From an uncultured bacterium (GTDB lineage Bacteria > Babelota > Babeliae > Babelales > Babelaceae): a stretch of DNA of 64,000 nt. Positions 1 through 64,000 of this stretch are shown piece by piece. The stretch spans positions 288,001 to 352,000 of the forward strand of contig OY970209.1 of NCBI GenBank assembly GCA_963713855.1. The letters run 5' to 3'. Position 1 is the stretch's first letter; each line of letters begins with the position of its first letter. Both the position numbers and the translations under genes were made by a program. The notes beneath the pieces were generated by a model. That model did not search any database, was not told the origin of the DNA, and saw nothing but the letters and a program-made list of their open reading frames with translations.

Positions 1-938
1 AATCTAACGATATTGGACTTTTTCTCTTTAACCGCAAAACAGAGCAATGTGCGGTCTTTTTCATCCGGAAGATCGATAGGAATCCCATTTTTGAGAAGTA
101 ACTCTAGTTGAGTCGCTGGTTCATTTACATCTAAAATTCTCTGTAATGCTTTTATCTTCGAATTTGCATCAAGACCTTTTAAGATAAGATCTATTATGAC
201 AGCACCCAAATTGCGGTATTGAGCAATTGCCATTGGTGTGGTTCCACTCGCATTAGAAGCATTTATCTCAGCGCCATTCTCAAGCAAATATTGAGCAACG
301 TCTTGATGACCCTCTAGAAGAGCGTTGATCAAAGCAGTATTTTGCTCATTATCTGCTGCATTAATATCCGCCCCTTGACCTAGAAGCCATCTTACCATTT
401 GTAGATGACCTCCTTGAGCAGCAAGTATTAGGGGAGTTGCTCCTAAGTCTGTTCGAGCATGTACTGAAGCTCCACGTTCTACAAGATACTCGGCAACTTC
501 ATAGCGTCCCGCTCTAGCTGCAAAGTGTAGAGGATGGATGCCAAATTTGGTGCTTCGAGCTGTGGGACTCGCGCCAAATCCAATGAGAAGTTTTAGCGCA
601 TTAAGATTACCTGTTGACGCTGCTACATGAACAGCCTGATAACCCTCAGACCCATTAACAGCATCAATAACGGCTCCTTTCATTTTAAGCATCGTCACAA
701 TACGAATATGCCCATATTGCGCAGCAGTATATAAGGGAAAAACGCCTGCGTCATTTGGCTCATTAACATCAGCGCCCATTGCAATAGCAATCGCAAATGT
801 CTCTTCGTCACCATTATTTGCAGCGCCAAAAAGCAAACCTTTGACCACGATCTTTATATTGTCTTTTTTAGTCTCCATGCTTTGCAAGCTAAAAACAGCG
901 CTTAATGCCAAGAAAAAAAAATGGTACGGTTTTATCAT
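1..938 (-). CDS. Secreted ankyrin-repeat protein (partial, runs off the window start)
   Basis: Not in the ORF track. Manual translation from ATG 938 gives MIKPYHFFFLALSAVFSLQSMETK, then ANK motifs (GADVN..GVFPLYTAAQYGH, HPLHFAARAG, GATPLILAAQGGH, GADINAAD). Confidence 0.85.
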   Translation of the reverse strand, partial: MIKPYHFFFLALSAVFSLQSMETKKDNIKIVVKGLLFGAANNGDEETFAIAIAMGADVNEPNDAGVFPLYTAAQYGHIRIVTMLKMKGAVIDAVNGSEGYQAVHVAASTGNLNALKLLIGFGASPTARSTKFGIHPLHFAARAGRYEVAEYLVERGASVHARTDLGATPLILAAQGGHLQMVRWLLGQGADINAADNEQNTALINALLEGHQDVAQYLLENGAEINASNASGTTPMAIAQYRNLGAVIIDLILKGLDANSKIKALQRILDVNEPATQLELLLKNGIPIDLPDEKDRTLLCFAVKEKKSNIVR

Positions 939-1124
939 GATATCTACACATCTCTGCTTAAAAATAATACAATTATCATACGTAAATGAATTTCTGTCAA
1001 AAAGGCGACATAAAAACACGCCTATCTTAAAAAAAACAGACTTACTGGGTTGCATTCCTAAGAGTTTATTTTAAGCTATTTAAAAGTTCGCCGTTTTTTG
1101 ACCATTATTAAGGAAAGTATTTTT

Positions 1125-1745
1125 ATGAATTACGCTTTCAAAATGATTTTTTTAACAATCACGCTCTTACCTATCTTCTCGTTTTCTTCTGAGCTGCGAG
1201 ATAGCACCGCTCAAGAGTTAGACAACATCTTTTTTTCCAAGTCTGTCATGGACACCACTAAAGTTCAATTCGACTTCACTAATTTCGAAGAAATAATGAA
1301 ATATATGGGATGGTTTTTCAATCTTCATGCATCGCATCAAAAATATGTAGTTAACATCTTGAAGCATCAAATAGCGATTCGGGAAAGTAAAGCATTAGAA
1401 ATATTTAGCATTGACGAACTAAAAGCGTATGCGGTTTACTTACAGGAACTTCTACAAGACAAATTGAAAGAGCACGTCTTATTATTGGCAAATAGAAAAA
1501 ACGCAAGTACATTTTTAGCGCATTCTCTGGTTGTTATGCTTTTTTCCGCAGCGTTACTCGCGCATGGCATGAAAGCAAAGATCGGCGTAGCTTCTGTAGC
1601 TGCGGTGCTTGCGGCTTATAAAGCCTTTGATGCTATGGGCCTTCAAGACAAAGATATAACCGCAACGCTTACGGAAAACCTCTACGAAGAAACAATGGCC
1701 TTTATATACGAAACAATAGAAAAACGCTCAAAGAAACTTTCTTAA
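1125..1745 (+). CDS. Hypothetical protein with signal peptide and C-terminal hydrophobic hairpin
   Basis: ORF 1098..1745; ATG 1125 follows an AAGGA RBS; hydrophobic N-terminus and two hydrophobic segments near the C-terminus. Confidence 0.65.
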   Translation: MNYAFKMIFLTITLLPIFSFSSELRDSTAQELDNIFFSKSVMDTTKVQFDFTNFEEIMKYMGWFFNLHASHQKYVVNILKHQIAIRESKALEIFSIDELKAYAVYLQELLQDKLKEHVLLLANRKNASTFLAHSLVVMLFSAALLAHGMKAKIGVASVAAVLAAYKAFDAMGLQDKDITATLTENLYEETMAFIYETIEKRSKKLS

Positions 1746-1852
1746 AATAGCCATCTAGGCAGTACATGCATAAGCAAAGAGCGATTTGCGTTAAGCACAA
1801 AAAACGCTATGATACTTAATAAACTTAATAACTATTTTGTGAAAGAAAGCAC

Positions 1853-3070
1853 ATGCTTGGGCGTCTTCCATCTTTTATAGTATTACCTCTTTTGGGGCTA
1901 GCAAGCCTAGGCGGCTTTTATTACGCACGCTCGGCTTTTGATACCACGGCGCCAACCATAGCACTCAGCGGATTAGAAGCTGATCGTCATTACGCTGGCA
2001 CCGTACCCTGCTACATCAGATGCAAAGACCTGTGCAAAATACACGACATATCTATAATGCTTGACGATAAGCCATTAGTAAGCAATTACAAAGTTAACCG
2101 CTCAGAATGCGATTACCATTTCACTATCGCTTCAGAATCACTCCCCCAAGGCAAGCACAAGTTAAGAATCCATGTAACTGATAATTCACGCAATAAGAAT
2201 GAAGCGCTCAAAGAAGTTATTTTTTTTATCGATAACTTGCCTTTAGAAGCTGCAATTATAAAGCCTGATAAGGACTACAAAGTATTCCAAGGTCACGCTT
2301 TACACGTGCAATTTCAAGCTAATAAAGATATTCAAGAAGCTTACTTAGAAGCACTTTCTCAAAAGTATCCTTGCTTTCGTGAATCAATTCACGGTCCCAT
2401 TTACGAATGCTTTCTCCCGATAAAATGCGAAGAAGCTCCGAACGAGTATATTTTCTACCTCGTTATTGTCGATAAAGTTGGCAATAAAATTGTTTTGGAA
2501 AATAAGTTCCAGGTCATTATGTACCCATTTAAAAAACAATCCTTGACCATACCGGAAGAAAAAGTGAAAGAGGCAAAAGCTCAAGGGCTTCCTCAAAAAG
2601 ATCTTGAAAGCGAAGTAGAAAAAGCAACCGCTAGTTCTCCGGGAAAAAAATTGTGGCATGGAGCCTTTGATGTACCCATTGACATGAAGGGAATGTCGAC
2701 TGACTTTGGTACCTTGCGAACAACGCAAGATAGAGGTAGGTATAGGCACAATGCTCTTGATCTTCTTGGTGTTCCTCGCTCGGTTGTCTGGGCACCACAA
2801 GATGGTATTGTCGTCATCAAAGGGCTCTATGAACACAGCGGAAACACCGTCGTGTTAGATCATGGGTATGGCCTTTTAAGCTTATACTTTCATCTAGATG
2901 ATTTAGGTCCCGTTAACGTTGGCGATCTTGTCAAAAAAGGCAAAAACATAGGCAAAATAGGTAAAACTGGTTATGCAAGTGGCTATCACCTTCATTGGGA
3001 AATACGCTTAAATAACATTCAGGTCAATCCTACGCAATGGACTAAATACGACTTTATGAATCAAGTATGA
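1853..3070 (+). CDS. M23 family peptidoglycan metallopeptidase with N-terminal anchor and Ig-like region
   Basis: HNALD (HxxxD), GNTVVLDHG and GYHLHWE (HxH) M23 motifs; N-terminal TM segment. Confidence 0.9.
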   Translation: MLGRLPSFIVLPLLGLASLGGFYYARSAFDTTAPTIALSGLEADRHYAGTVPCYIRCKDLCKIHDISIMLDDKPLVSNYKVNRSECDYHFTIASESLPQGKHKLRIHVTDNSRNKNEALKEVIFFIDNLPLEAAIIKPDKDYKVFQGHALHVQFQANKDIQEAYLEALSQKYPCFRESIHGPIYECFLPIKCEEAPNEYIFYLVIVDKVGNKIVLENKFQVIMYPFKKQSLTIPEEKVKEAKAQGLPQKDLESEVEKATASSPGKKLWHGAFDVPIDMKGMSTDFGTLRTTQDRGRYRHNALDLLGVPRSVVWAPQDGIVVIKGLYEHSGNTVVLDHGYGLLSLYFHLDDLGPVNVGDLVKKGKNIGKIGKTGYASGYHLHWEIRLNNIQVNPTQWTKYDFMNQV

Positions 3071-3600
3071 TTTCTAGGCAACAGAGTATTCCTGACGAAA
3101 CATCGTGGATAAAGGCGATAGCTTTTACCTGGTCTTCAAAAAAAAGATACGCTGCAACAGTTTCTGCTACGTTTATGCTTATCTTCGTCTCTTGGCTTAT
3201 AGCTTTTAAACAATTGGATGTTCGAAAGAAAAATGTACGCATATTAGAGCAAGAATGCATCATGCTAGAGCATGAAATGAGCGCTTTGAAAGAAGAAACA
3301 TCCCACCTTAAAAAATCCGCCCCTATTACTTGTCAAAGCGCGAGCACACTCCTTACGTGCTTAACGCACCTTTTAGAAAGTGCCGGAATTACCCTTGAGT
3401 CATATACTACCACCCAACGCAAAAAGGGATCTTGCTCCATAAAGCTTACAGTGACAGGAACGTTTGAATCATTTATGGATTTTTTAGAATCACTCAAAAA
3501 TGAAGTACAAAAGCTACAACTTAAAAATATTACGCTTACCCGTCAACACACGCTGCGTTTACAAGCACACATAGAGCTTCAATCGACGCCACTTATGTAA
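3067..3600 (+). CDS. PilO/GspM-like type IV pilus alignment protein
   Basis: Single TM, coiled coil, then IKLTVTGTFESFMDFLESL, typical of PilO; ATGA overlap with the M23 gene. Confidence 0.7.
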   Translation: MISRQQSIPDETSWIKAIAFTWSSKKRYAATVSATFMLIFVSWLIAFKQLDVRKKNVRILEQECIMLEHEMSALKEETSHLKKSAPITCQSASTLLTCLTHLLESAGITLESYTTTQRKKGSCSIKLTVTGTFESFMDFLESLKNEVQKLQLKNITLTRQHTLRLQAHIELQSTPLM

Positions 3601-3611
3601 AGAGGTACCGC

Positions 3612-3815
3612 ATGAAAGTGCTTTTCTTTTTGATATTCGCCGCATGGACTTTGCCATTGAGTGGTATACGAAACCCCTTTTATTTTGGCAGCCAAGAAAA
3701 GGGCGAGCTTGTCGCCCGCGCATTCTTACATAAAAAGAAACTTGGACTTCGTATGTACGCCCAAAGTGAGGAAATTTGCGCCGAGACCTATCCAATAAAA
3801 AGCCCTTCAACTTAG
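3612..3815 (+). CDS. Small exported protein, possible minimal PilP-like
   Basis: GAGG RBS, signal peptide, IRNPF motif resembling the PilP RDPF motif, directly after the pilO-like gene. Confidence 0.4.
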   Translation: MKVLFFLIFAAWTLPLSGIRNPFYFGSQEKGELVARAFLHKKKLGLRMYAQSEEICAETYPIKSPST

Positions 3816-3829
3816 AAAGCTGAAGGGTT
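3797..3829 (-). terminator. Intrinsic terminator, possibly bidirectional
   Basis: Minus-strand stem CCCTTCAGCT/AGTTGAAGGG followed by CTTTTTATT. Confidence 0.65.
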
Positions 3830-3915
3830 AGGGGGTGAACAGTACTGCCGTACTGTTCTTTAGGGACATTGTAGAAATCACTTTCTGTATCTGGAAGATA
3901 CTGTCTTTCTTAACA
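3797..3915 (-). ncRNA. Candidate small RNA (~120 nt)
   Basis: Minus-strand TTGACA (3950-3945)-N18-TACGCT (3926-3921) with TG extension, internal hairpins and a terminator; no convincing ORF. Confidence 0.4.
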
Positions 3916-3958
3916 CCTTGAGCGTAACAACCAATTATTTCGTTGTCAAGCACACAGC

Positions 3959-4744
3959 CTATTGTGCAATCGTTATGTTATGCAATAATTTTTTTTCATA
4001 GACCATAAAACCTACGTTGTAGTAGGGCATACGATAATGGGGGTTAGCATGAATACACTCGTAGAGGAGCTTGAGGGCATCGTTCACTTGTCCATTACTG
4101 TACATTGCGCATGCTAAACTATTTATTGTTGCTGCATTTGGGGATACCGCGTGTGCTTTTTGCAACCACTCGATAGCTTTTTTAGCATCCTTTTTTTCAA
4201 AAGCCATCATTCCTAAGTTGTGTGCAGCAGGAGCAAAATCGGCATGCTCTTGGAAAGCTTTTTCAAACATTTCTTGCGCTTTATCTTCGTGATGCATTTG
4301 GTATTCAAGAAGAGCCAAATTATTAATGATGTGGGGATTAGACGGTTCAAGTGCAAGTGCTCTTTCAAGGTAATCCTTAGCAGCTTCGAATGCCCCGTAC
4401 CCAAACATAAGTGTTCCGAGGTTGTAAAAAGCAACAGCATTTTTGCCTTCATCGCGCTTAACTGCTGCTTCAAGCTGCTCAATACCTTCCTTGGCCATGC
4501 CCTGCTCCGCAAGTAACGTGCCCAGATTTACCATTATAAGCGTAGAGGTAGGGTGAAGACCGAGAGCCTTTTTATACAATTCAATAGCTTTTATCGGTTC
4601 GTTATTGGACATCGCACCTTCCGCGCTTTCTAGATACTGCGCTGCTTGCGGCTTTACATGAGCCACCAATGCTTCTTTTGTATAGTAGAAGCATGGTGAT
4701 TTTATTGGAGTGGTCATCAATTCCGGCTGTTGTGTAGTATTCAT
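3959..4744 (-). CDS. Tetratricopeptide-repeat protein
   Basis: Repeated TPR motifs (AFYNLG, ALALEP, NNLA, AAHNLG). Confidence 0.85.
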   Translation of the reverse strand: MNTTQQPELMTTPIKSPCFYYTKEALVAHVKPQAAQYLESAEGAMSNNEPIKAIELYKKALGLHPTSTLIMVNLGTLLAEQGMAKEGIEQLEAAVKRDEGKNAVAFYNLGTLMFGYGAFEAAKDYLERALALEPSNPHIINNLALLEYQMHHEDKAQEMFEKAFQEHADFAPAAHNLGMMAFEKKDAKKAIEWLQKAHAVSPNAATINSLACAMYSNGQVNDALKLLYECIHANPHYRMPYYNVGFMVYEKKLLHNITIAQ

Positions 4745-4778
4745 GAAAAAAAATCCTTCCTAGAAAGCTCTTAAATAT

Positions 4779-6373
4779 TTAAAAGAGCTCATTAATAACG
4801 TGGGCAACGTCTCTATGCTCAAAGCTCGTTACGGCTTTATAAAATGCTTCATCGTATGAGCGAGTCTCAATAACAACGGGCATCGCTACAGCGTGTCCAA
4901 TAATCAGAACCTGTTTTTTACTATCAAGCGCTGACAACACAGACCGTAATTGGGCTGCATTGCTTACACCCGTAATTACCGCAGCAATATCGCGTTCATC
5001 ATTCAATTGAGCAACAATTTTTGTACCTAGCTGTGATAAAATTTCAGCATCGATTCCCGAGGGCCGCTGATCCACAATAAGCAGTGAAACATAGTACTTA
5101 CGCATCTCTCGAGCAATCGTTGCAAAAATAGTTTGACGCGCTGCTGCAGGGTTTAAAAATTTGTGAGCTTCCTCAATAACAATCATGAGCTTTTTAGGCT
5201 CATCCTGAGGTGCATGGCTACCTAAAAACTTTTCAGTCTTTTGCGTATAAAGCGTATGTAAACGCCTTGTAATAATATTGGCTATAAGCAAATAGCAGAA
5301 GGTAGATGTATAATTGCCAAACTCAATGATAATAGATATACCCTGATTTATGTATGAAAGCATATCCTCAACAACATCAACGCCTTCCTGCTGTGGCACA
5401 AAAAAAGGAAGTCGTTCGATTTGGCGAAGTTTTCGGTATAAAGCCGCTATGGATTCAGGGTGCGCTCCAAGCTCTTGCGCAAATTCTTTAAGCCGTTCTC
5501 CCTGGCTTAATAGCACCGCTAACCAATCACGTTTATACCGAGCAGCCACTAAGTAGGCCGCTTCACATGCCGTTGCATGAAGATTGAGCTCATCTTGTAA
5601 AGAGAGCACATCTTCCACAGCAACCGATTGGTAGCTTAAGTTAAGAACAACATCTGGAGCACCTCCGCGTCTTCGCGTTGAAGCAGGGTCGAGCGAAAAA
5701 AGAGCAACACGGTTTCCAAAAAGCGTCTTTAACCCTTTTACAAAAGATTGCTTGGTCGATTCTTTGCGCGCCTGAAGGCCATACTCACTATGCATGTCGA
5801 AAATAAGTGTTACAGCTTTATCATTATGTATAAGGCCGGCAAGCAGTAACCGAGTTAAAAAAGTTTTACCGGTACCAGTTTTTCCAAAAACGCCTGTGCT
5901 CCTTTCTGTAAGCTTTTCAAGATTTATGCATACCGGCGTATCCATATCTATCGGGGTACCGAAATTAAAGTAACGCTTGCTTTCATCACGGTCATCACCA
6001 AAAATAAGCGCAATGTCACGCTGGTCAACCTCGCAAACTGGAGCAAAATGGAATGGTATCGTTTTTACGGGGCTTGGCTTTTGGTGTGCAGAAAGCATTA
6101 ACAGAGGCCTTAAAACCGCAAGGGCGTAAATATCTTTAAGGGGCAAAAACTGCTTTAAAAGTCGTTCATGCTCAGTCGGTGGAAAGAGCAAGATATCCGG
6201 ATTACTAACATCGAGCTTAAGATCGGTAATAAGCGAAAAAAATTTTCCCTGAGGAGTTACAATTGCCACAAACTTGCCAGCTTTAAGCTCTTGCATGTCG
6301 ACGTGCGGATCAATCCGCATCGTAAAACCTTCTTGCAAAGAACCGCTCAAAATGTGCCCAAGCACTTTATTCG

Positions 6374-6377
<4 letters not shown>
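4779..6377 (-). CDS. herA: HerA-like ATPase (HAS barrel plus DUF87 FtsK/HerA P-loop)
   Basis: GKTGTGKT Walker A, IFDMHSEYG, VIEEAHKF Walker B, AREMRKY, DQRPS; N-terminal beta-barrel region. Confidence 0.85.
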
Positions 6378-8079
<1,702 letters not shown>

Positions 8080-8210
8080 TCAATTTTTTTAGTAAGGTAT
8101 TACTTTCTAAGCTTGAGTATAGGCAAATGAAAACTGTTTGGCAACGATCTAAGCGCTCGAAGCTACTCTAATTTCATGCTTTTACCAAAAGTTCAAGGTA
8201 CCCACCTCAC

Positions 8211-8239
8211 TTGACGCTCATAAAACCCTCGATTATAAT
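8211..8239 (+). promoter_or_regulatory. Sigma70-type promoter of the Nudix gene
   Basis: TTGACG-N17-TATAAT. Confidence 0.65.
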
Positions 8240-8269
8240 TCGCTAAAACCGCTTAACAAAGGAAATATC

Positions 8270-9370
8270 ATGAAGTACTTGTTAACGTGCTTACTACTTA
8301 CGATAAGCATCCATAGTCTCCATTGCATGCAAGAGGGCGAAGATAAGAAAGACCAACATAAGAGTGATTTCAATTATATTCCACCTGATGCTCCTAAGCA
8401 AAAAGGTATGTGGTTATCAAATGAAGATTTTCCAAAGGTATTAGCTGCAACACCGCGCGTATGTGTTGACGTTATTCTGTTAAGAATTAACGAAAAAACC
8501 GGCAAGCTCGAATACTTCATCGTCAAGAGAAAAAATAGGCCCGCCAAGGGTTTTTGGTGGCTTCCTGGTGGTGGAATGAATCCTTGTGAAGAGATATTCG
8601 ATGCTGCTGAAAGAAAGTGTAACGTAGAAGGTGGTTTACTGGCTGCTTCATTCCGCACTGTCAATTTTTTTAGAACGAGATTTCCAGACTCTGATCACGA
8701 CCATCCTTTAACCCGCCAAATGCTACGAACCGACTCATTTAACTTCGTTGTTATAGCGTTTTATGACCCCGAAAGCCCTCGAACCGACCTTTACGAGGAT
8801 GCCGAAGCCGTTCAATGGGTTGATTTTGACAGACTCCCATCATCTTTACCTATGCCCTCAGAACAAGAACGCCAAGGCGTCGATGTAGCATACTTAGATG
8901 AAGCCCATAGGCAGGCACACGACATCTTAGATCCGCAAAGAGAAAATATAAGCAGTTTGATAGACCAAACTTTAATAGAACGCCGACTACTTCGAGAAGC
9001 TCAAACTATAACTGCAAATCAGCCAGAACCGCATGAAGAAGATCAAGAACTTAGACAATTTTCATTTGATGAAGAGCTCACATCGCAACCTAATGCTCAA
9101 GCTCGTCAAAATGCAACTCCATCCCCGCATGCGGCAGAAGTGACGTCACCACGTGCTATAAGGCCAGCTTCACCCACTCCACCAGTTCAAGCACGCATTT
9201 CACTTCGCCAAAGCCCCGCGGGTCAAGGATCCCCGCGAGTAGTAAGTCAAAATTACTCGTCACCCACCTGGTCCTCGGGAAGAAATAGAGGCATCGATCC
9301 AGCGCTGCTATTCGATAGGCTGACTGATCAAAATGCGTCAGGGCAAAACGCGGGCGAAAAGTCAAACTAA
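8270..9370 (+). CDS. Secreted Nudix hydrolase (GDP-mannose mannosyl hydrolase-like) with Ser/Pro-rich tail
   Basis: Signal peptide; TPRVCVDVI..KRKNRPAKGFWWLPGG..EEIFDAAERKCNVEGGL; low-complexity C-terminus. Confidence 0.75.
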   Translation: MKYLLTCLLLTISIHSLHCMQEGEDKKDQHKSDFNYIPPDAPKQKGMWLSNEDFPKVLAATPRVCVDVILLRINEKTGKLEYFIVKRKNRPAKGFWWLPGGGMNPCEEIFDAAERKCNVEGGLLAASFRTVNFFRTRFPDSDHDHPLTRQMLRTDSFNFVVIAFYDPESPRTDLYEDAEAVQWVDFDRLPSSLPMPSEQERQGVDVAYLDEAHRQAHDILDPQRENISSLIDQTLIERRLLREAQTITANQPEPHEEDQELRQFSFDEELTSQPNAQARQNATPSPHAAEVTSPRAIRPASPTPPVQARISLRQSPAGQGSPRVVSQNYSSPTWSSGRNRGIDPALLFDRLTDQNASGQNAGEKSN

Positions 9371-9376
9371 TAACGT

Positions 9377-9410
9377 AAGAGAGAGGGTGGTTAAAACCAC
9401 CCTCTCTCTT
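9377..9410. terminator. Bidirectional hairpin terminator between the convergent Nudix and lon genes
   Basis: Perfect 16-bp inverted repeat AAGAGAGAGGGTGGTT-AA-AACCACCCTCTCTCTT. Confidence 0.8.
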
Positions 9411-9415
9411 ATAAC

Positions 9416-11785
9416 TTAATGAGGATTTTTCTTTTCTAAAACAGTCGATGGAGGCATGAGTACATGGTGAATTACTTCATCAGCGTGGTTAACCCAAATA
9501 ACATCCATATCTTTTGCAAGCTCTTCTAGACCTGCAAAATCGTGAAAGTTCTTGACCGGCAAGATAACGTGATTGATGCGATTTCTTTTTGCTACAAGAA
9601 GCTTTTCTTTAAGGCCTCCGATAGCCATAACATTTCCGCGCAAATTAAGCTCTCCCGTCATTGCGTAATCGCCACTTATTGGCCGCTGAGTTAACGCGGA
9701 AAGTATTGAAGTAAGCATGGTAATACCAGCTGAAGGTCCGTCTTTTTGAACACCTCCTGCTGGAACGTGTAAGTGAATGTCATAATTTGAAAACATGCGT
9801 TGCGATATATCAAATTCTTGTGCATGGGCGCGTATATAGCTTAAGGCTGCGTGGGCAGATTCTTGCATAACGCTTCCAAGTTGTCCTGTCAGGATAAGTT
9901 TTCCGGTTCCTGGAACCACAACGGCTTCAATTTTTACAAGCTCACCCCCACACGAAGTCCATGCAAGTCCATTGGTAACACCAACATGCGATATTTTATC
10001 TGTATCATCTTCGGGAAACTTTTTAGGTCCAAGGTACTCTGAGAGCGTTCCGGGCTTAAAAACGATCATCTTGTCTTGCTCAACTAGAGCGCGTGCTGCC
10101 TTGCAGCAAAGCTTTTTAATGATACGTTCAAGCTCACGAACACCAGCCTCACGTGTATAGTAAGAGATTACCTCGTTAATAAGTTCTGGAGTAAATTCAA
10201 GCGTCTGATCTGCAAGACCTGTCTCTTCTATTGCCCGGCGAATAAGGTGGCGTTGCGCGATGGCACATTTTTCCTCAAGCGTGTAGCCAGAAAGCTGAAT
10301 AATCTCCATACGGTCTCTTAAAGGCTCTGATATTGTTTCTAAGCTATTAGCAGTAGCTATAAAAATCGCTTTTGAAAAATCAAAAGAGACTCCTAAATAG
10401 TTATCATAAAAAGTCTTATTCTGCTGAGGGTCAAGTACTTCAAGCATCGCAGCTGCAGGATCCCCCCTAAAATCGGCGCCTATTTTATCAAGCTCATCAA
10501 TGATGATAACAGGATTTAAAGAACCTGCCTTGCGAATACCTTGAACAAAACGACCAGGCATTGCACCCACATAGGTACGCCGATGGCCCCGTATTTCAGC
10601 TTCATCTTTTACACCACCAAGCGACACTCTAAAATAGGATCTTCCAAGACTTCGCGCAATCGATTTTCCAAGCGACGTTTTTCCCGTACCAGGAGGACCA
10701 ACAAAGCATAAAATAGGTGTATACCCATCCTGCTTAAGCCTACGCACAGAAATAAAGTCAAGAATCCGCTCCTTGATATCTTTAAGCCCGTAATGATCCT
10801 CATCAAGCACCATATAGGCTTTTTGAAGATCAAGGTTGTCTTCGGTTTCGGTATTCCACGGTAAAGCTAAAAACCACTCAATATAGGTACGTATGACCGA
10901 TGCCTCCATCGAATCAGGAGAAGTTTTTTCTAAACGATTAATTTGCCTTGTTATTTCAGCGCGCGCCTCATCGGCAAGAGTAAGTGCAGCCGTTTTTAAA
11001 CGCATACGCTCAATCTCGTCTAAGTCATCCTCGCCGAGCTCCTTCTTAATAGCTTTAAGCTGTTCACGTAAATAAAACTCTTTTTGAGATTTATTCATCG
11101 ATTCTCGAGCTCTGATCTTCACTCGTTCTTGCACCTCAGACACTTCTACCTCGCGTATAAGATGAGCGTGCAAGCCAGCAAGGAGGTCGCCGTACGTTTC
11201 AGCTTCAAGAAGAGTTTGTGATTGTTCAACGCTGAGTGTTAAATGGGAAAAGATAAAATCTGCGATTTTTTCTGGATCATGCATTTTAGAAAGTATGAGG
11301 TAAAAATCAGGGCTTAAAGATTGACCAGCTGCCGACATCTTTTCAGCTACGGCTTTAATGTCCTTAATACGCTGCGCAAGTATGGCACCATCTTCCGGCT
11401 TTGGTGGAAGGCGCTCTCCCTGTGCAGAAAGCATGTCCGTATCAGCAAGAATATCAAGTACCCGTGCCTTACACATGCCCTGGACGAGGATTTTTACGCC
11501 GCCTTCAGGTAATTTTATGAGCCTAATAATAGAAGCTATGGTACCAATGTCGTAGAGATCTTTTGTGCCAATAACTCCTTGTGGATTAAGCGTTTGCTTT
11601 TTTGAAGCAAGAAGAAAAACAAGCTTAGATTCGCTCTGGATGGCTTCGTTGATGCCGCGTATGATCCGCTCATCAAGTACCAACAATGGAACTATCATGT
11701 TAGGAAAAACCACTACATCCATTGTTGGTATAATCGGGAGCAGTTCTGTTACTGCCTCATGACTGTGCTTGGTAAGCGTCTTCAT
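9416..11785 (-). CDS. lon: ATP-dependent Lon protease
   Basis: Lon N domain, GPPGTGKTS, IIDELDK, KDGPSAG catalytic Ser, IGGLKEK. Confidence 0.97.
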   Translation of the reverse strand: MKTLTKHSHEAVTELLPIIPTMDVVVFPNMIVPLLVLDERIIRGINEAIQSESKLVFLLASKKQTLNPQGVIGTKDLYDIGTIASIIRLIKLPEGGVKILVQGMCKARVLDILADTDMLSAQGERLPPKPEDGAILAQRIKDIKAVAEKMSAAGQSLSPDFYLILSKMHDPEKIADFIFSHLTLSVEQSQTLLEAETYGDLLAGLHAHLIREVEVSEVQERVKIRARESMNKSQKEFYLREQLKAIKKELGEDDLDEIERMRLKTAALTLADEARAEITRQINRLEKTSPDSMEASVIRTYIEWFLALPWNTETEDNLDLQKAYMVLDEDHYGLKDIKERILDFISVRRLKQDGYTPILCFVGPPGTGKTSLGKSIARSLGRSYFRVSLGGVKDEAEIRGHRRTYVGAMPGRFVQGIRKAGSLNPVIIIDELDKIGADFRGDPAAAMLEVLDPQQNKTFYDNYLGVSFDFSKAIFIATANSLETISEPLRDRMEIIQLSGYTLEEKCAIAQRHLIRRAIEETGLADQTLEFTPELINEVISYYTREAGVRELERIIKKLCCKAARALVEQDKMIVFKPGTLSEYLGPKKFPEDDTDKISHVGVTNGLAWTSCGGELVKIEAVVVPGTGKLILTGQLGSVMQESAHAALSYIRAHAQEFDISQRMFSNYDIHLHVPAGGVQKDGPSAGITMLTSILSALTQRPISGDYAMTGELNLRGNVMAIGGLKEKLLVAKRNRINHVILPVKNFHDFAGLEELAKDMDVIWVNHADEVIHHVLMPPSTVLEKKNPH

Positions 11786-12018
11786 TCGTCTACCCCCCTT
11801 GTGTCCCTACTACTACAGGTTGCGTCCCTATCTCCTTTATGTTCTTCCCTGAGTGTAACGGAACGAATACTACCAAAACAACACTTGGCTATTTTTTCTT
11901 GCAAAATAGAAAATGCATTATAAAAGAATTAGGTTCTATAGGCATAGCAGCTCTCATAGCTTGAGCCTAAAAAGCTTTCCAAAAACAAAAGAGCCTATTA
12001 AATTTGACAGACAGAAAT

Positions 12019-13212
12019 TTAAACTACTTTGTAGAACCGGTGCTTACCAATTTTGATATGCATCCCGACAGTAAGGTCTATGTGTGCCTTGGGGTCGGTT
12101 ACTTTTATACCATCTACGCTTACAGCTCCTTCGCTAATAAGTGTGCGCGCTTGCGAGGAAGATGGCACAGCACCGAGCTTTTTAAGAAGTTCCACAATCC
12201 AGATTCGAGGTTCTTTAGATATGTCAGCCAATACAACTGGTTGAGCAAACTCAAAATCGCGCTTTTGAAAAAGATGCTCAAAAGCTTCTTGGGCTCTGTC
12301 AGCTTCGGCAGTACCTTGCCAGTACCGAGAAATAAGAGTATGGGCGAGAGCTTTTTTAAGCTCCATGGGATGCGCTTTTCCAGATGCTACCTCTTTACGC
12401 ATACGCTCAATAGTGTAAGCTGGGGTGCTTAAAAGTATCTCGTAATATGTCCACATAAGCTCATCTGAAATTGACATAATTTTTCCGTAAGCCTCAGAAG
12501 CCGGCTCAGAAAGACTAATGGCATTACCTAGAGACTTAGACATTTTAAGAGTGCCATCAAGTCCCGGAAGTAACGGAACGGTCATGACCACTTGAGGTTC
12601 TTGGCCATATTGCTCCTGCAAAAAGCGGCCCATAAGAAGATTAAATGTCTGATCGGTTCCACCTAGTTCAACGTCAGCGTGCAATGCAATCGAATCGTAG
12701 CCTTGTAACAGGGGGTAAACGAGCTCATGAAACCCAATGGGCTGATGATCAGCTATTCTAGCCGAAAAATCTTCTCGTTCAGTGAGTCGAGCAAGCGTTA
12801 CTTTAGAACAAAGCCCAAGCCACTCCTTACCCGTAAGCCCAGAAAGCCACTCAGCATTATAACGAATGGTAATATTATTAATATCAAGTACTTTTCCGAC
12901 TTGTTCTATATACGTCCTGAAGTTGTGAGCAATTTGCTCTTCGGTAAGCGGCGGGCGCGTTTTAGATCTTCCAGTAGGATCACCGATGCGTGCAGTAAAA
13001 TCCCCGATCAGAAAAATGACCTGGTGGCCCATGTCCTGGAAAGCTTTAAGCTTTGAAAGTACAACGGTATGACCAAGATGCAAATCCTGGGATGTTGGAT
13101 CGACGCCGAGCTTAATGATAAGTTTTTTTCCGGAAAGTAGCTTTTTTCTAAGCTCTTCCTGAGGAACAACGGTTGCCGTTCCCGCTAATAAATGCTCAAG
13201 TTTTTGCTCCAT
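12019..13212 (-). CDS. tyrS: Tyrosyl-tRNA synthetase
   Basis: HLGH, GGTDQTFN, KMSKS and a C-terminal S4-like domain. Confidence 0.97.
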   Translation of the reverse strand: MEQKLEHLLAGTATVVPQEELRKKLLSGKKLIIKLGVDPTSQDLHLGHTVVLSKLKAFQDMGHQVIFLIGDFTARIGDPTGRSKTRPPLTEEQIAHNFRTYIEQVGKVLDINNITIRYNAEWLSGLTGKEWLGLCSKVTLARLTEREDFSARIADHQPIGFHELVYPLLQGYDSIALHADVELGGTDQTFNLLMGRFLQEQYGQEPQVVMTVPLLPGLDGTLKMSKSLGNAISLSEPASEAYGKIMSISDELMWTYYEILLSTPAYTIERMRKEVASGKAHPMELKKALAHTLISRYWQGTAEADRAQEAFEHLFQKRDFEFAQPVVLADISKEPRIWIVELLKKLGAVPSSSQARTLISEGAVSVDGIKVTDPKAHIDLTVGMHIKIGKHRFYKVV

Positions 13213-13216
13213 ACTT

Positions 13217-13963
13217 TTATGCTACCCCTATAAGATGGCCTATGAACGTTATGCTGTTAAGAATAACGTAGAGAAAGAAATAGCGCAAAGGCCCACTAAA
13301 ATAATAACAACCTATAAAGATCGCAATAAAAATCGCAAACCTCTTTTCATGGGGATCTGTAAGAAATCCCCAATCAAGCTTTTCAGCAATATAAGAAATG
13401 ATACCAGATAGAATAGACATTGCAGCAATAATAAGGCTGGCGAATGTACAAGAAGTAAGAAACAATGTACCAAGAACAGCAAGGGACGTCATACTTGGGT
13501 AAAGCGATACCATCGCCGTATATGCCTGGTTACTTAATATGAAATACATAAATGATGAATGCAAAGGCGCTATGCCAAACAAGGGTACTAATACCATGAT
13601 GACAAGGGTTGCTAGTCCTATACCCATAAAGCTTGGCGCCCATTCTATCAAAAACGAACGAAAACCACCGAGTGGCTCGCCTAAACGAGCTTTGTTAAGA
13701 GGTACATTGCGTGTCCATAAAAGACCAACAAAAAGGAGTATAACAAAATCGATCAGTTGTATATGGTCGATAGGATTGTAGCTTCGCCATCCTTCACGAG
13801 TAGGCGTATCATCACCCCACATATGTGCAAGCCAAGCTTGACCAGCTTCAATCAAGGTGATACAAAAGACATACGCAGTAGTGAAAATTACTGAATTAAG
13901 AATAAGATTAACAAGTTTTAAAGTAAGCATAGAATTTAAACAACTCAAAGAAAAAATTTCCAC
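13217..13963 (-). CDS. Membrane protein, site-2 protease (M50)-like but lacking HExxH
   Basis: WGDDTPTREGWRSYNPIDHI and NVPLN resemble the M50 motifs GDPTAK.GRLTLNPL.HID and PVPVN; the expected HExxH reads IEAGQ. Alternative start at 13930. Confidence 0.6.
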   Translation of the reverse strand: MEIFSLSCLNSMLTLKLVNLILNSVIFTTAYVFCITLIEAGQAWLAHMWGDDTPTREGWRSYNPIDHIQLIDFVILLFVGLLWTRNVPLNKARLGEPLGGFRSFLIEWAPSFMGIGLATLVIMVLVPLFGIAPLHSSFMYFILSNQAYTAMVSLYPSMTSLAVLGTLFLTSCTFASLIIAAMSILSGIISYIAEKLDWGFLTDPHEKRFAIFIAIFIGCYYFSGPLRYFFLYVILNSITFIGHLIGVA

Positions 13964-14023
13964 AAGGAATACTTTTATAGTCTATAAAAAATCTGCCATA
14001 ACGTCAAAATAATAAGGGGCTCT

Positions 14024-16261
14024 ATGAGGCTTACAGGTGTGCACAAAAGACTTTTAAAAGTAGCTGGTGTTAGCGTACTGGTCCTTTTAACGGTACTTGT
14101 TTACTATCAATCGCTTTTTTATGGATTTATTTTTGATGACTATCCTAATATTGTTAACAGTGTAGGCATTAGAAATGATACTTTTAGAAACCTGTTTTTT
14201 GCCCATTCTCGATGGATCGTTTCCTGGCTTAATGCGCTTTACTATGGCGCTGTTGGTTTTGATCCTTTCTTTTACCGAGCCGGAAACCTCATGCTTCACC
14301 TTGTAAACGGCCTTCTGCTGTTTGCTCTTTTAAGTATACTAGGCCGATCCTCTCAAAACTCTTTTATGGGCCGCTATTCTTATCCGCTTTCCCTTTTGAC
14401 CACGGGACTCTTTTTGCTCCACCCTGTGCAAACTCAAACCATTTGTTACACGATCCAGGGACAGCTTGAGGGCTCTGCGCTTCTTTGTATACTCCTCATT
14501 CTTCTTAGTTATACACTATACGCCGTATCAAGCGGCATTGTGCGCTTTTGGGCTGCCTCGATTACCCTTCTACTTGGTATTATAAGCTGTGGAACCAAAG
14601 AAATAATTATTATTACTCCATTTCTGGTGCTGTTAATTGATTGGTTTTTTCTCTCTAAAGGCGACTGGAAGGAGCTTAAAACAAGGATACTCCTTCTATT
14701 CGCTTTAACTGTTAGCATGCTTAGTTGCTTTTGTGTTCTTGTAAGGCCCTCATACTTTATAGAACTTGTAACCCTTAATACCAAGTATCTTAATAACGCG
14801 GGAAATATGCTCACGGCCCAACCTGAAACTATTATTACGCCAGCACATTTTTTCATCTCTCAGTTTAAAGTGATACTCCATTATCTGGGAATTTTTGCCT
14901 GGCCGGCCGGATTGAGCATCGATTATGGCTGGAAGCTATCTGAAAGTTTTTGGTCTGCAGATAGCTTTTTCCCATTTTGTTTTTTGTGTCTCATGTGGTC
15001 CTACTTTTTAAAAAGATGGTATAACGATAAAACTGATCTTACCGTTTTTGCATTCTTGTGGTTTTTTATAAGCATTCTGCCTCGAGCAAGCGTTATTCCT
15101 TCATCTGAGCTCGTCGTTGATTATAAAACATACCAAGCATCAATAGGGCTTTCTTTCATACTGGCATATCTCTTCCTTCAAAGCACCGAAAGACTAGCCC
15201 TTTGGTATTCTTCTAGACTTTACAGACTCCATCCTGCTGTTTGGCCGGCCTTAAGCCTCATACTATTGACCGAGAGCCTCATAGCAAAAAGAAGAACAAG
15301 AGTATGGGCTTCAAAAAAGGACTTTTGGAAGGACGCTCTTGAACATAAACAAGATAAAGCCAGACCCTATAACAATTACGCGTTTGCCCTTTTAGAAGAA
15401 AAAAAGCCCACAGAAGCGCTACCCTACCTTAAAAAGGCTCTTGAAATAGACCCACATTACTCGGATGCGTGGAATAATCTTGCTTTAGCAGAAGGTGCTT
15501 TAGGCAATGTGGATAAGGCCATAGAGTGCTTACAAAGAGCTATACACTTAAACCCGGGACATGCTGAAAGCTATAACAATCTCGCTGCTTATTATATGGG
15601 CAAAAAAGATTTTACCAGTGCTCAAAATCTTCTTAAAAAGGCGTTACTTATAAGAAAACATTACGGAACAGCGCTCTTTCAGCTAGGGCAAATAAGCTTT
15701 TTTAATGAGAAAGTTGAAGAAGCCAACGAGTACTTTAAAGAGGCTTGTACGCGTTCTGACCGTTTGACGGCTGAAGCACACTCTTGCTGGGGTATGACAA
15801 GCATGCTTCTTCATCGTTATAATGACGCTCTAAAAGCCTATGCGATGGCAGTAAAACTTAAGCCTGAGGATGAAGAACTTCAAGTGCATTTGGGGTATGC
15901 CAACCTTTATACTAAAAAATATCCGGAAGCTGAAAAAATATTTAGAGAGCTTTCCGAAAAGCACAATGACCATGTACATGCTCTATTAGGCCTTGCTGAT
16001 GTATTTATAGCTTGTCAGCAATACCAGAATGCCCTCGATATCTACAAAAAAGTTGAACAGCATGCATCTAAAGAGCCACTTATATTTTTACGCATGGCGG
16101 GCTGTTACTACAAGCTTAAAGATTTGAAGATGGCACGTGTCTATATAGATTGCGTATTAGCAGCAAATCCTTCACCTGAGCTGCAAGCAACGCTTGAAGA
16201 AATATGCGCTGCAATCGAACGAGGCGATGACCAAGCTAAGATATTAAACTGGTTTAAATAA
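14024..16261 (+). CDS. TMTC-like GT-C glycosyltransferase (protein O-mannosyltransferase-like) with C-terminal TPRs
   Basis: FIFDD luminal-loop motif, NLMLHLVNG, LFLLHPVQT, KE motif, WPAGLSIDY, many TM segments, then a TPR array. Confidence 0.8.
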   Translation: MRLTGVHKRLLKVAGVSVLVLLTVLVYYQSLFYGFIFDDYPNIVNSVGIRNDTFRNLFFAHSRWIVSWLNALYYGAVGFDPFFYRAGNLMLHLVNGLLLFALLSILGRSSQNSFMGRYSYPLSLLTTGLFLLHPVQTQTICYTIQGQLEGSALLCILLILLSYTLYAVSSGIVRFWAASITLLLGIISCGTKEIIIITPFLVLLIDWFFLSKGDWKELKTRILLLFALTVSMLSCFCVLVRPSYFIELVTLNTKYLNNAGNMLTAQPETIITPAHFFISQFKVILHYLGIFAWPAGLSIDYGWKLSESFWSADSFFPFCFLCLMWSYFLKRWYNDKTDLTVFAFLWFFISILPRASVIPSSELVVDYKTYQASIGLSFILAYLFLQSTERLALWYSSRLYRLHPAVWPALSLILLTESLIAKRRTRVWASKKDFWKDALEHKQDKARPYNNYAFALLEEKKPTEALPYLKKALEIDPHYSDAWNNLALAEGALGNVDKAIECLQRAIHLNPGHAESYNNLAAYYMGKKDFTSAQNLLKKALLIRKHYGTALFQLGQISFFNEKVEEANEYFKEACTRSDRLTAEAHSCWGMTSMLLHRYNDALKAYAMAVKLKPEDEELQVHLGYANLYTKKYPEAEKIFRELSEKHNDHVHALLGLADVFIACQQYQNALDIYKKVEQHASKEPLIFLRMAGCYYKLKDLKMARVYIDCVLAANPSPELQATLEEICAAIERGDDQAKILNWFK

Positions 16262-17095
16262 TTTTTTAGCTTTCTTACGCTTTAAAGGTCGGTCAGATGC
16301 AGTTTCAAGTCGACTAGGATTTCGATACAAAAGAAACTCATCTAACTCTTTAATAAAACAGCGTGGACTAAACTTGCGGGCAAAAAGATAGCCGTGCTTT
16401 ATTACCTTAAGTACAAGTTCCTTTTCATTAGCTAATTTAAGGTTGCTAAAGGTAAAAGGGGCTCTACCGTTAGGCCCTTTGCGATCCCAATTGACATAAG
16501 TCGTATCATAAGGAGAAACTTCATCGCGTAAAGCTCTTTTAAATGCTATAACTGTGCCGGGATAATGCTCATTATCGCAGTAGACAGGCCTCTTTTTGAG
16601 GTATTTAGCAGAAGCTACTAAAAGAGCTGCATGCTTTCTATTAAGCACAATCCACTGAGAATGTTTTTGTTGATATTTTAACTGAATACCGGGCACCATT
16701 CGACTGTGCGGGGCATCTTTAGGTGTATATATATTTAAATGAGGGTTAGGCTGTGTCTTAAAAATGCTCTTTGGTGTCGAGAATAAAACCCTGTAGACTT
16801 TCGCAAAATTTTGTAAGGGTATGGTACTTTCTGACAAGAAAACAAATTTGCCATTTTGTGGGTCCTTTAAAGCTTCTTTAAGAAGCGCTATCTGGGCTTT
16901 CATAGTATGCGACCACGAAGTTTGAACAGTTTCAGGAATGACATAAGGCTTTAAAAATGGCGATGTTACATTTTTTTTATTTTTAGCGTGCACATAGAGC
17001 GAATACTGATGTTCATACCCATTTAAAAAATCTTTCCAATGCTCTTCATGGTTTAGGTTTCCTATAGTCAAGAATAGAAAAGCGAGCTTGAGCAT
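16244..17095 (-). CDS. Core-2/I-branching (GT14/DUF266-like) glycosyltransferase
   Basis: KLAFLFLT, YSLYVH, ALKDPQNGKFVFLSESTIPL, SQWIVLNRKHA, DNEHY, LFARKF; ATG 17095 has a GAGG RBS. Confidence 0.8.
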   Translation of the reverse strand: MLKLAFLFLTIGNLNHEEHWKDFLNGYEHQYSLYVHAKNKKNVTSPFLKPYVIPETVQTSWSHTMKAQIALLKEALKDPQNGKFVFLSESTIPLQNFAKVYRVLFSTPKSIFKTQPNPHLNIYTPKDAPHSRMVPGIQLKYQQKHSQWIVLNRKHAALLVASAKYLKKRPVYCDNEHYPGTVIAFKRALRDEVSPYDTTYVNWDRKGPNGRAPFTFSNLKLANEKELVLKVIKHGYLFARKFSPRCFIKELDEFLLYRNPSRLETASDRPLKRKKAKKLFKPV

Positions 17096-17187
17096 GTGTA
17101 CCTCTAACGTTATTTTACGAATGTTATTTGCTGCTGCACCCATTTGGTGTACATTTTTATAAATGCTTAAAAATGGTGCCAATTTGT

Positions 17188-18363
17188 ATGAACCCTTTTA
17201 CATGCTTTTCCTATAAACTCTCTATCATTCTGCTATTACCTCCTCTTGCATATGGTAAGGCTTTGCCCGAAGGCATTGTCCTCGAGACAATAATAAGCCC
17301 CTGTGTACTTTATTGTATAACAATCGACCCTCAAAAAAGAAGTATTATTTTAGAGACCACGACTCATGGTGACCGTGAAAATACATCATGTATCGCAATG
17401 AGAAAAAAAGCGCTCGGAGGCATCAATGCGAATAATTATAGAAGGGGAGGTGCTTTTAATGGAAACGCCGTCGATTTTCTTAAAATACATAAGCTCTACA
17501 CCGATCCTGGCATTAGAAGATCAGCTTTAGCGTGGAATAAAGGCGATGCAAGGCCGCTTATAGGACGTCTGGAAGTCGAACATACACTTACGATAGGAAA
17601 GCAGACCTTTGCCATAGACGCAGTTAATCAGCCGTGCGATGCTAATAAAGCTATACTCTATACAAGAACGTTTGGTACAGGAACGAAAGACTTACAAATA
17701 GGCCATGAGTGCGTTATAGAAAAAAATCGTGTACGAAGTGTACTCACCAATCAAGCTAATACGGTAATACCTAAAAACGGGTATATTTATTCTATAGGAA
17801 CCAACCGCGCTATCGATACCACACTGCTCAAAAAAGGCCTGATTGCATCATATAAAAGGAAAGTATTTTTAAAAAACAAGCAGGGTACTTTTGATATAAC
17901 GGATAAAGATTACATCGTAAGCGGCGCCGGCCTTCTTATACAAGATGGTATTATCGTCGACAATTTTGAAGCAGACTTTATGCATGACTCACCAATTACC
18001 CATTGCCAAGATGAGATAGCGGCGGATTTTTCGATTCCTAGAGAACGGGAGTGGCTTATAAATCAACAACATCCACGCACTGCGGTTGGTATATTGCCCG
18101 ATGGTAAATGGCTTTTTGTTATCGCCGATGGCCGGCAACCAGGTTATAGCATGGGCGTGAACTTTCAAGAATTAGCTCATTTCATGCTCAAAAAGGGGTG
18201 CATCTACGCGCTAAATATGGGAGGAGGTGGCTGTAGCACGCTTTTTTTAGAAGACGCTATCATCAATAGTCCTTGCGGCACAAAGGAGCATGGAAAAAGT
18301 ATAAGCCAAGAAGAAAAAAGAGCCCGTGAGCGGCCTGTATGCTCAGCCTTTCTTATAAGGTGA
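17188..18363 (+). CDS. Phosphodiester glycosidase (NAGPA/DUF2233-like) family protein
   Basis: HPRTAVG, ADGRQPGYSMG, ALNMGGGGCS, ERPV; signal peptide. ORF-track start is 17128. Confidence 0.8.
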   Translation: MNPFTCFSYKLSIILLLPPLAYGKALPEGIVLETIISPCVLYCITIDPQKRSIILETTTHGDRENTSCIAMRKKALGGINANNYRRGGAFNGNAVDFLKIHKLYTDPGIRRSALAWNKGDARPLIGRLEVEHTLTIGKQTFAIDAVNQPCDANKAILYTRTFGTGTKDLQIGHECVIEKNRVRSVLTNQANTVIPKNGYIYSIGTNRAIDTTLLKKGLIASYKRKVFLKNKQGTFDITDKDYIVSGAGLLIQDGIIVDNFEADFMHDSPITHCQDEIAADFSIPREREWLINQQHPRTAVGILPDGKWLFVIADGRQPGYSMGVNFQELAHFMLKKGCIYALNMGGGGCSTLFLEDAIINSPCGTKEHGKSISQEEKRARERPVCSAFLIR

Positions 18364-18464
18364 TAGAAAAATCCCGACCTTGAAAGAATCTTGCAGTTCC
18401 GACCAAAATGCATTAAAATGGGAAAAAGTCGAGACTATTCTCCATTTCGAGAAGGTTTGGTCGA

Positions 18465-19586
18465 ATGAAAAGAGTACAAAAAGAGAGAATTCTTAAAGAT
18501 CTAGGAAAAAAAATGGTCCTTCTGGTCGGACCGCGGCAGGCGGGAAAGACATGGCTTGCTAAAGAAATTGCGAGTGAGTTTCGCAATAGTGTCTATCTTA
18601 ATTATGATCAAGTACTAGATCGCAAAATAATGCTTGCGCAAACTTGGCTTCCAACCACGGAGATTCTTGTTTTAGATGAACTTCATAAGATGGATGATTG
18701 GAAGAACTATCTTAAGGGGATCTATGATACCAAAGAGCCGTCTATGAAAATCTTAGTAACTGGAAGCGCCCGACTAGAGATATACGATCAGTTGGGTGAT
18801 TCATTAGCCGGCAGATACTTTCGGCAACGGTTGTTACCCCTTTCTTTAGCTGAGCTTTCTCAAGTCGGTATGAGTCCAGATATTGATAGGTTAATTGAAC
18901 GGGGTGGCTTTCCAGAGCCTTATCTAGATGAAAGTACTATTGAAGCAAATAGGTGGCGATTACTATATGTTAATAGCATGTTAAGTACTGATATCTTTGA
19001 GTTTGATAAAATCTATAACGTCAAAGCAATGCAGCTTTTGTTTAATTTGCTAAGAAATCGTGTAGGTTCTCCCGCCTCATATCAATCTCTAGCTGAAGAT
19101 TTAGCTGTTTCACCTACAACTGTTAAAAAATATATTGAGATTTTAGAGGCCTTATATATTGTTTTTAGAGTTACACCGTATTCCCGAAATATAGCAAGAA
19201 GTCTATTAAAAGAGCCAAAGCTGTATTTTTTTGATACAGGGCTTGTTCAGGGGGATGAAGGAGCAAAATTTGAAAATCTTGTTGCCATAAGCCTCCTTAA
19301 GGATATCTATGCAAGAACAGATTACTTTGGCGAAGAAAGAACCTTGCATTATCTAAGAACAAAAGACGGCATTGAAGTTAATTTTGCTATAGCGCATGGT
19401 GAAAATATCGAAAAGATCATAGAGTCGAAATTATCAAATCACACAGTAAATAAATCGCTGCTATACTTTCACAACAAATACAAATACCCCGCAATTCAGT
19501 TGGTTAAATACCTGCGGCATGAAATTCAACAAAATGAGATCCAGGTTTTAAAAGCTGAGAAATTTTTATCAGAATTGTTTTTATAG
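18465..19586 (+). CDS. AAA_14 ATPase with DUF4143 domain
   Basis: GPRQAGKT, LDELH, VTGSA, SLAGR, GGFPE, PKLYFFDTG. Confidence 0.9.
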   Translation: MKRVQKERILKDLGKKMVLLVGPRQAGKTWLAKEIASEFRNSVYLNYDQVLDRKIMLAQTWLPTTEILVLDELHKMDDWKNYLKGIYDTKEPSMKILVTGSARLEIYDQLGDSLAGRYFRQRLLPLSLAELSQVGMSPDIDRLIERGGFPEPYLDESTIEANRWRLLYVNSMLSTDIFEFDKIYNVKAMQLLFNLLRNRVGSPASYQSLAEDLAVSPTTVKKYIEILEALYIVFRVTPYSRNIARSLLKEPKLYFFDTGLVQGDEGAKFENLVAISLLKDIYARTDYFGEERTLHYLRTKDGIEVNFAIAHGENIEKIIESKLSNHTVNKSLLYFHNKYKYPAIQLVKYLRHEIQQNEIQVLKAEKFLSELFL

Positions 19587-19640
19587 GAAACGCTAATTGC
19601 GCATAGCGAGAGAATCAGTACTTAAAAAAATAGTTTACGC

Positions 19641-19952
19641 TTAAATTTTTTGCGGATTATCCCAAATTCTCCATGCCTCGTAAGGTACACGAAGTCGACC
19701 TACTTCAATTATCTCGGCGCTTTTGGGCAACATTAGTGGCTCATATACTTTGGTAAAAAAAGTAAATCCTTTATAAGTAGTCAAATAGCGGTAATGTTTT
19801 CTTATAAAACCACCCTTCGCCGTAAGCACCATAGGAGCTTCATTTTTCTCCAAAAGAGAGAGAAACGCTTGCGGCTTTAGCTGGACGACGATACTCATTG
19901 AGTAAATTGCTTGTAACAAAGCAAAATGAGCAGCATGACTTCCTGACATCAT
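19641..19952 (-). CDS. Small hypothetical protein
   Basis: 103 aa with AGGAGA RBS; protein-like composition (GGFIRKHYRYLTTYKGFTFFTK). Confidence 0.65.
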   Translation of the reverse strand: MMSGSHAAHFALLQAIYSMSIVVQLKPQAFLSLLEKNEAPMVLTAKGGFIRKHYRYLTTYKGFTFFTKVYEPLMLPKSAEIIEVGRLRVPYEAWRIWDNPQKI

Positions 19953-20095
19953 TTTCTCCTTTACGTTTTGCTTGAGACATATTCAAGCTAGATTCTAAAG
20001 CTTTAAGCACTTTTTTGTCCATATGTTTACGGGTTCACGAAAAGTTTGCATTAGCCCTCAGCCAAAACTGAGGGCGTAGCTAAAGTCGTGATGAA

Positions 20096-20947
20096 TTACT
20101 CACTAAATACTTCATTGATCAAAGCAACGACCCATGAACCAAACCATGAATCTTTATATTGTGCGCGTAGCTCTTTAACATACATTACTGTTGCATAATC
20201 TGCAGGATGTGAGCCTTGCTCACTTTGAGAATGTTTCTTCGTTTGCTCAAGAGCTTTTCTGAGCATGGCTTTGAGCACTGTTCGCTCTTCTGGTTCCCCC
20301 CAGCGTAAGCTACTCTCATTTTTTTCATATTCTCGACAAGCGTTTATAAGAAAAAAGATAAGTGAAGCATCGGGCAGCAGTCCATCAGCATTTGTTACAC
20401 CGCCAATCGTAAAAAACCCCGGAGACACAAGCCTAATTTCCATTTCATAAAGCAAATGATCCAAAGCAACTTGAGCATCGTAGACTGTGACTTCTCGATC
20501 GCCTGAAAAAAATCTTACTAAGGTCTCTATTTCGCTATAAGCATTTTGTCTAACGCTGTTTTCATCAGGAGCACCCATTGGACCTTGAGGGAGTTGGCTT
20601 TCTAAATATGAAGGCGGATTTTCTTGCCATGCCTGATGCGTAACCGTCATTTGTTGCCATTGAGGTTGCGGCTGATTCCACTGGTTACCATAGCCAGCAT
20701 TTTCCGGGTACATAGCTGGTTGAGGCGGATAATACCCTGGCCATTGCGTTGAATGAGTTTGGGTTTGATGGAAATACGTTTGCTGTGCCTGCTGATAATT
20801 TCCCTGTACGTAGTTATGCAAAGCTTGATCAGGATGTGTTGGCGCACCATGATAATACGGATCCCCCATACCTAGCGTGTTGAAAGTTTGACCACAGACA
20901 ATAAGAACTAAAAATCCGATGAGAAAGCGATGCGCTTTTAAAAGCAT
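20096..20947 (-). CDS. Secreted hypothetical protein with Gln/Pro/Tyr-rich low-complexity N-terminus
   Basis: Signal peptide followed by a QQAQQTY/YYPPQP/QWNQPQPQWQQ region. Confidence 0.75.
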   Translation of the reverse strand: MLLKAHRFLIGFLVLIVCGQTFNTLGMGDPYYHGAPTHPDQALHNYVQGNYQQAQQTYFHQTQTHSTQWPGYYPPQPAMYPENAGYGNQWNQPQPQWQQMTVTHQAWQENPPSYLESQLPQGPMGAPDENSVRQNAYSEIETLVRFFSGDREVTVYDAQVALDHLLYEMEIRLVSPGFFTIGGVTNADGLLPDASLIFFLINACREYEKNESSLRWGEPEERTVLKAMLRKALEQTKKHSQSEQGSHPADYATVMYVKELRAQYKDSWFGSWVVALINEVFSE

Positions 20948-21167
20948 ATGATGTCCCTTTATTTAATTAAATACCATGTATCAAGCGTAAACGATTTTTT
21001 TCACATTGTCACGATAACCGCAAAGCAAAAAATAGTACGTGCTGCCTCTAGATTGGTATTTCGATAAAAAATGACCAATTTCGTCTTACGGAAAGTATTT
21101 GAGTATTTACTTATTTACGTACTTCTAATAGATTATTAATTACTTCACCCCTGATGAAGGATTAAGT

Positions 21168-21305
21168 ATGAGTGAAAAAGCAGGTACAACTCGAGTATCT
21201 CTGGATATTCCCGTCGACTATCATAAGCAACTCAAGGCTGTAGCCGCTTTGCGTGGCAAGACTCTACGACAAATTATTCTTGCATCTCGATCAATGCATT
21301 TCTAA
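21168..21305 (+). CDS. Small ribbon-helix-helix protein (antitoxin/ParG-like), possibly truncated
   Basis: Manual translation MSEKAGTTRVSLDIPVDYHKQLKAVAALRGKTLRQIILASRSMHF; AAGGA RBS. Confidence 0.55.
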   Translation: MSEKAGTTRVSLDIPVDYHKQLKAVAALRGKTLRQIILASRSMHF

Positions 21306-21513
21306 GCAGATCGCCGATTTATCAGCCAAAAGAACTGACAAAGCTCATGAAATTCCAGAACACGAACTTTGGGTTTACGAGCCTGCCAACAAAAACCTTG
21401 TGGGCCATATAAAAAAGGGGCCACATATATAGAGGCTCGTTTTGCAAGCCTGAGAAGTAACGATGTTAATAAGAAAAATAAAATTTATTTCACAGGGCCA
21501 GACTACAGTTTTC

Positions 21514-22845
21514 TTATAGCTTTAATAGCTCAATTTTTTTATCAGAGCTAAGACAAAAAAACTTGTACGCGGGCACAACTACTATGGTTTTGTCGTCCTC
21601 AGTAAGTCGTTCTTCGTGGTTCTGAGTGATAATAATGCCAGAGCTCAGTTTTAACTCATGAAGCCCTCGAATAAGAGCTCTTTTTTCTCTTTCAAAAGTC
21701 ATGTGACTTTCTAGATTCCAGGCAACTTGTATGAGCGCCAATTTCAGATTTTTTTTGGCTACGAAATCAATTTCTAGGTTGTTTTCAGTCTTATAATAGT
21801 ACATCTCAAAACCGATTCTTCTCAGCTCTAAAAAAACAAGATTTTCCAGAAGTCTGCCCTTGTTTTCTGTAAAATGAAAGGCTATACCATTTATTTGTCC
21901 GGTATCGATCGAAAAAATCTTTTTAGGATTTTTTATCTGCTTTTTTAAAGAGTAATCAAACACTTCGAGCTCGAAGAGAAGATATGATTCTACAAACGCA
22001 CCGATATATTCTTTTATAGCCTTATCTGACAAATCAAATAGAATGGATAGATTTGAATAGGAAAATGGCTTGCCAACATGAGAAATAAGATAGACGAACA
22101 GTCTTTCAAGCTCTAAAGGTTTTCGAGCTTGAAGCCGAGGTGCCACATCTTGATAAAGGATTGTTTTAGCATATGAGTTTAGAATGTCATACGCTACTGT
22201 GGGTAGAAGGTTTAAAGCGACTTCGGGAAATCCGCCATACTCAAGCATTTGATCTAAGAGTTTATTCAGCTTGTTACGATTTTTAGATAGATGCACGGGG
22301 TCTTTTACATCTATTTTGTTAGCTAAGACAAGCTCTGTAAATGAAAGCGGAAAGATTTCCAGTGACAGCGTTCGTCCAGATAGTAGGGTCATAAGCTCTA
22401 CTGAAAGAAGTGAAGAATTGGATCCTGTCAGAAAAAATTGTACTTTTTTTTGCTCATAATGGGACTTTACAAAAATAGGCCATTCATGAAAAAATTGAAC
22501 TTCGTCAAGGAAAATATAAACCTTGCCTTCGGGACTAGCAAGGCGCAGATATTCTTCATAGATTCTTTGTAAATTTCCGATTTCCGTCGCGAAGAATGCA
22601 AAATAAGGATGTTCGAGATTTAAGAAAAGAATATTCTTGGGAGGCACATTTTTATTGAGCATAAGATGATTGATCATCTGCTTTAAAAGAGTGCTTTTCC
22701 CTGCTCTTCGCACCCCCATGAGCGAAATAATCATTCCTGTGGCAAGATACTCGAGAAGCTTAGTCAAATATGATCTTTCGATCCCATGCTCGTAGGGCTC
22801 GCCACTCCAATGGGGATTTTGCTCGATAATAACATCTTGAAACAT
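21514..22845 (-). CDS. AAA_14 ATPase with DUF4143 domain
   Basis: QNPHW, GVRRAGKS, FLDEVQ, TGSNS, LSGR, GGFPE, EIDF..IQV. Confidence 0.9.
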   Translation of the reverse strand: MFQDVIIEQNPHWSGEPYEHGIERSYLTKLLEYLATGMIISLMGVRRAGKSTLLKQMINHLMLNKNVPPKNILFLNLEHPYFAFFATEIGNLQRIYEEYLRLASPEGKVYIFLDEVQFFHEWPIFVKSHYEQKKVQFFLTGSNSSLLSVELMTLLSGRTLSLEIFPLSFTELVLANKIDVKDPVHLSKNRNKLNKLLDQMLEYGGFPEVALNLLPTVAYDILNSYAKTILYQDVAPRLQARKPLELERLFVYLISHVGKPFSYSNLSILFDLSDKAIKEYIGAFVESYLLFELEVFDYSLKKQIKNPKKIFSIDTGQINGIAFHFTENKGRLLENLVFLELRRIGFEMYYYKTENNLEIDFVAKKNLKLALIQVAWNLESHMTFEREKRALIRGLHELKLSSGIIITQNHEERLTEDDKTIVVVPAYKFFCLSSDKKIELLKL

Positions 22846-22854
22846 ACTAAATCC

Positions 22855-23011
22855 TCGGAATATATTCCGGATAAAGCTTATTTATTCCGGAGTATATTCC
22901 GGAAGTTGGTAAAAAGTCAATACTGAATACAGGTACAAGGTACACATCATATCAGATGTCTTTCGGAGTGTATTCCGGACTATTTGTCATAGATTCGGAT
23001 TATATTCCGAA
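22855..23011. promoter_or_regulatory. Four palindromic CGGA-N6-TCCG operator-like sites overlapping the ATPase promoter
   Basis: CGGA starts at 22856, 22888, 22964 and 22996; minus-strand TTGACT (22920-22915)-N18-TATACT (22896-22891). Confidence 0.65.
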
Positions 23012-23068
23012 CTTTAAGAAATCTCGTTGACTTAAATTACTTGTTTTACGTAAGAGAAAGCATCGGTC

Positions 23069-24310
23069 TCAGGCGATTTCCTTTTTCTTTTCTCCTGCCG
23101 TAGTGATATTAGCATCCAAAGACCTAAGCCAATTTTTATCCATTTTTTTATATGAGCTGACCGTTGGCAGCTTCGCATTTTCCCTTAAAAAATTATAGGC
23201 AAACAATGCCTGGCGCTCAAAAAAATCGTTACATTTGTCACTCACATCAGCTTTCAACCCTCTTAGGGCATCTATAAGATGCTCAAAGGCTTCAGGAATT
23301 TGGTCTTCAGGTTTTAACAGAGCTGCTTTTTCCTTCCAAAAGAGGTACCCATCTTTTTCAATGTCAAGACCATGGATCTCTAAAAGTTCGATAAGCTCTT
23401 TTAAATCGCAGCTTTGAGATAATAATGATAACGGGTCTTTCAAAGTAGCTATAACCCCTCTTAGCGCAATGTGCGGCAGCTTTTGCCTAAGAAGATATCT
23501 TACCGGATAAATGCTTAGCTCATCCTTAAGCGCTTCATTATAGTTCCACGAAAATGGATAATAAAGCAGCGAATAAAGGCTAAAAGAAGTAAATAGAGCT
23601 CCAAGAAGAGGCATGGATTGACAAAAAGCTATTTCGTTTTTAAATGCCCAAACTGCAAGAAAGAGAAATGGGATAAGCGAATAATAAATAACGTGCGTTG
23701 CTACAAAATTCCTTGGCAGTTGATCCTTCGTTAAAATTGTTGCAACTTTGTAAAGCTCAAATAAAAGAGCTTCCCTGCTTTCATCATCAAACCCGGTTAT
23801 CCTGGGCATTATGACGCGAAAATCAGAAAAAATGCCTTCAGTTTTAACTGTATTTTTATCTGACTCAAGGACGGTGACCGGATCATGAAACTGAAGTCGT
23901 TTTAGAATTGTTTTAACGAGTTCCTTACTGAAATGTGCGGCTATGACCTCTTTAGAAGAAATCATTTGCGTATTCCCATTTTCAATAAAATCTTTACGTT
24001 TTTCAAAAAAGCCCCCCAACGTATCAACTAGCCTCTTTGACTCTTCAAGCAGATTTTCAGGCGCACCTTTTACGTGAAAAAGGTTAATTGCTTTACGCTT
24101 GAGCTTATGAAATAAAAATTCAAAGGCTTCGCGATCATTGATAAACGCATCTGCTGGCATCTTATTAACAAGATATTCCTTAATGCGCTTAACTGCTTTT
24201 TCAAGCTTTTCTATCTGATCGCGCTTTTTCGATTTATGTAAATGAACTTCCGATTGAGCACTTGTAAAAAACATGCTCAAAAATAGAATACATAGTACTA
24301 TATGCTGCAT
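23069..24310 (-). CDS. Secreted/membrane protein, degenerate paralog of the M48-like protease at 61631..62806
   Basis: True start probably ATG 24310 (MQHIVLCIL, signal peptide); aligned blocks shared with the 61631 protein, with HEIGH replaced by KVATI. Confidence 0.6.
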   Translation of the reverse strand: MQHIVLCILFLSMFFTSAQSEVHLHKSKKRDQIEKLEKAVKRIKEYLVNKMPADAFINDREAFEFLFHKLKRKAINLFHVKGAPENLLEESKRLVDTLGGFFEKRKDFIENGNTQMISSKEVIAAHFSKELVKTILKRLQFHDPVTVLESDKNTVKTEGIFSDFRVIMPRITGFDDESREALLFELYKVATILTKDQLPRNFVATHVIYYSLIPFLFLAVWAFKNEIAFCQSMPLLGALFTSFSLYSLLYYPFSWNYNEALKDELSIYPVRYLLRQKLPHIALRGVIATLKDPLSLLSQSCDLKELIELLEIHGLDIEKDGYLFWKEKAALLKPEDQIPEAFEHLIDALRGLKADVSDKCNDFFERQALFAYNFLRENAKLPTVSSYKKMDKNWLRSLDANITTAGEKKKEIA

Positions 24311-24325
24311 GTCGACCCCACTAAA

Positions 24326-24358
24326 TAATAAAAAGCCCGCAGGTGATTCCCCCGGGCT
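24326..24358 (-). terminator. Intrinsic terminator after the 24366..25400 gene
   Basis: Minus strand AGCCCG...CGGGCT followed by TTTTATTATTT. Confidence 0.55.
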
Positions 24359-24365
24359 GATAGGT

Positions 24366-25400
24366 TTAATCTTTCTTAGGCTTTGGATCGTAAATCTTAT
24401 CACGGTAATCTTGTGATGTGACTCTCTTACCAACCTCATCATGGATCTCCATGTCAAGCCGCGTTCCGCGCCAATTGCGCAAATTGCTAAACACATCGCT
24501 GATAACGTAAGCAGAATCCTCACCAAACTGATAAGTAGCTTTGCACGCGCGACAGCCTTCAAGAAGACCCGTCGCTTCACCTAGCTCAAATAGAATACGA
24601 CTACTAGAAGCGGCGATAATGATGCCCACATCAAAAACAGTAGTCACGAAGGCAAAGTTTTTCAAAAGTCTTTGAAAAAACGTTTTTTCAGCCCATGATT
24701 TTGTAATGGCGCCAGCAAGCGGAACGCTCATAAGGTTAAAGCTCACATAACCAATGAGTACGCCCGCAAAAAACATTCCCCCTGCTAGTGCTTGTTGCTG
24801 AATATCTTCCGTGACAGGAGCTAAGGCCATCAAAGCTGCATTAAAAGATCCAAGAGTAATCCATACCCAATACAAATCCATGCCACACAAGTGAATAAGC
24901 CTTAAAAGTTTAGCTAAAGGAACACCTTCGACCTCAAATGGAAGCTTTGCCCCAGTTATTTTTGCTCTTGCTTGTTCATAAGCAAAAAGTCCAAGAGTCC
25001 ACAAGAAAATGGCCAGATTAAGCGATGCTAAATTAGGTGTCAGATCAATAACAAGATTTTTAGCTCCTTCAAAAAGTGCTTTGAGAATCACAGCTATTTT
25101 CTGCTCTTCTTCCGACCCCATTACTTTCGCAGCATTATCAATAGCTGCATGTGCATTTTCAGTTATTTCTTCACTCAAAGCATAAAGTGAGTCTTTAACT
25201 TCTTGAGGAATAGCTTGAGTGGTTATATTCTGGGCAATAGATCCTACGTGGTGAGCGCCCCAACGGCTTGCAAAACCAAAACCGCATAAGAAAGCTTGTT
25301 CGAGCGCAGAAGCTTGAGCATTCAGTATAGAGGAACTTTGTAGACCACATACAAAAAATCCTAGAAATATCACTCGAACTAAAAAGGACCTGAAAAACAT
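24366..25400 (-). CDS. Hypothetical multi-pass membrane protein
   Basis: 344-aa ORF with signal peptide and about four hydrophobic segments. Confidence 0.7.
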   Translation of the reverse strand: MFFRSFLVRVIFLGFFVCGLQSSSILNAQASALEQAFLCGFGFASRWGAHHVGSIAQNITTQAIPQEVKDSLYALSEEITENAHAAIDNAAKVMGSEEEQKIAVILKALFEGAKNLVIDLTPNLASLNLAIFLWTLGLFAYEQARAKITGAKLPFEVEGVPLAKLLRLIHLCGMDLYWVWITLGSFNAALMALAPVTEDIQQQALAGGMFFAGVLIGYVSFNLMSVPLAGAITKSWAEKTFFQRLLKNFAFVTTVFDVGIIIAASSSRILFELGEATGLLEGCRACKATYQFGEDSAYVISDVFSNLRNWRGTRLDMEIHDEVGKRVTSQDYRDKIYDPKPKKD

Positions 25401-25532
25401 TGTTCACCTTCTTAAAAACAGCTTGTCATATTACCCGTGAGGCTCATAACTACGATGCAGCTAAATGAAAACCTTTATAGCTGTAGTCTAACAGATAAAG
25501 CCGCTCTGTAAAGGCTTTTTATCAGCGTTAAT

Positions 25533-25925
25533 TCACACTTTTTCTGGAATGAGCTCAACGGTATCTTCGTCATGCCTTCTGGTAAAAGTTATAAACCGTG
25601 GTCGGTCAAGCATAAAAAGATCCCAGGCATCGATAAGATCGTCAAGATTGTCTGAATCCACGTCGATGATAAGGGGATTGTCCTCATCCAACGCTTCATC
25701 ATTTTTATAGAAGAGAATTCGAACTATATTTGCACCTTTTTTTGTAAAGTAAAAACGAGGCACTTTGGCGTTATTACGAGCTATGCTTTCAATGAGGCTT
25801 CGAGCAACTTTAAGCGCTTTAGGATCAAGAAATAGCTCGGCTAAAACATAGAGCTCTTCATCGGTAATGTGGTCAATCAAATAAGCGCGAGAAGCTGTAT
25901 CTTGTACAAGCCTTACAAGTCCCAT
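25533..25925 (-). CDS. Hypothetical acidic protein
   Basis: 130-aa ORF with GAGGT RBS. Confidence 0.65.
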   Translation of the reverse strand: MGLVRLVQDTASRAYLIDHITDEELYVLAELFLDPKALKVARSLIESIARNNAKVPRFYFTKKGANIVRILFYKNDEALDEDNPLIIDVDSDNLDDLIDAWDLFMLDRPRFITFTRRHDEDTVELIPEKV

Positions 25926-26092
25926 TGTCTACCTCATAACGTAAAAAAAGATCACCTGCTTTGACAAGCATTGCATAAGCACAAGCATCGAGGCAAGGGA
26001 CAGGAAAAATAAGCGGTACTATCATAAAATTGGCTTGACTGGCTAAAATGGGAAAATATACTCAGTACTATACATAAACCACCGGAGAGTTC

Positions 26093-28843
26093 ATGGTCAA
26101 ACGGCATATTTTTTTATTAGTTCTTATAGCAATGCAAATGAGCTTTCTTGCGTTCTCAAACCCGCAAGCACCAGTGCTTATAAAGACCCTCGAAAACGGC
26201 TTTACTATTTTAGTTAAAGAGACCAATAACACTCAAAAAGTTTCCTTTCGTCTCTACTATAAAGTAGGTTCAAAAGATGAGGTTGACGGGCAAAGAGGCA
26301 TCGCTCACTTACTTGAACACATGATCTTTTTAGGTACATACAAACTCTCTGCAACTGATATCGACCTTATATGTCGTAAATTTGGTGCCAACAATAATGC
26401 TCATACGACCACAGATCATACGTATATGGAATTTGACGTACCCATAAAGCACTGGCACATTCTCATACCAATTCTTGCAGATTGCATGAACAATTGCACG
26501 CTTAAGCAAGAACACTTAAACAGTGAATTTAAAGTAGTTTTGGCCGAGTTTAAAAAAGCAAGAGATAACTATGAAGCTGAGCTTGGTCGAAAGATGACAA
26601 AAAGTCTTTTTCCGCTCCATCCTTACTCTCATCCGGTGATAGGATATAAAAACGATATTTGCACCATAAATAGCCCAGAACTAAAAGCTTTTTATACAAA
26701 ATTTTACGTACCTAACAATGCTGTTCTTATAGTCGTTGGTAACGTTAATTCCGATGAAGTTTTTGCAGCTTGTGAAAGAGAATTTGGTATTCTAGAAGCA
26801 AAACCTGTAACAACTCAATCACATCCAACAATTGCGCCCGGATCACCTCACACAATTGAGTTACATAGAGATATCATGCAGCCATACGTTCAAATTGATT
26901 TTAAAATACCACCATTTTTAAAGGATCCTCGCGTCAAATTACTCACCCTGATAGACAGTATCCTCTTCAATCAAGAAAGCGGAAGAATCGTAAAGAAATT
27001 GCGTGACGAGTTTCAGGTTGTTAATAGCATATATAGCTATCACGATGATCTTTTAGATAACAGTGTATATTCTGTGGCTTTTTACCCAAAAAACCATGAG
27101 AAATCAACCTTTCAGTCAATTATAAACAGCATTCAAGAAGAACTGGATCGTTTAGCTGATGACGGGTACACGACAGAAGAAATGAAAATGGCTTGCGAGT
27201 TATTTGAACAGGGGCGCAATGATTGTTTAGCTTATAATCGTTGCCAAGCCGAAATGATTGCAAAAGGCTACTTTCATGTAAATGATCCGAATTTTGCGTA
27301 TACGTTCACCTTTAAGCCTGAAGAAGACTACAAGAAAGACATGCAAACGTTTATCAAAACATTTTTTCAAAAAACCAACTCTTGCATCGGTTATTTACTT
27401 CCTGCAAGCGAAGAAGAAAAAAAGGCGTGGCGATCTCAACAAGAGGCCGAGGATCTTCTTGATGCAAAAATTCTTGCAGAACGGCCCCATGAAAAAACGC
27501 GGGAAGAAGGAAAGTATGTTCACATGCTCACTTTAACCAAAGATTCAGCCACCAATTTCCCTGAACCTAATACATATATTTTAAGCAATGGCCTACAAGT
27601 ACTCTATTATCGTAACGATGATGTCCCAACAATCGAATGTGGCTTAGATTTTAAAATAACCGGAGAACATAAGATTGAAAGCTCGAGAGGTACGTTGAAT
27701 ATGATGAGCCTTATGATGAAAGAGGGTGGAACGAAAACGCATAGCGGCAAAGAACTTAAAAAGATATTAGCTCATAACGCTTTTTCTTTAGATATCGGAC
27801 CAGGACTTATACGAAGCTCAGTACCAAGCAAATCTTTACCGCAGTTTCTTGACCTTCTTTACGAGTTACTTGCAACCGCTCGTTTTGAAGAACAAGAGCT
27901 TTCAAAGATAAAAGAATGGGGTAAAACGAATTATAAATCTATTTTCGAAAGTGGAAGCAAGCTTGCTAACCTTCTCCACCGCGGCTTATTAATGAACGAC
28001 AAGGCGCTTAAGAACTTAAGCGAAACTGCTATTACCTCCGTTAAACGTCAATCGCTTATAGATGCTTACCAAACTTACATTTCGCCTTCTGGGGCAGTCC
28101 TTGCAATTGTTGGTGATTTGAGCGCGTATCCAGAACTTCCAACGCTATTAGAAAAAGCACTTGGAAAATGGAGCAAAAATGAGCTAAAAGATTATGCTCG
28201 CTATCAAGCTCAAGACACGCCCGATTCGCATACGATGTATCATTATTTAGATAGAGACCAAGCGTTCTTGTCTATGGCAAAAACATCAGTAAGCCCTAAA
28301 GAACCAGCTGCTATCGCTTTAGCACTCTACGGTATACTGCTTCACGAAGCGCTTTTAAGACTGAGAGAAAAAACGGGCATATTTTATTCTGCAAGCGCTC
28401 AATTCAATGAACCTTTCGTGCAAATCATGACACGAGTCTCTCCAGAAAACCTTGATGTTGTGCGCCATCGCATCTTTCAAACGCTCGATTCGTCTATTGA
28501 GACCTGCACAGAAGAAGAGCTTAGTGAAGCAAAAAACTCCGTCCTTGAATCAGTACAAAGCCAATACGGCAGTAACATTGGTATTTTAGAGTACTTTTTG
28601 TATCTTCATAAACACGCTCTTCCTTTTAACCAATCCTACCTTCTCGACGGGATTGAAAACCTTACGCTCAGTACCTTTAAAGAGCAAGTAAAAAAAGTAA
28701 TTGATCCTGCCTCCTTTAATACTGTTCTCGTGGGACGTGTTTGCAAGCCCAACACCTGCGATCATCTTATTAACAGAGAACAGTGTGGTTTACTCTTTTA
28801 CAACACTACCAAAGGCTCTTTTGACCGCCACAAGCGTGTCTGA
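26093..28843 (+). CDS. M16 family zinc peptidase (fused, PqqL-like), exported
   Basis: VGSKDE..GIAHLLEHM (HxxEH), NAHTT, second M16 half beginning LSNGL; signal peptide. Confidence 0.9.
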   Translation: MVKRHIFLLVLIAMQMSFLAFSNPQAPVLIKTLENGFTILVKETNNTQKVSFRLYYKVGSKDEVDGQRGIAHLLEHMIFLGTYKLSATDIDLICRKFGANNNAHTTTDHTYMEFDVPIKHWHILIPILADCMNNCTLKQEHLNSEFKVVLAEFKKARDNYEAELGRKMTKSLFPLHPYSHPVIGYKNDICTINSPELKAFYTKFYVPNNAVLIVVGNVNSDEVFAACEREFGILEAKPVTTQSHPTIAPGSPHTIELHRDIMQPYVQIDFKIPPFLKDPRVKLLTLIDSILFNQESGRIVKKLRDEFQVVNSIYSYHDDLLDNSVYSVAFYPKNHEKSTFQSIINSIQEELDRLADDGYTTEEMKMACELFEQGRNDCLAYNRCQAEMIAKGYFHVNDPNFAYTFTFKPEEDYKKDMQTFIKTFFQKTNSCIGYLLPASEEEKKAWRSQQEAEDLLDAKILAERPHEKTREEGKYVHMLTLTKDSATNFPEPNTYILSNGLQVLYYRNDDVPTIECGLDFKITGEHKIESSRGTLNMMSLMMKEGGTKTHSGKELKKILAHNAFSLDIGPGLIRSSVPSKSLPQFLDLLYELLATARFEEQELSKIKEWGKTNYKSIFESGSKLANLLHRGLLMNDKALKNLSETAITSVKRQSLIDAYQTYISPSGAVLAIVGDLSAYPELPTLLEKALGKWSKNELKDYARYQAQDTPDSHTMYHYLDRDQAFLSMAKTSVSPKEPAAIALALYGILLHEALLRLREKTGIFYSASAQFNEPFVQIMTRVSPENLDVVRHRIFQTLDSSIETCTEEELSEAKNSVLESVQSQYGSNIGILEYFLYLHKHALPFNQSYLLDGIENLTLSTFKEQVKKVIDPASFNTVLVGRVCKPNTCDHLINREQCGLLFYNTTKGSFDRHKRV

Positions 28844-28891
28844 TAGACTTATTGAAGCTTATTTTTTTTAAAGACTCTAACATGTGTAAGT

Positions 28892-31336
28892 ATGGAAAAC
28901 ACGTATAATCCGCTTCAATCAGAAAAAGCAGCTCAAGAATTTTGGAAAACCCACGATGTCTATGCTGTAAGCAATAACCCAGGGACTTTTTTTAGCATAG
29001 ATACGCCACCACCAACCGTATCTGGGTCTTTGCATATCGGGCACGTATTTTCCTATACTCAGGCCGACATTGTCGCTCGTTACAAGCGTATGAACGGATT
29101 TTCGGTCTTCTATCCTTTTGGCTTTGATGATAATGGGCTTCCTACGGAAAGATTTGTTGAGAAAAAAACTGGACTTAACGCTTTAACCGTTGGGCGGTCG
29201 GCTTTCATCGAGCTGTGCCTTAAAGAAACTGCTTTGGCTGAAAAATCGTTCGAAGAGCTTTGGAAAAGCATGGGGCTTTCAATAGACTGGTCTAAAAGCT
29301 ACTCGACCATTAGTGCGCAAGCACGACGCATATCCCAACAATCATTCATTGAGCTTTACGATAAAGGGTTTATATACCGAAAAGAAGAGGTAGCTCCTTA
29401 TTGTACTACCTGTAGAACATCAGTAGCCCAAGCAGAGCTTGAAGATGCTCAAAAGCACTCTTTTATGAACGAAGTTGCCTTTACGTCGGAAAATGGAAAG
29501 GCTTTCTATATTGCCACAACGCGTCCAGAGCTTTTAGCTTCATGCGTTGCCGTACTTTATAACCCAAAAGACACGCGATACCAGGAACTTAAAGGAAAGA
29601 GCCTTAAAACTCCTTTATACAACAAGCTTGTTCCCGTTTTTGCGGACGAACGAGCACTTATTGAAAAAGGTACTGGCCTTGTCATGTGCAGCACGTTTGG
29701 TGATAAGACCGACGTTGAATGGGTCAAAACATTTAACCTGCCCTATAGCCCTTGCTTAGGCCGTGATGGCCGTATGACGGCGGTATCGGGTTTTCTTGAA
29801 GGTAAAAAAGTACCTGAAGCACGAACTTTAATTATTGAACGCTTAAAACAAGAAGGGCTTTTGCGCGCGCAGCAACCAATAACCCATGCTGTCAACGTGC
29901 ACGAACGTTGTAAAAATGAGATTGAATATTTCTCGATGCAACAGTGGTTTTTAAAACTCCTCCCTTATAAAGAAACGTTCTTGAAATTAGGTGAAGAAGT
30001 CACCTGGTATCCAACTCACATGAAAATGCGCTATTTCCACTGGGTTGAAAATATACAGTGGGACTGGTGCCTATCCCGTCAACGCTTTTATGGAATACCC
30101 TTTCCTGTTTGGTATTGTAAGCAGTGCGGGACGATGATTTTTGCTTCAAAAAACGAGCTACCAGTCGATCCTCAGGAAACAATTCCCAAGAATGCTTGTA
30201 CTGAGTGTGGTTCTAAAGAGTTTGTACCTGATACCGACGTTATGGATACGTGGAATACTTCATCTTTGACACCGTATATTTGCAAAGAACTTTACGGCAA
30301 AGACGGTTCTTTTATACCGATGAGCATGCGGCCTCAGGCGCACGACATCATACGCACGTGGGCTTTTGATACGATTGTAAAAGTATGGATGCACGATCAA
30401 ACTATTCCCTGGAAAGAGCTCATGATATCGGGGCATGTCCAGACTCCCCAAGGTGAGAAAATTTCAAAGTCACAAGGAAATAGTCCGCTCGTTCCTGAAA
30501 ATCTCCTTAAAATGTACCCTGCAGACGTCATACGCTATTGGACCGCATCAGCAGCACTTGGAACTGATGTAGCATTTTCTGAGACTCAGCTTAAGATAGG
30601 GCAGCGCCTTCTTATTAAGCTATGGAACGCGTTTCGATTTATTGAGCAGTATGCTCAAAACACCGATTGCACAGAATATAGTCTTCTTGATAAGTGGATA
30701 ACAAAACGTTGTCAGGATACGCTACTTGAATATCAACGCTCTTTTGACGCCTATGAATTCAACCTAGCTCTTGAAAAAGTCGAACGCTTTTTCTGGCATG
30801 ATTTTTGTGATAACTATCTTGAACTTATTAAAGACCGTTTGTTTAATCCTCAGCTTTACAGTGCATCAGAAGTTGCATCCACACGCAGTACATTATCCCG
30901 TGTTGGTATGCGTATACTCCAGCTTTTTGCTCCATACATGCCACATATTACCGAAACTATTTATGGACAGCTTTTTAAGAATGCTTATGAAAGTATTTCG
31001 CTTCACCAGACACGATTCAAAGCCATCCCTTTGCTTGACGTTCGCCTTGATCAAATAGCAGCGATAGAACCTTTACTTGAAGTGATCAACCAAGTCCGAA
31101 AACTTAAAAGCGATCACCACCTGTCTCTTAAAACGGGCTTAAAAGTTATTCATATACACATACAAAAGGAGAAATTAACTATTGTGCGCGACCTTCTTTT
31201 ACCGCTCGAACAAATTATCAAAGGCATTACACGGGCTGAAATGATCGATTATGAAGCTACCTATGAGCAGTCTCTAGAAGGAGCTCTTTTACAAGAAAAG
31301 ACTGATGGTTTTCATGTTTGGGTAAAGCTCTCGTGA
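28892..31336 (+). CDS. valS: Valyl-tRNA synthetase (type 2, archaeal-like subfamily)
   Basis: DTPPPTVSGSLHIGH, GFDDNGLPTER, DWCLSRQR, RPQAHDIIRTW, KISKS. Confidence 0.95.
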   Translation: MENTYNPLQSEKAAQEFWKTHDVYAVSNNPGTFFSIDTPPPTVSGSLHIGHVFSYTQADIVARYKRMNGFSVFYPFGFDDNGLPTERFVEKKTGLNALTVGRSAFIELCLKETALAEKSFEELWKSMGLSIDWSKSYSTISAQARRISQQSFIELYDKGFIYRKEEVAPYCTTCRTSVAQAELEDAQKHSFMNEVAFTSENGKAFYIATTRPELLASCVAVLYNPKDTRYQELKGKSLKTPLYNKLVPVFADERALIEKGTGLVMCSTFGDKTDVEWVKTFNLPYSPCLGRDGRMTAVSGFLEGKKVPEARTLIIERLKQEGLLRAQQPITHAVNVHERCKNEIEYFSMQQWFLKLLPYKETFLKLGEEVTWYPTHMKMRYFHWVENIQWDWCLSRQRFYGIPFPVWYCKQCGTMIFASKNELPVDPQETIPKNACTECGSKEFVPDTDVMDTWNTSSLTPYICKELYGKDGSFIPMSMRPQAHDIIRTWAFDTIVKVWMHDQTIPWKELMISGHVQTPQGEKISKSQGNSPLVPENLLKMYPADVIRYWTASAALGTDVAFSETQLKIGQRLLIKLWNAFRFIEQYAQNTDCTEYSLLDKWITKRCQDTLLEYQRSFDAYEFNLALEKVERFFWHDFCDNYLELIKDRLFNPQLYSASEVASTRSTLSRVGMRILQLFAPYMPHITETIYGQLFKNAYESISLHQTRFKAIPLLDVRLDQIAAIEPLLEVINQVRKLKSDHHLSLKTGLKVIHIHIQKEKLTIVRDLLLPLEQIIKGITRAEMIDYEATYEQSLEGALLQEKTDGFHVWVKLS

Positions 31337-31794
31337 TAACACTTCGTAACACACAGCGTTCCATCCGCATTGATACTAAGGTCTTAAAAAAAGATGCGCA
31401 AAAAGTGCTAGAAATCCTTAACTACGAAGACTATGACTTAGGCATTTGGATTACCAACGATCGAACGATACGAAGGTACAACAAAGCGTATCGGCATAAA
31501 GATGTACCGACTGATATTCTTTCTTTCCCGTTTTACAAAGACCTTAATCCGGAAAAACGGATTAAGGCAAAAAGCGCCGAGGAAAAAAATATAGGGGATC
31601 TTATTATTTCAGCACCTTACGTTGCGGCAAGGCTTTCGGAGTACGGTACTTCATTGTCTGAAAGATTGCGCGTTCTTTTAGTTCATGGCATTTGCCATTT
31701 GTTAGGCTATGATCACGAAACAGACGCAGATTATCGCCGCATGAAAGCAAAAGAAAATTCCATACTTAAAAAACTTTGTAGAGTCACTAAATAG
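31333..31794 (+). CDS. ybeY: rRNA maturation endoribonuclease YbeY
   Basis: PTDILSFP, GDLIIS, HGICHLLGYDH; GTG start overlaps the valS stop. Confidence 0.95.
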   Translation: MITLRNTQRSIRIDTKVLKKDAQKVLEILNYEDYDLGIWITNDRTIRRYNKAYRHKDVPTDILSFPFYKDLNPEKRIKAKSAEEKNIGDLIISAPYVAARLSEYGTSLSERLRVLLVHGICHLLGYDHETDADYRRMKAKENSILKKLCRVTK

Positions 31795-31813
31795 TAAGCC
31801 AAAGAGTAATGGG

Positions 31814-32039
31814 CGCCTACGCGGCGAGCGCTCATGAGCCTGTGCACAGGCTTTATGACCCTTGACCCTGTGCTTAAACTTTTTATGGTTATTTAATATA
31901 CCAGAAAGGGAATCCCTTTCTGGTATATGTGCTAATGAGATAGGCCGGGTTTACCGGTCTATCTCATACACAATAAGTATGTAACATGCAAAACAAGCAA
32001 CAGGTGCAGGACAATGTCCTGCCGCTCGCCGCGTAGGCG
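31814..32039. other. Branched palindromic element (structured ncRNA or MITE/REP-like DNA element)
   Basis: Perfect 17-bp terminal inverted repeat enclosing four hairpins and an inner long-range stem. Confidence 0.6.
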
Positions 32040-32081
32040 TATCCTCATTCATATTTCAGCACAGAACCTAGAAAAATGAGA

Positions 32082-33350
32082 TCAAACGTTCTTTAAAAAA
32101 AGTATTAGCTCACTTTGAGGCACTTTGGTTGTAGTCGACTTTCTCATATCTTTGACGGTAACGAAATTTCCGGCTTTTTCATCACTACCAATTAAAATAG
32201 CTGTAGCAGCCTGCATGCTATCTGCTTTTCTGAGCATACTCTTGAGTGATTTTCCCTCTAAAAAGGGCTCAGCACGAAGCTGATGCGCATGTAGCTCATC
32301 GGTTAGAAGTAAGGCAAGTTCTACAGTGTTTTCATCCATTGGTAGAATGCAGTGCAATGGTAGCACAGGCAAAAGCGTTATAGGTGCGTTTTCTAGCAGT
32401 AAAAGTACACGCTCAACACCAATAGCGGCACCTAAGGCGGGATAGTCTCGTTCACTTTCTATCTGACGAGCGAGTCCATCATAGCGACCACCGGCGCAAA
32501 AAGCATTCTGTGCGCCAAGACCACCTACACTTACAAACTCAAAGACAAGCTTATTGTAATAATCAAGACCACGAACCAAAAATGGCATCAACGTATATGA
32601 AACAGAAAGCAGATGGAGAAGGTTCTGTATAGACTGCCATTCCTTTTTACAGGAACTACAAAGAAAATCAGTAATAACTGGGGCATTTTTTAAAAAGTCC
32701 TGGCATTCAGGATTTTTGCAATCTAGAACGCGAAGCACATTTGACGTACTACGCGTGGCACACACGTCGCACACTTTCTGAATGTCTTTTTCCAAGAACG
32801 CCTGTAAAGCACTTCTATAAGAAGCTCTATCATCTTGACAGCCTAAAAAATTGATGAGTAGAGCATAGTCACTGAGCATGAATTGTTCGCTAAAAAGCCG
32901 ATCAAGCATCATGAGAAAATAAGCATCCTGCGCTGCAGTAGCAGGGACATCTGGCGAGCCTATGAGCTCAATACTCACCTGGTAAAACTCACGATAGCGC
33001 CCTTTTTGTGGGCGCTCATGCCTGAACACGGGACCATACGTAAACACTTTCCACGGCAGGTTTGTCGGATTACTCATAAGAAATGCACGCATGATCGAAG
33101 CAGTAATCTCAGGGCGAAGCGTCAATTGTTCATCACCGTCTTCTTTAGCTGATCTTACGAAGTACATCTCTTTGGTAACAATGTCCGTTTGATTACCGAC
33201 AGCGCGCTGAAAAAGTTCTGCTTTTTCAATAAGTGGCGTAATTATTTCTTGAAAATTGTAATATACAAGATGCTTTTTTACCTTTTCTACCAAAAAATTA
33301 CGTAAGCTGAGGTCAAAAATGTCTTGTGTGCCTTTAACACGCGTAAGCAT
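32082..33350 (-). CDS. hisS: Histidyl-tRNA synthetase
   Basis: RVKGTQD, LRPEITAS, FRHERPQKGRYREF, LVRGLDYY, GGRYDGL. Confidence 0.97.
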   Translation of the reverse strand: MLTRVKGTQDIFDLSLRNFLVEKVKKHLVYYNFQEIITPLIEKAELFQRAVGNQTDIVTKEMYFVRSAKEDGDEQLTLRPEITASIMRAFLMSNPTNLPWKVFTYGPVFRHERPQKGRYREFYQVSIELIGSPDVPATAAQDAYFLMMLDRLFSEQFMLSDYALLINFLGCQDDRASYRSALQAFLEKDIQKVCDVCATRSTSNVLRVLDCKNPECQDFLKNAPVITDFLCSSCKKEWQSIQNLLHLLSVSYTLMPFLVRGLDYYNKLVFEFVSVGGLGAQNAFCAGGRYDGLARQIESERDYPALGAAIGVERVLLLLENAPITLLPVLPLHCILPMDENTVELALLLTDELHAHQLRAEPFLEGKSLKSMLRKADSMQAATAILIGSDEKAGNFVTVKDMRKSTTTKVPQSELILFLKNV

Positions 33351-33460
33351 AAACTGCTCTTTCTTTTTTTTCGATGTTTTTTCTTAAGAATTTCTTGTAT
33401 ATTTTAATGTAGCATGCTAGAAAAAAATAAAACTCTACCTGCGTAGCGGGAGCGTACTTC

Positions 33461-34912
33461 ATGGATAATACTATGCGAAGAATCCTTTTACTTGCACTAG
33501 CCTTCATTGGTTATGCGCAGGGACAGCAACGAAGTAAAACGTTCCTTTCGACACCTCCTCCGTTTAGATCGGGAACCCCGATGCGCGAATCCCTCTTACG
33601 CTTTCCCTTTGACGATTGCCTCTCATTTCTACAAATAGTGCCATTTGGAGGCCATTCCACAAATCCTGAAGACATTGCTGAATTTTTCTTACCCTCAGGC
33701 AAATCTACACTCCTTGCAGCAGAAGATTTAGCCTCCGGCAGTAGCCGGAGAGACCTATCAGCAGCTCATTTTAACATAAAAACCATAACTGGTAAATTTA
33801 AAAGCGATCTCATCTTTAAAGCTTCGCATCAATTTTCCGGGGTTGGTATTGCCTACAGACAACAGCTATCTAAACACTGGTGGGCAGAAATTGCAACGCC
33901 CTTTTTGCACGTTGAGCAAACATTTAAGTTTGATGAGCGAATACTTGATACGGGCGATGGTCCGGTACGAGAACTCGGACTTGATAATAGCCCTCGAGTA
34001 GGATGCATGACAAAGGCATTTAAACAAGATAATTGGCGCTTTGGTAAGATTGATAAAACGAAAGAGCTAGTCAAAGAAGGGTTTGCAGACCTTGAGCTAA
34101 AAGTAGGATATCAAGCTCGAGCAGATGATATACTACGGTTGTATGGATACGCAGGATTCGTGTTTCCTACCGGTAACAGACCCTGTGGCCAACACGTTTT
34201 TGAACCAATGATCGGCAACAATGGCCATTTTGGATTTTTATATGGTTCACATATTGGCATAAGTACATGGTGCCGCGATGATCATGAGCTTTCACTCGCG
34301 ATTGATTTTAACACTCGTTACCTTTTTAGAAATCACCAAATCCGCTCTTTTGACTTAAAAGATAAAGAATTTGGTCGCTATATTGAAACGTATAAAGATC
34401 CCTTCCAAGCCGAGCTTGCATCAACCACCCAAAATCCAGATTCAGGAACATCTGGTATTAACGTTTTTACACAACCAGTCAAGGTATTTCCCGGTGTCTC
34501 TTTATCTGTGCTTAGCGCTATGATCTATACGTATAAGCAGCTTATACTTGAGCTAGGATATTTCTTCTTCGCCCAACAAGCTGAAAGGGTTGAAGTGCCA
34601 TGGCAAAGAACATCAGCCGTTAAAGATTCAGCAGGCCTCGGGCAAACCAATAGAGCACGCACGATAAAGGATGACTTTGAAAAATCTGCGCTACCTATCG
34701 ACGACTACCAGCCTCTTGTGCCTAGAGACATTGACGCAAATTCACCTGCTAGCCCAGCACTATTGACGTATACCGCGTATATAACCATCGGTTACTACAT
34801 CTGGGAAGGTGACTACCCGGTCTTGCTGGGCCTTGGAGCTTCTTACGAAATAGCCGCAAGCAAAGGCATTAACCAGTGGGCGACCTGGGGTAAAATAGCT
34901 GTTCAATTCTAA
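33461..34912 (+). CDS. Putative outer-membrane beta-barrel protein (paralog 1)
   Basis: Signal peptide, alternating beta-strand pattern, C-terminal WGKIAVQF beta-signal; clear paralog of 37369..38859. Confidence 0.7.
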   Translation: MDNTMRRILLLALAFIGYAQGQQRSKTFLSTPPPFRSGTPMRESLLRFPFDDCLSFLQIVPFGGHSTNPEDIAEFFLPSGKSTLLAAEDLASGSSRRDLSAAHFNIKTITGKFKSDLIFKASHQFSGVGIAYRQQLSKHWWAEIATPFLHVEQTFKFDERILDTGDGPVRELGLDNSPRVGCMTKAFKQDNWRFGKIDKTKELVKEGFADLELKVGYQARADDILRLYGYAGFVFPTGNRPCGQHVFEPMIGNNGHFGFLYGSHIGISTWCRDDHELSLAIDFNTRYLFRNHQIRSFDLKDKEFGRYIETYKDPFQAELASTTQNPDSGTSGINVFTQPVKVFPGVSLSVLSAMIYTYKQLILELGYFFFAQQAERVEVPWQRTSAVKDSAGLGQTNRARTIKDDFEKSALPIDDYQPLVPRDIDANSPASPALLTYTAYITIGYYIWEGDYPVLLGLGASYEIAASKGINQWATWGKIAVQF

Positions 34913-35045
34913 TCCCCATCTGTACAAAAGAATTAACCTGGGTATTTAATTAATCATTTCTTGACAAGAAGTACTATTTTTTTGTTTAATTAATAATAAA
35001 CATTAATGAAATTTTTAACAAAAAATGATAGTAAAAGGTCCTTTA

Positions 35046-36272
35046 ATGAACAGATATCTTTTGGGCATAGTTCTATTTCTTGCCTCTGCGTGCACGACTT
35101 TAAAATCTCAGACACCGGAAGAAAAAGCAGCAGCCTACCACTCGATTTATCAAGTATTGGAGCTAGCAACAGAAACTAACCGGCCATTGCTCAACACGTT
35201 GGGGCAGATGTATAGAGAACTTCCAGTCACGACTCCGCAAGATGAAAAATCCAAAAAGCAAATAGCAAAGGAATTCGAAGAGAAATTCCATATGTCTATA
35301 GACCTATTTCCTATACGAGCTGCAGGCTTTTTTGACAAAGATTCATACAAAGCTATAGTGCAATCAGTACTCGAGGCCAATATCGAGTCAGTACCACAGG
35401 CTTTATATGAGGCGCTTAATAATCCAAAAGAGGCCGATAAAATAATACGTAACGCATTTATATCACTTTCTGATGCTTTTAATACCTATAAAAGGCTAAA
35501 AGACGCTCAAGAAGATCTCATTGATAAGGCGCAAAAGCAGCTCAGTGAGCTTGAGTCAAAGTATCCCGCACTTTCAAAGCTAAACGATGCCATTAAGAAA
35601 AAATTTGATCAAACATATATTTTTGAAGCCGGCCTTCTGCGTCCATTTGCGCCGATACCTGTCGGGGATCTTGCCGCCTACATAATAGAAGAGTATAACG
35701 CAGTTACTCAAGCTATGCGTCAAGAAAAATCAGAATCCAGGCGAGCATCTTTTATAAGCGAGATTAATCCCATTCTTGGCTTAAACGATGTGCTAAGAAT
35801 CGCCTTCTGGCTTACGCAATACGAGGCACTTAAAAAACCAAGCCTTCCTGCACTCTCTCAAGCATTGGGGAGATTTAAAGAAAGATTACAAACCGAAGCG
35901 ATCCCGCTCGTAGACTTCTATCAATCATCTTTAAGCAGAGAAGAGCATCGAAATCTTCTAGAGCTTTTAGAAAAGACACTTGCTGATCGAATTAAGGATA
36001 TTCTTCAACAGAAAGAAACCTTCTGCCTCAAAGGGGAATGTATGAATCTTCCTGTAGGTCTTGAAAATCTCATATATTACCTAGCTCGTTATGCTTCTCT
36101 ACAAGGCCCTAAAGACGTACTTCTTGTAAGAAAAGCACTTAAATATATTAATAAAGTGTTAACGTCACCTGACTCAACAGATGTCGATGCGTTGCTGGTA
36201 CCTTTTGTAAATTCTTGGGATCAATTGCTTGAAAAGATGCAAAGTCAAGCGCGTCGTAATAGACCGACTTAA
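35046..36272 (+). CDS. Secreted helical hypothetical protein
   Basis: Signal peptide (possible lipoprotein, LASAC); helical composition. ORF-track start is 35025. Confidence 0.7.
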   Translation: MNRYLLGIVLFLASACTTLKSQTPEEKAAAYHSIYQVLELATETNRPLLNTLGQMYRELPVTTPQDEKSKKQIAKEFEEKFHMSIDLFPIRAAGFFDKDSYKAIVQSVLEANIESVPQALYEALNNPKEADKIIRNAFISLSDAFNTYKRLKDAQEDLIDKAQKQLSELESKYPALSKLNDAIKKKFDQTYIFEAGLLRPFAPIPVGDLAAYIIEEYNAVTQAMRQEKSESRRASFISEINPILGLNDVLRIAFWLTQYEALKKPSLPALSQALGRFKERLQTEAIPLVDFYQSSLSREEHRNLLELLEKTLADRIKDILQQKETFCLKGECMNLPVGLENLIYYLARYASLQGPKDVLLVRKALKYINKVLTSPDSTDVDALLVPFVNSWDQLLEKMQSQARRNRPT

Positions 36273-36302
36273 AACAGTTAAATAAGGGAAAACCTGAAGA
36301 CC

Positions 36303-37181
36303 ATGTCAAAAAGTATATTATTGGCTAGTATTTTAGCAGGGCTCATTTCAGCATATAGCTATGGGCTAGACAACCCTGATTCTTTGTATTCAGCGGGGTT
36401 AGCAGGAGCTAATCCCCATAAGGATCCCTGGGGTCAAATGAAAAACTTTTTAGGCATAACATGGAATTTCTTACCCGAAAACACCAGAATCCAACAAGAA
36501 GTAAAAACGAGCTATGCTCGCATTTATAAGACGAAATATGGGCAGGATCCAGTGGACATTGAGTATTCTATTCCTGCTTCTGCAAACATGAAAAAGGTAT
36601 GCACACGCACCATAGAAAAATGTCAACGGTACGGCAATAAGCTGATGGCTGAAAATAGCGCATTAAAAGATACGTTTAATGAACAAAAAGCGAAGTTCGT
36701 CGCAGTGGAAGCTGAATTGAGCACCTTAAAAAGGCACTGCAGTGAAAATGAAGCTGAATACGAAAAAGCTCAAAAAACCCTGCAGGAAGAACGGGAACAA
36801 TGTAAGAAAGACATCGATGCCATTCAGCAAGGATACGGTACACTTGTCGCTTACAGGAATGCTTTTAGAGAAAAAGAAAAAGATCTTACAGAAAAAATGA
36901 ACACTTTTATTTCCATACGCTACGGCACCTGTGCTCTCACAGAAGAGCTTAAAATATGCCAAAGTGAGCGCGAAGAATCGCTCCAAAAAGTGGTTAAAGA
37001 TCTTGAACGCTTGGTTCCGCTCATTAAAGAATCCGCAACATCGCTCCGAAAAGCAGTTAATGAAACAATTGGTATAGATTTCGAAATACCTATACAAGTC
37101 AGAGTTGGAACTATTACCTATACTCTTACAGCAATAATGCGTGAAATTCAAGGCCACGTAGAAAGCAATAGGCCTGAATAA
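36303..37181 (+). CDS. Secreted coiled-coil protein
   Basis: Signal peptide; long heptad-rich E/K region. Confidence 0.7.
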   Translation: MSKSILLASILAGLISAYSYGLDNPDSLYSAGLAGANPHKDPWGQMKNFLGITWNFLPENTRIQQEVKTSYARIYKTKYGQDPVDIEYSIPASANMKKVCTRTIEKCQRYGNKLMAENSALKDTFNEQKAKFVAVEAELSTLKRHCSENEAEYEKAQKTLQEEREQCKKDIDAIQQGYGTLVAYRNAFREKEKDLTEKMNTFISIRYGTCALTEELKICQSEREESLQKVVKDLERLVPLIKESATSLRKAVNETIGIDFEIPIQVRVGTITYTLTAIMREIQGHVESNRPE

Positions 37182-37368
37182 AAGCTTTATTAATTACAAA
37201 ATACCTCAAGTACAGCTCTTTTCTTTGCAATTTCAATATTAGAAATGTTTCTTCAATAAACTCACATCAGTAAGTCTTAAATTTGACTCCACTTTAGTAA
37301 AAATTAGAGTTAAGATGAGAATCCAAATTACTGTTGATGGTGTTTTCAAATTACGAAGGAGAGTTTCT

Positions 37369-38859
37369 ATGCGTACACGTCTTCTACTTGGCTTGCTGAT
37401 AGCGACAAGTGGCGGTAGTATTTATGCCTATCATTTTTCGGGGCACAGCTTTTTTACTATAAGAACCCCTTTTCAAACAGCGTCTCCTGAAAAAGAAGCT
37501 CTTTGGCACTATGACATGCTTGATCGTGAAGACGGTATGTGTGGCAGCTTTGAAATAGTTCCTTTTGGTGGTAGAACGCTTGGGCATGAGCTCGGTCACT
37601 TCTTTGCGCCTCGAGGAGAAAGGCACTTACGTGTTGTAGAATTCAAGGAAGGCGTATCCTCTTCGATGAGTGACGTAAAAAGAGAAAGAGACCTTGAAGC
37701 TCGGCATTTTAATATAAAAACACGTTCCACTACAAGCACGTTTGAAAGTGAACTCGAATTACATCCCCATCAATCGACCGTAGGCGTAGGCCTTGCTTAT
37801 AGGGGTAGAGCATGGGGTCCTTATTGGGTAGATATTTCTGCGCCTGTAATGAGGGTAAGAAATAAATTTGAACTCAGAGAAAATATTAAAAACTCCGGCG
37901 GTGGTGCTGACGACTCAAAAGGTCTTGAAGGAGAACCTCATTTTGGATCGATCAAAGATGCTTTTAATAGTAAGGGCATGAGATTCGGTAGAATCGATGA
38001 TCGTGAGCATGAAAAGTGGGGACTCGCCGACATTGAGCTCAAAGTCGGCTGGGATGCTTATAACAATGGTGAAACGCATTTCAGGTCATACATTGGTGGC
38101 GTAATACCTACTGGCAACAAGCCACATGAGCGGTTTTTATTTGCACCAGTTGTGGGTAATAACAGACACTGGGGCGTCATGTTTGGAGGCAATTTCGGTT
38201 TTGTAATCTGTGCTTATGGCGATCACCTTATCAGACATGAAGTTGATACACAAGGAAGGTATCTCTTTCCTAACGACCAAGTGCGCTCCTTTGACCTAAA
38301 AGATAAGCAGTGGAGCCGCTACATGGAGGTCTATGCCGGAAAAGAGGAAGCTGAAAGAGCCGCTCAAAATAAGGACGCAAATTCTGGAACTTTCGGTATT
38401 AATGCTTTTACAACCCATGTAAGAGTAAAGCCTCGTTTTGCAACCACCTTTAACACAGCGTTCATTTACGAGTACTGCAACTATCTCCTCGCTGAAGTTG
38501 GTTATAACTTCTATGGTCGCCAAGGTGAGTCTGTAGAATTTAAACATCTCCCTCATCTTGCTCTTAAACACGTTGAAGGTAAGGGATTAACAACGCGTTC
38601 ACGCACAATAGGACAGAATTTCCATAACGACAAGATTCCTCTTGATGAGTTTAAGGTGATAAGTCGCAGGGATATTGACGAAAACTCAGCGGCTCACCCA
38701 CAAGTCATCGCTAACACAATATATGGCGCGTTTGGGGTTCGCTGCAAAGAATGGAGATGGCCAACCACATTCTCTATCGGCGCCTCTTATGAGTTCTCCC
38801 ATAGCAACGGCGGACTACGACGCTGGCAAGTGTGGGGTAAAGCCGCAATTGATGTATAA
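37369..38859 (+). CDS. Putative outer-membrane beta-barrel protein (paralog 2)
   Basis: Shares IVPFGG, HFNIKT, AD.ELKVG, PTGN.P, RSFDLKDK and GASYE blocks with 33461..34912; AAGGAG RBS before ATG 37369. Confidence 0.7.
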   Translation: MRTRLLLGLLIATSGGSIYAYHFSGHSFFTIRTPFQTASPEKEALWHYDMLDREDGMCGSFEIVPFGGRTLGHELGHFFAPRGERHLRVVEFKEGVSSSMSDVKRERDLEARHFNIKTRSTTSTFESELELHPHQSTVGVGLAYRGRAWGPYWVDISAPVMRVRNKFELRENIKNSGGGADDSKGLEGEPHFGSIKDAFNSKGMRFGRIDDREHEKWGLADIELKVGWDAYNNGETHFRSYIGGVIPTGNKPHERFLFAPVVGNNRHWGVMFGGNFGFVICAYGDHLIRHEVDTQGRYLFPNDQVRSFDLKDKQWSRYMEVYAGKEEAERAAQNKDANSGTFGINAFTTHVRVKPRFATTFNTAFIYEYCNYLLAEVGYNFYGRQGESVEFKHLPHLALKHVEGKGLTTRSRTIGQNFHNDKIPLDEFKVISRRDIDENSAAHPQVIANTIYGAFGVRCKEWRWPTTFSIGASYEFSHSNGGLRRWQVWGKAAIDV

Positions 38860-38878
38860 GCCACTTATAAGGTAATTT

Positions 38879-38914
38879 AAGAAAGGTCAGCTAAAAAAGC
38901 TGGCCTTTCTTTTT
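38879..38914 (+). terminator. Intrinsic terminator
   Basis: AAGAAAGGTCAGCT-AAAAA-AGCTGGCCTTTCTT followed by Ts. Confidence 0.7.
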
Positions 38915-38938
38915 AAGATGCATTTTCCAGGGGCTAGT

Positions 38939-40387
38939 ATGTTCAAAATAAAGCTGACTCTTTTTCTCATATGCGCACTTTTAATAAAACCTTCACATGC
39001 AATGGAAGACTCTCATAAAAAAGCCACTAAAAAGTTATTTATTGCAGCGGCCAACGGCGACATTGAAAAAGTCCGAGAAGCATTACAAGAACAAGCTGAC
39101 GTAAATGCTGCCAAGAAAAATGGCCACACCCCTCTATTCTATGCAATACTTTACAATGAACCAGAAGTAGCTCGGATTCTTCTTGAAAATGGTGCTTTAC
39201 CTAACGTGCGAAGTAGAGGTACCTGCTGGGAAGTTAAAGGATCTACGCCTCTTCAGCACGCAGTTAATAGAAGAGAACCAAACAGAGCACTGGTTGAGCT
39301 TTTGCTCGCACATGGAGCTGATGTTCTTGCCCAAGATGACGCTGGGGACAACGCTTTAACGTATGCCATACGATCTTTCACCCCATTAGAAATACAGCGA
39401 CTACTTTTAGTAGCAGGTGCTGAACCAAATCAGCAAAACAGATATGGTGAAACTCCGCTTCTCTTTTCTTCTAGAGAAGGTCAGTCAGAAACGGTAAGAC
39501 TCCTTTTAGAATTTGGTGCGCATCCTGATATCCCTGACAAATCGGGCCATTTTGCTTTATCTGAGGCCGCTTATGGAAAAATAATTGGACGCTTCCTAAG
39601 AAATGCATGGACACTTAGTAGCGATGAACGTGAGGCAATAGCTATTGCACTTCTTGAACATGGAGCAAATACCACTATGATAACGAGCGAATCCGAACTT
39701 GAGGCCAACAGATGCCTAAGGCCTCACATGTTAGAACTGCTACGCGTGTACGGAGCGGACATTGAAGAATCATCCAGAGCTCAATTAACCGAAATAGAAC
39801 AAGAAAGAATTGATACCCTTCTTGTAACCAGACACCGACCTTTGCTATTAACAACATTCTTACGTAACGCTGCTTCGAGAGGAAATTTAGAAATATTTAG
39901 CCTATCATTTGCGCAGGTCAGTCCGAAATCAGAACTCATAGTAGAGCTTTTCTTAAAAGCTGCTTCAAGAGGACATGTGTCAATACTTAATTTTTTGTCC
40001 AATAATGAGAATATTGATATTAGAAGCATCCTAACACCCGAAGCTTTATATCAAGCACTTTTGCGCGCTTCTGTAAACGGACACAGTGCAGCGGCGCGTT
40101 TTATTCTAGAATTTAACTTCGAGCATGTTCGAATGATGGATGTGAACATCGTAAGAAGAGTCAATTACCTACTTCACAGTTCATGGCCCAGCGAGCAGCT
40201 GAGTAATGAGTATGTGATCATACACGCTTTACTTCTCAACCATCAACAGAGAAGGCTTGAAAGTGTTCTTGAAGCCTTTCAACCAAACAATACTGTCCCT
40301 CGAGACACGCCTAGCGAGGCAATGCTTCCAATTCCTGATCTAGAAGAACAAATACAACAAATGCATATTGGTTTACCATTTGAGTAG
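38939..40387 (+). CDS. Secreted ankyrin-repeat protein
   Basis: Signal peptide..HAMED; GHTPLFYA, GSTPLQHA, GETPLLFS ANK repeats. Confidence 0.88.
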   Translation: MFKIKLTLFLICALLIKPSHAMEDSHKKATKKLFIAAANGDIEKVREALQEQADVNAAKKNGHTPLFYAILYNEPEVARILLENGALPNVRSRGTCWEVKGSTPLQHAVNRREPNRALVELLLAHGADVLAQDDAGDNALTYAIRSFTPLEIQRLLLVAGAEPNQQNRYGETPLLFSSREGQSETVRLLLEFGAHPDIPDKSGHFALSEAAYGKIIGRFLRNAWTLSSDEREAIAIALLEHGANTTMITSESELEANRCLRPHMLELLRVYGADIEESSRAQLTEIEQERIDTLLVTRHRPLLLTTFLRNAASRGNLEIFSLSFAQVSPKSELIVELFLKAASRGHVSILNFLSNNENIDIRSILTPEALYQALLRASVNGHSAAARFILEFNFEHVRMMDVNIVRRVNYLLHSSWPSEQLSNEYVIIHALLLNHQQRRLESVLEAFQPNNTVPRDTPSEAMLPIPDLEEQIQQMHIGLPFE

Positions 40388-40408
40388 CGGATTTTACCTA
40401 ACAGAGAA

Positions 40409-41512
40409 TTACGAGAACCTGATTGGTCTGTATAACTGTTTTATCGATAAGAGAGCGGCGATAATTGTGGCATACATAAGAAACTGTGCTGCATGTCGAG
40501 GGTTTTCCTTAGCCAGAGAAAGTAATATAAAAGGGGCTGATGCTATCCCGAATAATGTTCCAAGCGCCCCAGCAATCTTCAAAGTTTTTTCAAGAGGATA
40601 ATAGTGGCAACTGTCATTCGCATAATAGAGCCCCTTTTGGTGGCAAGTAATAATTTTTACAATCTCCTTTGCGTTTTCAGAAGAATCTTTTGATAACTCA
40701 CCTGAGCTTACTCTTTCTATTACATCATCAGTAATTTTAGCGCCTTGTGATAAAAGAAAATTGACCATAGCGGGACGCCTAGCTGATATTGCTGTATCAA
40801 GAGCTGAAAAATCATCTTTGTCCTTAACATTGATCTCTGCTCCACTATCAAGAAGAAGTTTTGCCATTTTGATTCTTCCACTACCTGCAGCTACAGAAAG
40901 AGCGTCTTCTTTCAACATTGTCCTCTTTGTAACATCTGCATTATGCTTCAACAACCACTCAGCTGCAGCTAATTGACCTTTTTCGGCCGCTACCATCAAA
41001 GCAGTTTTGCCACACCTGTTCAAGCTATCAATAGCTACGCCCAAATCTAAAAGCACTTCAAGGACTCGTATATTACCGCTTGCTGCAGCCAAAAGCAGAT
41101 GATTCTGAAGGTGAACTTTGTATTGTTCCGTTCCTTTTGGGTATAACTCAATGTTTTCCAAGGTAGCCTTTAAAGGCTCTTTTAATGTTCCCTGCACCTG
41201 AGGGTAAATTTTCATTAGTGGACAAGACAACAAAATTTCGTATTGCTTCGTCGCGTCAGGATACGCCCCGCTATCTTCATATGAAGTCTTTTTGAGCTCT
41301 TCTCGTTCATTAGGTAAAGCACTGGATTCGCCTTCGGTATAGACACCATCATCACTTGTGCCAGGAACATTTGTAACTAACTGCTCATTACTGGGTGGAA
41401 GCGCTACCGCAGTATTTGAAGAATCAGTGAGTGCTTCATCATAAGCACTTACTAGCACGCAATTGTTTAAGAGAAAAAATAACGCGTAAAGCACAGTGTA
41501 GGTAATGCGCAT
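40409..41512 (-). CDS. Secreted ankyrin-repeat protein with C-terminal TM hairpin
   Basis: GKTALMVAAEKG, GAEINVKD; two C-terminal hydrophobic helices. ORF-track start is 41569. Confidence 0.85.
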   Translation of the reverse strand: MRITYTVLYALFFLLNNCVLVSAYDEALTDSSNTAVALPPSNEQLVTNVPGTSDDGVYTEGESSALPNEREELKKTSYEDSGAYPDATKQYEILLSCPLMKIYPQVQGTLKEPLKATLENIELYPKGTEQYKVHLQNHLLLAAASGNIRVLEVLLDLGVAIDSLNRCGKTALMVAAEKGQLAAAEWLLKHNADVTKRTMLKEDALSVAAGSGRIKMAKLLLDSGAEINVKDKDDFSALDTAISARRPAMVNFLLSQGAKITDDVIERVSSGELSKDSSENAKEIVKIITCHQKGLYYANDSCHYYPLEKTLKIAGALGTLFGIASAPFILLSLAKENPRHAAQFLMYATIIAALLSIKQLYRPIRFS

Positions 41513-41866
41513 TCTTAATCCTTTTTTTAAGAACTTATTTTTTATCATGATAACAATAATATTATACAAATTGCAATATTTATATCTGGTGCTTCTAGCA
41601 CAACGTCGTTATCGACTTGCACCAATATGTTAATTTTTGACTTATACCTAACTTTTTTAAATACTTGTCATGACTTCCCACACTTAGAGCTATGAAATCT
41701 CAACATTCCTGCTCATTTTTACCATTACGAGAGCAAATCCATCGAGATCCCACTCAGATTTCAGTATCTTTTTTATTATAATTTGAAAATTATTGACTTT
41801 ATTTTATATAATTTTTTACATTGAGGTAAAGGGATATCAAAACCACCTTAAAGTAGGAGACTACAT

Positions 41867-42205
41867 ATGAAGACATTTTTATCAAGAATTACCTTATCTT
41901 TAGCACTTATTGGAGGCTGTTGCACCATGTATGCTGGCTTGGTCGATTCAGCAAAAGCTTGGCTTGAAAGACAAGGCGTCAATGTTTCTGACATAGAACG
42001 TGCTACCGGTTATGGCAGATCTGATGAAGCTTCAAGAGAGAAATTCAGAAGAAGAATGGATCCAAGGGTTCGCGTGGGGCACTGGAATGATGTTATAAGA
42101 GCTTTTAGAAAGTGTGGCCCTGCTGATAACAGCGAGACGATGGAATGGGCTAAGCGTAACCTTGAAAGAGCTGAAAAAGCTGAAAGATTCGTATCTCGCA
42201 GATAA
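41867..42205 (+). CDS. Small secreted protein (paralog A)
   Basis: AGGAG RBS, signal peptide, WNDVIRAFRKCGPADNS motif. Confidence 0.75.
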   Translation: MKTFLSRITLSLALIGGCCTMYAGLVDSAKAWLERQGVNVSDIERATGYGRSDEASREKFRRRMDPRVRVGHWNDVIRAFRKCGPADNSETMEWAKRNLERAEKAERFVSRR

Positions 42206-42225
42206 TTTTCCAGAAGGAAAAATAT

Positions 42226-42540
42226 ATGAATTCAAAGCATTTTAGATTTTTAGGTGGCTTATTGCTAGCTTTTAGTGTTTGCGCGCAAGCAAGAGAACAC
42301 GAAGAAACTAGCGGGCGGCGTGAAAGACGAAACTCGGACGAGCGACGTAACGAACGTGGCAGAGCTTTGTACAGGCGAAACTGGACCATCATTCTTGACG
42401 CTCTTGAGCGCTGCGGAATGAGAGAAAATAGCGCAGCCGTGCGTATTGCAAGAAACCATCTAAGAGCAGCTTCAAGAGGTGAAAAAGAACACCGGCTCCA
42501 CGAAAAGAAAAGGGATGAGCGTAAGCACCGTGAGCTTTGA
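42226..42540 (+). CDS. Small secreted Arg-rich protein (paralog B)
   Basis: AAGGA RBS, signal peptide, WTIILDALERCGMRENS motif. Confidence 0.72.
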   Translation: MNSKHFRFLGGLLLAFSVCAQAREHEETSGRRERRNSDERRNERGRALYRRNWTIILDALERCGMRENSAAVRIARNHLRAASRGEKEHRLHEKKRDERKHREL

Positions 42541-42572
42541 GCTTTTAAAAAAGCATATATCCTTTCAAAAAG

Positions 42573-42923
42573 CTATCCTTTTTGTTGGACGAAAGATTCA
42601 AGCTGCTTGATGGTTAATCCGTTTCTATTAAGGTGCGTTATAGCAAGGCTGCTAAATTGCTCGGTTTTAAATAAACTGAAAAGACGAAGCATATGAGCAG
42701 CCGCACCTTTTCTCGCCTTAAAGTCAGCTTTTGGCCCTAAAAAAATGTTTAACTGGGACATGAAATCTCTATAAAGCGCACGGTCAGCACTCTGAGTTTT
42801 AAGCTCTAAAGCCTCTTTCATATGAGCTTCTTTCTTATTAAGCTCATGCTGGGGCTGTCCTGTACTCTCGTTAACTAGAACAGCAATCAATAGTAGCCCT
42901 AGAGTAGCTATTCGTGCATTCAT
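42573..42923 (-). CDS. Small secreted hypothetical protein
   Basis: ATG 42923 after AGGGA; hydrophobic N-terminus. Confidence 0.6.
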   Translation of the reverse strand: MNARIATLGLLLIAVLVNESTGQPQHELNKKEAHMKEALELKTQSADRALYRDFMSQLNIFLGPKADFKARKGAAAHMLRLFSLFKTEQFSSLAITHLNRNGLTIKQLESFVQQKG

Positions 42924-43051
42924 GGTTATTTCCCTTTTGCATTTTAAATTATCCACTCTAGCATAGTAGGCGAATATCCTCGAAGACAATACTTAATGCA
43001 AAATAGGACATTATGCAGCACCATAGCGGCAAAATATACTCTTAAAGTCGA

Positions 43052-45607
43052 TTATTTACCGCAACATTTTTTATACTTTTTACCAGAGCCGCAGGGGCAT
43101 ACCTCGTTCCTGCCTACACGATCGCTTTTTGCCGCGGTATCATCGGCATCAACGGAACCCTCGGCCCCTTTCATATTCATCTGCTCCATTTCAAGCTCGC
43201 GCTTTTGCTCAAGCTCGTATTGGTCAAATCGGTCAAGATTCAGGTGGAAAATATTGAACGAAATCTCATACCCAATAGCACTCATCATTTCCTTAAACAT
43301 GCTAAAGGCTTCTCTTTTATACTCAAGAAGCGGGTTTTTTTGCCCCCAGCTTCTAAGTCCAATACCTTCTTTTAAATGGTCAAGGTTAAGCATGTGCTGC
43401 TTCCAAGCGGTATCTATCGCTTCTAAAACAACCCATTTTTGAGCCTCGTTAAAAAGAGCAGCCTTGGTCATACCAGCAGTTTGGGCAGCCGTTTCTTCGG
43501 GCAAGATTGCTTTATAGCGATTACTTAAAAAGTGGGTCATACTGTCAAGTAAGCGATCAATACTACGAGCATGCGATCTAGCATTTTCTAAAGACGCCGC
43601 TGGTACATTAGCAAGTGAACTGACCGATGCAACGATCGAGTCAATAGCTTCCTCGTTGAGCTTGTTGTTAGAAACATGTGTTGCAAATATATGCTCAACG
43701 GCTGTATTTACCTGGTCGTTAACAACGTGAATAACGTGCTCTTTACCTTCTAAAGCGTAACGGCGGTATTTGTAGATAACCATGCGTTGCTGATTTAAAA
43801 CATCGTCATATTCAAGAAGATGTTTACGGGATTCAAAGTTTTGTTTTTCAAGCTTTTCCTGCGCGTTTTCTATGATGCGGGATATAAAGCGAGATTCGAT
43901 AACTTCATCCTCTTTCATCCCTAAGCGATCCATATTGTTTTTAAGGTTATCACCAGCAAAAATTCGAATAAGATCGTCTTCAAGAGAAATGTAAAAGCGA
44001 GATTCACCCGGATCACCTTGACGACCAGAACGTCCTCGAAGCTGATTGTCTATACGCCTACTTTCGTGACGCTCCGTACCGAGAATGTATAAGCCACCGA
44101 CTGCTCGCGCTTCAGGCGTAAGCTTAATGTCCGTTCCTCTACCCGCCATGTTAGTAGCTATGGTAACACGTCCTTCACCTGCGTGCTGGATAATATCAGC
44201 TTCGCGAGCGTGGTTCTTTGCATTCAAAACCTCATGGGGAATAGAATGGGCGTTTAAGATTGTGCTTAAAAGCTCTGACGTTTCGATAGAGATAGTACCA
44301 ATAAGAACCGGCTGTCCTTTTTTGTGGCGCTCTTCCACATCCTTCGCAATCGCTTTATATTTAGCCGCCTTTGTCAAGAAAATGACGTCATTTTTGTCAT
44401 CGCGAATCATACGTTGATTAGTTGGAATTGAAACAACGTCAAGCTTATAAATTTTCCAGAATTCTTCAGCTTCCGTTGCAGCAGTACCTGTCATACCAGC
44501 TAATGTGGTATAGAGCCTGAAGAAATTTTGAAGCGTTATAGAAGCAAGTGTCTGGCTTTCTCGCTCAATGGTAACGCCTTCTTTGGCCTCCAAAGCCTGG
44601 TGAAGCCCATCACTATAGCGACGGCCGGGAAGTATTCTACCCGTAAACTCGTCGACAATGAGCACTTGGTCATCCTTAACAACGTAATCGACATCGCGCT
44701 TATAGAGCGCATGAGCACGTAAAGCTTGATTGACATGATGTAAAAGTTTCAGATTCTCTATGTAGTAAAGATTCTGAATACCAAATGCTGCCTCTACCTT
44801 ATCAATCGCGCCCTCGGTCATCTGCACCGATCTCATTTTTTCATCTATATCGTAATCTGTAGTCTTTTGAAAGTGCTTAACAACGTTATCGACGTCTGCG
44901 TAAAGGCGACTGCTTTCCTCAGAAGGTCCAGAAATAATAAGCGGGGTACGAGCTTCATCGATCAAAATCGAGTCAACTTCATCAACGATCGCAAAAGAAA
45001 GATCTCTTTGCACGTAATCCTCGAGCCTAAACTTCATATTATCTCTCAGATAATCAAAGCCGAGCTCATTGTTGGTAGCGTACACGATATCAGAAGCATA
45101 CACTTCTTTGCGCTCGCGATCGGACATCCAGTTTTGTAAGCAACCTACACGAAGCCCAAGCGCTTGATAAATTACACCCATCCATTCAGCATCACGACGA
45201 GCCAAATAGTCGTTAACGGTAACAAGATGCGAGCTTTTTCCTGTAAGAGCATTAAGATACAAGGGCAACGTCGCAGTCAAGGTTTTACCCTCACCGGTCT
45301 TCATCTCAGCGATTTTACCCTCATGAAGGACGATGCCACCCATAAGCTGGACATCAAAATGGCGCTGCCCAAGCTTACGTTTAGCTGTTTCACGCACAAC
45401 GGCAAATGCCTCTGGCAAAATATCATCTAAGGGACAGCCCCTATCTAATCTCTCTTTAAATTCTTGCGTCTTCTGAGCTAATTCCTGATCGGTCAAGGGA
45501 GCAATACGAGGCTCAAGGCTATTAATTAGCCGCACCGTATTTTCGAGCCTTTTAAGCTTGCGATCATTTGCTGTTCCAAAAACTTTTGCTAAAAGCCGTG
45601 CAATCAT
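43052..45607 (-). CDS. secA: Preprotein translocase ATPase SecA
   Basis: MKTGEGKT, DEVDSILIDEARTPLIISG, QLRGRSGRQGDPG, C-terminal SEC-C motif CPCGSGKKYKKCC. Confidence 0.98.
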   Translation of the reverse strand: MIARLLAKVFGTANDRKLKRLENTVRLINSLEPRIAPLTDQELAQKTQEFKERLDRGCPLDDILPEAFAVVRETAKRKLGQRHFDVQLMGGIVLHEGKIAEMKTGEGKTLTATLPLYLNALTGKSSHLVTVNDYLARRDAEWMGVIYQALGLRVGCLQNWMSDRERKEVYASDIVYATNNELGFDYLRDNMKFRLEDYVQRDLSFAIVDEVDSILIDEARTPLIISGPSEESSRLYADVDNVVKHFQKTTDYDIDEKMRSVQMTEGAIDKVEAAFGIQNLYYIENLKLLHHVNQALRAHALYKRDVDYVVKDDQVLIVDEFTGRILPGRRYSDGLHQALEAKEGVTIERESQTLASITLQNFFRLYTTLAGMTGTAATEAEEFWKIYKLDVVSIPTNQRMIRDDKNDVIFLTKAAKYKAIAKDVEERHKKGQPVLIGTISIETSELLSTILNAHSIPHEVLNAKNHAREADIIQHAGEGRVTIATNMAGRGTDIKLTPEARAVGGLYILGTERHESRRIDNQLRGRSGRQGDPGESRFYISLEDDLIRIFAGDNLKNNMDRLGMKEDEVIESRFISRIIENAQEKLEKQNFESRKHLLEYDDVLNQQRMVIYKYRRYALEGKEHVIHVVNDQVNTAVEHIFATHVSNNKLNEEAIDSIVASVSSLANVPAASLENARSHARSIDRLLDSMTHFLSNRYKAILPEETAAQTAGMTKAALFNEAQKWVVLEAIDTAWKQHMLNLDHLKEGIGLRSWGQKNPLLEYKREAFSMFKEMMSAIGYEISFNIFHLNLDRFDQYELEQKRELEMEQMNMKGAEGSVDADDTAAKSDRVGRNEVCPCGSGKKYKKCCGK

Positions 45608-45844
45608 TCCAAAACCCTTATATCTTATCTTTACATGAGAGAGTATATACCATCCCTTACTAAAGCAGAAGAAATCGCTTAAAAAAGGAAGGACGCTTAC
45701 ATTACTCCATCAAAAAAATCTGTAATAACTCGCATTACCCTGCGAATGCTATTATGTATACAATAGCAAAAAAACGACTTGCCGTCTATCTAATAGGCAT
45801 TATCCAATCGACCATTTTGCCACATGATGCGCCAAAATTACCAC

Positions 45845-46567
45845 CTATCTAAGCGCTGCTATGGTAATCTGGCGTAATCCGTCAGAGCCTTCCCGGCGGT
45901 GCGAACAAAACGAGACATCGCAAATAGTGCAAGCGCTATAGTGAGTGTGAATGGCCGGTCTTGAAATTCCGTATTCTAAAAGCTGGAGTATATTAAAAAG
46001 AGGAAGATCAAAAAAAACCTCATTTTGGCGCTGATAAAGTACCTGGTCAGCAAAAGAAAAAGCACTTACAGCATTGATGACATCTTCTTTAATTGTGTAA
46101 CAACAAGCTTTTGCAGAAGGACCAAGAAAGATGCGTATTGAGTCCATGCGCACGGGAAAATGACTTAAAAGTGCCTCAAGCATAACAATTGCTATTTTTT
46201 GAACGGATCCAAGCCATCCGGCATGGGCAATTCCAACGATGTGCAAATGGGGATCATAGACGATAATTGGAAGACAATCCCCCGAGATGACCGCGATACC
46301 CACTCCTGGAAGAGTGCTTATAAGATAATCACCATCGGCAGGATCTGATGCAAGAAGCTGAAGATCTTTCCGGGTTTTCAAGATTTTTCCTTGAGTGCCA
46401 TGCACCTGTTTTAGCGTCACAACACTGTGCATCCCCATGAGCTGACCAGCAAGCTTAAAAAAGGGATAGTCTGGCTCATCAAGCACTCCCGTAAAGGTAT
46501 GCCTTGGAAAAGCAGTCTTTTTGTCACCCCAATAGATAGAAAAAAGAGGCTCGCTATGAAATAGCAT
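45845..46567 (-). CDS. pgeF: Peptidoglycan editing factor / YfiH purine nucleoside phosphorylase family
   Basis: QVHG, GDCLPI, AHAGW, GPSAKACCY, SHRR. Confidence 0.9.
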   Translation of the reverse strand: MLFHSEPLFSIYWGDKKTAFPRHTFTGVLDEPDYPFFKLAGQLMGMHSVVTLKQVHGTQGKILKTRKDLQLLASDPADGDYLISTLPGVGIAVISGDCLPIIVYDPHLHIVGIAHAGWLGSVQKIAIVMLEALLSHFPVRMDSIRIFLGPSAKACCYTIKEDVINAVSAFSFADQVLYQRQNEVFFDLPLFNILQLLEYGISRPAIHTHYSACTICDVSFCSHRREGSDGLRQITIAALR

Positions 46568-46671
46568 GTGCTCCTTTGCTCGCTCTTAAGCTGTTTGCCG
46601 AGTTTAACGTTTTTTAATACAATAACATTAAGTAGCTAATAATCCAATAAATAAGGGGCAATTCTAAACGC

Positions 46672-47559
46672 ATGTTTAGCTTCATCAAAGAAAAACTCGG
46701 TAAAATTTACGCAACCTTGACATCAAAACTCGGCTCTCTTTTTGCCAAAAGCACTATTGATAAAGGCACGCTCAAAGAGCTAGAGCGCATTTTACTCGAA
46801 GCAGATACGGGAGTACCTACAACCCGATTTCTCATTGACACCCTTTTACACGAGACAGTAAAAGGTGCTATTCGCACAGGTGATCAACTTAAAAACTCAC
46901 TGAGTGCCCACCTTAAAGCCCTTCTTACAACATGTTCTTATAGTTCAGATGAACGAATTTTTATGCTTGTCGGCGTCAATGGTACTGGAAAGACGACTTT
47001 TGCCGGAAAGCTTGCAACATTGTATAAGAATCAAGGTAAAAAAGTGCTGATAGCAGCAGCTGATACCTTTCGTGCCGCCGCAGTAGAGCAACTATCTATC
47101 CTCGCAGATCGAAGTGGAATTACTTGTACTTCTGGTACAGAAGGCAGTGATCCGGCGTCAGTCGTTTACAGCGCGTTAAAAAAATATAACGATGAAAAAT
47201 ATGACATACTTATTATCGATACAGCTGGACGACTTCAAAACAAAGTTAATCTCATGCGCGAGCTTGAAAAGGTAAGAAAAGTCATAGAAAAACAAGCACC
47301 AAACAAAAAACTTACCACCCTGTTAACTATAGATTCGCTTCTTGGTCAAAACTCGCTCGACCAAGCGCATCTTTTTAATCAAGCTGCAAAACTTGATGGT
47401 ATCGTGTTAACAAAGATGGATGGTACGGGAAAAGGTGGTATTGTATTTGCAATATGCAAGGAAGTTGGTGTTCCTGTAGCATATCTGTCGTACGGCGAGC
47501 AAATTGATCAGATAAAGCGATTTGATGCAAATGAATATGTTAATGAATTACTTGAGTAG
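46672..47559 (+). CDS. ftsY: SRP receptor FtsY (NG domain only)
   Basis: GVNGTGKTT, DTFRAAA, DTAGR, TKMDGTGKGG. Confidence 0.97.
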   Translation: MFSFIKEKLGKIYATLTSKLGSLFAKSTIDKGTLKELERILLEADTGVPTTRFLIDTLLHETVKGAIRTGDQLKNSLSAHLKALLTTCSYSSDERIFMLVGVNGTGKTTFAGKLATLYKNQGKKVLIAAADTFRAAAVEQLSILADRSGITCTSGTEGSDPASVVYSALKKYNDEKYDILIIDTAGRLQNKVNLMRELEKVRKVIEKQAPNKKLTTLLTIDSLLGQNSLDQAHLFNQAAKLDGIVLTKMDGTGKGGIVFAICKEVGVPVAYLSYGEQIDQIKRFDANEYVNELLE

Positions 47560-47562
47560 CCG

Positions 47563-48462
47563 TTGAAAAATGTTTTTTTACAAAAACTTTTAAAAACTAC
47601 AACCGACCACCTGCAGCCACTATACCGTGACACTCGAGTAGCTCGAGACCACGCGTGGTATATCATCGAGCATTGTACTAAAAAAAATAAAACTGAGCTT
47701 TTATCCTCTCCGCCCCATAAATTGACCTTCCACGAGCAGAATCTTTTAGAAAAAGTGCTCAATAACATGGTTGAGCACCGAATGCCGATCGCCTATGCTT
47801 TGGGATCGGTACCATTTCTGTCTTTAGACATCACTATTTATCCTCCCATCCTTATACCACGACCAGACACCGAGTATTGGTGCGCTATGGTCATAAAAGA
47901 GGTTGAGCCTCTTATAAAAAAAGCCACAGCAGATAACCCTTTTATCGTTTTAGACCTTTGCACTGGATCAGGATGTATTGCACTTAGCATAGCGAATCAT
48001 TTTTGCAAAAATGCAGTGCGTGTCGTTGGGGTTGATATATCTGAAGTTGCACTTTCGTGCGCAGCTTTGAATGCTCAAAAACTTTCGCTTAATAATTGCA
48101 CCTTTATTAGAAGCGACATTTACCAAAGTCTTCCAAAAGGGTTTAAGGCTGATCTTATAGTTGCAAACCCTCCCTACATTGACGAATACGAATATCAAAA
48201 ACTTGAACCGGAAGTACGCCTCTGGGAAGATAAACAAGCACTTGTCGCAAAAGAAGGTGGATATGCGATTATCGGGCAAATTGCTCAAAAAGCAAAACAG
48301 TTTTTAAGAAACACTCACGGCTATGGAAAACTTTGGTGCGAGATCGGCGCGCATCAAAAAAAAGGTGCTACCTCCATTTTTAAAGAGTTCGGCCTTGACA
48401 ATAGCCAGATTATTAAGGACATTGCAGGAAGAGATCGCGTTATAAAAGCAAAGGGAGCGTAG
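47563..48462 (+). CDS. prmC: Release factor glutamine methyltransferase
   Basis: PIAYALG, LIPRPDTE, LDLCTGSGCIA, NPPY. Confidence 0.95.
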   Translation: MKNVFLQKLLKTTTDHLQPLYRDTRVARDHAWYIIEHCTKKNKTELLSSPPHKLTFHEQNLLEKVLNNMVEHRMPIAYALGSVPFLSLDITIYPPILIPRPDTEYWCAMVIKEVEPLIKKATADNPFIVLDLCTGSGCIALSIANHFCKNAVRVVGVDISEVALSCAALNAQKLSLNNCTFIRSDIYQSLPKGFKADLIVANPPYIDEYEYQKLEPEVRLWEDKQALVAKEGGYAIIGQIAQKAKQFLRNTHGYGKLWCEIGAHQKKGATSIFKEFGLDNSQIIKDIAGRDRVIKAKGA

Positions 48463-48466
48463 AGAT

Positions 48467-49006
48467 ATGAAAGCACCTACATTCGGACTAGTCGTACAAG
48501 AAAAGAAGCTTGGCCTCATCGCCTGGCGTGCCGATGGGCATGAGCTAGACCAACAATGGCTCACGCTAGATAATATGGAGATAGATAGGCTTATTATCTT
48601 TAAACCAGCGCTTTTAGCACCACTTATTACGTCATTCATACACCGTTTTTCGCACGCTGACGACAGCCCATGCATTATTACCTTGGATGGCCCAGGTATC
48701 AGTGAAAACGTGCATCAGGAAATACCTGAAATGGTAGATATTGGTTATGCTTGGAACTTCTACCCTCTTGGAAAACGTTGGTACGGTTCTGGTATACCGT
48801 TTTGGCTCAGGGCGCAATATCAATTACTCGCATTAAGGTTACCCGTTAAACTTATTGGAGTTACAAGCCTAAGAGCAGTTTATACATCGCTGTATCAGGA
48901 AAACAATTCAAGCACCGACATGCAACACATGCTTGCTTTGTTGAGGGAATCTATGGATCAAAATTCGTCATACAGTAAAGCCCTCTACACTCCTGCAACG
49001 CTTTAA
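48467..49006 (+). CDS. Hypothetical protein, possible truncated PilM-like
   Basis: Lies immediately upstream of the pilN-like gene; GIPFWLRAQYQLLALRLPVKLIGVTS loosely resembles a PilM core segment. Confidence 0.4.
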   Translation: MKAPTFGLVVQEKKLGLIAWRADGHELDQQWLTLDNMEIDRLIIFKPALLAPLITSFIHRFSHADDSPCIITLDGPGISENVHQEIPEMVDIGYAWNFYPLGKRWYGSGIPFWLRAQYQLLALRLPVKLIGVTSLRAVYTSLYQENNSSTDMQHMLALLRESMDQNSSYSKALYTPATL

Positions 49007-49012
49007 GGTCGA

Positions 49013-49534
49013 TTGCTCATGCATGTAGCCAACGATCACGAGCGTGAACATATCGCGCTATCTAAATGGTATAAGCACTCCTGTGTGCTCCTTTCAAGCA
49101 CACTCTTTGGCATCGTCGCTCTATACATGCTCAAAGCGTACAAAACTCCTGTGGTATACGCGTTTAAAGAACGAAAGAATGAGCTTGAAGAAGCATGCCA
49201 GGAATTAAAAAATGAACGCTGTAAAGAAATGGCGCGCAACCAGACGTATACACGATACCTTCAAACGCATACTAAAAGACACGCCGCTCTACTACATTAT
49301 CTTGAAAGCATCGCGGCTATATTGCCGCCCGACGTCCGACTAGATAAATTCGAGCTTCAAAACTCAGTTTTAAAACTAAAAGGTACCGCTCTTTTGCCAA
49401 AGAGCTTGACGACCTTTTTTAAACGTTTAAGATATGAAGCAGCACAACGACAAGATACTATAACTGAAATAAAGAAGAAAAATAATCAAGGCAAGGATCC
49501 TTCCTTTGCCATCACCCTAAGAATTACTCTTTAA
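49013..49534 (+). CDS. PilN-like type IV pilus alignment protein
   Basis: TM, coiled coil, then LESIAAILPPDVRLDKFELQNSVLKLKGTA, a typical PilN core. Confidence 0.75.
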   Translation: MLMHVANDHEREHIALSKWYKHSCVLLSSTLFGIVALYMLKAYKTPVVYAFKERKNELEEACQELKNERCKEMARNQTYTRYLQTHTKRHAALLHYLESIAAILPPDVRLDKFELQNSVLKLKGTALLPKSLTTFFKRLRYEAAQRQDTITEIKKKNNQGKDPSFAITLRITL

Positions 49535-49543
49535 AGCGACTGT

Positions 49544-51382
49544 ATGGCTAAAATCAAATTATTGTCTCCGTTAGAAATACGAAAGATAGCTGCGGGTGAA
49601 GTTATTGAGCGTCCTTCAAATGTTATTAAAGAGCTTATAGAAAATGCAATAGACGCAGAATCCACGGCAATTACGCTCTATATTGAGCATGGCGGAAAAA
49701 CGCTCATAAGGGTTATAGATGATGGTTGCGGCATGTCCCCTGAAGATGCTCGTTTGAGTATTGTGCATCATGCAACGAGTAAGATTACCAATCTTGAAGA
49801 CCTTCAGGCTTTGAGTACGTTTGGTTTTAGGGGGGAGGCTTTATCAAGCATAGCTTCGGTAAGCCGCTTTAGCCTTAAAACGCGTGAGGCCCATACGATG
49901 GAGGGTATTGAGCTTACCGTTGAGGATGGTCAGATCAGAGAAGAAAAGCTCTGCGCATGCGCTAAAGGCACTGACATAACAGTTGCAGACCTTTTTTACA
50001 ACATGCCTGCAAGGAAGAAGTTTCTCAAAGCGGATGAAACAGAACTTAGAACAATAGTACATCTCGTACAGGCCTTTGCACTTTGTTATGAAGATCGTGC
50101 ATTTAAAATGTATCATAATCAAAAGCTCATCCTTCAATGCCAACCCGCTCAAAGCCTTGAAGCAAGGCTACCCATGCTCTATGAAGAGCTTTTTGTTAAA
50201 GCAATTATACCTTGCGCAAATAAAGATCCCCAGGGCATTGTTTTTGCAGGAGCTATTAGTAATCAGCACTACATACGGTATGATCGCAACCAAATGTACC
50301 TCTTTGTAAATAAGCGATGGATCAAAAACCCTAAGCTTACGCATGCTTTTATCAAAGGATATGACGGGGTTTTACCGGCAGGTCGCTACCCAGCTGGAAG
50401 CATTTTTATTACTATCGATCCGACGCAGGTTGATATTAACGTGCACCCGCGAAAAGAAGAGGTGCAATTTTTACACCCTCGACGCCTTGAAATTGCGCTT
50501 GAGGAACTTGTACGCACCACATTAACAAAACATACAAGCGGTTCCATAGGAAATTCTTATACCGCCTACGCACCACTGCAAAGTGTTTATAAAGAACCAG
50601 TTACATTGCCACCAACAAGTCCTGAAGCTGCAGTTTTAGTACATGATAATCTTCATAAGGGCATTATGTTCAAGACCTCAGAGATTCTCGAGCCTGTTGG
50701 ACAAGAATCCGTCGAAGTATTTAACGCAGCTCTTACAAAAGCTCTATCAGACACTGCTGAAGTGCCTAAAACAGAGTTTAAGCAAACGACGAGCTCGGAA
50801 AATGCTTTTCGCATTCTCGGTCAACTTAAAGCAACGTATATCCTTATTGAAAACGGAGACGGGCTCGTTCTTGTTGACCAGCATGCTGCTCACGAACGAA
50901 TTTTGTACGAGCTCTTTGAAAAAAGATTTTCAGAAGTTTCCGTTGTTCCTCTCCTGTTTCCTCCACTTTTAAGCTTTGCAACTGATGAAGCTTCTATGCT
51001 GGCTCAATGCATTCCCTTCTTAGCAGATTACGGAATAGAGCTTTATGAAAGCGGGAATAACCAATATCTTGTAAAAACTCTTCCGGTCGTTCTTAAAAAT
51101 GTGGATATAAACCATTTTATTCGCTCTTTTATAGCCTCGAACCATGAAGCCGATGATAAAGAAATGGGCGGCTTTACGCAGTCACTCCACCATGCTCTCC
51201 GCGCTCAAATGGCATGCAAAGCGGCCGTAAAAGCAGGTGATACACTTACTCATGAACATATGCTCGAACTTATTACATCACTAAACACTGTTCAACACCG
51301 CTTTACCTGTCCCCATGGACGGCCAACTTCATGGAACATTGGCTTATCTGAAATCGAGAGAAAATTTAAAAGAAAGCTATAA
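49544..51382 (+). CDS. mutL: DNA mismatch repair endonuclease MutL
   Basis: IAAGEVIERP, GFRGEAL, DQHAAHER, ACK and CPHGRP endonuclease motifs. Confidence 0.98.
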   Translation: MAKIKLLSPLEIRKIAAGEVIERPSNVIKELIENAIDAESTAITLYIEHGGKTLIRVIDDGCGMSPEDARLSIVHHATSKITNLEDLQALSTFGFRGEALSSIASVSRFSLKTREAHTMEGIELTVEDGQIREEKLCACAKGTDITVADLFYNMPARKKFLKADETELRTIVHLVQAFALCYEDRAFKMYHNQKLILQCQPAQSLEARLPMLYEELFVKAIIPCANKDPQGIVFAGAISNQHYIRYDRNQMYLFVNKRWIKNPKLTHAFIKGYDGVLPAGRYPAGSIFITIDPTQVDINVHPRKEEVQFLHPRRLEIALEELVRTTLTKHTSGSIGNSYTAYAPLQSVYKEPVTLPPTSPEAAVLVHDNLHKGIMFKTSEILEPVGQESVEVFNAALTKALSDTAEVPKTEFKQTTSSENAFRILGQLKATYILIENGDGLVLVDQHAAHERILYELFEKRFSEVSVVPLLFPPLLSFATDEASMLAQCIPFLADYGIELYESGNNQYLVKTLPVVLKNVDINHFIRSFIASNHEADDKEMGGFTQSLHHALRAQMACKAAVKAGDTLTHEHMLELITSLNTVQHRFTCPHGRPTSWNIGLSEIERKFKRKL

Positions 51383-51511
51383 AAGATATTTATTCAATAA
51401 ATAAATATACTTAATACTTGACTTTTATATATATGAATTTGCTAATATAAATTATAATAGTGTAGACAATGAAGAGAACGTTTAGTAAATAAATGTTGAG
51501 CAAGGAGTTTT

Positions 51512-51724
51512 TTGATGTCAGTTTTTTATCAGTTATTATTTGTTGGCTGCGCGTTAGTACTAAACTCGGTTTTACTTGCGCTTACGCCTCAGCAAGCATG
51601 TGTTAACGCACGAGAACACCAACTTTGTCGAGCTTCAGATCCATCGGGTCAAGACTTCTTCACTGGAACATGTAACCGTGATATGTCAGGTGCTCTTTTA
51701 TGCAAAGTAGTACCAGGCGATTAA
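51512..51724 (+). CDS. Secreted 4-Cys mini-protein 1
   Basis: AAGGAG RBS, signal peptide, C-x8-C-x14-C-x9-C. Confidence 0.7.
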   Translation: MMSVFYQLLFVGCALVLNSVLLALTPQQACVNAREHQLCRASDPSGQDFFTGTCNRDMSGALLCKVVPGD

Positions 51725-51746
51725 CTTTAAACTAAGGAAGATAGGA

Positions 51747-51965
51747 ATGAAAACTTTATATACAGCACTATTATTGATAGGATGCGCGCTCGTTCAAAAC
51801 TTAGCTTTTGCCGTTACACGGCAGGCGCCCACGCCCGAAGTTGCTTGCAGTAGCTCTCAAGCAGGTGATCCATGCACAGCTACACAAACACGTAACCCGT
51901 CCGTTGTCTTTCAGGGAAAATGTAGACAATTTGGCAGTGGTCTAGCATGTCAAGAACCGTATTAA
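51747..51965 (+). CDS. Secreted 4-Cys mini-protein 2
   Basis: AAGGA RBS, signal peptide similar to gene 1, C-x8-C-x15-C-x8-C. Confidence 0.72.
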   Translation: MKTLYTALLLIGCALVQNLAFAVTRQAPTPEVACSSSQAGDPCTATQTRNPSVVFQGKCRQFGSGLACQEPY

Positions 51966-51982
51966 TCGAGACGTGAATAACG

Positions 51983-52372
51983 ATGGGAAAAATTAGCTGC
52001 ACGCTCTTTGCGGCACTATGTCTAGGGTTTGCGTTGACAAAGGCAGACTCAAATCTACGAGTGATTGAGCCTTGTGTAAAGCCAAATACGAGTTGCATCT
52101 TGGGTTTTTCATGTAAACCGGGCGAGCCGTGTTCTATGGCAAAATTAAAAGGCTATTGCGATCAGCAAAATGAGTGCATAATCTTAAACGAGAGATGTTC
52201 GTCTGATCCACAGAGCAATATCGTAAACGGACGCTATATGCGCACTGCTGACGGTAGTATCGTGTGCGCTGTTGAGGGACAATCATGCAGCACAAATCCG
52301 CTTGATGCAAGTGCTGCTAAAGGCATTTACGAACTATCTCATTACGGTATGGTCTGCTCAACAAAAGGCTAG
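51983..52372 (+). CDS. Secreted 10-Cys protein
   Basis: Signal peptide; 10 Cys in the predicted mature part with an internal repeat. Confidence 0.7.
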   Translation: MGKISCTLFAALCLGFALTKADSNLRVIEPCVKPNTSCILGFSCKPGEPCSMAKLKGYCDQQNECIILNERCSSDPQSNIVNGRYMRTADGSIVCAVEGQSCSTNPLDASAAKGIYELSHYGMVCSTKG

Positions 52373-52650
52373 AATTACGTTCGGTGGGCCTTATTCATGA
52401 TAAGACCTCGTCAATTGATCGCAGGAATTTTCACCCACTCTCAGGCTCGGATTTAGGTTTTACTCAACACTTATAGAAGTAGGAGTTTCGTATAATCCTC
52501 TCCAACCACCGTTGGACAATGGCTTGTCCAAGGTCCGCAAGGTTAGGATAACCGTAGTTTTACAGAGTATCAGTTTCCAACGCTATGGGTTTTTTACGTG
52601 GTTAACCCTTCCCGTAGTCCCTACGGTACAATTACCTTACGAGTAATTCT
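52371..52650 (-). ncRNA. Candidate structured non-coding RNA (~280 nt)
   Basis: No ORF-track entry; several nested stems; terminal AGAATTAC/GTAATTCT inverted repeat; a G-U pair favours the minus strand. Confidence 0.45.
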
Positions 52651-52708
52651 TGAAAACCAAATTTATTTTGACAACATTAAAAATTTGTAAAGCGCAAATC
52701 TAGCAGTG

Positions 52709-53443
52709 CTAGATAACTGCGTTATTGCTATCCAGCTCACCAGCTCTAGAGCTGGTGGGAGAATTCCGCGAATTCTTGTTAAAATCTTTAAGCCAATAGT
52801 CAAGATTGTGAGTTTGGGTTGTCACCGATTTATCATACTGTAGCGTTTGCCAGCTATAGGTAATTGAAAGCGCGGATTTTTCGTAGCCAAGTTTATGCCA
52901 TAATGGTGTTAAAGACCGATAGTTTTCTGGTTTTAAAGGATGTGCCTCATAGCTTTCTGTTACAAAGCAGCAAGCTGTAAAATGTAATCTTTTTGCATAC
53001 TCCTCAATAGCCGCGAAAAGTTTTCTTGCAAGGCCCTTGCCTCGATGCTTGGGCACAACGATAACTTCAGAAACGTAGTAATAAGAACTTGGCTTTAATC
53101 CAGCACTTTCAAACAACTCGATTGAACCTTTAAAGTGCTCATCGTAGTTACAAAATGGTGCTCCCGTTATAAATCCCACAGGCTCATCTTTTAAATAAGC
53201 AACAACTACAGCACTGTTTGGTAACTTTGTTAACCAATCGAGGTACACCTTTTCTTCATCGATAGAGCCCTCATATAAGTAGGGATATTCGCGAAAATAA
53301 GTGAGCCGCAGATTTGAGACGAATGGAAGAACGTCCTTACTCTCATTCACCAAAAGAAGCCTAACGTCAAAAGATTCCGGTTGCGCTCTTAACAAGAAGC
53401 TGTTCGCCAAATAGAAGCTTAAACAAGTAATTTTTTTAAGCAT
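52709..53443 (-). CDS. GNAT family N-acetyltransferase with N-terminal signal-like extension
   Basis: FREYPYLYEG, VVPKHRGKGLA acetyl-CoA motif, LWHKLGY. Confidence 0.85.
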   Translation of the reverse strand: MLKKITCLSFYLANSFLLRAQPESFDVRLLLVNESKDVLPFVSNLRLTYFREYPYLYEGSIDEEKVYLDWLTKLPNSAVVVAYLKDEPVGFITGAPFCNYDEHFKGSIELFESAGLKPSSYYYVSEVIVVPKHRGKGLARKLFAAIEEYAKRLHFTACCFVTESYEAHPLKPENYRSLTPLWHKLGYEKSALSITYSWQTLQYDKSVTTQTHNLDYWLKDFNKNSRNSPTSSRAGELDSNNAVI

Positions 53444-53669
53444 GCATACTTCCAGAGTCCATATTAGTTAACATAAACGTTACCAAAACCGTGCGGATTA
53501 ACAATATACACACTTTTATCTAAAAACACTCGAAATTTATAAACCTAGTCAATCAAACTGATCACTCGATCTTACATCGGGCAACACTGCACCGGAGAAT
53601 AAATTCTTGTTTTTAAAGCTAACAATATGGTATATTCAGATTAATAATTTAATTCAAATAGGAGTCTTA

Positions 53670-54047
53670 ATGATGAATAGCATTAAAGTCAGTATGATGA
53701 TCATGGCAGGCATGTTCTTAAGCGTTCCTCAAAGCCTATTTTCGACTGGGGCTCTTTTTTTTAAAAATGCGAGCAGAAGTCAAACTGTAGAAGTAACCGT
53801 TGATTATGACTACCCCAAGATCTGCAAAGCTGACCAATTGACCCTAGGCCCATTTTATCAAGAAGTGATCCATCGCCCGCTTTTAAAGCCCAAAAGCTGG
53901 TGCCCAATAGCAAAAATTACTCTTAAGCGCGAGGATATAGCTCCTATGGTGCTCACTTCGAAAGAGCTGCCATTTACAGGTGACGTGTGGATCGAGATTG
54001 ACAATGATGAAGTTAAGGTCGAGCCGATTGATTGGGGCGCTGAATAA
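53670..54047 (+). CDS. Small secreted beta-rich hypothetical protein
   Basis: AGGAG RBS before ATG 53670; signal peptide; two Cys. Confidence 0.65.
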   Translation: MMNSIKVSMMIMAGMFLSVPQSLFSTGALFFKNASRSQTVEVTVDYDYPKICKADQLTLGPFYQEVIHRPLLKPKSWCPIAKITLKREDIAPMVLTSKELPFTGDVWIEIDNDEVKVEPIDWGAE

Positions 54048-54128
54048 GAGTTTTTACATTAGTTTCGTGGGGGCGGCACCCTTACGTCAGCCCCATCAAT
54101 TTTTCAGGAATCAAAGTTGTTGTTAACA

Positions 54129-54587
54129 CTACTTTCTGGCTTTTAACTTCTGAGAAATTTTAACAAAATCACTCGAATCTTTCTCAGACAATGATTCAAA
54201 GAATTTCATGTCAGACTTCTCAACGGCGGGTAATGCTTTGCTCAAAATGTTAAATCCCCGCTCAGTTAATGAAGGATTTTTGCTTCTTTCATTTACAGAC
54301 CTTGTCCTTTGTATAAGGTTTTTAAGTTCCAATCCCCGTATTATCTGAGATGTTGTATTAGGATCTAACCCGCTCGCTTTGCTAATATCTATTTGATTAA
54401 TAGTCCTTCCCTCCCTTGTAAGCCAAGCAGTCGTTGCAAGCACAACAAATTGAGGATGAGTAAGATCAAAAGGCTTTAACGTCTTTTCGATGTTACTTCT
54501 CCAGGCAAGGCTTACATGCCACAATAAATAGCCGGGGCTTTCTTCGGGGCCTTTAAACAGCGTTAACTTCTCGATAGTATTGCTCAT
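54129..54587 (-). CDS. MarR family transcriptional regulator
   Basis: SPGYLLW, LTHPQFVVL, wHTH region TTSQIIRGLELKNLIQR..ERSK..LT..G. Confidence 0.92.
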   Translation of the reverse strand: MSNTIEKLTLFKGPEESPGYLLWHVSLAWRSNIEKTLKPFDLTHPQFVVLATTAWLTREGRTINQIDISKASGLDPNTTSQIIRGLELKNLIQRTRSVNERSKNPSLTERGFNILSKALPAVEKSDMKFFESLSEKDSSDFVKISQKLKARK

Positions 54588-54606
54588 AAATCAATATCTA
54601 AATTTT

Positions 54607-54978
54607 TTAAGCACTCTTGTGCATTTTATAGACTCTTATTCGGTGACCATCTGGATCTAGAAATACAAACGTACGCCCAAAGTCCATGTCAGTCGGATCC
54701 TGAGCAATAGTAACTTCTTTTTTTCCCAAAAATTCGTACATTTTATCCACATCATCCGCTGGAAAACAAAGTTCCATGGCCCCCGCTGCAACTTCTACTC
54801 TAGGCTCTGCAGTATACCATGACCAAAGGCCAAGCTTAACTCCGTTTTCTAGAACAAATAACGCGAAAGTAGGCGATTTTTCGACCGGTTTTAAACCGAG
54901 AATATCACTATAAAATGTTGCGCTTATTTGCGGGTTTTCAACAAACAGAAGGACATATCCTATACTGTGTTTAAACAT
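54607..54978 (-). CDS. VOC/glyoxalase-bleomycin resistance family protein (EhpR-like)
   Basis: LFVENPQISATFYSDILG, ELCF, MDFGRTFVFLDPDGHRIRV. Confidence 0.9.
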   Translation of the reverse strand: MFKHSIGYVLLFVENPQISATFYSDILGLKPVEKSPTFALFVLENGVKLGLWSWYTAEPRVEVAAGAMELCFPADDVDKMYEFLGKKEVTIAQDPTDMDFGRTFVFLDPDGHRIRVYKMHKSA

Positions 54979-55013
54979 AACATTCTCCCTAAGAAAAAAT
55001 AGTAAAACAAATC

Positions 55014-55050
55014 ATACGTATAAATATAATACGTATACGTATAATGTCAA
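55014..55050 (-). promoter_or_regulatory. Promoter with palindromic operator (probable MarR site)
   Basis: Minus-strand TTGACA (55050-55045)-N16-TATATT; palindrome ATACGTATACGTAT at 55029-55042 in the spacer, plus ATACGTAT at 55014-55021. Confidence 0.6.
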
Positions 55051-55398
55051 GCAAAAAAAGAAGCACTGAACAATACCTCATGGAATGCATTCCAGATTAT
55101 TAATCGATCACCTCGAGTTTTCGTTTTCGCTACTTAAGATTTATTGCAGCTATTTAGTAATAGTAAGCGTCGGTAGAGCACACAACCAGCTGCGTTGCCC
55201 TCTTTGACTATTCTGTAATATTCGCTATTATCTATATCGTTCAGCTTTTTATCAAACATATTCGGTATGAATTACAGTCAAATTTTTCTGAGCTACACTA
55301 ACTTTTCTCTTCTACTCCCGTAAGGGGGTATCTTTTACTTTTTTAACTTATCTACTTTTTTGAGTTCGTTATAATTACCCATCGTTAGGGAGCTTTTT

Positions 55399-55818
55399 AT
55401 GTTTGAAAATAGAATTGTTGCAGTCTTGAATGAAAAAATAGAGCCGGGTGTTGCATTAAACGCTGTAGCTCACATGTCTTTCGGAATTGGTGCATATCTA
55501 GGCAAGGAAAACGCGCTTCTGAGCGAATATATTGATTCAGAAGGCAATTTTCACTCGCGGCTAACCCAAATGCCAATAATTATTCTTAAAGCAAACAATA
55601 ATAAGATCAAAGAAACAGTCAAGGCTGCGAAAGAACAGGGAATCTACTTTGTCGATTTTATTGACACTATGAGATTGCCAGGCGGAGGAACCTACGTTGA
55701 ACAAATCGACGAAACCAAAAAGAAGAAATTTGATGAGCTGACCTATTTTGGGGTCATGCTTTTTGGACCCAGTGAAAAGGTTTCGCCGTTGACCAGAAAA
55801 TTTTCCTTATGGAAATGA
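55399..55818 (+). CDS. DUF2000 family protein
   Basis: IVAVLNEKIEPGVALNAVAH..PIIILKA..DF..TY..YFGVMLFGP..LTRKFSLW. Confidence 0.75.
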   Translation: MFENRIVAVLNEKIEPGVALNAVAHMSFGIGAYLGKENALLSEYIDSEGNFHSRLTQMPIIILKANNNKIKETVKAAKEQGIYFVDFIDTMRLPGGGTYVEQIDETKKKKFDELTYFGVMLFGPSEKVSPLTRKFSLWK

Positions 55819-56282
55819 AAAGTTGGAAAGTTTTAACATGTCCTCTTTTATTTCACTCTTTGCTTTTATGTCAGCTCAATGCGATATTGCTGGATGCTAA
55901 CGTAATAACGAGCGAGCAATACATTGCGAAGAGAAAATTGTGCGTTAAGGTTTACAATGATACCCCCTTTCCTGTCGAAGTAAGACTGGGGGTATTGAAA
56001 TTGGCATGGAACAAAACGCTCTTCAAGGAAATAGTTGGAGGAAATCTTTTTTTTAAAGAAAAGCATATCAAGCCTCAAGAAAGAGCTGAACTAAGCTTCT
56101 CTTACGAAGTCTTCGAGGATGAGAATATAAGAAATCAGGATTTACCGATTCTTGAAATTGAAAAAGACCTTGAGCACGCGACTGCCACTCTAAAGCGAAC
56201 AGACAAATGTACCGAGATTACAGTCTCTCAAGTATACAAAGAACAGCTTGAGCGCAAAAAAAGTCTGGCAAGCTTGCGCTAA
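55815..56282 (+). CDS. Secreted hypothetical protein
   Basis: ATGA overlap with the upstream gene; signal peptide-like N-terminus. Confidence 0.6.
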   Translation: MKSWKVLTCPLLFHSLLLCQLNAILLDANVITSEQYIAKRKLCVKVYNDTPFPVEVRLGVLKLAWNKTLFKEIVGGNLFFKEKHIKPQERAELSFSYEVFEDENIRNQDLPILEIEKDLEHATATLKRTDKCTEITVSQVYKEQLERKKSLASLR

Positions 56283-56420
56283 CAATAAGCCGTTTATATA
56301 TGAGACCCATCAATTGGATTGCGAGCGTAATTCATTCATTAATTAAACTCACTTGGCCTGGAGAATATTTCCGTCAATAGTTTACTAGAACGTAAAGTGA
56401 TATTGAGATTCCCATAATAC

Positions 56421-57383
56421 CTATGCCCCCAAGACTGGCCCACAATATACAGGCGGGCACAACTCAGTATCATCTAACTTAACTTGAGGCATCAGTATTG
56501 CTACAGTTACGCTTGCAGAACAGCTCGGGCCATTCACATTGCTTATAGCGCAAAAGGGAGCGTTTTCCGAACAAGTCACTGCAACTGGCCTCCATTGAGG
56601 TGAAGGATGAGATACTCCTTTGTTAAAATCTGCTGTATCGACCGAAAACACAGTTACGTCGCCTGAGCCGTTAGCAGTTATAAGACAATTGTCATATGCG
56701 GAGTAATCCATTGATCGTGGATCATTAGATCCAGAGGGTAAATCAGAAGAAGTGCCTTGATTTGGCATTCCTTCAGTAACGATAAATACGGTAACATCGT
56801 TTGAAGCTGCATTAGACGTGGCAAGGTGCCCATCGGACGAAAATTGAATGGTTACCGGTGCTATCGATGAGGGGGGGGTAAAGCGTATGAAATACCTTTA
56901 CCAAGCTTTCCATCCTTTACAGGAAATATCGTTATAGCTGAGGAATCTTTGTTTGATGTCACAAGAAATAATCCATCGGGCGAAAATTTCAATGAACCTG
57001 CATGACTCGAGCCCGGGGGCAATCTATAGAGCTCGCGTGCATTTAATGTACCTTCCCAATTAATCGTAAACACAACAACGTGATCACCATTAGCTGTGGC
57101 AAGAAGTCTACCGTCAGGTGAAAATGATATTGCAAGTGGATTACTGGAACCCGGGTGCAAAGGATAGGCAGTACCATTGCTTAATATCCCATTAATGAGA
57201 GTAAACAGATTCACGTTCAAAGAGTTAAAGTTTGCGGTAGCTAGATAATTATTTTTTGAAGCAATTGCATTGGGGCAAGGAACATCGGGATGTAACGGAT
57301 AGGTTTGTTAAAGGTGAAAAGGCACAACTATTAGATAAAGCAGTGCAGGTAAAAGTAAGCATTAAGCTTAACAGAATAAGCAT
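56421..57383 (-). pseudogene. Frameshifted secreted beta-propeller (lactonase/YncE-like) repeat protein
   Basis: Signal peptide from ATG 57383; blade repeats (YPLHPGSSNP..FSPDG.LATAN..VTVF) spread across three ORF segments; frameshifts near 57305 and at the C8 tract 56871-56878. Confidence 0.75.
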
Positions 57384-57707
57384 TTATTACGTCCTTTAAA
57401 AAACCGATTTAATTCTTTTTCAAAGAGTTGTCGAGCAAACGCTACCACCGGATTTTGATCTTGGCAATTCTCGAGTAGATTGACCAATACTACCTTGCAA
57501 ATTATCCATCACTTAATCGAATAATTTTACATGCAATTCTTCGTTGAGCGTCAAAATGCCACTTTAAGCCACAAGTATCAAGTAATTGACGGGCTACGGA
57601 GAAACATTAATACTTTTTTGGGTCAACGCTGATTACGCTTATTTTGTCAAATATAATTTTTAACTATATAATTGTTGCACAAGCATCGACGAGAATATGG
57701 GTTATCT

Positions 57708-59063
57708 ATGAGATTGAAAACGTGCTCTATACTAGAAAGCATACTATTTGCGATAGTGGTTTCTTGGAGTTCTATGGAGCTTGCAATGGAACATCATCGC
57801 GATAGCCGCGACCTTAATAGCTCAACGACATCTACCCATAAAAAGTCCTCGAAGTCTTTCAAAAAAGCAAAGAGGCGCACACAAACTCATCACCAAAACT
57901 ACGGCGACAAGCCACTTCACCTAGCAGCCATGAACGGCGATGAAAAAGCTATTGTCGATTTGATAGCCACTGATCATTCTCTAAGCGATGTAAATAGCAT
58001 GGGTGAGGTGCCTTTACATCTTGCAGCACTTGCTGGCAAGGTGGAGCTCATTGAAACATTTATAGAAAGTGGCGTTGACGTTAACGTCCCAAGGACCGAT
58101 GGAGAAACACCCTTACACCTTGCAGCGCTTAAGGGCCAGGATGAAGCAATAGAAATCCTCATTAAACATGGCGCTCTAGTTGATGCTGAAAGATATGATA
58201 GAGAGACGCCATTGCATTTAGCATGTCTTACTGGTCAAGGAGGAGCAATAAAAAAGCTACTAGATCATGACGCAAACATTGATGCTCGCAATAAGCGCGG
58301 TCAAACGCCCTTGCATTTAGCAGCACTGAATCGTCATAAAAAGGCGATGAAAATGCTAATAAAAGCGGGCGCAGATATTAATTGTATTGACGCAAAAGGT
58401 CAAACTCCCCTCGATCTTGCCAGAACAAACAAAGAGCTTGCTAGCTGGATACGTTTACGCGGTGGTCAATCAGCATATGAACTATCTTTGGCGCGAGATG
58501 ATAACCAAGAGCAAGAGAGCAATGCCAAGGATTGTTGGGTTACACCTGCTCATAAGTGTCATGGGCGTCGCATACCGCAGCGCGCCCAAGAAGTTGCCCC
58601 TAATAACAAAATTGGCCTTCATGTGAAAAAAGAAAAAGAAATAGTCCAGTCCAAAAAAGGCATCGGGGAAAAAACAGCTTCATCAGTGTTGAAAAAAGGG
58701 GCAGAAAAAGGAAAACAGCTATCAAAGAACAAGGTAAGGCAGGCTAAACGCCAAGAGTTAACACACCAGCAACAATTACCCGATGTTCAGCCAGTCAAGG
58801 GGGGAAGCCCGGCACCAAAACCAACTGTTATGCCAGATGCAACTCTAAAAGACGCTGCTCAACACCGATTACCCCTACAAACTCAGGATGAGACTATTAA
58901 GCCAAGGGCCCAAGGATCTAGTGCCTTTGCAAGGTGGAAAAAGTGGCTTGGTCTTGGCGTTTTGACAGCGGCTGCTGGCTGGATGGCCAAAGAGGCGTAT
59001 GATAGAGCGCCGATGAATAAGGCCGCACTAAACGATACACTGGAGTCAACGCCATCAGCCTAA
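57708..59063 (+). CDS. Secreted ankyrin-repeat protein with basic disordered linker and C-terminal TM
   Basis: Five to six G(E/Q)TPLHLAA repeats; ELAMEH after the signal peptide; WLGLGVLTAAAGWM tail. Confidence 0.9.
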   Translation: MRLKTCSILESILFAIVVSWSSMELAMEHHRDSRDLNSSTTSTHKKSSKSFKKAKRRTQTHHQNYGDKPLHLAAMNGDEKAIVDLIATDHSLSDVNSMGEVPLHLAALAGKVELIETFIESGVDVNVPRTDGETPLHLAALKGQDEAIEILIKHGALVDAERYDRETPLHLACLTGQGGAIKKLLDHDANIDARNKRGQTPLHLAALNRHKKAMKMLIKAGADINCIDAKGQTPLDLARTNKELASWIRLRGGQSAYELSLARDDNQEQESNAKDCWVTPAHKCHGRRIPQRAQEVAPNNKIGLHVKKEKEIVQSKKGIGEKTASSVLKKGAEKGKQLSKNKVRQAKRQELTHQQQLPDVQPVKGGSPAPKPTVMPDATLKDAAQHRLPLQTQDETIKPRAQGSSAFARWKKWLGLGVLTAAAGWMAKEAYDRAPMNKAALNDTLESTPSA

Positions 59064-59162
59064 AGACCAACATTTCAGATGCCTGACTAGAGTAAACGTT
59101 GCTTGACTTATTCGCTCAATCGACCATAATGAATTACTACTAGTATATTTATATGGAGCTTT

Positions 59163-59570
59163 ATGAAAAAATCGTATCTTTTACTAACTCTTATGGCAGC
59201 TTTGGCATACTCTGTATCTGCTAGATCGGAAAACAAGATTGTATCCTTAGAAGAAGAAATACAACAATTGGAGCAAGAACTTACTCAAACTGACCAAAAG
59301 CTCAAAGATGTGGAAAGACGAGGGGATGAAATTCAAAAACACTACGAAGAAGGACAGCACAACGGCCTCTTGACACTAAAAAATCGCGAGATACAAAGCC
59401 TCGTGAATGAGCAAGATGCTCTTTTAGAAAAGAGGGAAAAAATCGTCGAGAAACTCAACGGCAAGTACCGCACATCATCTCTAAAAAGATTTAATAAGTT
59501 TGCCGCAATAGCCGGCGTATCAACACTTGTTGTTGGCCTTATTACCCTGATAGCCTCGTGTCGCAGGTAA
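59163..59570 (+). CDS. Coiled-coil protein with signal peptide and C-terminal anchor
   Basis: GGAG RBS, heptad repeats, C-terminal TM followed by RR. Confidence 0.75.
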   Translation: MKKSYLLLTLMAALAYSVSARSENKIVSLEEEIQQLEQELTQTDQKLKDVERRGDEIQKHYEEGQHNGLLTLKNREIQSLVNEQDALLEKREKIVEKLNGKYRTSSLKRFNKFAAIAGVSTLVVGLITLIASCRR

Positions 59571-59753
59571 AATAACCTAACTCGTTTTTCTAGCTAGAGT
59601 GCATTTAGAGTTTCCCATTACAGAATTATCATAGGTAAAACGCAGATTCTTCGTTTAAAGAGCTCAGCACCGTATTGATAGTGGTTGACATATCAGTTTA
59701 TTCTTTGATACTTTTGCAAACAATATATGTAGTTGGCAAGGACCGGAATCTGC

Positions 59754-61385
59754 ATGGCAAAAGACGCTGAGAATGTAAGAGAGGTTACTTATCAGCTTCT
59801 GCGAGAAGTTGGTATCAAAACAGTTTTTGGAAATCCTGGATCAACGGAAGAACCCTTTCTGAAAAATTTTCCATCAGATTTTCGTTATGTGCTAGGCCTT
59901 CAGGAAGCATCAGTAATAGCTATGGCTGATGGTTTTGCTCAAGCGACGGGCGGACCTGCATTAGTAAATATCCACACTTCAGGGGGATTAGGAAACGCCA
60001 TGGGCAACCTAATCACGGCCTATCAAAACAAAACCCCACTAATTGTAACTGCTGGCCAACAAACACGTGAAATGTTACTCATAGAGCCCATGCTCACAAA
60101 CGTGACTGCCACAAGCGTACCGCGTACATGGGTAAAATGGACTTATGAACCAGCACGCGCCCAAGACGTTCCTGCAGCCTTCATGCGCGCGATCGCAACG
60201 GCTTTGCAACCACCGGCTGGTCCAGTTTTTCTTTCTCTTCCAATGGATGATTGGGAAAAACCTTGCACGAAAGCAGTGGTACGTACCGTAAGCCGCCGTT
60301 GCGCTCCAGATCCCCAGCGCCTAGAAGACTTTGAAAAAATCTTACATCAAGCATCATCGCCTGTACTCGTTTATGGCGCCGCCATAGATAGGAATAACGG
60401 CTGGAAGCAGGCAATTACCTTTGCTGAGATGATCGGAGCTCCAGTGTGGGCAGCACCGCTATCTGAACGTGTCTCTTTTCCTGAAAATCACCGCCTTTAC
60501 TGCGGTGTTTTACCGCCAGCTATCGGTCTGCTTTCAAAAAAATTGGAAGGCCATGACCTTGTACTCGTGGTCGGTGCACCAATATTTCGTTACTACCCTT
60601 ATGTAGCAGGATCATATTTGCCGAATGGCGCACGCTTGCTGCATCTGACAGATGATCATTCGGAAGCTGCTCGTGCACCGGTTGGAGATAGCCTACTGGG
60701 CGATGTTGTTTTATCTTTGAGTGGCCTCATTGAATTGTTAAGCAAAAATAAGTTAAAAGTAACCAAATCCAAAATCATGGATTGCACGAAACCTGATGCA
60801 ACGTATTCGATAAAAACATCAGACGATGGCCTTCTTACAGCTAGCCAAGTGTTTAATGCTCTGAACGCTGTAAAACCTGATAACGCTGTTTTGATCGAAG
60901 AGTCGCCTTCGAATCTTGCCGAATTACGCATGCAATGGCCAATTACTAAACCGGCCTCTTTTTTTACGTTTGCAAGTGGCATACTGGGTTGGGGTCTACC
61001 CGCATCCGTAGGAATCGCGCTTTCAGAGCGCGACTCTGGAAGCAACCGCCCAATTATTCTGATAATTGGCGACGGCTCATTGCAATATTCTATTCAGGCG
61101 CTCTGGACGGCAGCGCAACTAAATCTTCCAATTTTGATCGTTGTTATGCGTAACGGTGAATATGCGATTCTCAAATCTTTTGCAGAGCACGAAAATACTC
61201 CAGGTGTGCCAGGCCTAGATCTTCCAGGCCTAGATATAGTGTCTCTTGCTAAAGGGTATGGCTGCGATGCCACTCGCTTGGATACTCTAGACGGTATTAA
61301 GAAAGCTGCGCGGGAAGCATTTAATAAATCCAAGCCAACAGTCCTTGAGATTCCTATTTCTCCCAAATTGATCCCCTTAATTTAA
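59754..61385 (+). CDS. mdlC: ThDP-dependent benzoylformate decarboxylase-like enzyme
   Basis: VFGNPGSTE, LGLQEASV, VNIH, TAGQQTR, GDGS...N ThDP-binding motif. Confidence 0.85.
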   Translation: MAKDAENVREVTYQLLREVGIKTVFGNPGSTEEPFLKNFPSDFRYVLGLQEASVIAMADGFAQATGGPALVNIHTSGGLGNAMGNLITAYQNKTPLIVTAGQQTREMLLIEPMLTNVTATSVPRTWVKWTYEPARAQDVPAAFMRAIATALQPPAGPVFLSLPMDDWEKPCTKAVVRTVSRRCAPDPQRLEDFEKILHQASSPVLVYGAAIDRNNGWKQAITFAEMIGAPVWAAPLSERVSFPENHRLYCGVLPPAIGLLSKKLEGHDLVLVVGAPIFRYYPYVAGSYLPNGARLLHLTDDHSEAARAPVGDSLLGDVVLSLSGLIELLSKNKLKVTKSKIMDCTKPDATYSIKTSDDGLLTASQVFNALNAVKPDNAVLIEESPSNLAELRMQWPITKPASFFTFASGILGWGLPASVGIALSERDSGSNRPIILIIGDGSLQYSIQALWTAAQLNLPILIVVMRNGEYAILKSFAEHENTPGVPGLDLPGLDIVSLAKGYGCDATRLDTLDGIKKAAREAFNKSKPTVLEIPISPKLIPLI

Positions 61386-61630
61386 TCAAATTTTCATTTA
61401 ATTGCGCTTATTTTTATAAATTGGGTGGATTTTTGAACATTGCCTTAAGGAAAAGTAAGCTCAAATCGTTTAATCGATAAATAGCTTTTAGAATGAAAAG
61501 AATAACCATTTTCTTCTACTTGGTTACCGATCAGTCTGCTCACGGGTTCAAAAAGTGTGACAGTGAGCGCTATAAGCTAATACCCAATCAGATTCTAGAG
61601 AATTAATTCTTTTGGTAGAACCCTATGGCT

Positions 61631-62806
61631 CTAGTTAATCTGCGGCTTTTCGCTTAGGTCATGCTTTTTTAAGCATTCCCGTAGATAGAGTTGTGTTTCA
61701 GGAAAACTTGGGTTACGTTCGGTCAGAAACGGTTTTACTTGATAGGTCAATTCATGATGTTCCAGAGTGGAACGTCTTTGTTCGGGATCAAGCTGCGCAT
61801 AAACTAAATCGCTCCGGCCTTGCTTAATCAATTGATCACAAGCAAAAAGATCCGCTTCGCGCTCCCCCAAACGGTAATAGGGGTTTTCCAAAAGAATATC
61901 AATGGCCTTAATTATTATAATGCCAAGTATATAAGCAGCCAATCCAAAAGCTCCTTGAAGATAAAGAAAACCGCCAGCTATATATCCAGGTATTCCAGTC
62001 ATCTGCACCTTAATAGCATGATCATGGTAAAGGTGTCCAATCTCATGATATAATGTAAATGCATCAAAGCTATCGGCGTTAAAAAATAGTGATGACAAAA
62101 CGATGACCCTAAATGGGGGAATTAGCATGGCCACAGCGGCATAAGGCGCATCAACATCAGGATTTTCCAAGACCATCACATCATGAGGATAATCGACTTT
62201 CTTAAGCGCACGCGCAACTCGTCGCCGATTGAGACGCGATGCTTCTTTATAACCCGCTGCTAAAAAAGCTTTCTTTACAAACTCACGCGCTTTATCATAG
62301 CCAACATTCAAAACATAAGGCACGATCGCAAAAATGTTACTTACTTCAATAGTACCAAGCCCCGAAAGTATATACTGTAAATATGACATAGTCTCGGTGC
62401 TCTTTACTGGATCCGCTATATCTTTTGATCTCAAATGTTTGCCGGTTTTACTCTCCCACTCGGTGCTGCGAGCCTTTACAATACCTTCAAATTGCTCTGC
62501 AAGCTCTTTGGCTGGACTTTGTAAGTAAAAGTAGTTTGACAGCTTAAATAAGACTCGATTAGCTTCACGAGCGATGTCCTCGTCATAGTTTGGTTGCTTT
62601 TGATACTCATTGAGCGCACTTTCAAGTTGTTCATGGATCTCATTTGCCCGTGGTTGTCCAACCGTGAAGATAATCTTCTTGGTTTGTGCCACATCAAGGA
62701 AGGTTTGAGCAAACTTGATCAATTGTGTAAGGCGCGATGAGATCGTAAAGTTTTCTTGAGCGCTTAGAAAGGAACAGGCGAATAAAAACAATAAAACATA
62801 TCTCAT
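61631..62806 (-). CDS. M48-like zinc metalloprotease with signal peptide
   Basis: HEIGH (HExxH), two TM segments, then EREAD. Confidence 0.8.
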   Translation of the reverse strand: MRYVLLFLFACSFLSAQENFTISSRLTQLIKFAQTFLDVAQTKKIIFTVGQPRANEIHEQLESALNEYQKQPNYDEDIAREANRVLFKLSNYFYLQSPAKELAEQFEGIVKARSTEWESKTGKHLRSKDIADPVKSTETMSYLQYILSGLGTIEVSNIFAIVPYVLNVGYDKAREFVKKAFLAAGYKEASRLNRRRVARALKKVDYPHDVMVLENPDVDAPYAAVAMLIPPFRVIVLSSLFFNADSFDAFTLYHEIGHLYHDHAIKVQMTGIPGYIAGGFLYLQGAFGLAAYILGIIIIKAIDILLENPYYRLGEREADLFACDQLIKQGRSDLVYAQLDPEQRRSTLEHHELTYQVKPFLTERNPSFPETQLYLRECLKKHDLSEKPQIN

Positions 62807-63083
62807 TGAAATCTCTCTCTAAATTGCAATAATCGATTATAAATGCATCATATCAGATATCAATTTCAAATTTCAATATATTGCGCTTCGATTTGGCTAT
62901 AGGACAAAGTTACAAAGAGCTCCCCCGAGACAAAAAACAACTAAGATGTCCTATGAGTGCTATTTATCATTATGATTTTGTTTCTTGAAATAAGCTTTTG
63001 CGTTGATTTAAGGTGTCTGATATAGGCGTGGTAGTAATTTGGGTTAATTATAAAGTCGGGGCTTTCCCGCGCAAGGGGTGATT

Positions 63084-63878
63084 ATGAAAAAAAGAATTCT
63101 CGTTACTGGTGCCGGATCTGGATTTGGTGAAGGCACTGCTATCGGTCTTGCCAAAAAAGGGCATGACGTTATTGCTGGTGTGCATATATGGCCACAAGCT
63201 ACCAGAATGCGTAACGAGGTAAAATCGCTTGGGCTTCGTAATTTGCGTGTAGAAAAACTTGATATTCTTGATCCTGTAGACGTTGCTAACGCATTACATT
63301 GGGACATTGATATTCTTGTCAACAATGCTGCGATTGGTTATGGTGGCCCTGTTTCGGAAATTCCATTGGAGCTCATTCGCCAAACATTTGAGACAAACCT
63401 TTTTGGTAGTCTCGATCTGGCCCAGAAATTTATACGCAAGTTTGTCGACCAAAAACGCCCGGGCAAAATTGTATTTACAAGCTCAATTGCCGGACTATTG
63501 CCCGCACCTGGCTTTGGCCCCTATGCTGCCTCAAAACATGCCTTAGAGTGCATTGCTGAAAACCTCCAGCACGAATTAAAGCCTTACAATATCCAGGTCC
63601 AAACAATCAACCCGGCTGCGTATCGTACAGGATTTAATGATACTATGTGCGAAACAACATCACACTGGATGGATGACAAAAAGAACTTTCACAAAAAGGC
63701 TGATGTTGAAAAACTTTTAAAGCCAACCTTGGACAATCAGCTTGACCCGAAGGAGATGATTGAGGCAATGATTTCGATCATTCCTGCTGATTCTGGTAAA
63801 TTCCGCAATGTAGTTCCAAAAGCTGCCGAGGATTTTCTTAAAAAGTGGCAAGCAGATGCCTGGAAAAACGAGATCTAA
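63084..63878 (+). CDS. Short-chain dehydrogenase/reductase
   Basis: TGAGSGFG, NNA, YAASK. Confidence 0.93.
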   Translation: MKKRILVTGAGSGFGEGTAIGLAKKGHDVIAGVHIWPQATRMRNEVKSLGLRNLRVEKLDILDPVDVANALHWDIDILVNNAAIGYGGPVSEIPLELIRQTFETNLFGSLDLAQKFIRKFVDQKRPGKIVFTSSIAGLLPAPGFGPYAASKHALECIAENLQHELKPYNIQVQTINPAAYRTGFNDTMCETTSHWMDDKKNFHKKADVEKLLKPTLDNQLDPKEMIEAMISIIPADSGKFRNVVPKAAEDFLKKWQADAWKNEI

Positions 63879-64000
63879 TATTAAGGAAATAATGGCGTCG
63901 AATTATAGACATGTTCAGAAACGGTGAAGTAGATTTTGATTTTACATCGAATGCTATTCAGACTGTTCTTTCAACTCTCCATATCGAATAAATAGAAAAA

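Follow-up and report, generated by a model that had tools for sequence, protein, structure and literature searches.

A branched palindromic element between ybeY and hisS of a Dependentiae genome: a probable inverted doublet of a dispersed head-plus-hairpin module

We analysed a 64-kb stretch of DNA, referred to here as the window, from a Dependentiae genome of 41% G+C. Profile scans of its open reading frames place valS at 28892-31336 and ybeY at 31318-31794, both on the + strand, and hisS at 32082-33350 on the - strand. The ybeY product matches TIGR00043 with 125.7 bits against a cut-off of 45, and that of hisS matches TIGR00442 with 373.5 bits against a cut-off of 286.75; the closest HisRS relative of the latter is 83% identical, and it is the HisRS search that puts the window in Candidatus Dependentiae (Babeliales). 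Of the intergenic spacers longer than 100 nt in the window, none folds as strongly per nt as the one between the convergent ybeY and hisS (-0.47 kcal/mol). It holds a 226-bp element with ends at 31814 and 32039, which begins 19 nt after the ybeY stop and lies 42 nt from the hisS stop. An inverted-repeat search showed that the ends of the element, 31814-31830 and 32023-32039, form a perfect 17/17 inverted repeat, with 192 nt between the arms. Even when up to three mismatches are allowed, this 17-mer has only those two sites in the window, and two or more matches were obtained in 0 of 100 shuffles. The longest open reading frame within the element, of 40 aa, is unsupported.

Folded as RNA, the + strand of the element has a predicted MFE of -125.7 kcal/mol (z -13.7) and the - strand one of -117.1 kcal/mol (z -12.0), while the + strand folded with DNA parameters reaches -69.8 kcal/mol (z -13.4); in each of the three cases, 0 of 200 shuffles were as good. 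In the fold predicted for the + strand RNA, the 17-bp stem closes a structure that contains, in order, hairpin 1, an inner stem bearing hairpins 2 and 3, and hairpin 4. The original prediction for this DNA had described a 17-bp terminal repeat, four hairpins, an inner stem and a branched topology between convergent ybeY and hisS, and the repeat search, the folds and the two TIGR matches bear out this description throughout.

Read from the left on the + strand, the element opens with a 17-nt head, CGCCTACGCGGCGAGCG (31814-31830, found by inverted-repeat and pattern search), which contains a mini-hairpin, P1, recognized from compensatory variants in other genomes: bases 31814-31817 pair with 31823-31826 around a 5-nt loop, and AGCG follows. 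Hairpin 1 (31832-31858, + strand, from repeat search and fold) has one G-U pair, one bulged U and an 8/8 palindrome within it (31837-31852). It occupies the position of a second, variable hairpin, P2, and a tail, ACCC (31858-31861, + strand), could be aligned there to the tail of the covariance model described below. An inner inverted repeat has CCTGTGCTT (31867-31875) as its left arm, which pairs with the right arm, AAGCAACAGG (31995-32004), as judged from sequence and fold, both being read on the + strand. Enclosed by these arms are hairpin 2, a perfect 16-bp palindrome at 31896-31928 (arms 31896-31911 and 31913-31928, 16/16), and hairpin 3 at 31935-31967, a 14-bp stem (93%; arms 31935-31948 and 31954-31967) that includes one G-T pair and closes a 5-nt loop; neither is assigned to a strand. 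Some smaller hairpins are also predicted between the arms of the doublet. The right end, read on the - strand, presents the same head (32023-32039, from repeat and pattern search), then a P2 hairpin at 32006-32022 (an 8/8 palindrome) and a tail, ACC, at 32003-32005, the last two placed by repeat search, alignment and model. The left end lies in the sense of ybeY and the right end in the sense of hisS. The imperfect pairs number two, G31836.T31854 and G31944.T31958; read on the + strand, each is a G-U pair, in agreement with the prediction.

On the evidence of their sequences, the two ends of the element are inverted copies of a conserved, scattered module made of a 17-base head and a hairpin. 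The module is about 45 nt long and comprises the 17-nt head (the 4-bp P1, then AGCG), a variable hairpin, P2, directly after it, and an unpaired tail that starts with AC. We scanned species-representative genomes with the 17-mer followed by four degenerate letters (S-Y-M-R) chosen to cover both window arms, and found at least 115 loci; these do not include the window's own contig, and the taxonomic range that they give is a lower bound. Within the 115 listed loci, a P2-type hairpin (at least 7 bp, starting 0-1 nt after the 17-mer) adjoins 44 of 124 occurrences of the 17-mer, as against 1433 of 23000 random positions in the same loci (6.2%; p about 5e-22). After removal of duplicates, at least 39 distinct modules remain in the listed loci. 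The other 80 of the 124 occurrences are without a strong adjoining hairpin. Some of these 80 are real modules with 5-bp stems, for example at the Acidobacteriota loci, and many matches in high-G+C genomes are a bare 17-mer, often within coding sequence.

In an alignment of 24 modules the head is invariant, and AGCG directly precedes P2 in 24/24. Over 52 distinct modules from the listed loci, this tetranucleotide foot has A in 45, G in 51, C in 52 and G in 51, and the tail starts with A in 50/52, followed by C in 49/52. P2, modelled as eight pairs in the 24-module alignment, is paired in 98.3% of cells, and five of its eight pairs change on both sides (26 cells), a result that 0 of 500 shuffles matched and that compares with only 38-53% pairing in slid registers; part of these pairing statistics, as of the 5' consensus of P2, is imposed, because the 24 modules were picked for having a hairpin and the search pattern fixed the first four hairpin bases with two choices each. 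The complementarity of the P2 3' arm and the tail fall outside the constraint of the pattern. The outer pair of P2 alternates between G-C and C-G and the fifth pair between G-C and A-T, and after the hairpin come an invariant A and C-rich bases.

A covariance model (R1) was built from the 24-module alignment; under it the 17-mer alone scores 22-33 bits. The model gave 55 + 9 matches of at least 34 bits in the 464 kb of the 115 listed loci, and 23 of 124 model matches (the set with the 55) are without an exact 17-mer, most of them through an altered head. The 4-bp hairpin P1, which takes up bases 1-13 of the head, is kept by double changes: CGCC/GGCG becomes CCCC/GGGG in both copies at locus L056, and GTCC/GGAC at L010, L018 and L027. 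The same GGAC arm is present at L036, whose alignment row lacks the first two head bases. Counted among 52 distinct high-scoring modules, each of the two P1 variants has n=2. One U-G pair on the sense strand occurs in P1, at L009, and variation within the head falls on base 2 of the 5-nt loop and on the base that directly follows the P1 hairpin. For the window itself, the right module scores 52 bits but is itself in the seed of the model, and the left module scores 28.9 bits (E 2.4e-6), with a 25-nt insertion placed between the closing pair of P2. As the left score is in the range of the bare 17-mer, the membership of that end rests on its head, its well-placed hairpin and its ACCC tail. Neither pattern search, BLAST (which returned the element only) nor the covariance model with filters off found a second copy of the element in the 64-kb window.

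Modules are multi-copy and intergenic in Clostridia, Planctomycetota, Chloroflexota, Acidobacteriota, Armatimonadota and Myxococcota, as seen in the listed loci. By the labels of the records, they were found in at least four genomes of Clostridia, with at least 11 loci in one Clostridiaceae isolate genome (contigs QXXE01...), and in at least seven records of Planctomycetota, with 1-3 loci each among the matches listed. Of the genomes in the collection as a whole, others have at least 2-5 loci each. At least five Acidobacteriota genomes carry modules with short 5-bp hairpins within a longer palindrome. The remaining matches come from at least two Chloroflexota genomes, at least two Myxococcota records, at least one Capsulimonadaceae record (Armatimonadota), at least one record labelled Proteobacteria and at least two low-G+C records. 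The module is also carried by L090, which appears to belong to another Dependentiae genome, with a HisRS 57% identical to that of the window; the module would thus be present in at least one relative of this lineage. The head, at 82% G+C, is near-identical across at least seven phyla, in host genomes that range from 41% to ~70% G+C. The P2 hairpin drifts with the base composition of the host, while the head does not. The genes that adjoin modules are ordinary ones, such as uvrA, ruvB, recQ, rpoC, ddl and transporters.

Modules occur singly, in heads-outward inverted doublets and in head-to-tail arrays. In Planctomycetota the doublet is the typical form, with lengths of 112-138 bp at L017, L046, L054, L069 and L070; the Acidobacteriota locus L031 has one of 163 bp, and two alternative right ends at L041 give doublets of 347 and 371 bp. 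Together with the 226-bp doublet of the window, these make nine head pairs in all. A flanking direct repeat is present at 0 of the 9 (the doublet in the window has AATGGG to its left and TATCCT to its right), and at four of them (L031, L046, L054 and L069) the palindrome continues into the flanks for another 3-14 bp. Head-to-tail arrays are found in Clostridia, for example five units with a period of 39 after an ABC-transporter gene at L020, and L103 has the bare head six times with a period of 25. In the window, the two arms share ~10 bases past the tail, ACCCTGTGCTT on the left and ACCTGTTGCTT on the right, which are outside the cross-phylum consensus, and the left inner arm (31867-31875) is homologous to the sequence that follows the tail of the right module. 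Because the arms are alike beyond the module, they look like mutual inverted copies made within this lineage rather than two separate arrivals.

This organization can be compared with that of known repeat systems. As described in the available sections of PMC3733652, REPs lie mostly downstream of genes, often as inverted dimers 20-100 bp apart; their arrangements include singles, inverted dimers with tags outward and clusters, some have short unpaired tails, and some families are without any known transposase. The module resembles REP, REPIN and BIME sequences, as the same sections and those of PMC6006769 present them, in being a short stem-loop (P2 is within the REP-like size of a 5-13 bp stem) with a conserved unpaired 5' tag and, as in some families, an unpaired tail of a few bases. 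It also shares with REPs the many intergenic copies among ordinary genes, as seen in other genomes (the 64 kb of the window hold one doublet), the complementary changes that keep stems, the inverted dimers with heads outward and tens of bases apart, the clusters and tandem groups, and the absence of a target-site duplication (PMC3733652, PMC6006769, in the same sections). REP families are mostly species- or genus-specific, on a reading of these parts of PMC3733652 and PMC6006769, whereas the head of the module is nearly invariant across at least seven phyla. Other differences are that the module tag is a 17-nt head with its own 4-bp hairpin, that its foot is AGCG and not GTAG or CGTC, and that no RAYT-type gene lies beside any module copy among the 206 ORFs scanned.

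A second comparison is with TIR repeats (TIRYT) and the flanks of class 3 TnpA-Y1 genes, which form dimers and clusters in Acidobacteria and Planctomycetes with up to hundreds of copies (PMC3733652, PMC6006769, available sections). The module is like these in that it is not GTAG-tagged, is found in dimers and clusters and occurs in these two groups, and unlike them in that the GGGGWSAS motif and CnGA foot given for them in those sections (PMC3733652, PMC6006769) are not present in it. Since none of the GTAG, CGTC, GGGGWSAS and CnGA signatures is that of the module, with its AGCG foot, we place it in none of those families. No published paper was found that contains words of the head or of the module hairpin, and the text supplements of PMC3733652 and PMC6006769 contain neither the 10-mer nor the 9-mer words of the head; the search covered text, consensus sequences in these papers are printed in figures, and an earlier description is possible. 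A literature search on Dependentiae with palindromic repeats found nothing relevant among the papers listed. REP-like repeats and inverted doublets of them are a known kind; what is unusual here is the structured 17-nt head, its near-identity in at least seven phyla, and a host from the reduced, intracellular-type Dependentiae.

We consider it probable that the 226-bp element consists of two inverted copies of the ~45-nt module with their heads outward, in the manner of a REP dimer, REPIN or BIME; how the module spreads, and its part at transcript ends, we infer. If REP and TIR repeats with their HUH/Y1 enzymes are taken as a guide, the module may spread as folded single-stranded DNA through a putative hairpin-specific enzyme, which would read the invariant head and the adjoining hairpin and then copy or move the unit. 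The near-identity of the head across phyla would, on the same analogy, reflect horizontal spread of an enzyme-repeat pair. The systems that supply the analogy are REP/RAYT, TIR/TIRYT and the class 3 TnpA-Y1 repeats of Planctomycetes and Acidobacteria, to the extent covered by the available sections of PMC3733652 and PMC6006769. Scans for a transposase, integrase or HUH domain gave 0 of 206 ORFs near modules (many of these ORFs being spurious ones of high-G+C DNA) and 0 of 52 ORFs in the window, and the listed loci hold no inverted head pair that encloses a transposase. Between convergent genes, a fold as stable as the one modelled could act as a 3' barrier in both transcripts, against read-through and exonucleases.

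Whether the module also forms a new REP-like superfamily is a more speculative matter, and we regard this wider proposal as doubtful, though not far-fetched; the head would be held constant either by a putative enzyme that travels horizontally or by a universal host machine that reads the folded sequence. If so, the doublet in the window would point to a repeat-enzyme partnership not yet described. REP-type repeats are usually seen as lineage-specific partners of a lineage-specific enzyme, and a head that stays constant across at least seven phyla contrasts with that picture. The constant head also offers a handle for finding its reader, enzyme or host factor, by way of module-flanked genes.

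The strongest competitor of the doublet reading concerns function and is compatible with a repeat origin: the module might be above all a cis-acting RNA element of 3' UTRs, read by a broadly conserved RNA-binding or processing factor, with the doublet in the window serving as one copy for each convergent gene. The orientation of both window modules, each in the sense of its upstream gene, is what this would lead one to expect, and at the other loci 17 of 24 modules share the sense of a Pfam-supported upstream neighbour within 500 nt. However, 7 of those 24 have next to them a divergent gene with its 5' end, and another gene lies downstream of 11 modules with its 3' end antisense to them. We take the orientation of modules, including the two in the window, to lean weakly towards an RNA role.

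The original prediction had held that the G-U pairs favour a + strand RNA. Both pairs are real, the + strand fold is more stable than that of the - strand by 8.6 kcal/mol, and the single U-G pair of P1 at L009 is on the sense strand, but this preference does not extend to the family as a whole: the P2 pairs of 52 distinct high-scoring modules comprise 365 Watson-Crick, 6 G-U in sense, 9 A-C and 4 other pairs. With 6 G-U against 9 A-C there is no strand bias in the wobbles, a balance in keeping with constraint either on folded DNA or on both strands. Against a cis-acting RNA element also stand the likeness of the window arms beyond the module, better explained by one inverted duplication than by two acquisitions, and the lack of any Rfam family for it. 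We judge it rather unlikely that such an RNA function is the main explanation.

A mobile origin of another sort would be that of a classical MITE, whose 17-bp terminal inverted repeats would be the binding sites of a cut-and-paste DDE transposase. Bacterial MITEs such as Correia, ERIC and RPE are 100-250 bp long, with terminal inverted repeats and strong predicted folds, and are intergenic, often beside gene ends; their terminal repeats are longer and family-specific, and those that are DDE-derived have target-site duplications. The perfect terminal repeats of the element, its length of 226 bp, its lack of coding capacity and its multi-copy relatives elsewhere would all suit a MITE. The module doublets differ from these elements in having no target-site duplication at any of the nine head pairs, and in the four doublets named above the flanks extend the palindrome instead. 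The unit also occurs singly and in tandem (L020 and L103 above), in contrast to a MITE, and the 206 neighbouring ORFs include no transposase. A classical MITE is therefore an improbable explanation. Of the mobile or REP-like element that the original prediction offered as one option, the REP-like side is upheld, at the level of the family, by the dispersed, multi-copy module and by the doublets at other loci, and the classical MITE side falls with the missing direct repeats and transposase.

The ends of IS200/IS605 elements and of their ORF-less derivatives offer one further comparison. These have subterminal hairpins that are read as single-stranded DNA, and they produce no target duplication; neither end is an inverted copy of the other, and the two act on one strand only. 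The element in the window differs from them in that its two ends are symmetric. The distance from its edge to the foot of the hairpin, 17-19 nt, resembles that of the IS608 left end.

The other option in the original prediction was a novel structured RNA, that is, a single-copy ncRNA gene, 6S-like or of a new class, co-transcribed with valS-ybeY. The extreme z-score of the fold and the two G-U pairs of the + strand speak for it. However, the end modules are the only parts of the element with relatives elsewhere, no alignment of its middle to L089 and L103, the other low-G+C loci, is obtained outside the module, and the 0-1 nt loops and perfect palindromes suit either strand equally well. When the whole window was searched against Rfam 15, no family, 6S RNA included, reached its gathering score, in keeping with the earlier view that the element is no recognized RNA. 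In E-value mode, all matches in the element region were far below gathering, the best being a eukaryotic snoRNA model with 26.8 bits against 80. Nothing was found in Rfam at the motif in 20 of the loci, and none in 17 further Clostridia loci at E up to 0.01. With these results, and with no strand bias in the family, a single-copy RNA gene is very improbable, and the prediction of one is not sustained. The case suggests a caution for annotation, namely that the ends of a branched fold should be checked for copies of dispersed repeats before a new RNA gene is named.

Two other candidates were set aside in the course of these searches. A Clostridiales-2 match at L054 had 20 bits against a gathering score of 58.6, and as it did not recur in the 17 Clostridia loci it was treated as noise. 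The idea that the head mimics a part of ribosomal RNA found no support in Rfam or in the BLAST collections; against plasmid, phage and E. coli collections, BLAST of the element returned insignificant short matches or none.

It is equally hard to credit that the element is merely a stack of bidirectional terminators: it does lie between convergent genes, and another convergent pair in the window, NUDIX/lon, does end in a perfect 17-bp hairpin without a U-tract (9376-9411), but a simple terminator scan found no hairpin with a U-tract within 31795-32081, and the 17-mer is not incidental, because shuffles give no pair of it and the head with its adjoining hairpin recurs across phyla.

Returning to the inverted doublet, a role at transcript ends may be shared between the modules and what they enclose. 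Given the U-tract-less hairpin at the convergent NUDIX/lon pair, to which hairpin 2 is similar in kind, one or both of the middle hairpins may be native bidirectional transcript-end hairpins of ybeY and hisS, around which the doublet would have formed, and the element as modelled probably also serves as a transcript-end structure. Promoter-like sites were uninformative, with 4 found against 2.6 expected. Nothing in the listed loci is related to hairpins 2 and 3, apart from a likeness in the core of hairpin 2: this core, CCAGAAAGGG/CCCTTTCTGG, resembles module hairpins of the CCAG type, and the covariance model gives weak matches to it at 31905-31919.

In other genomes, the module, composed of a 17-nt head (the 17-mer, which holds the mini-hairpin P1), a variable hairpin P2 and a tail, forms tandem arrays. 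In a Clostridiaceae isolate (L020), five units stand head-to-tail at 2962-3159 with a period of 39, after an ABC-transporter ATPase gene, and in a low-G+C uncultured bacterium (L103) the bare 17-mer is present six times at 305-446 with a period of 25. In a Planctomycetaceae record (L056), a gene for arginine deiminase (345-1655) lies between two inverted modules, at 145-194 and 1739-1788. The head of each of these modules is the compensated variant CCCC/GGGG, in which the P1 stem is changed on both sides and pairing is kept, and a third module in the same record, at 2997-3046, has the standard head. Module sub-families thus coexist within one genome.

Among the at least 115 loci with the 17-mer, seven Solirubrobacterales records (L033, L055, L086, L091, L092, L108 and L115) have it exactly and in one orthologous context, immediately 3' of a TAG that may be a stop codon. 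The adjoining hairpin is absent at the 17-mer in all seven, and the occurrence of the 17-mer there may be due to chance, or may be the same word put to different use. At another locus, an Acidobacteriales record (L029), two nadA riboswitch matches, scoring 57.2 and 42.1 bits, stand in tandem at 591-747, upstream of a NadA gene (744-1907). These matches are unrelated to the module.

Within the window, the spacer between the convergent NUDIX (8270-9370) and lon (9416-11785) genes contains a hairpin (9376-9411) whose 17-bp stem is perfect; it has a 2-nt gap and lacks a U-tract. It is probably a bidirectional transcript-end hairpin, and it provides a baseline for what transcript-end signals look like in this genome. 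The spacer at 22846-23068, which lies 5' of a minus-strand ATPase gene (AAA_14/DUF4143, 21514-22845), holds several TTCCGGA..TATATTCCGGA-like palindrome copies arranged in two long imperfect hairpins (fold of -72.4 kcal/mol), and looks like an operator-site cluster or another small repeat.

The top match of valS (28892-31336) is NCBIfam NF009687 (960 bits), ahead of the common bacterial valS models, and the ybeY ORF as listed begins at TTG and shares 19 nt with the end of valS (31318-31336). A host-associated lifestyle is reported for Dependentiae, which fits the four ankyrin-repeat proteins (3-1055, 38918-40387, 40409-41569 and 57672-59063) and two TPR proteins (3959-4744 and 14024-16261) encoded in the 64-kb window.
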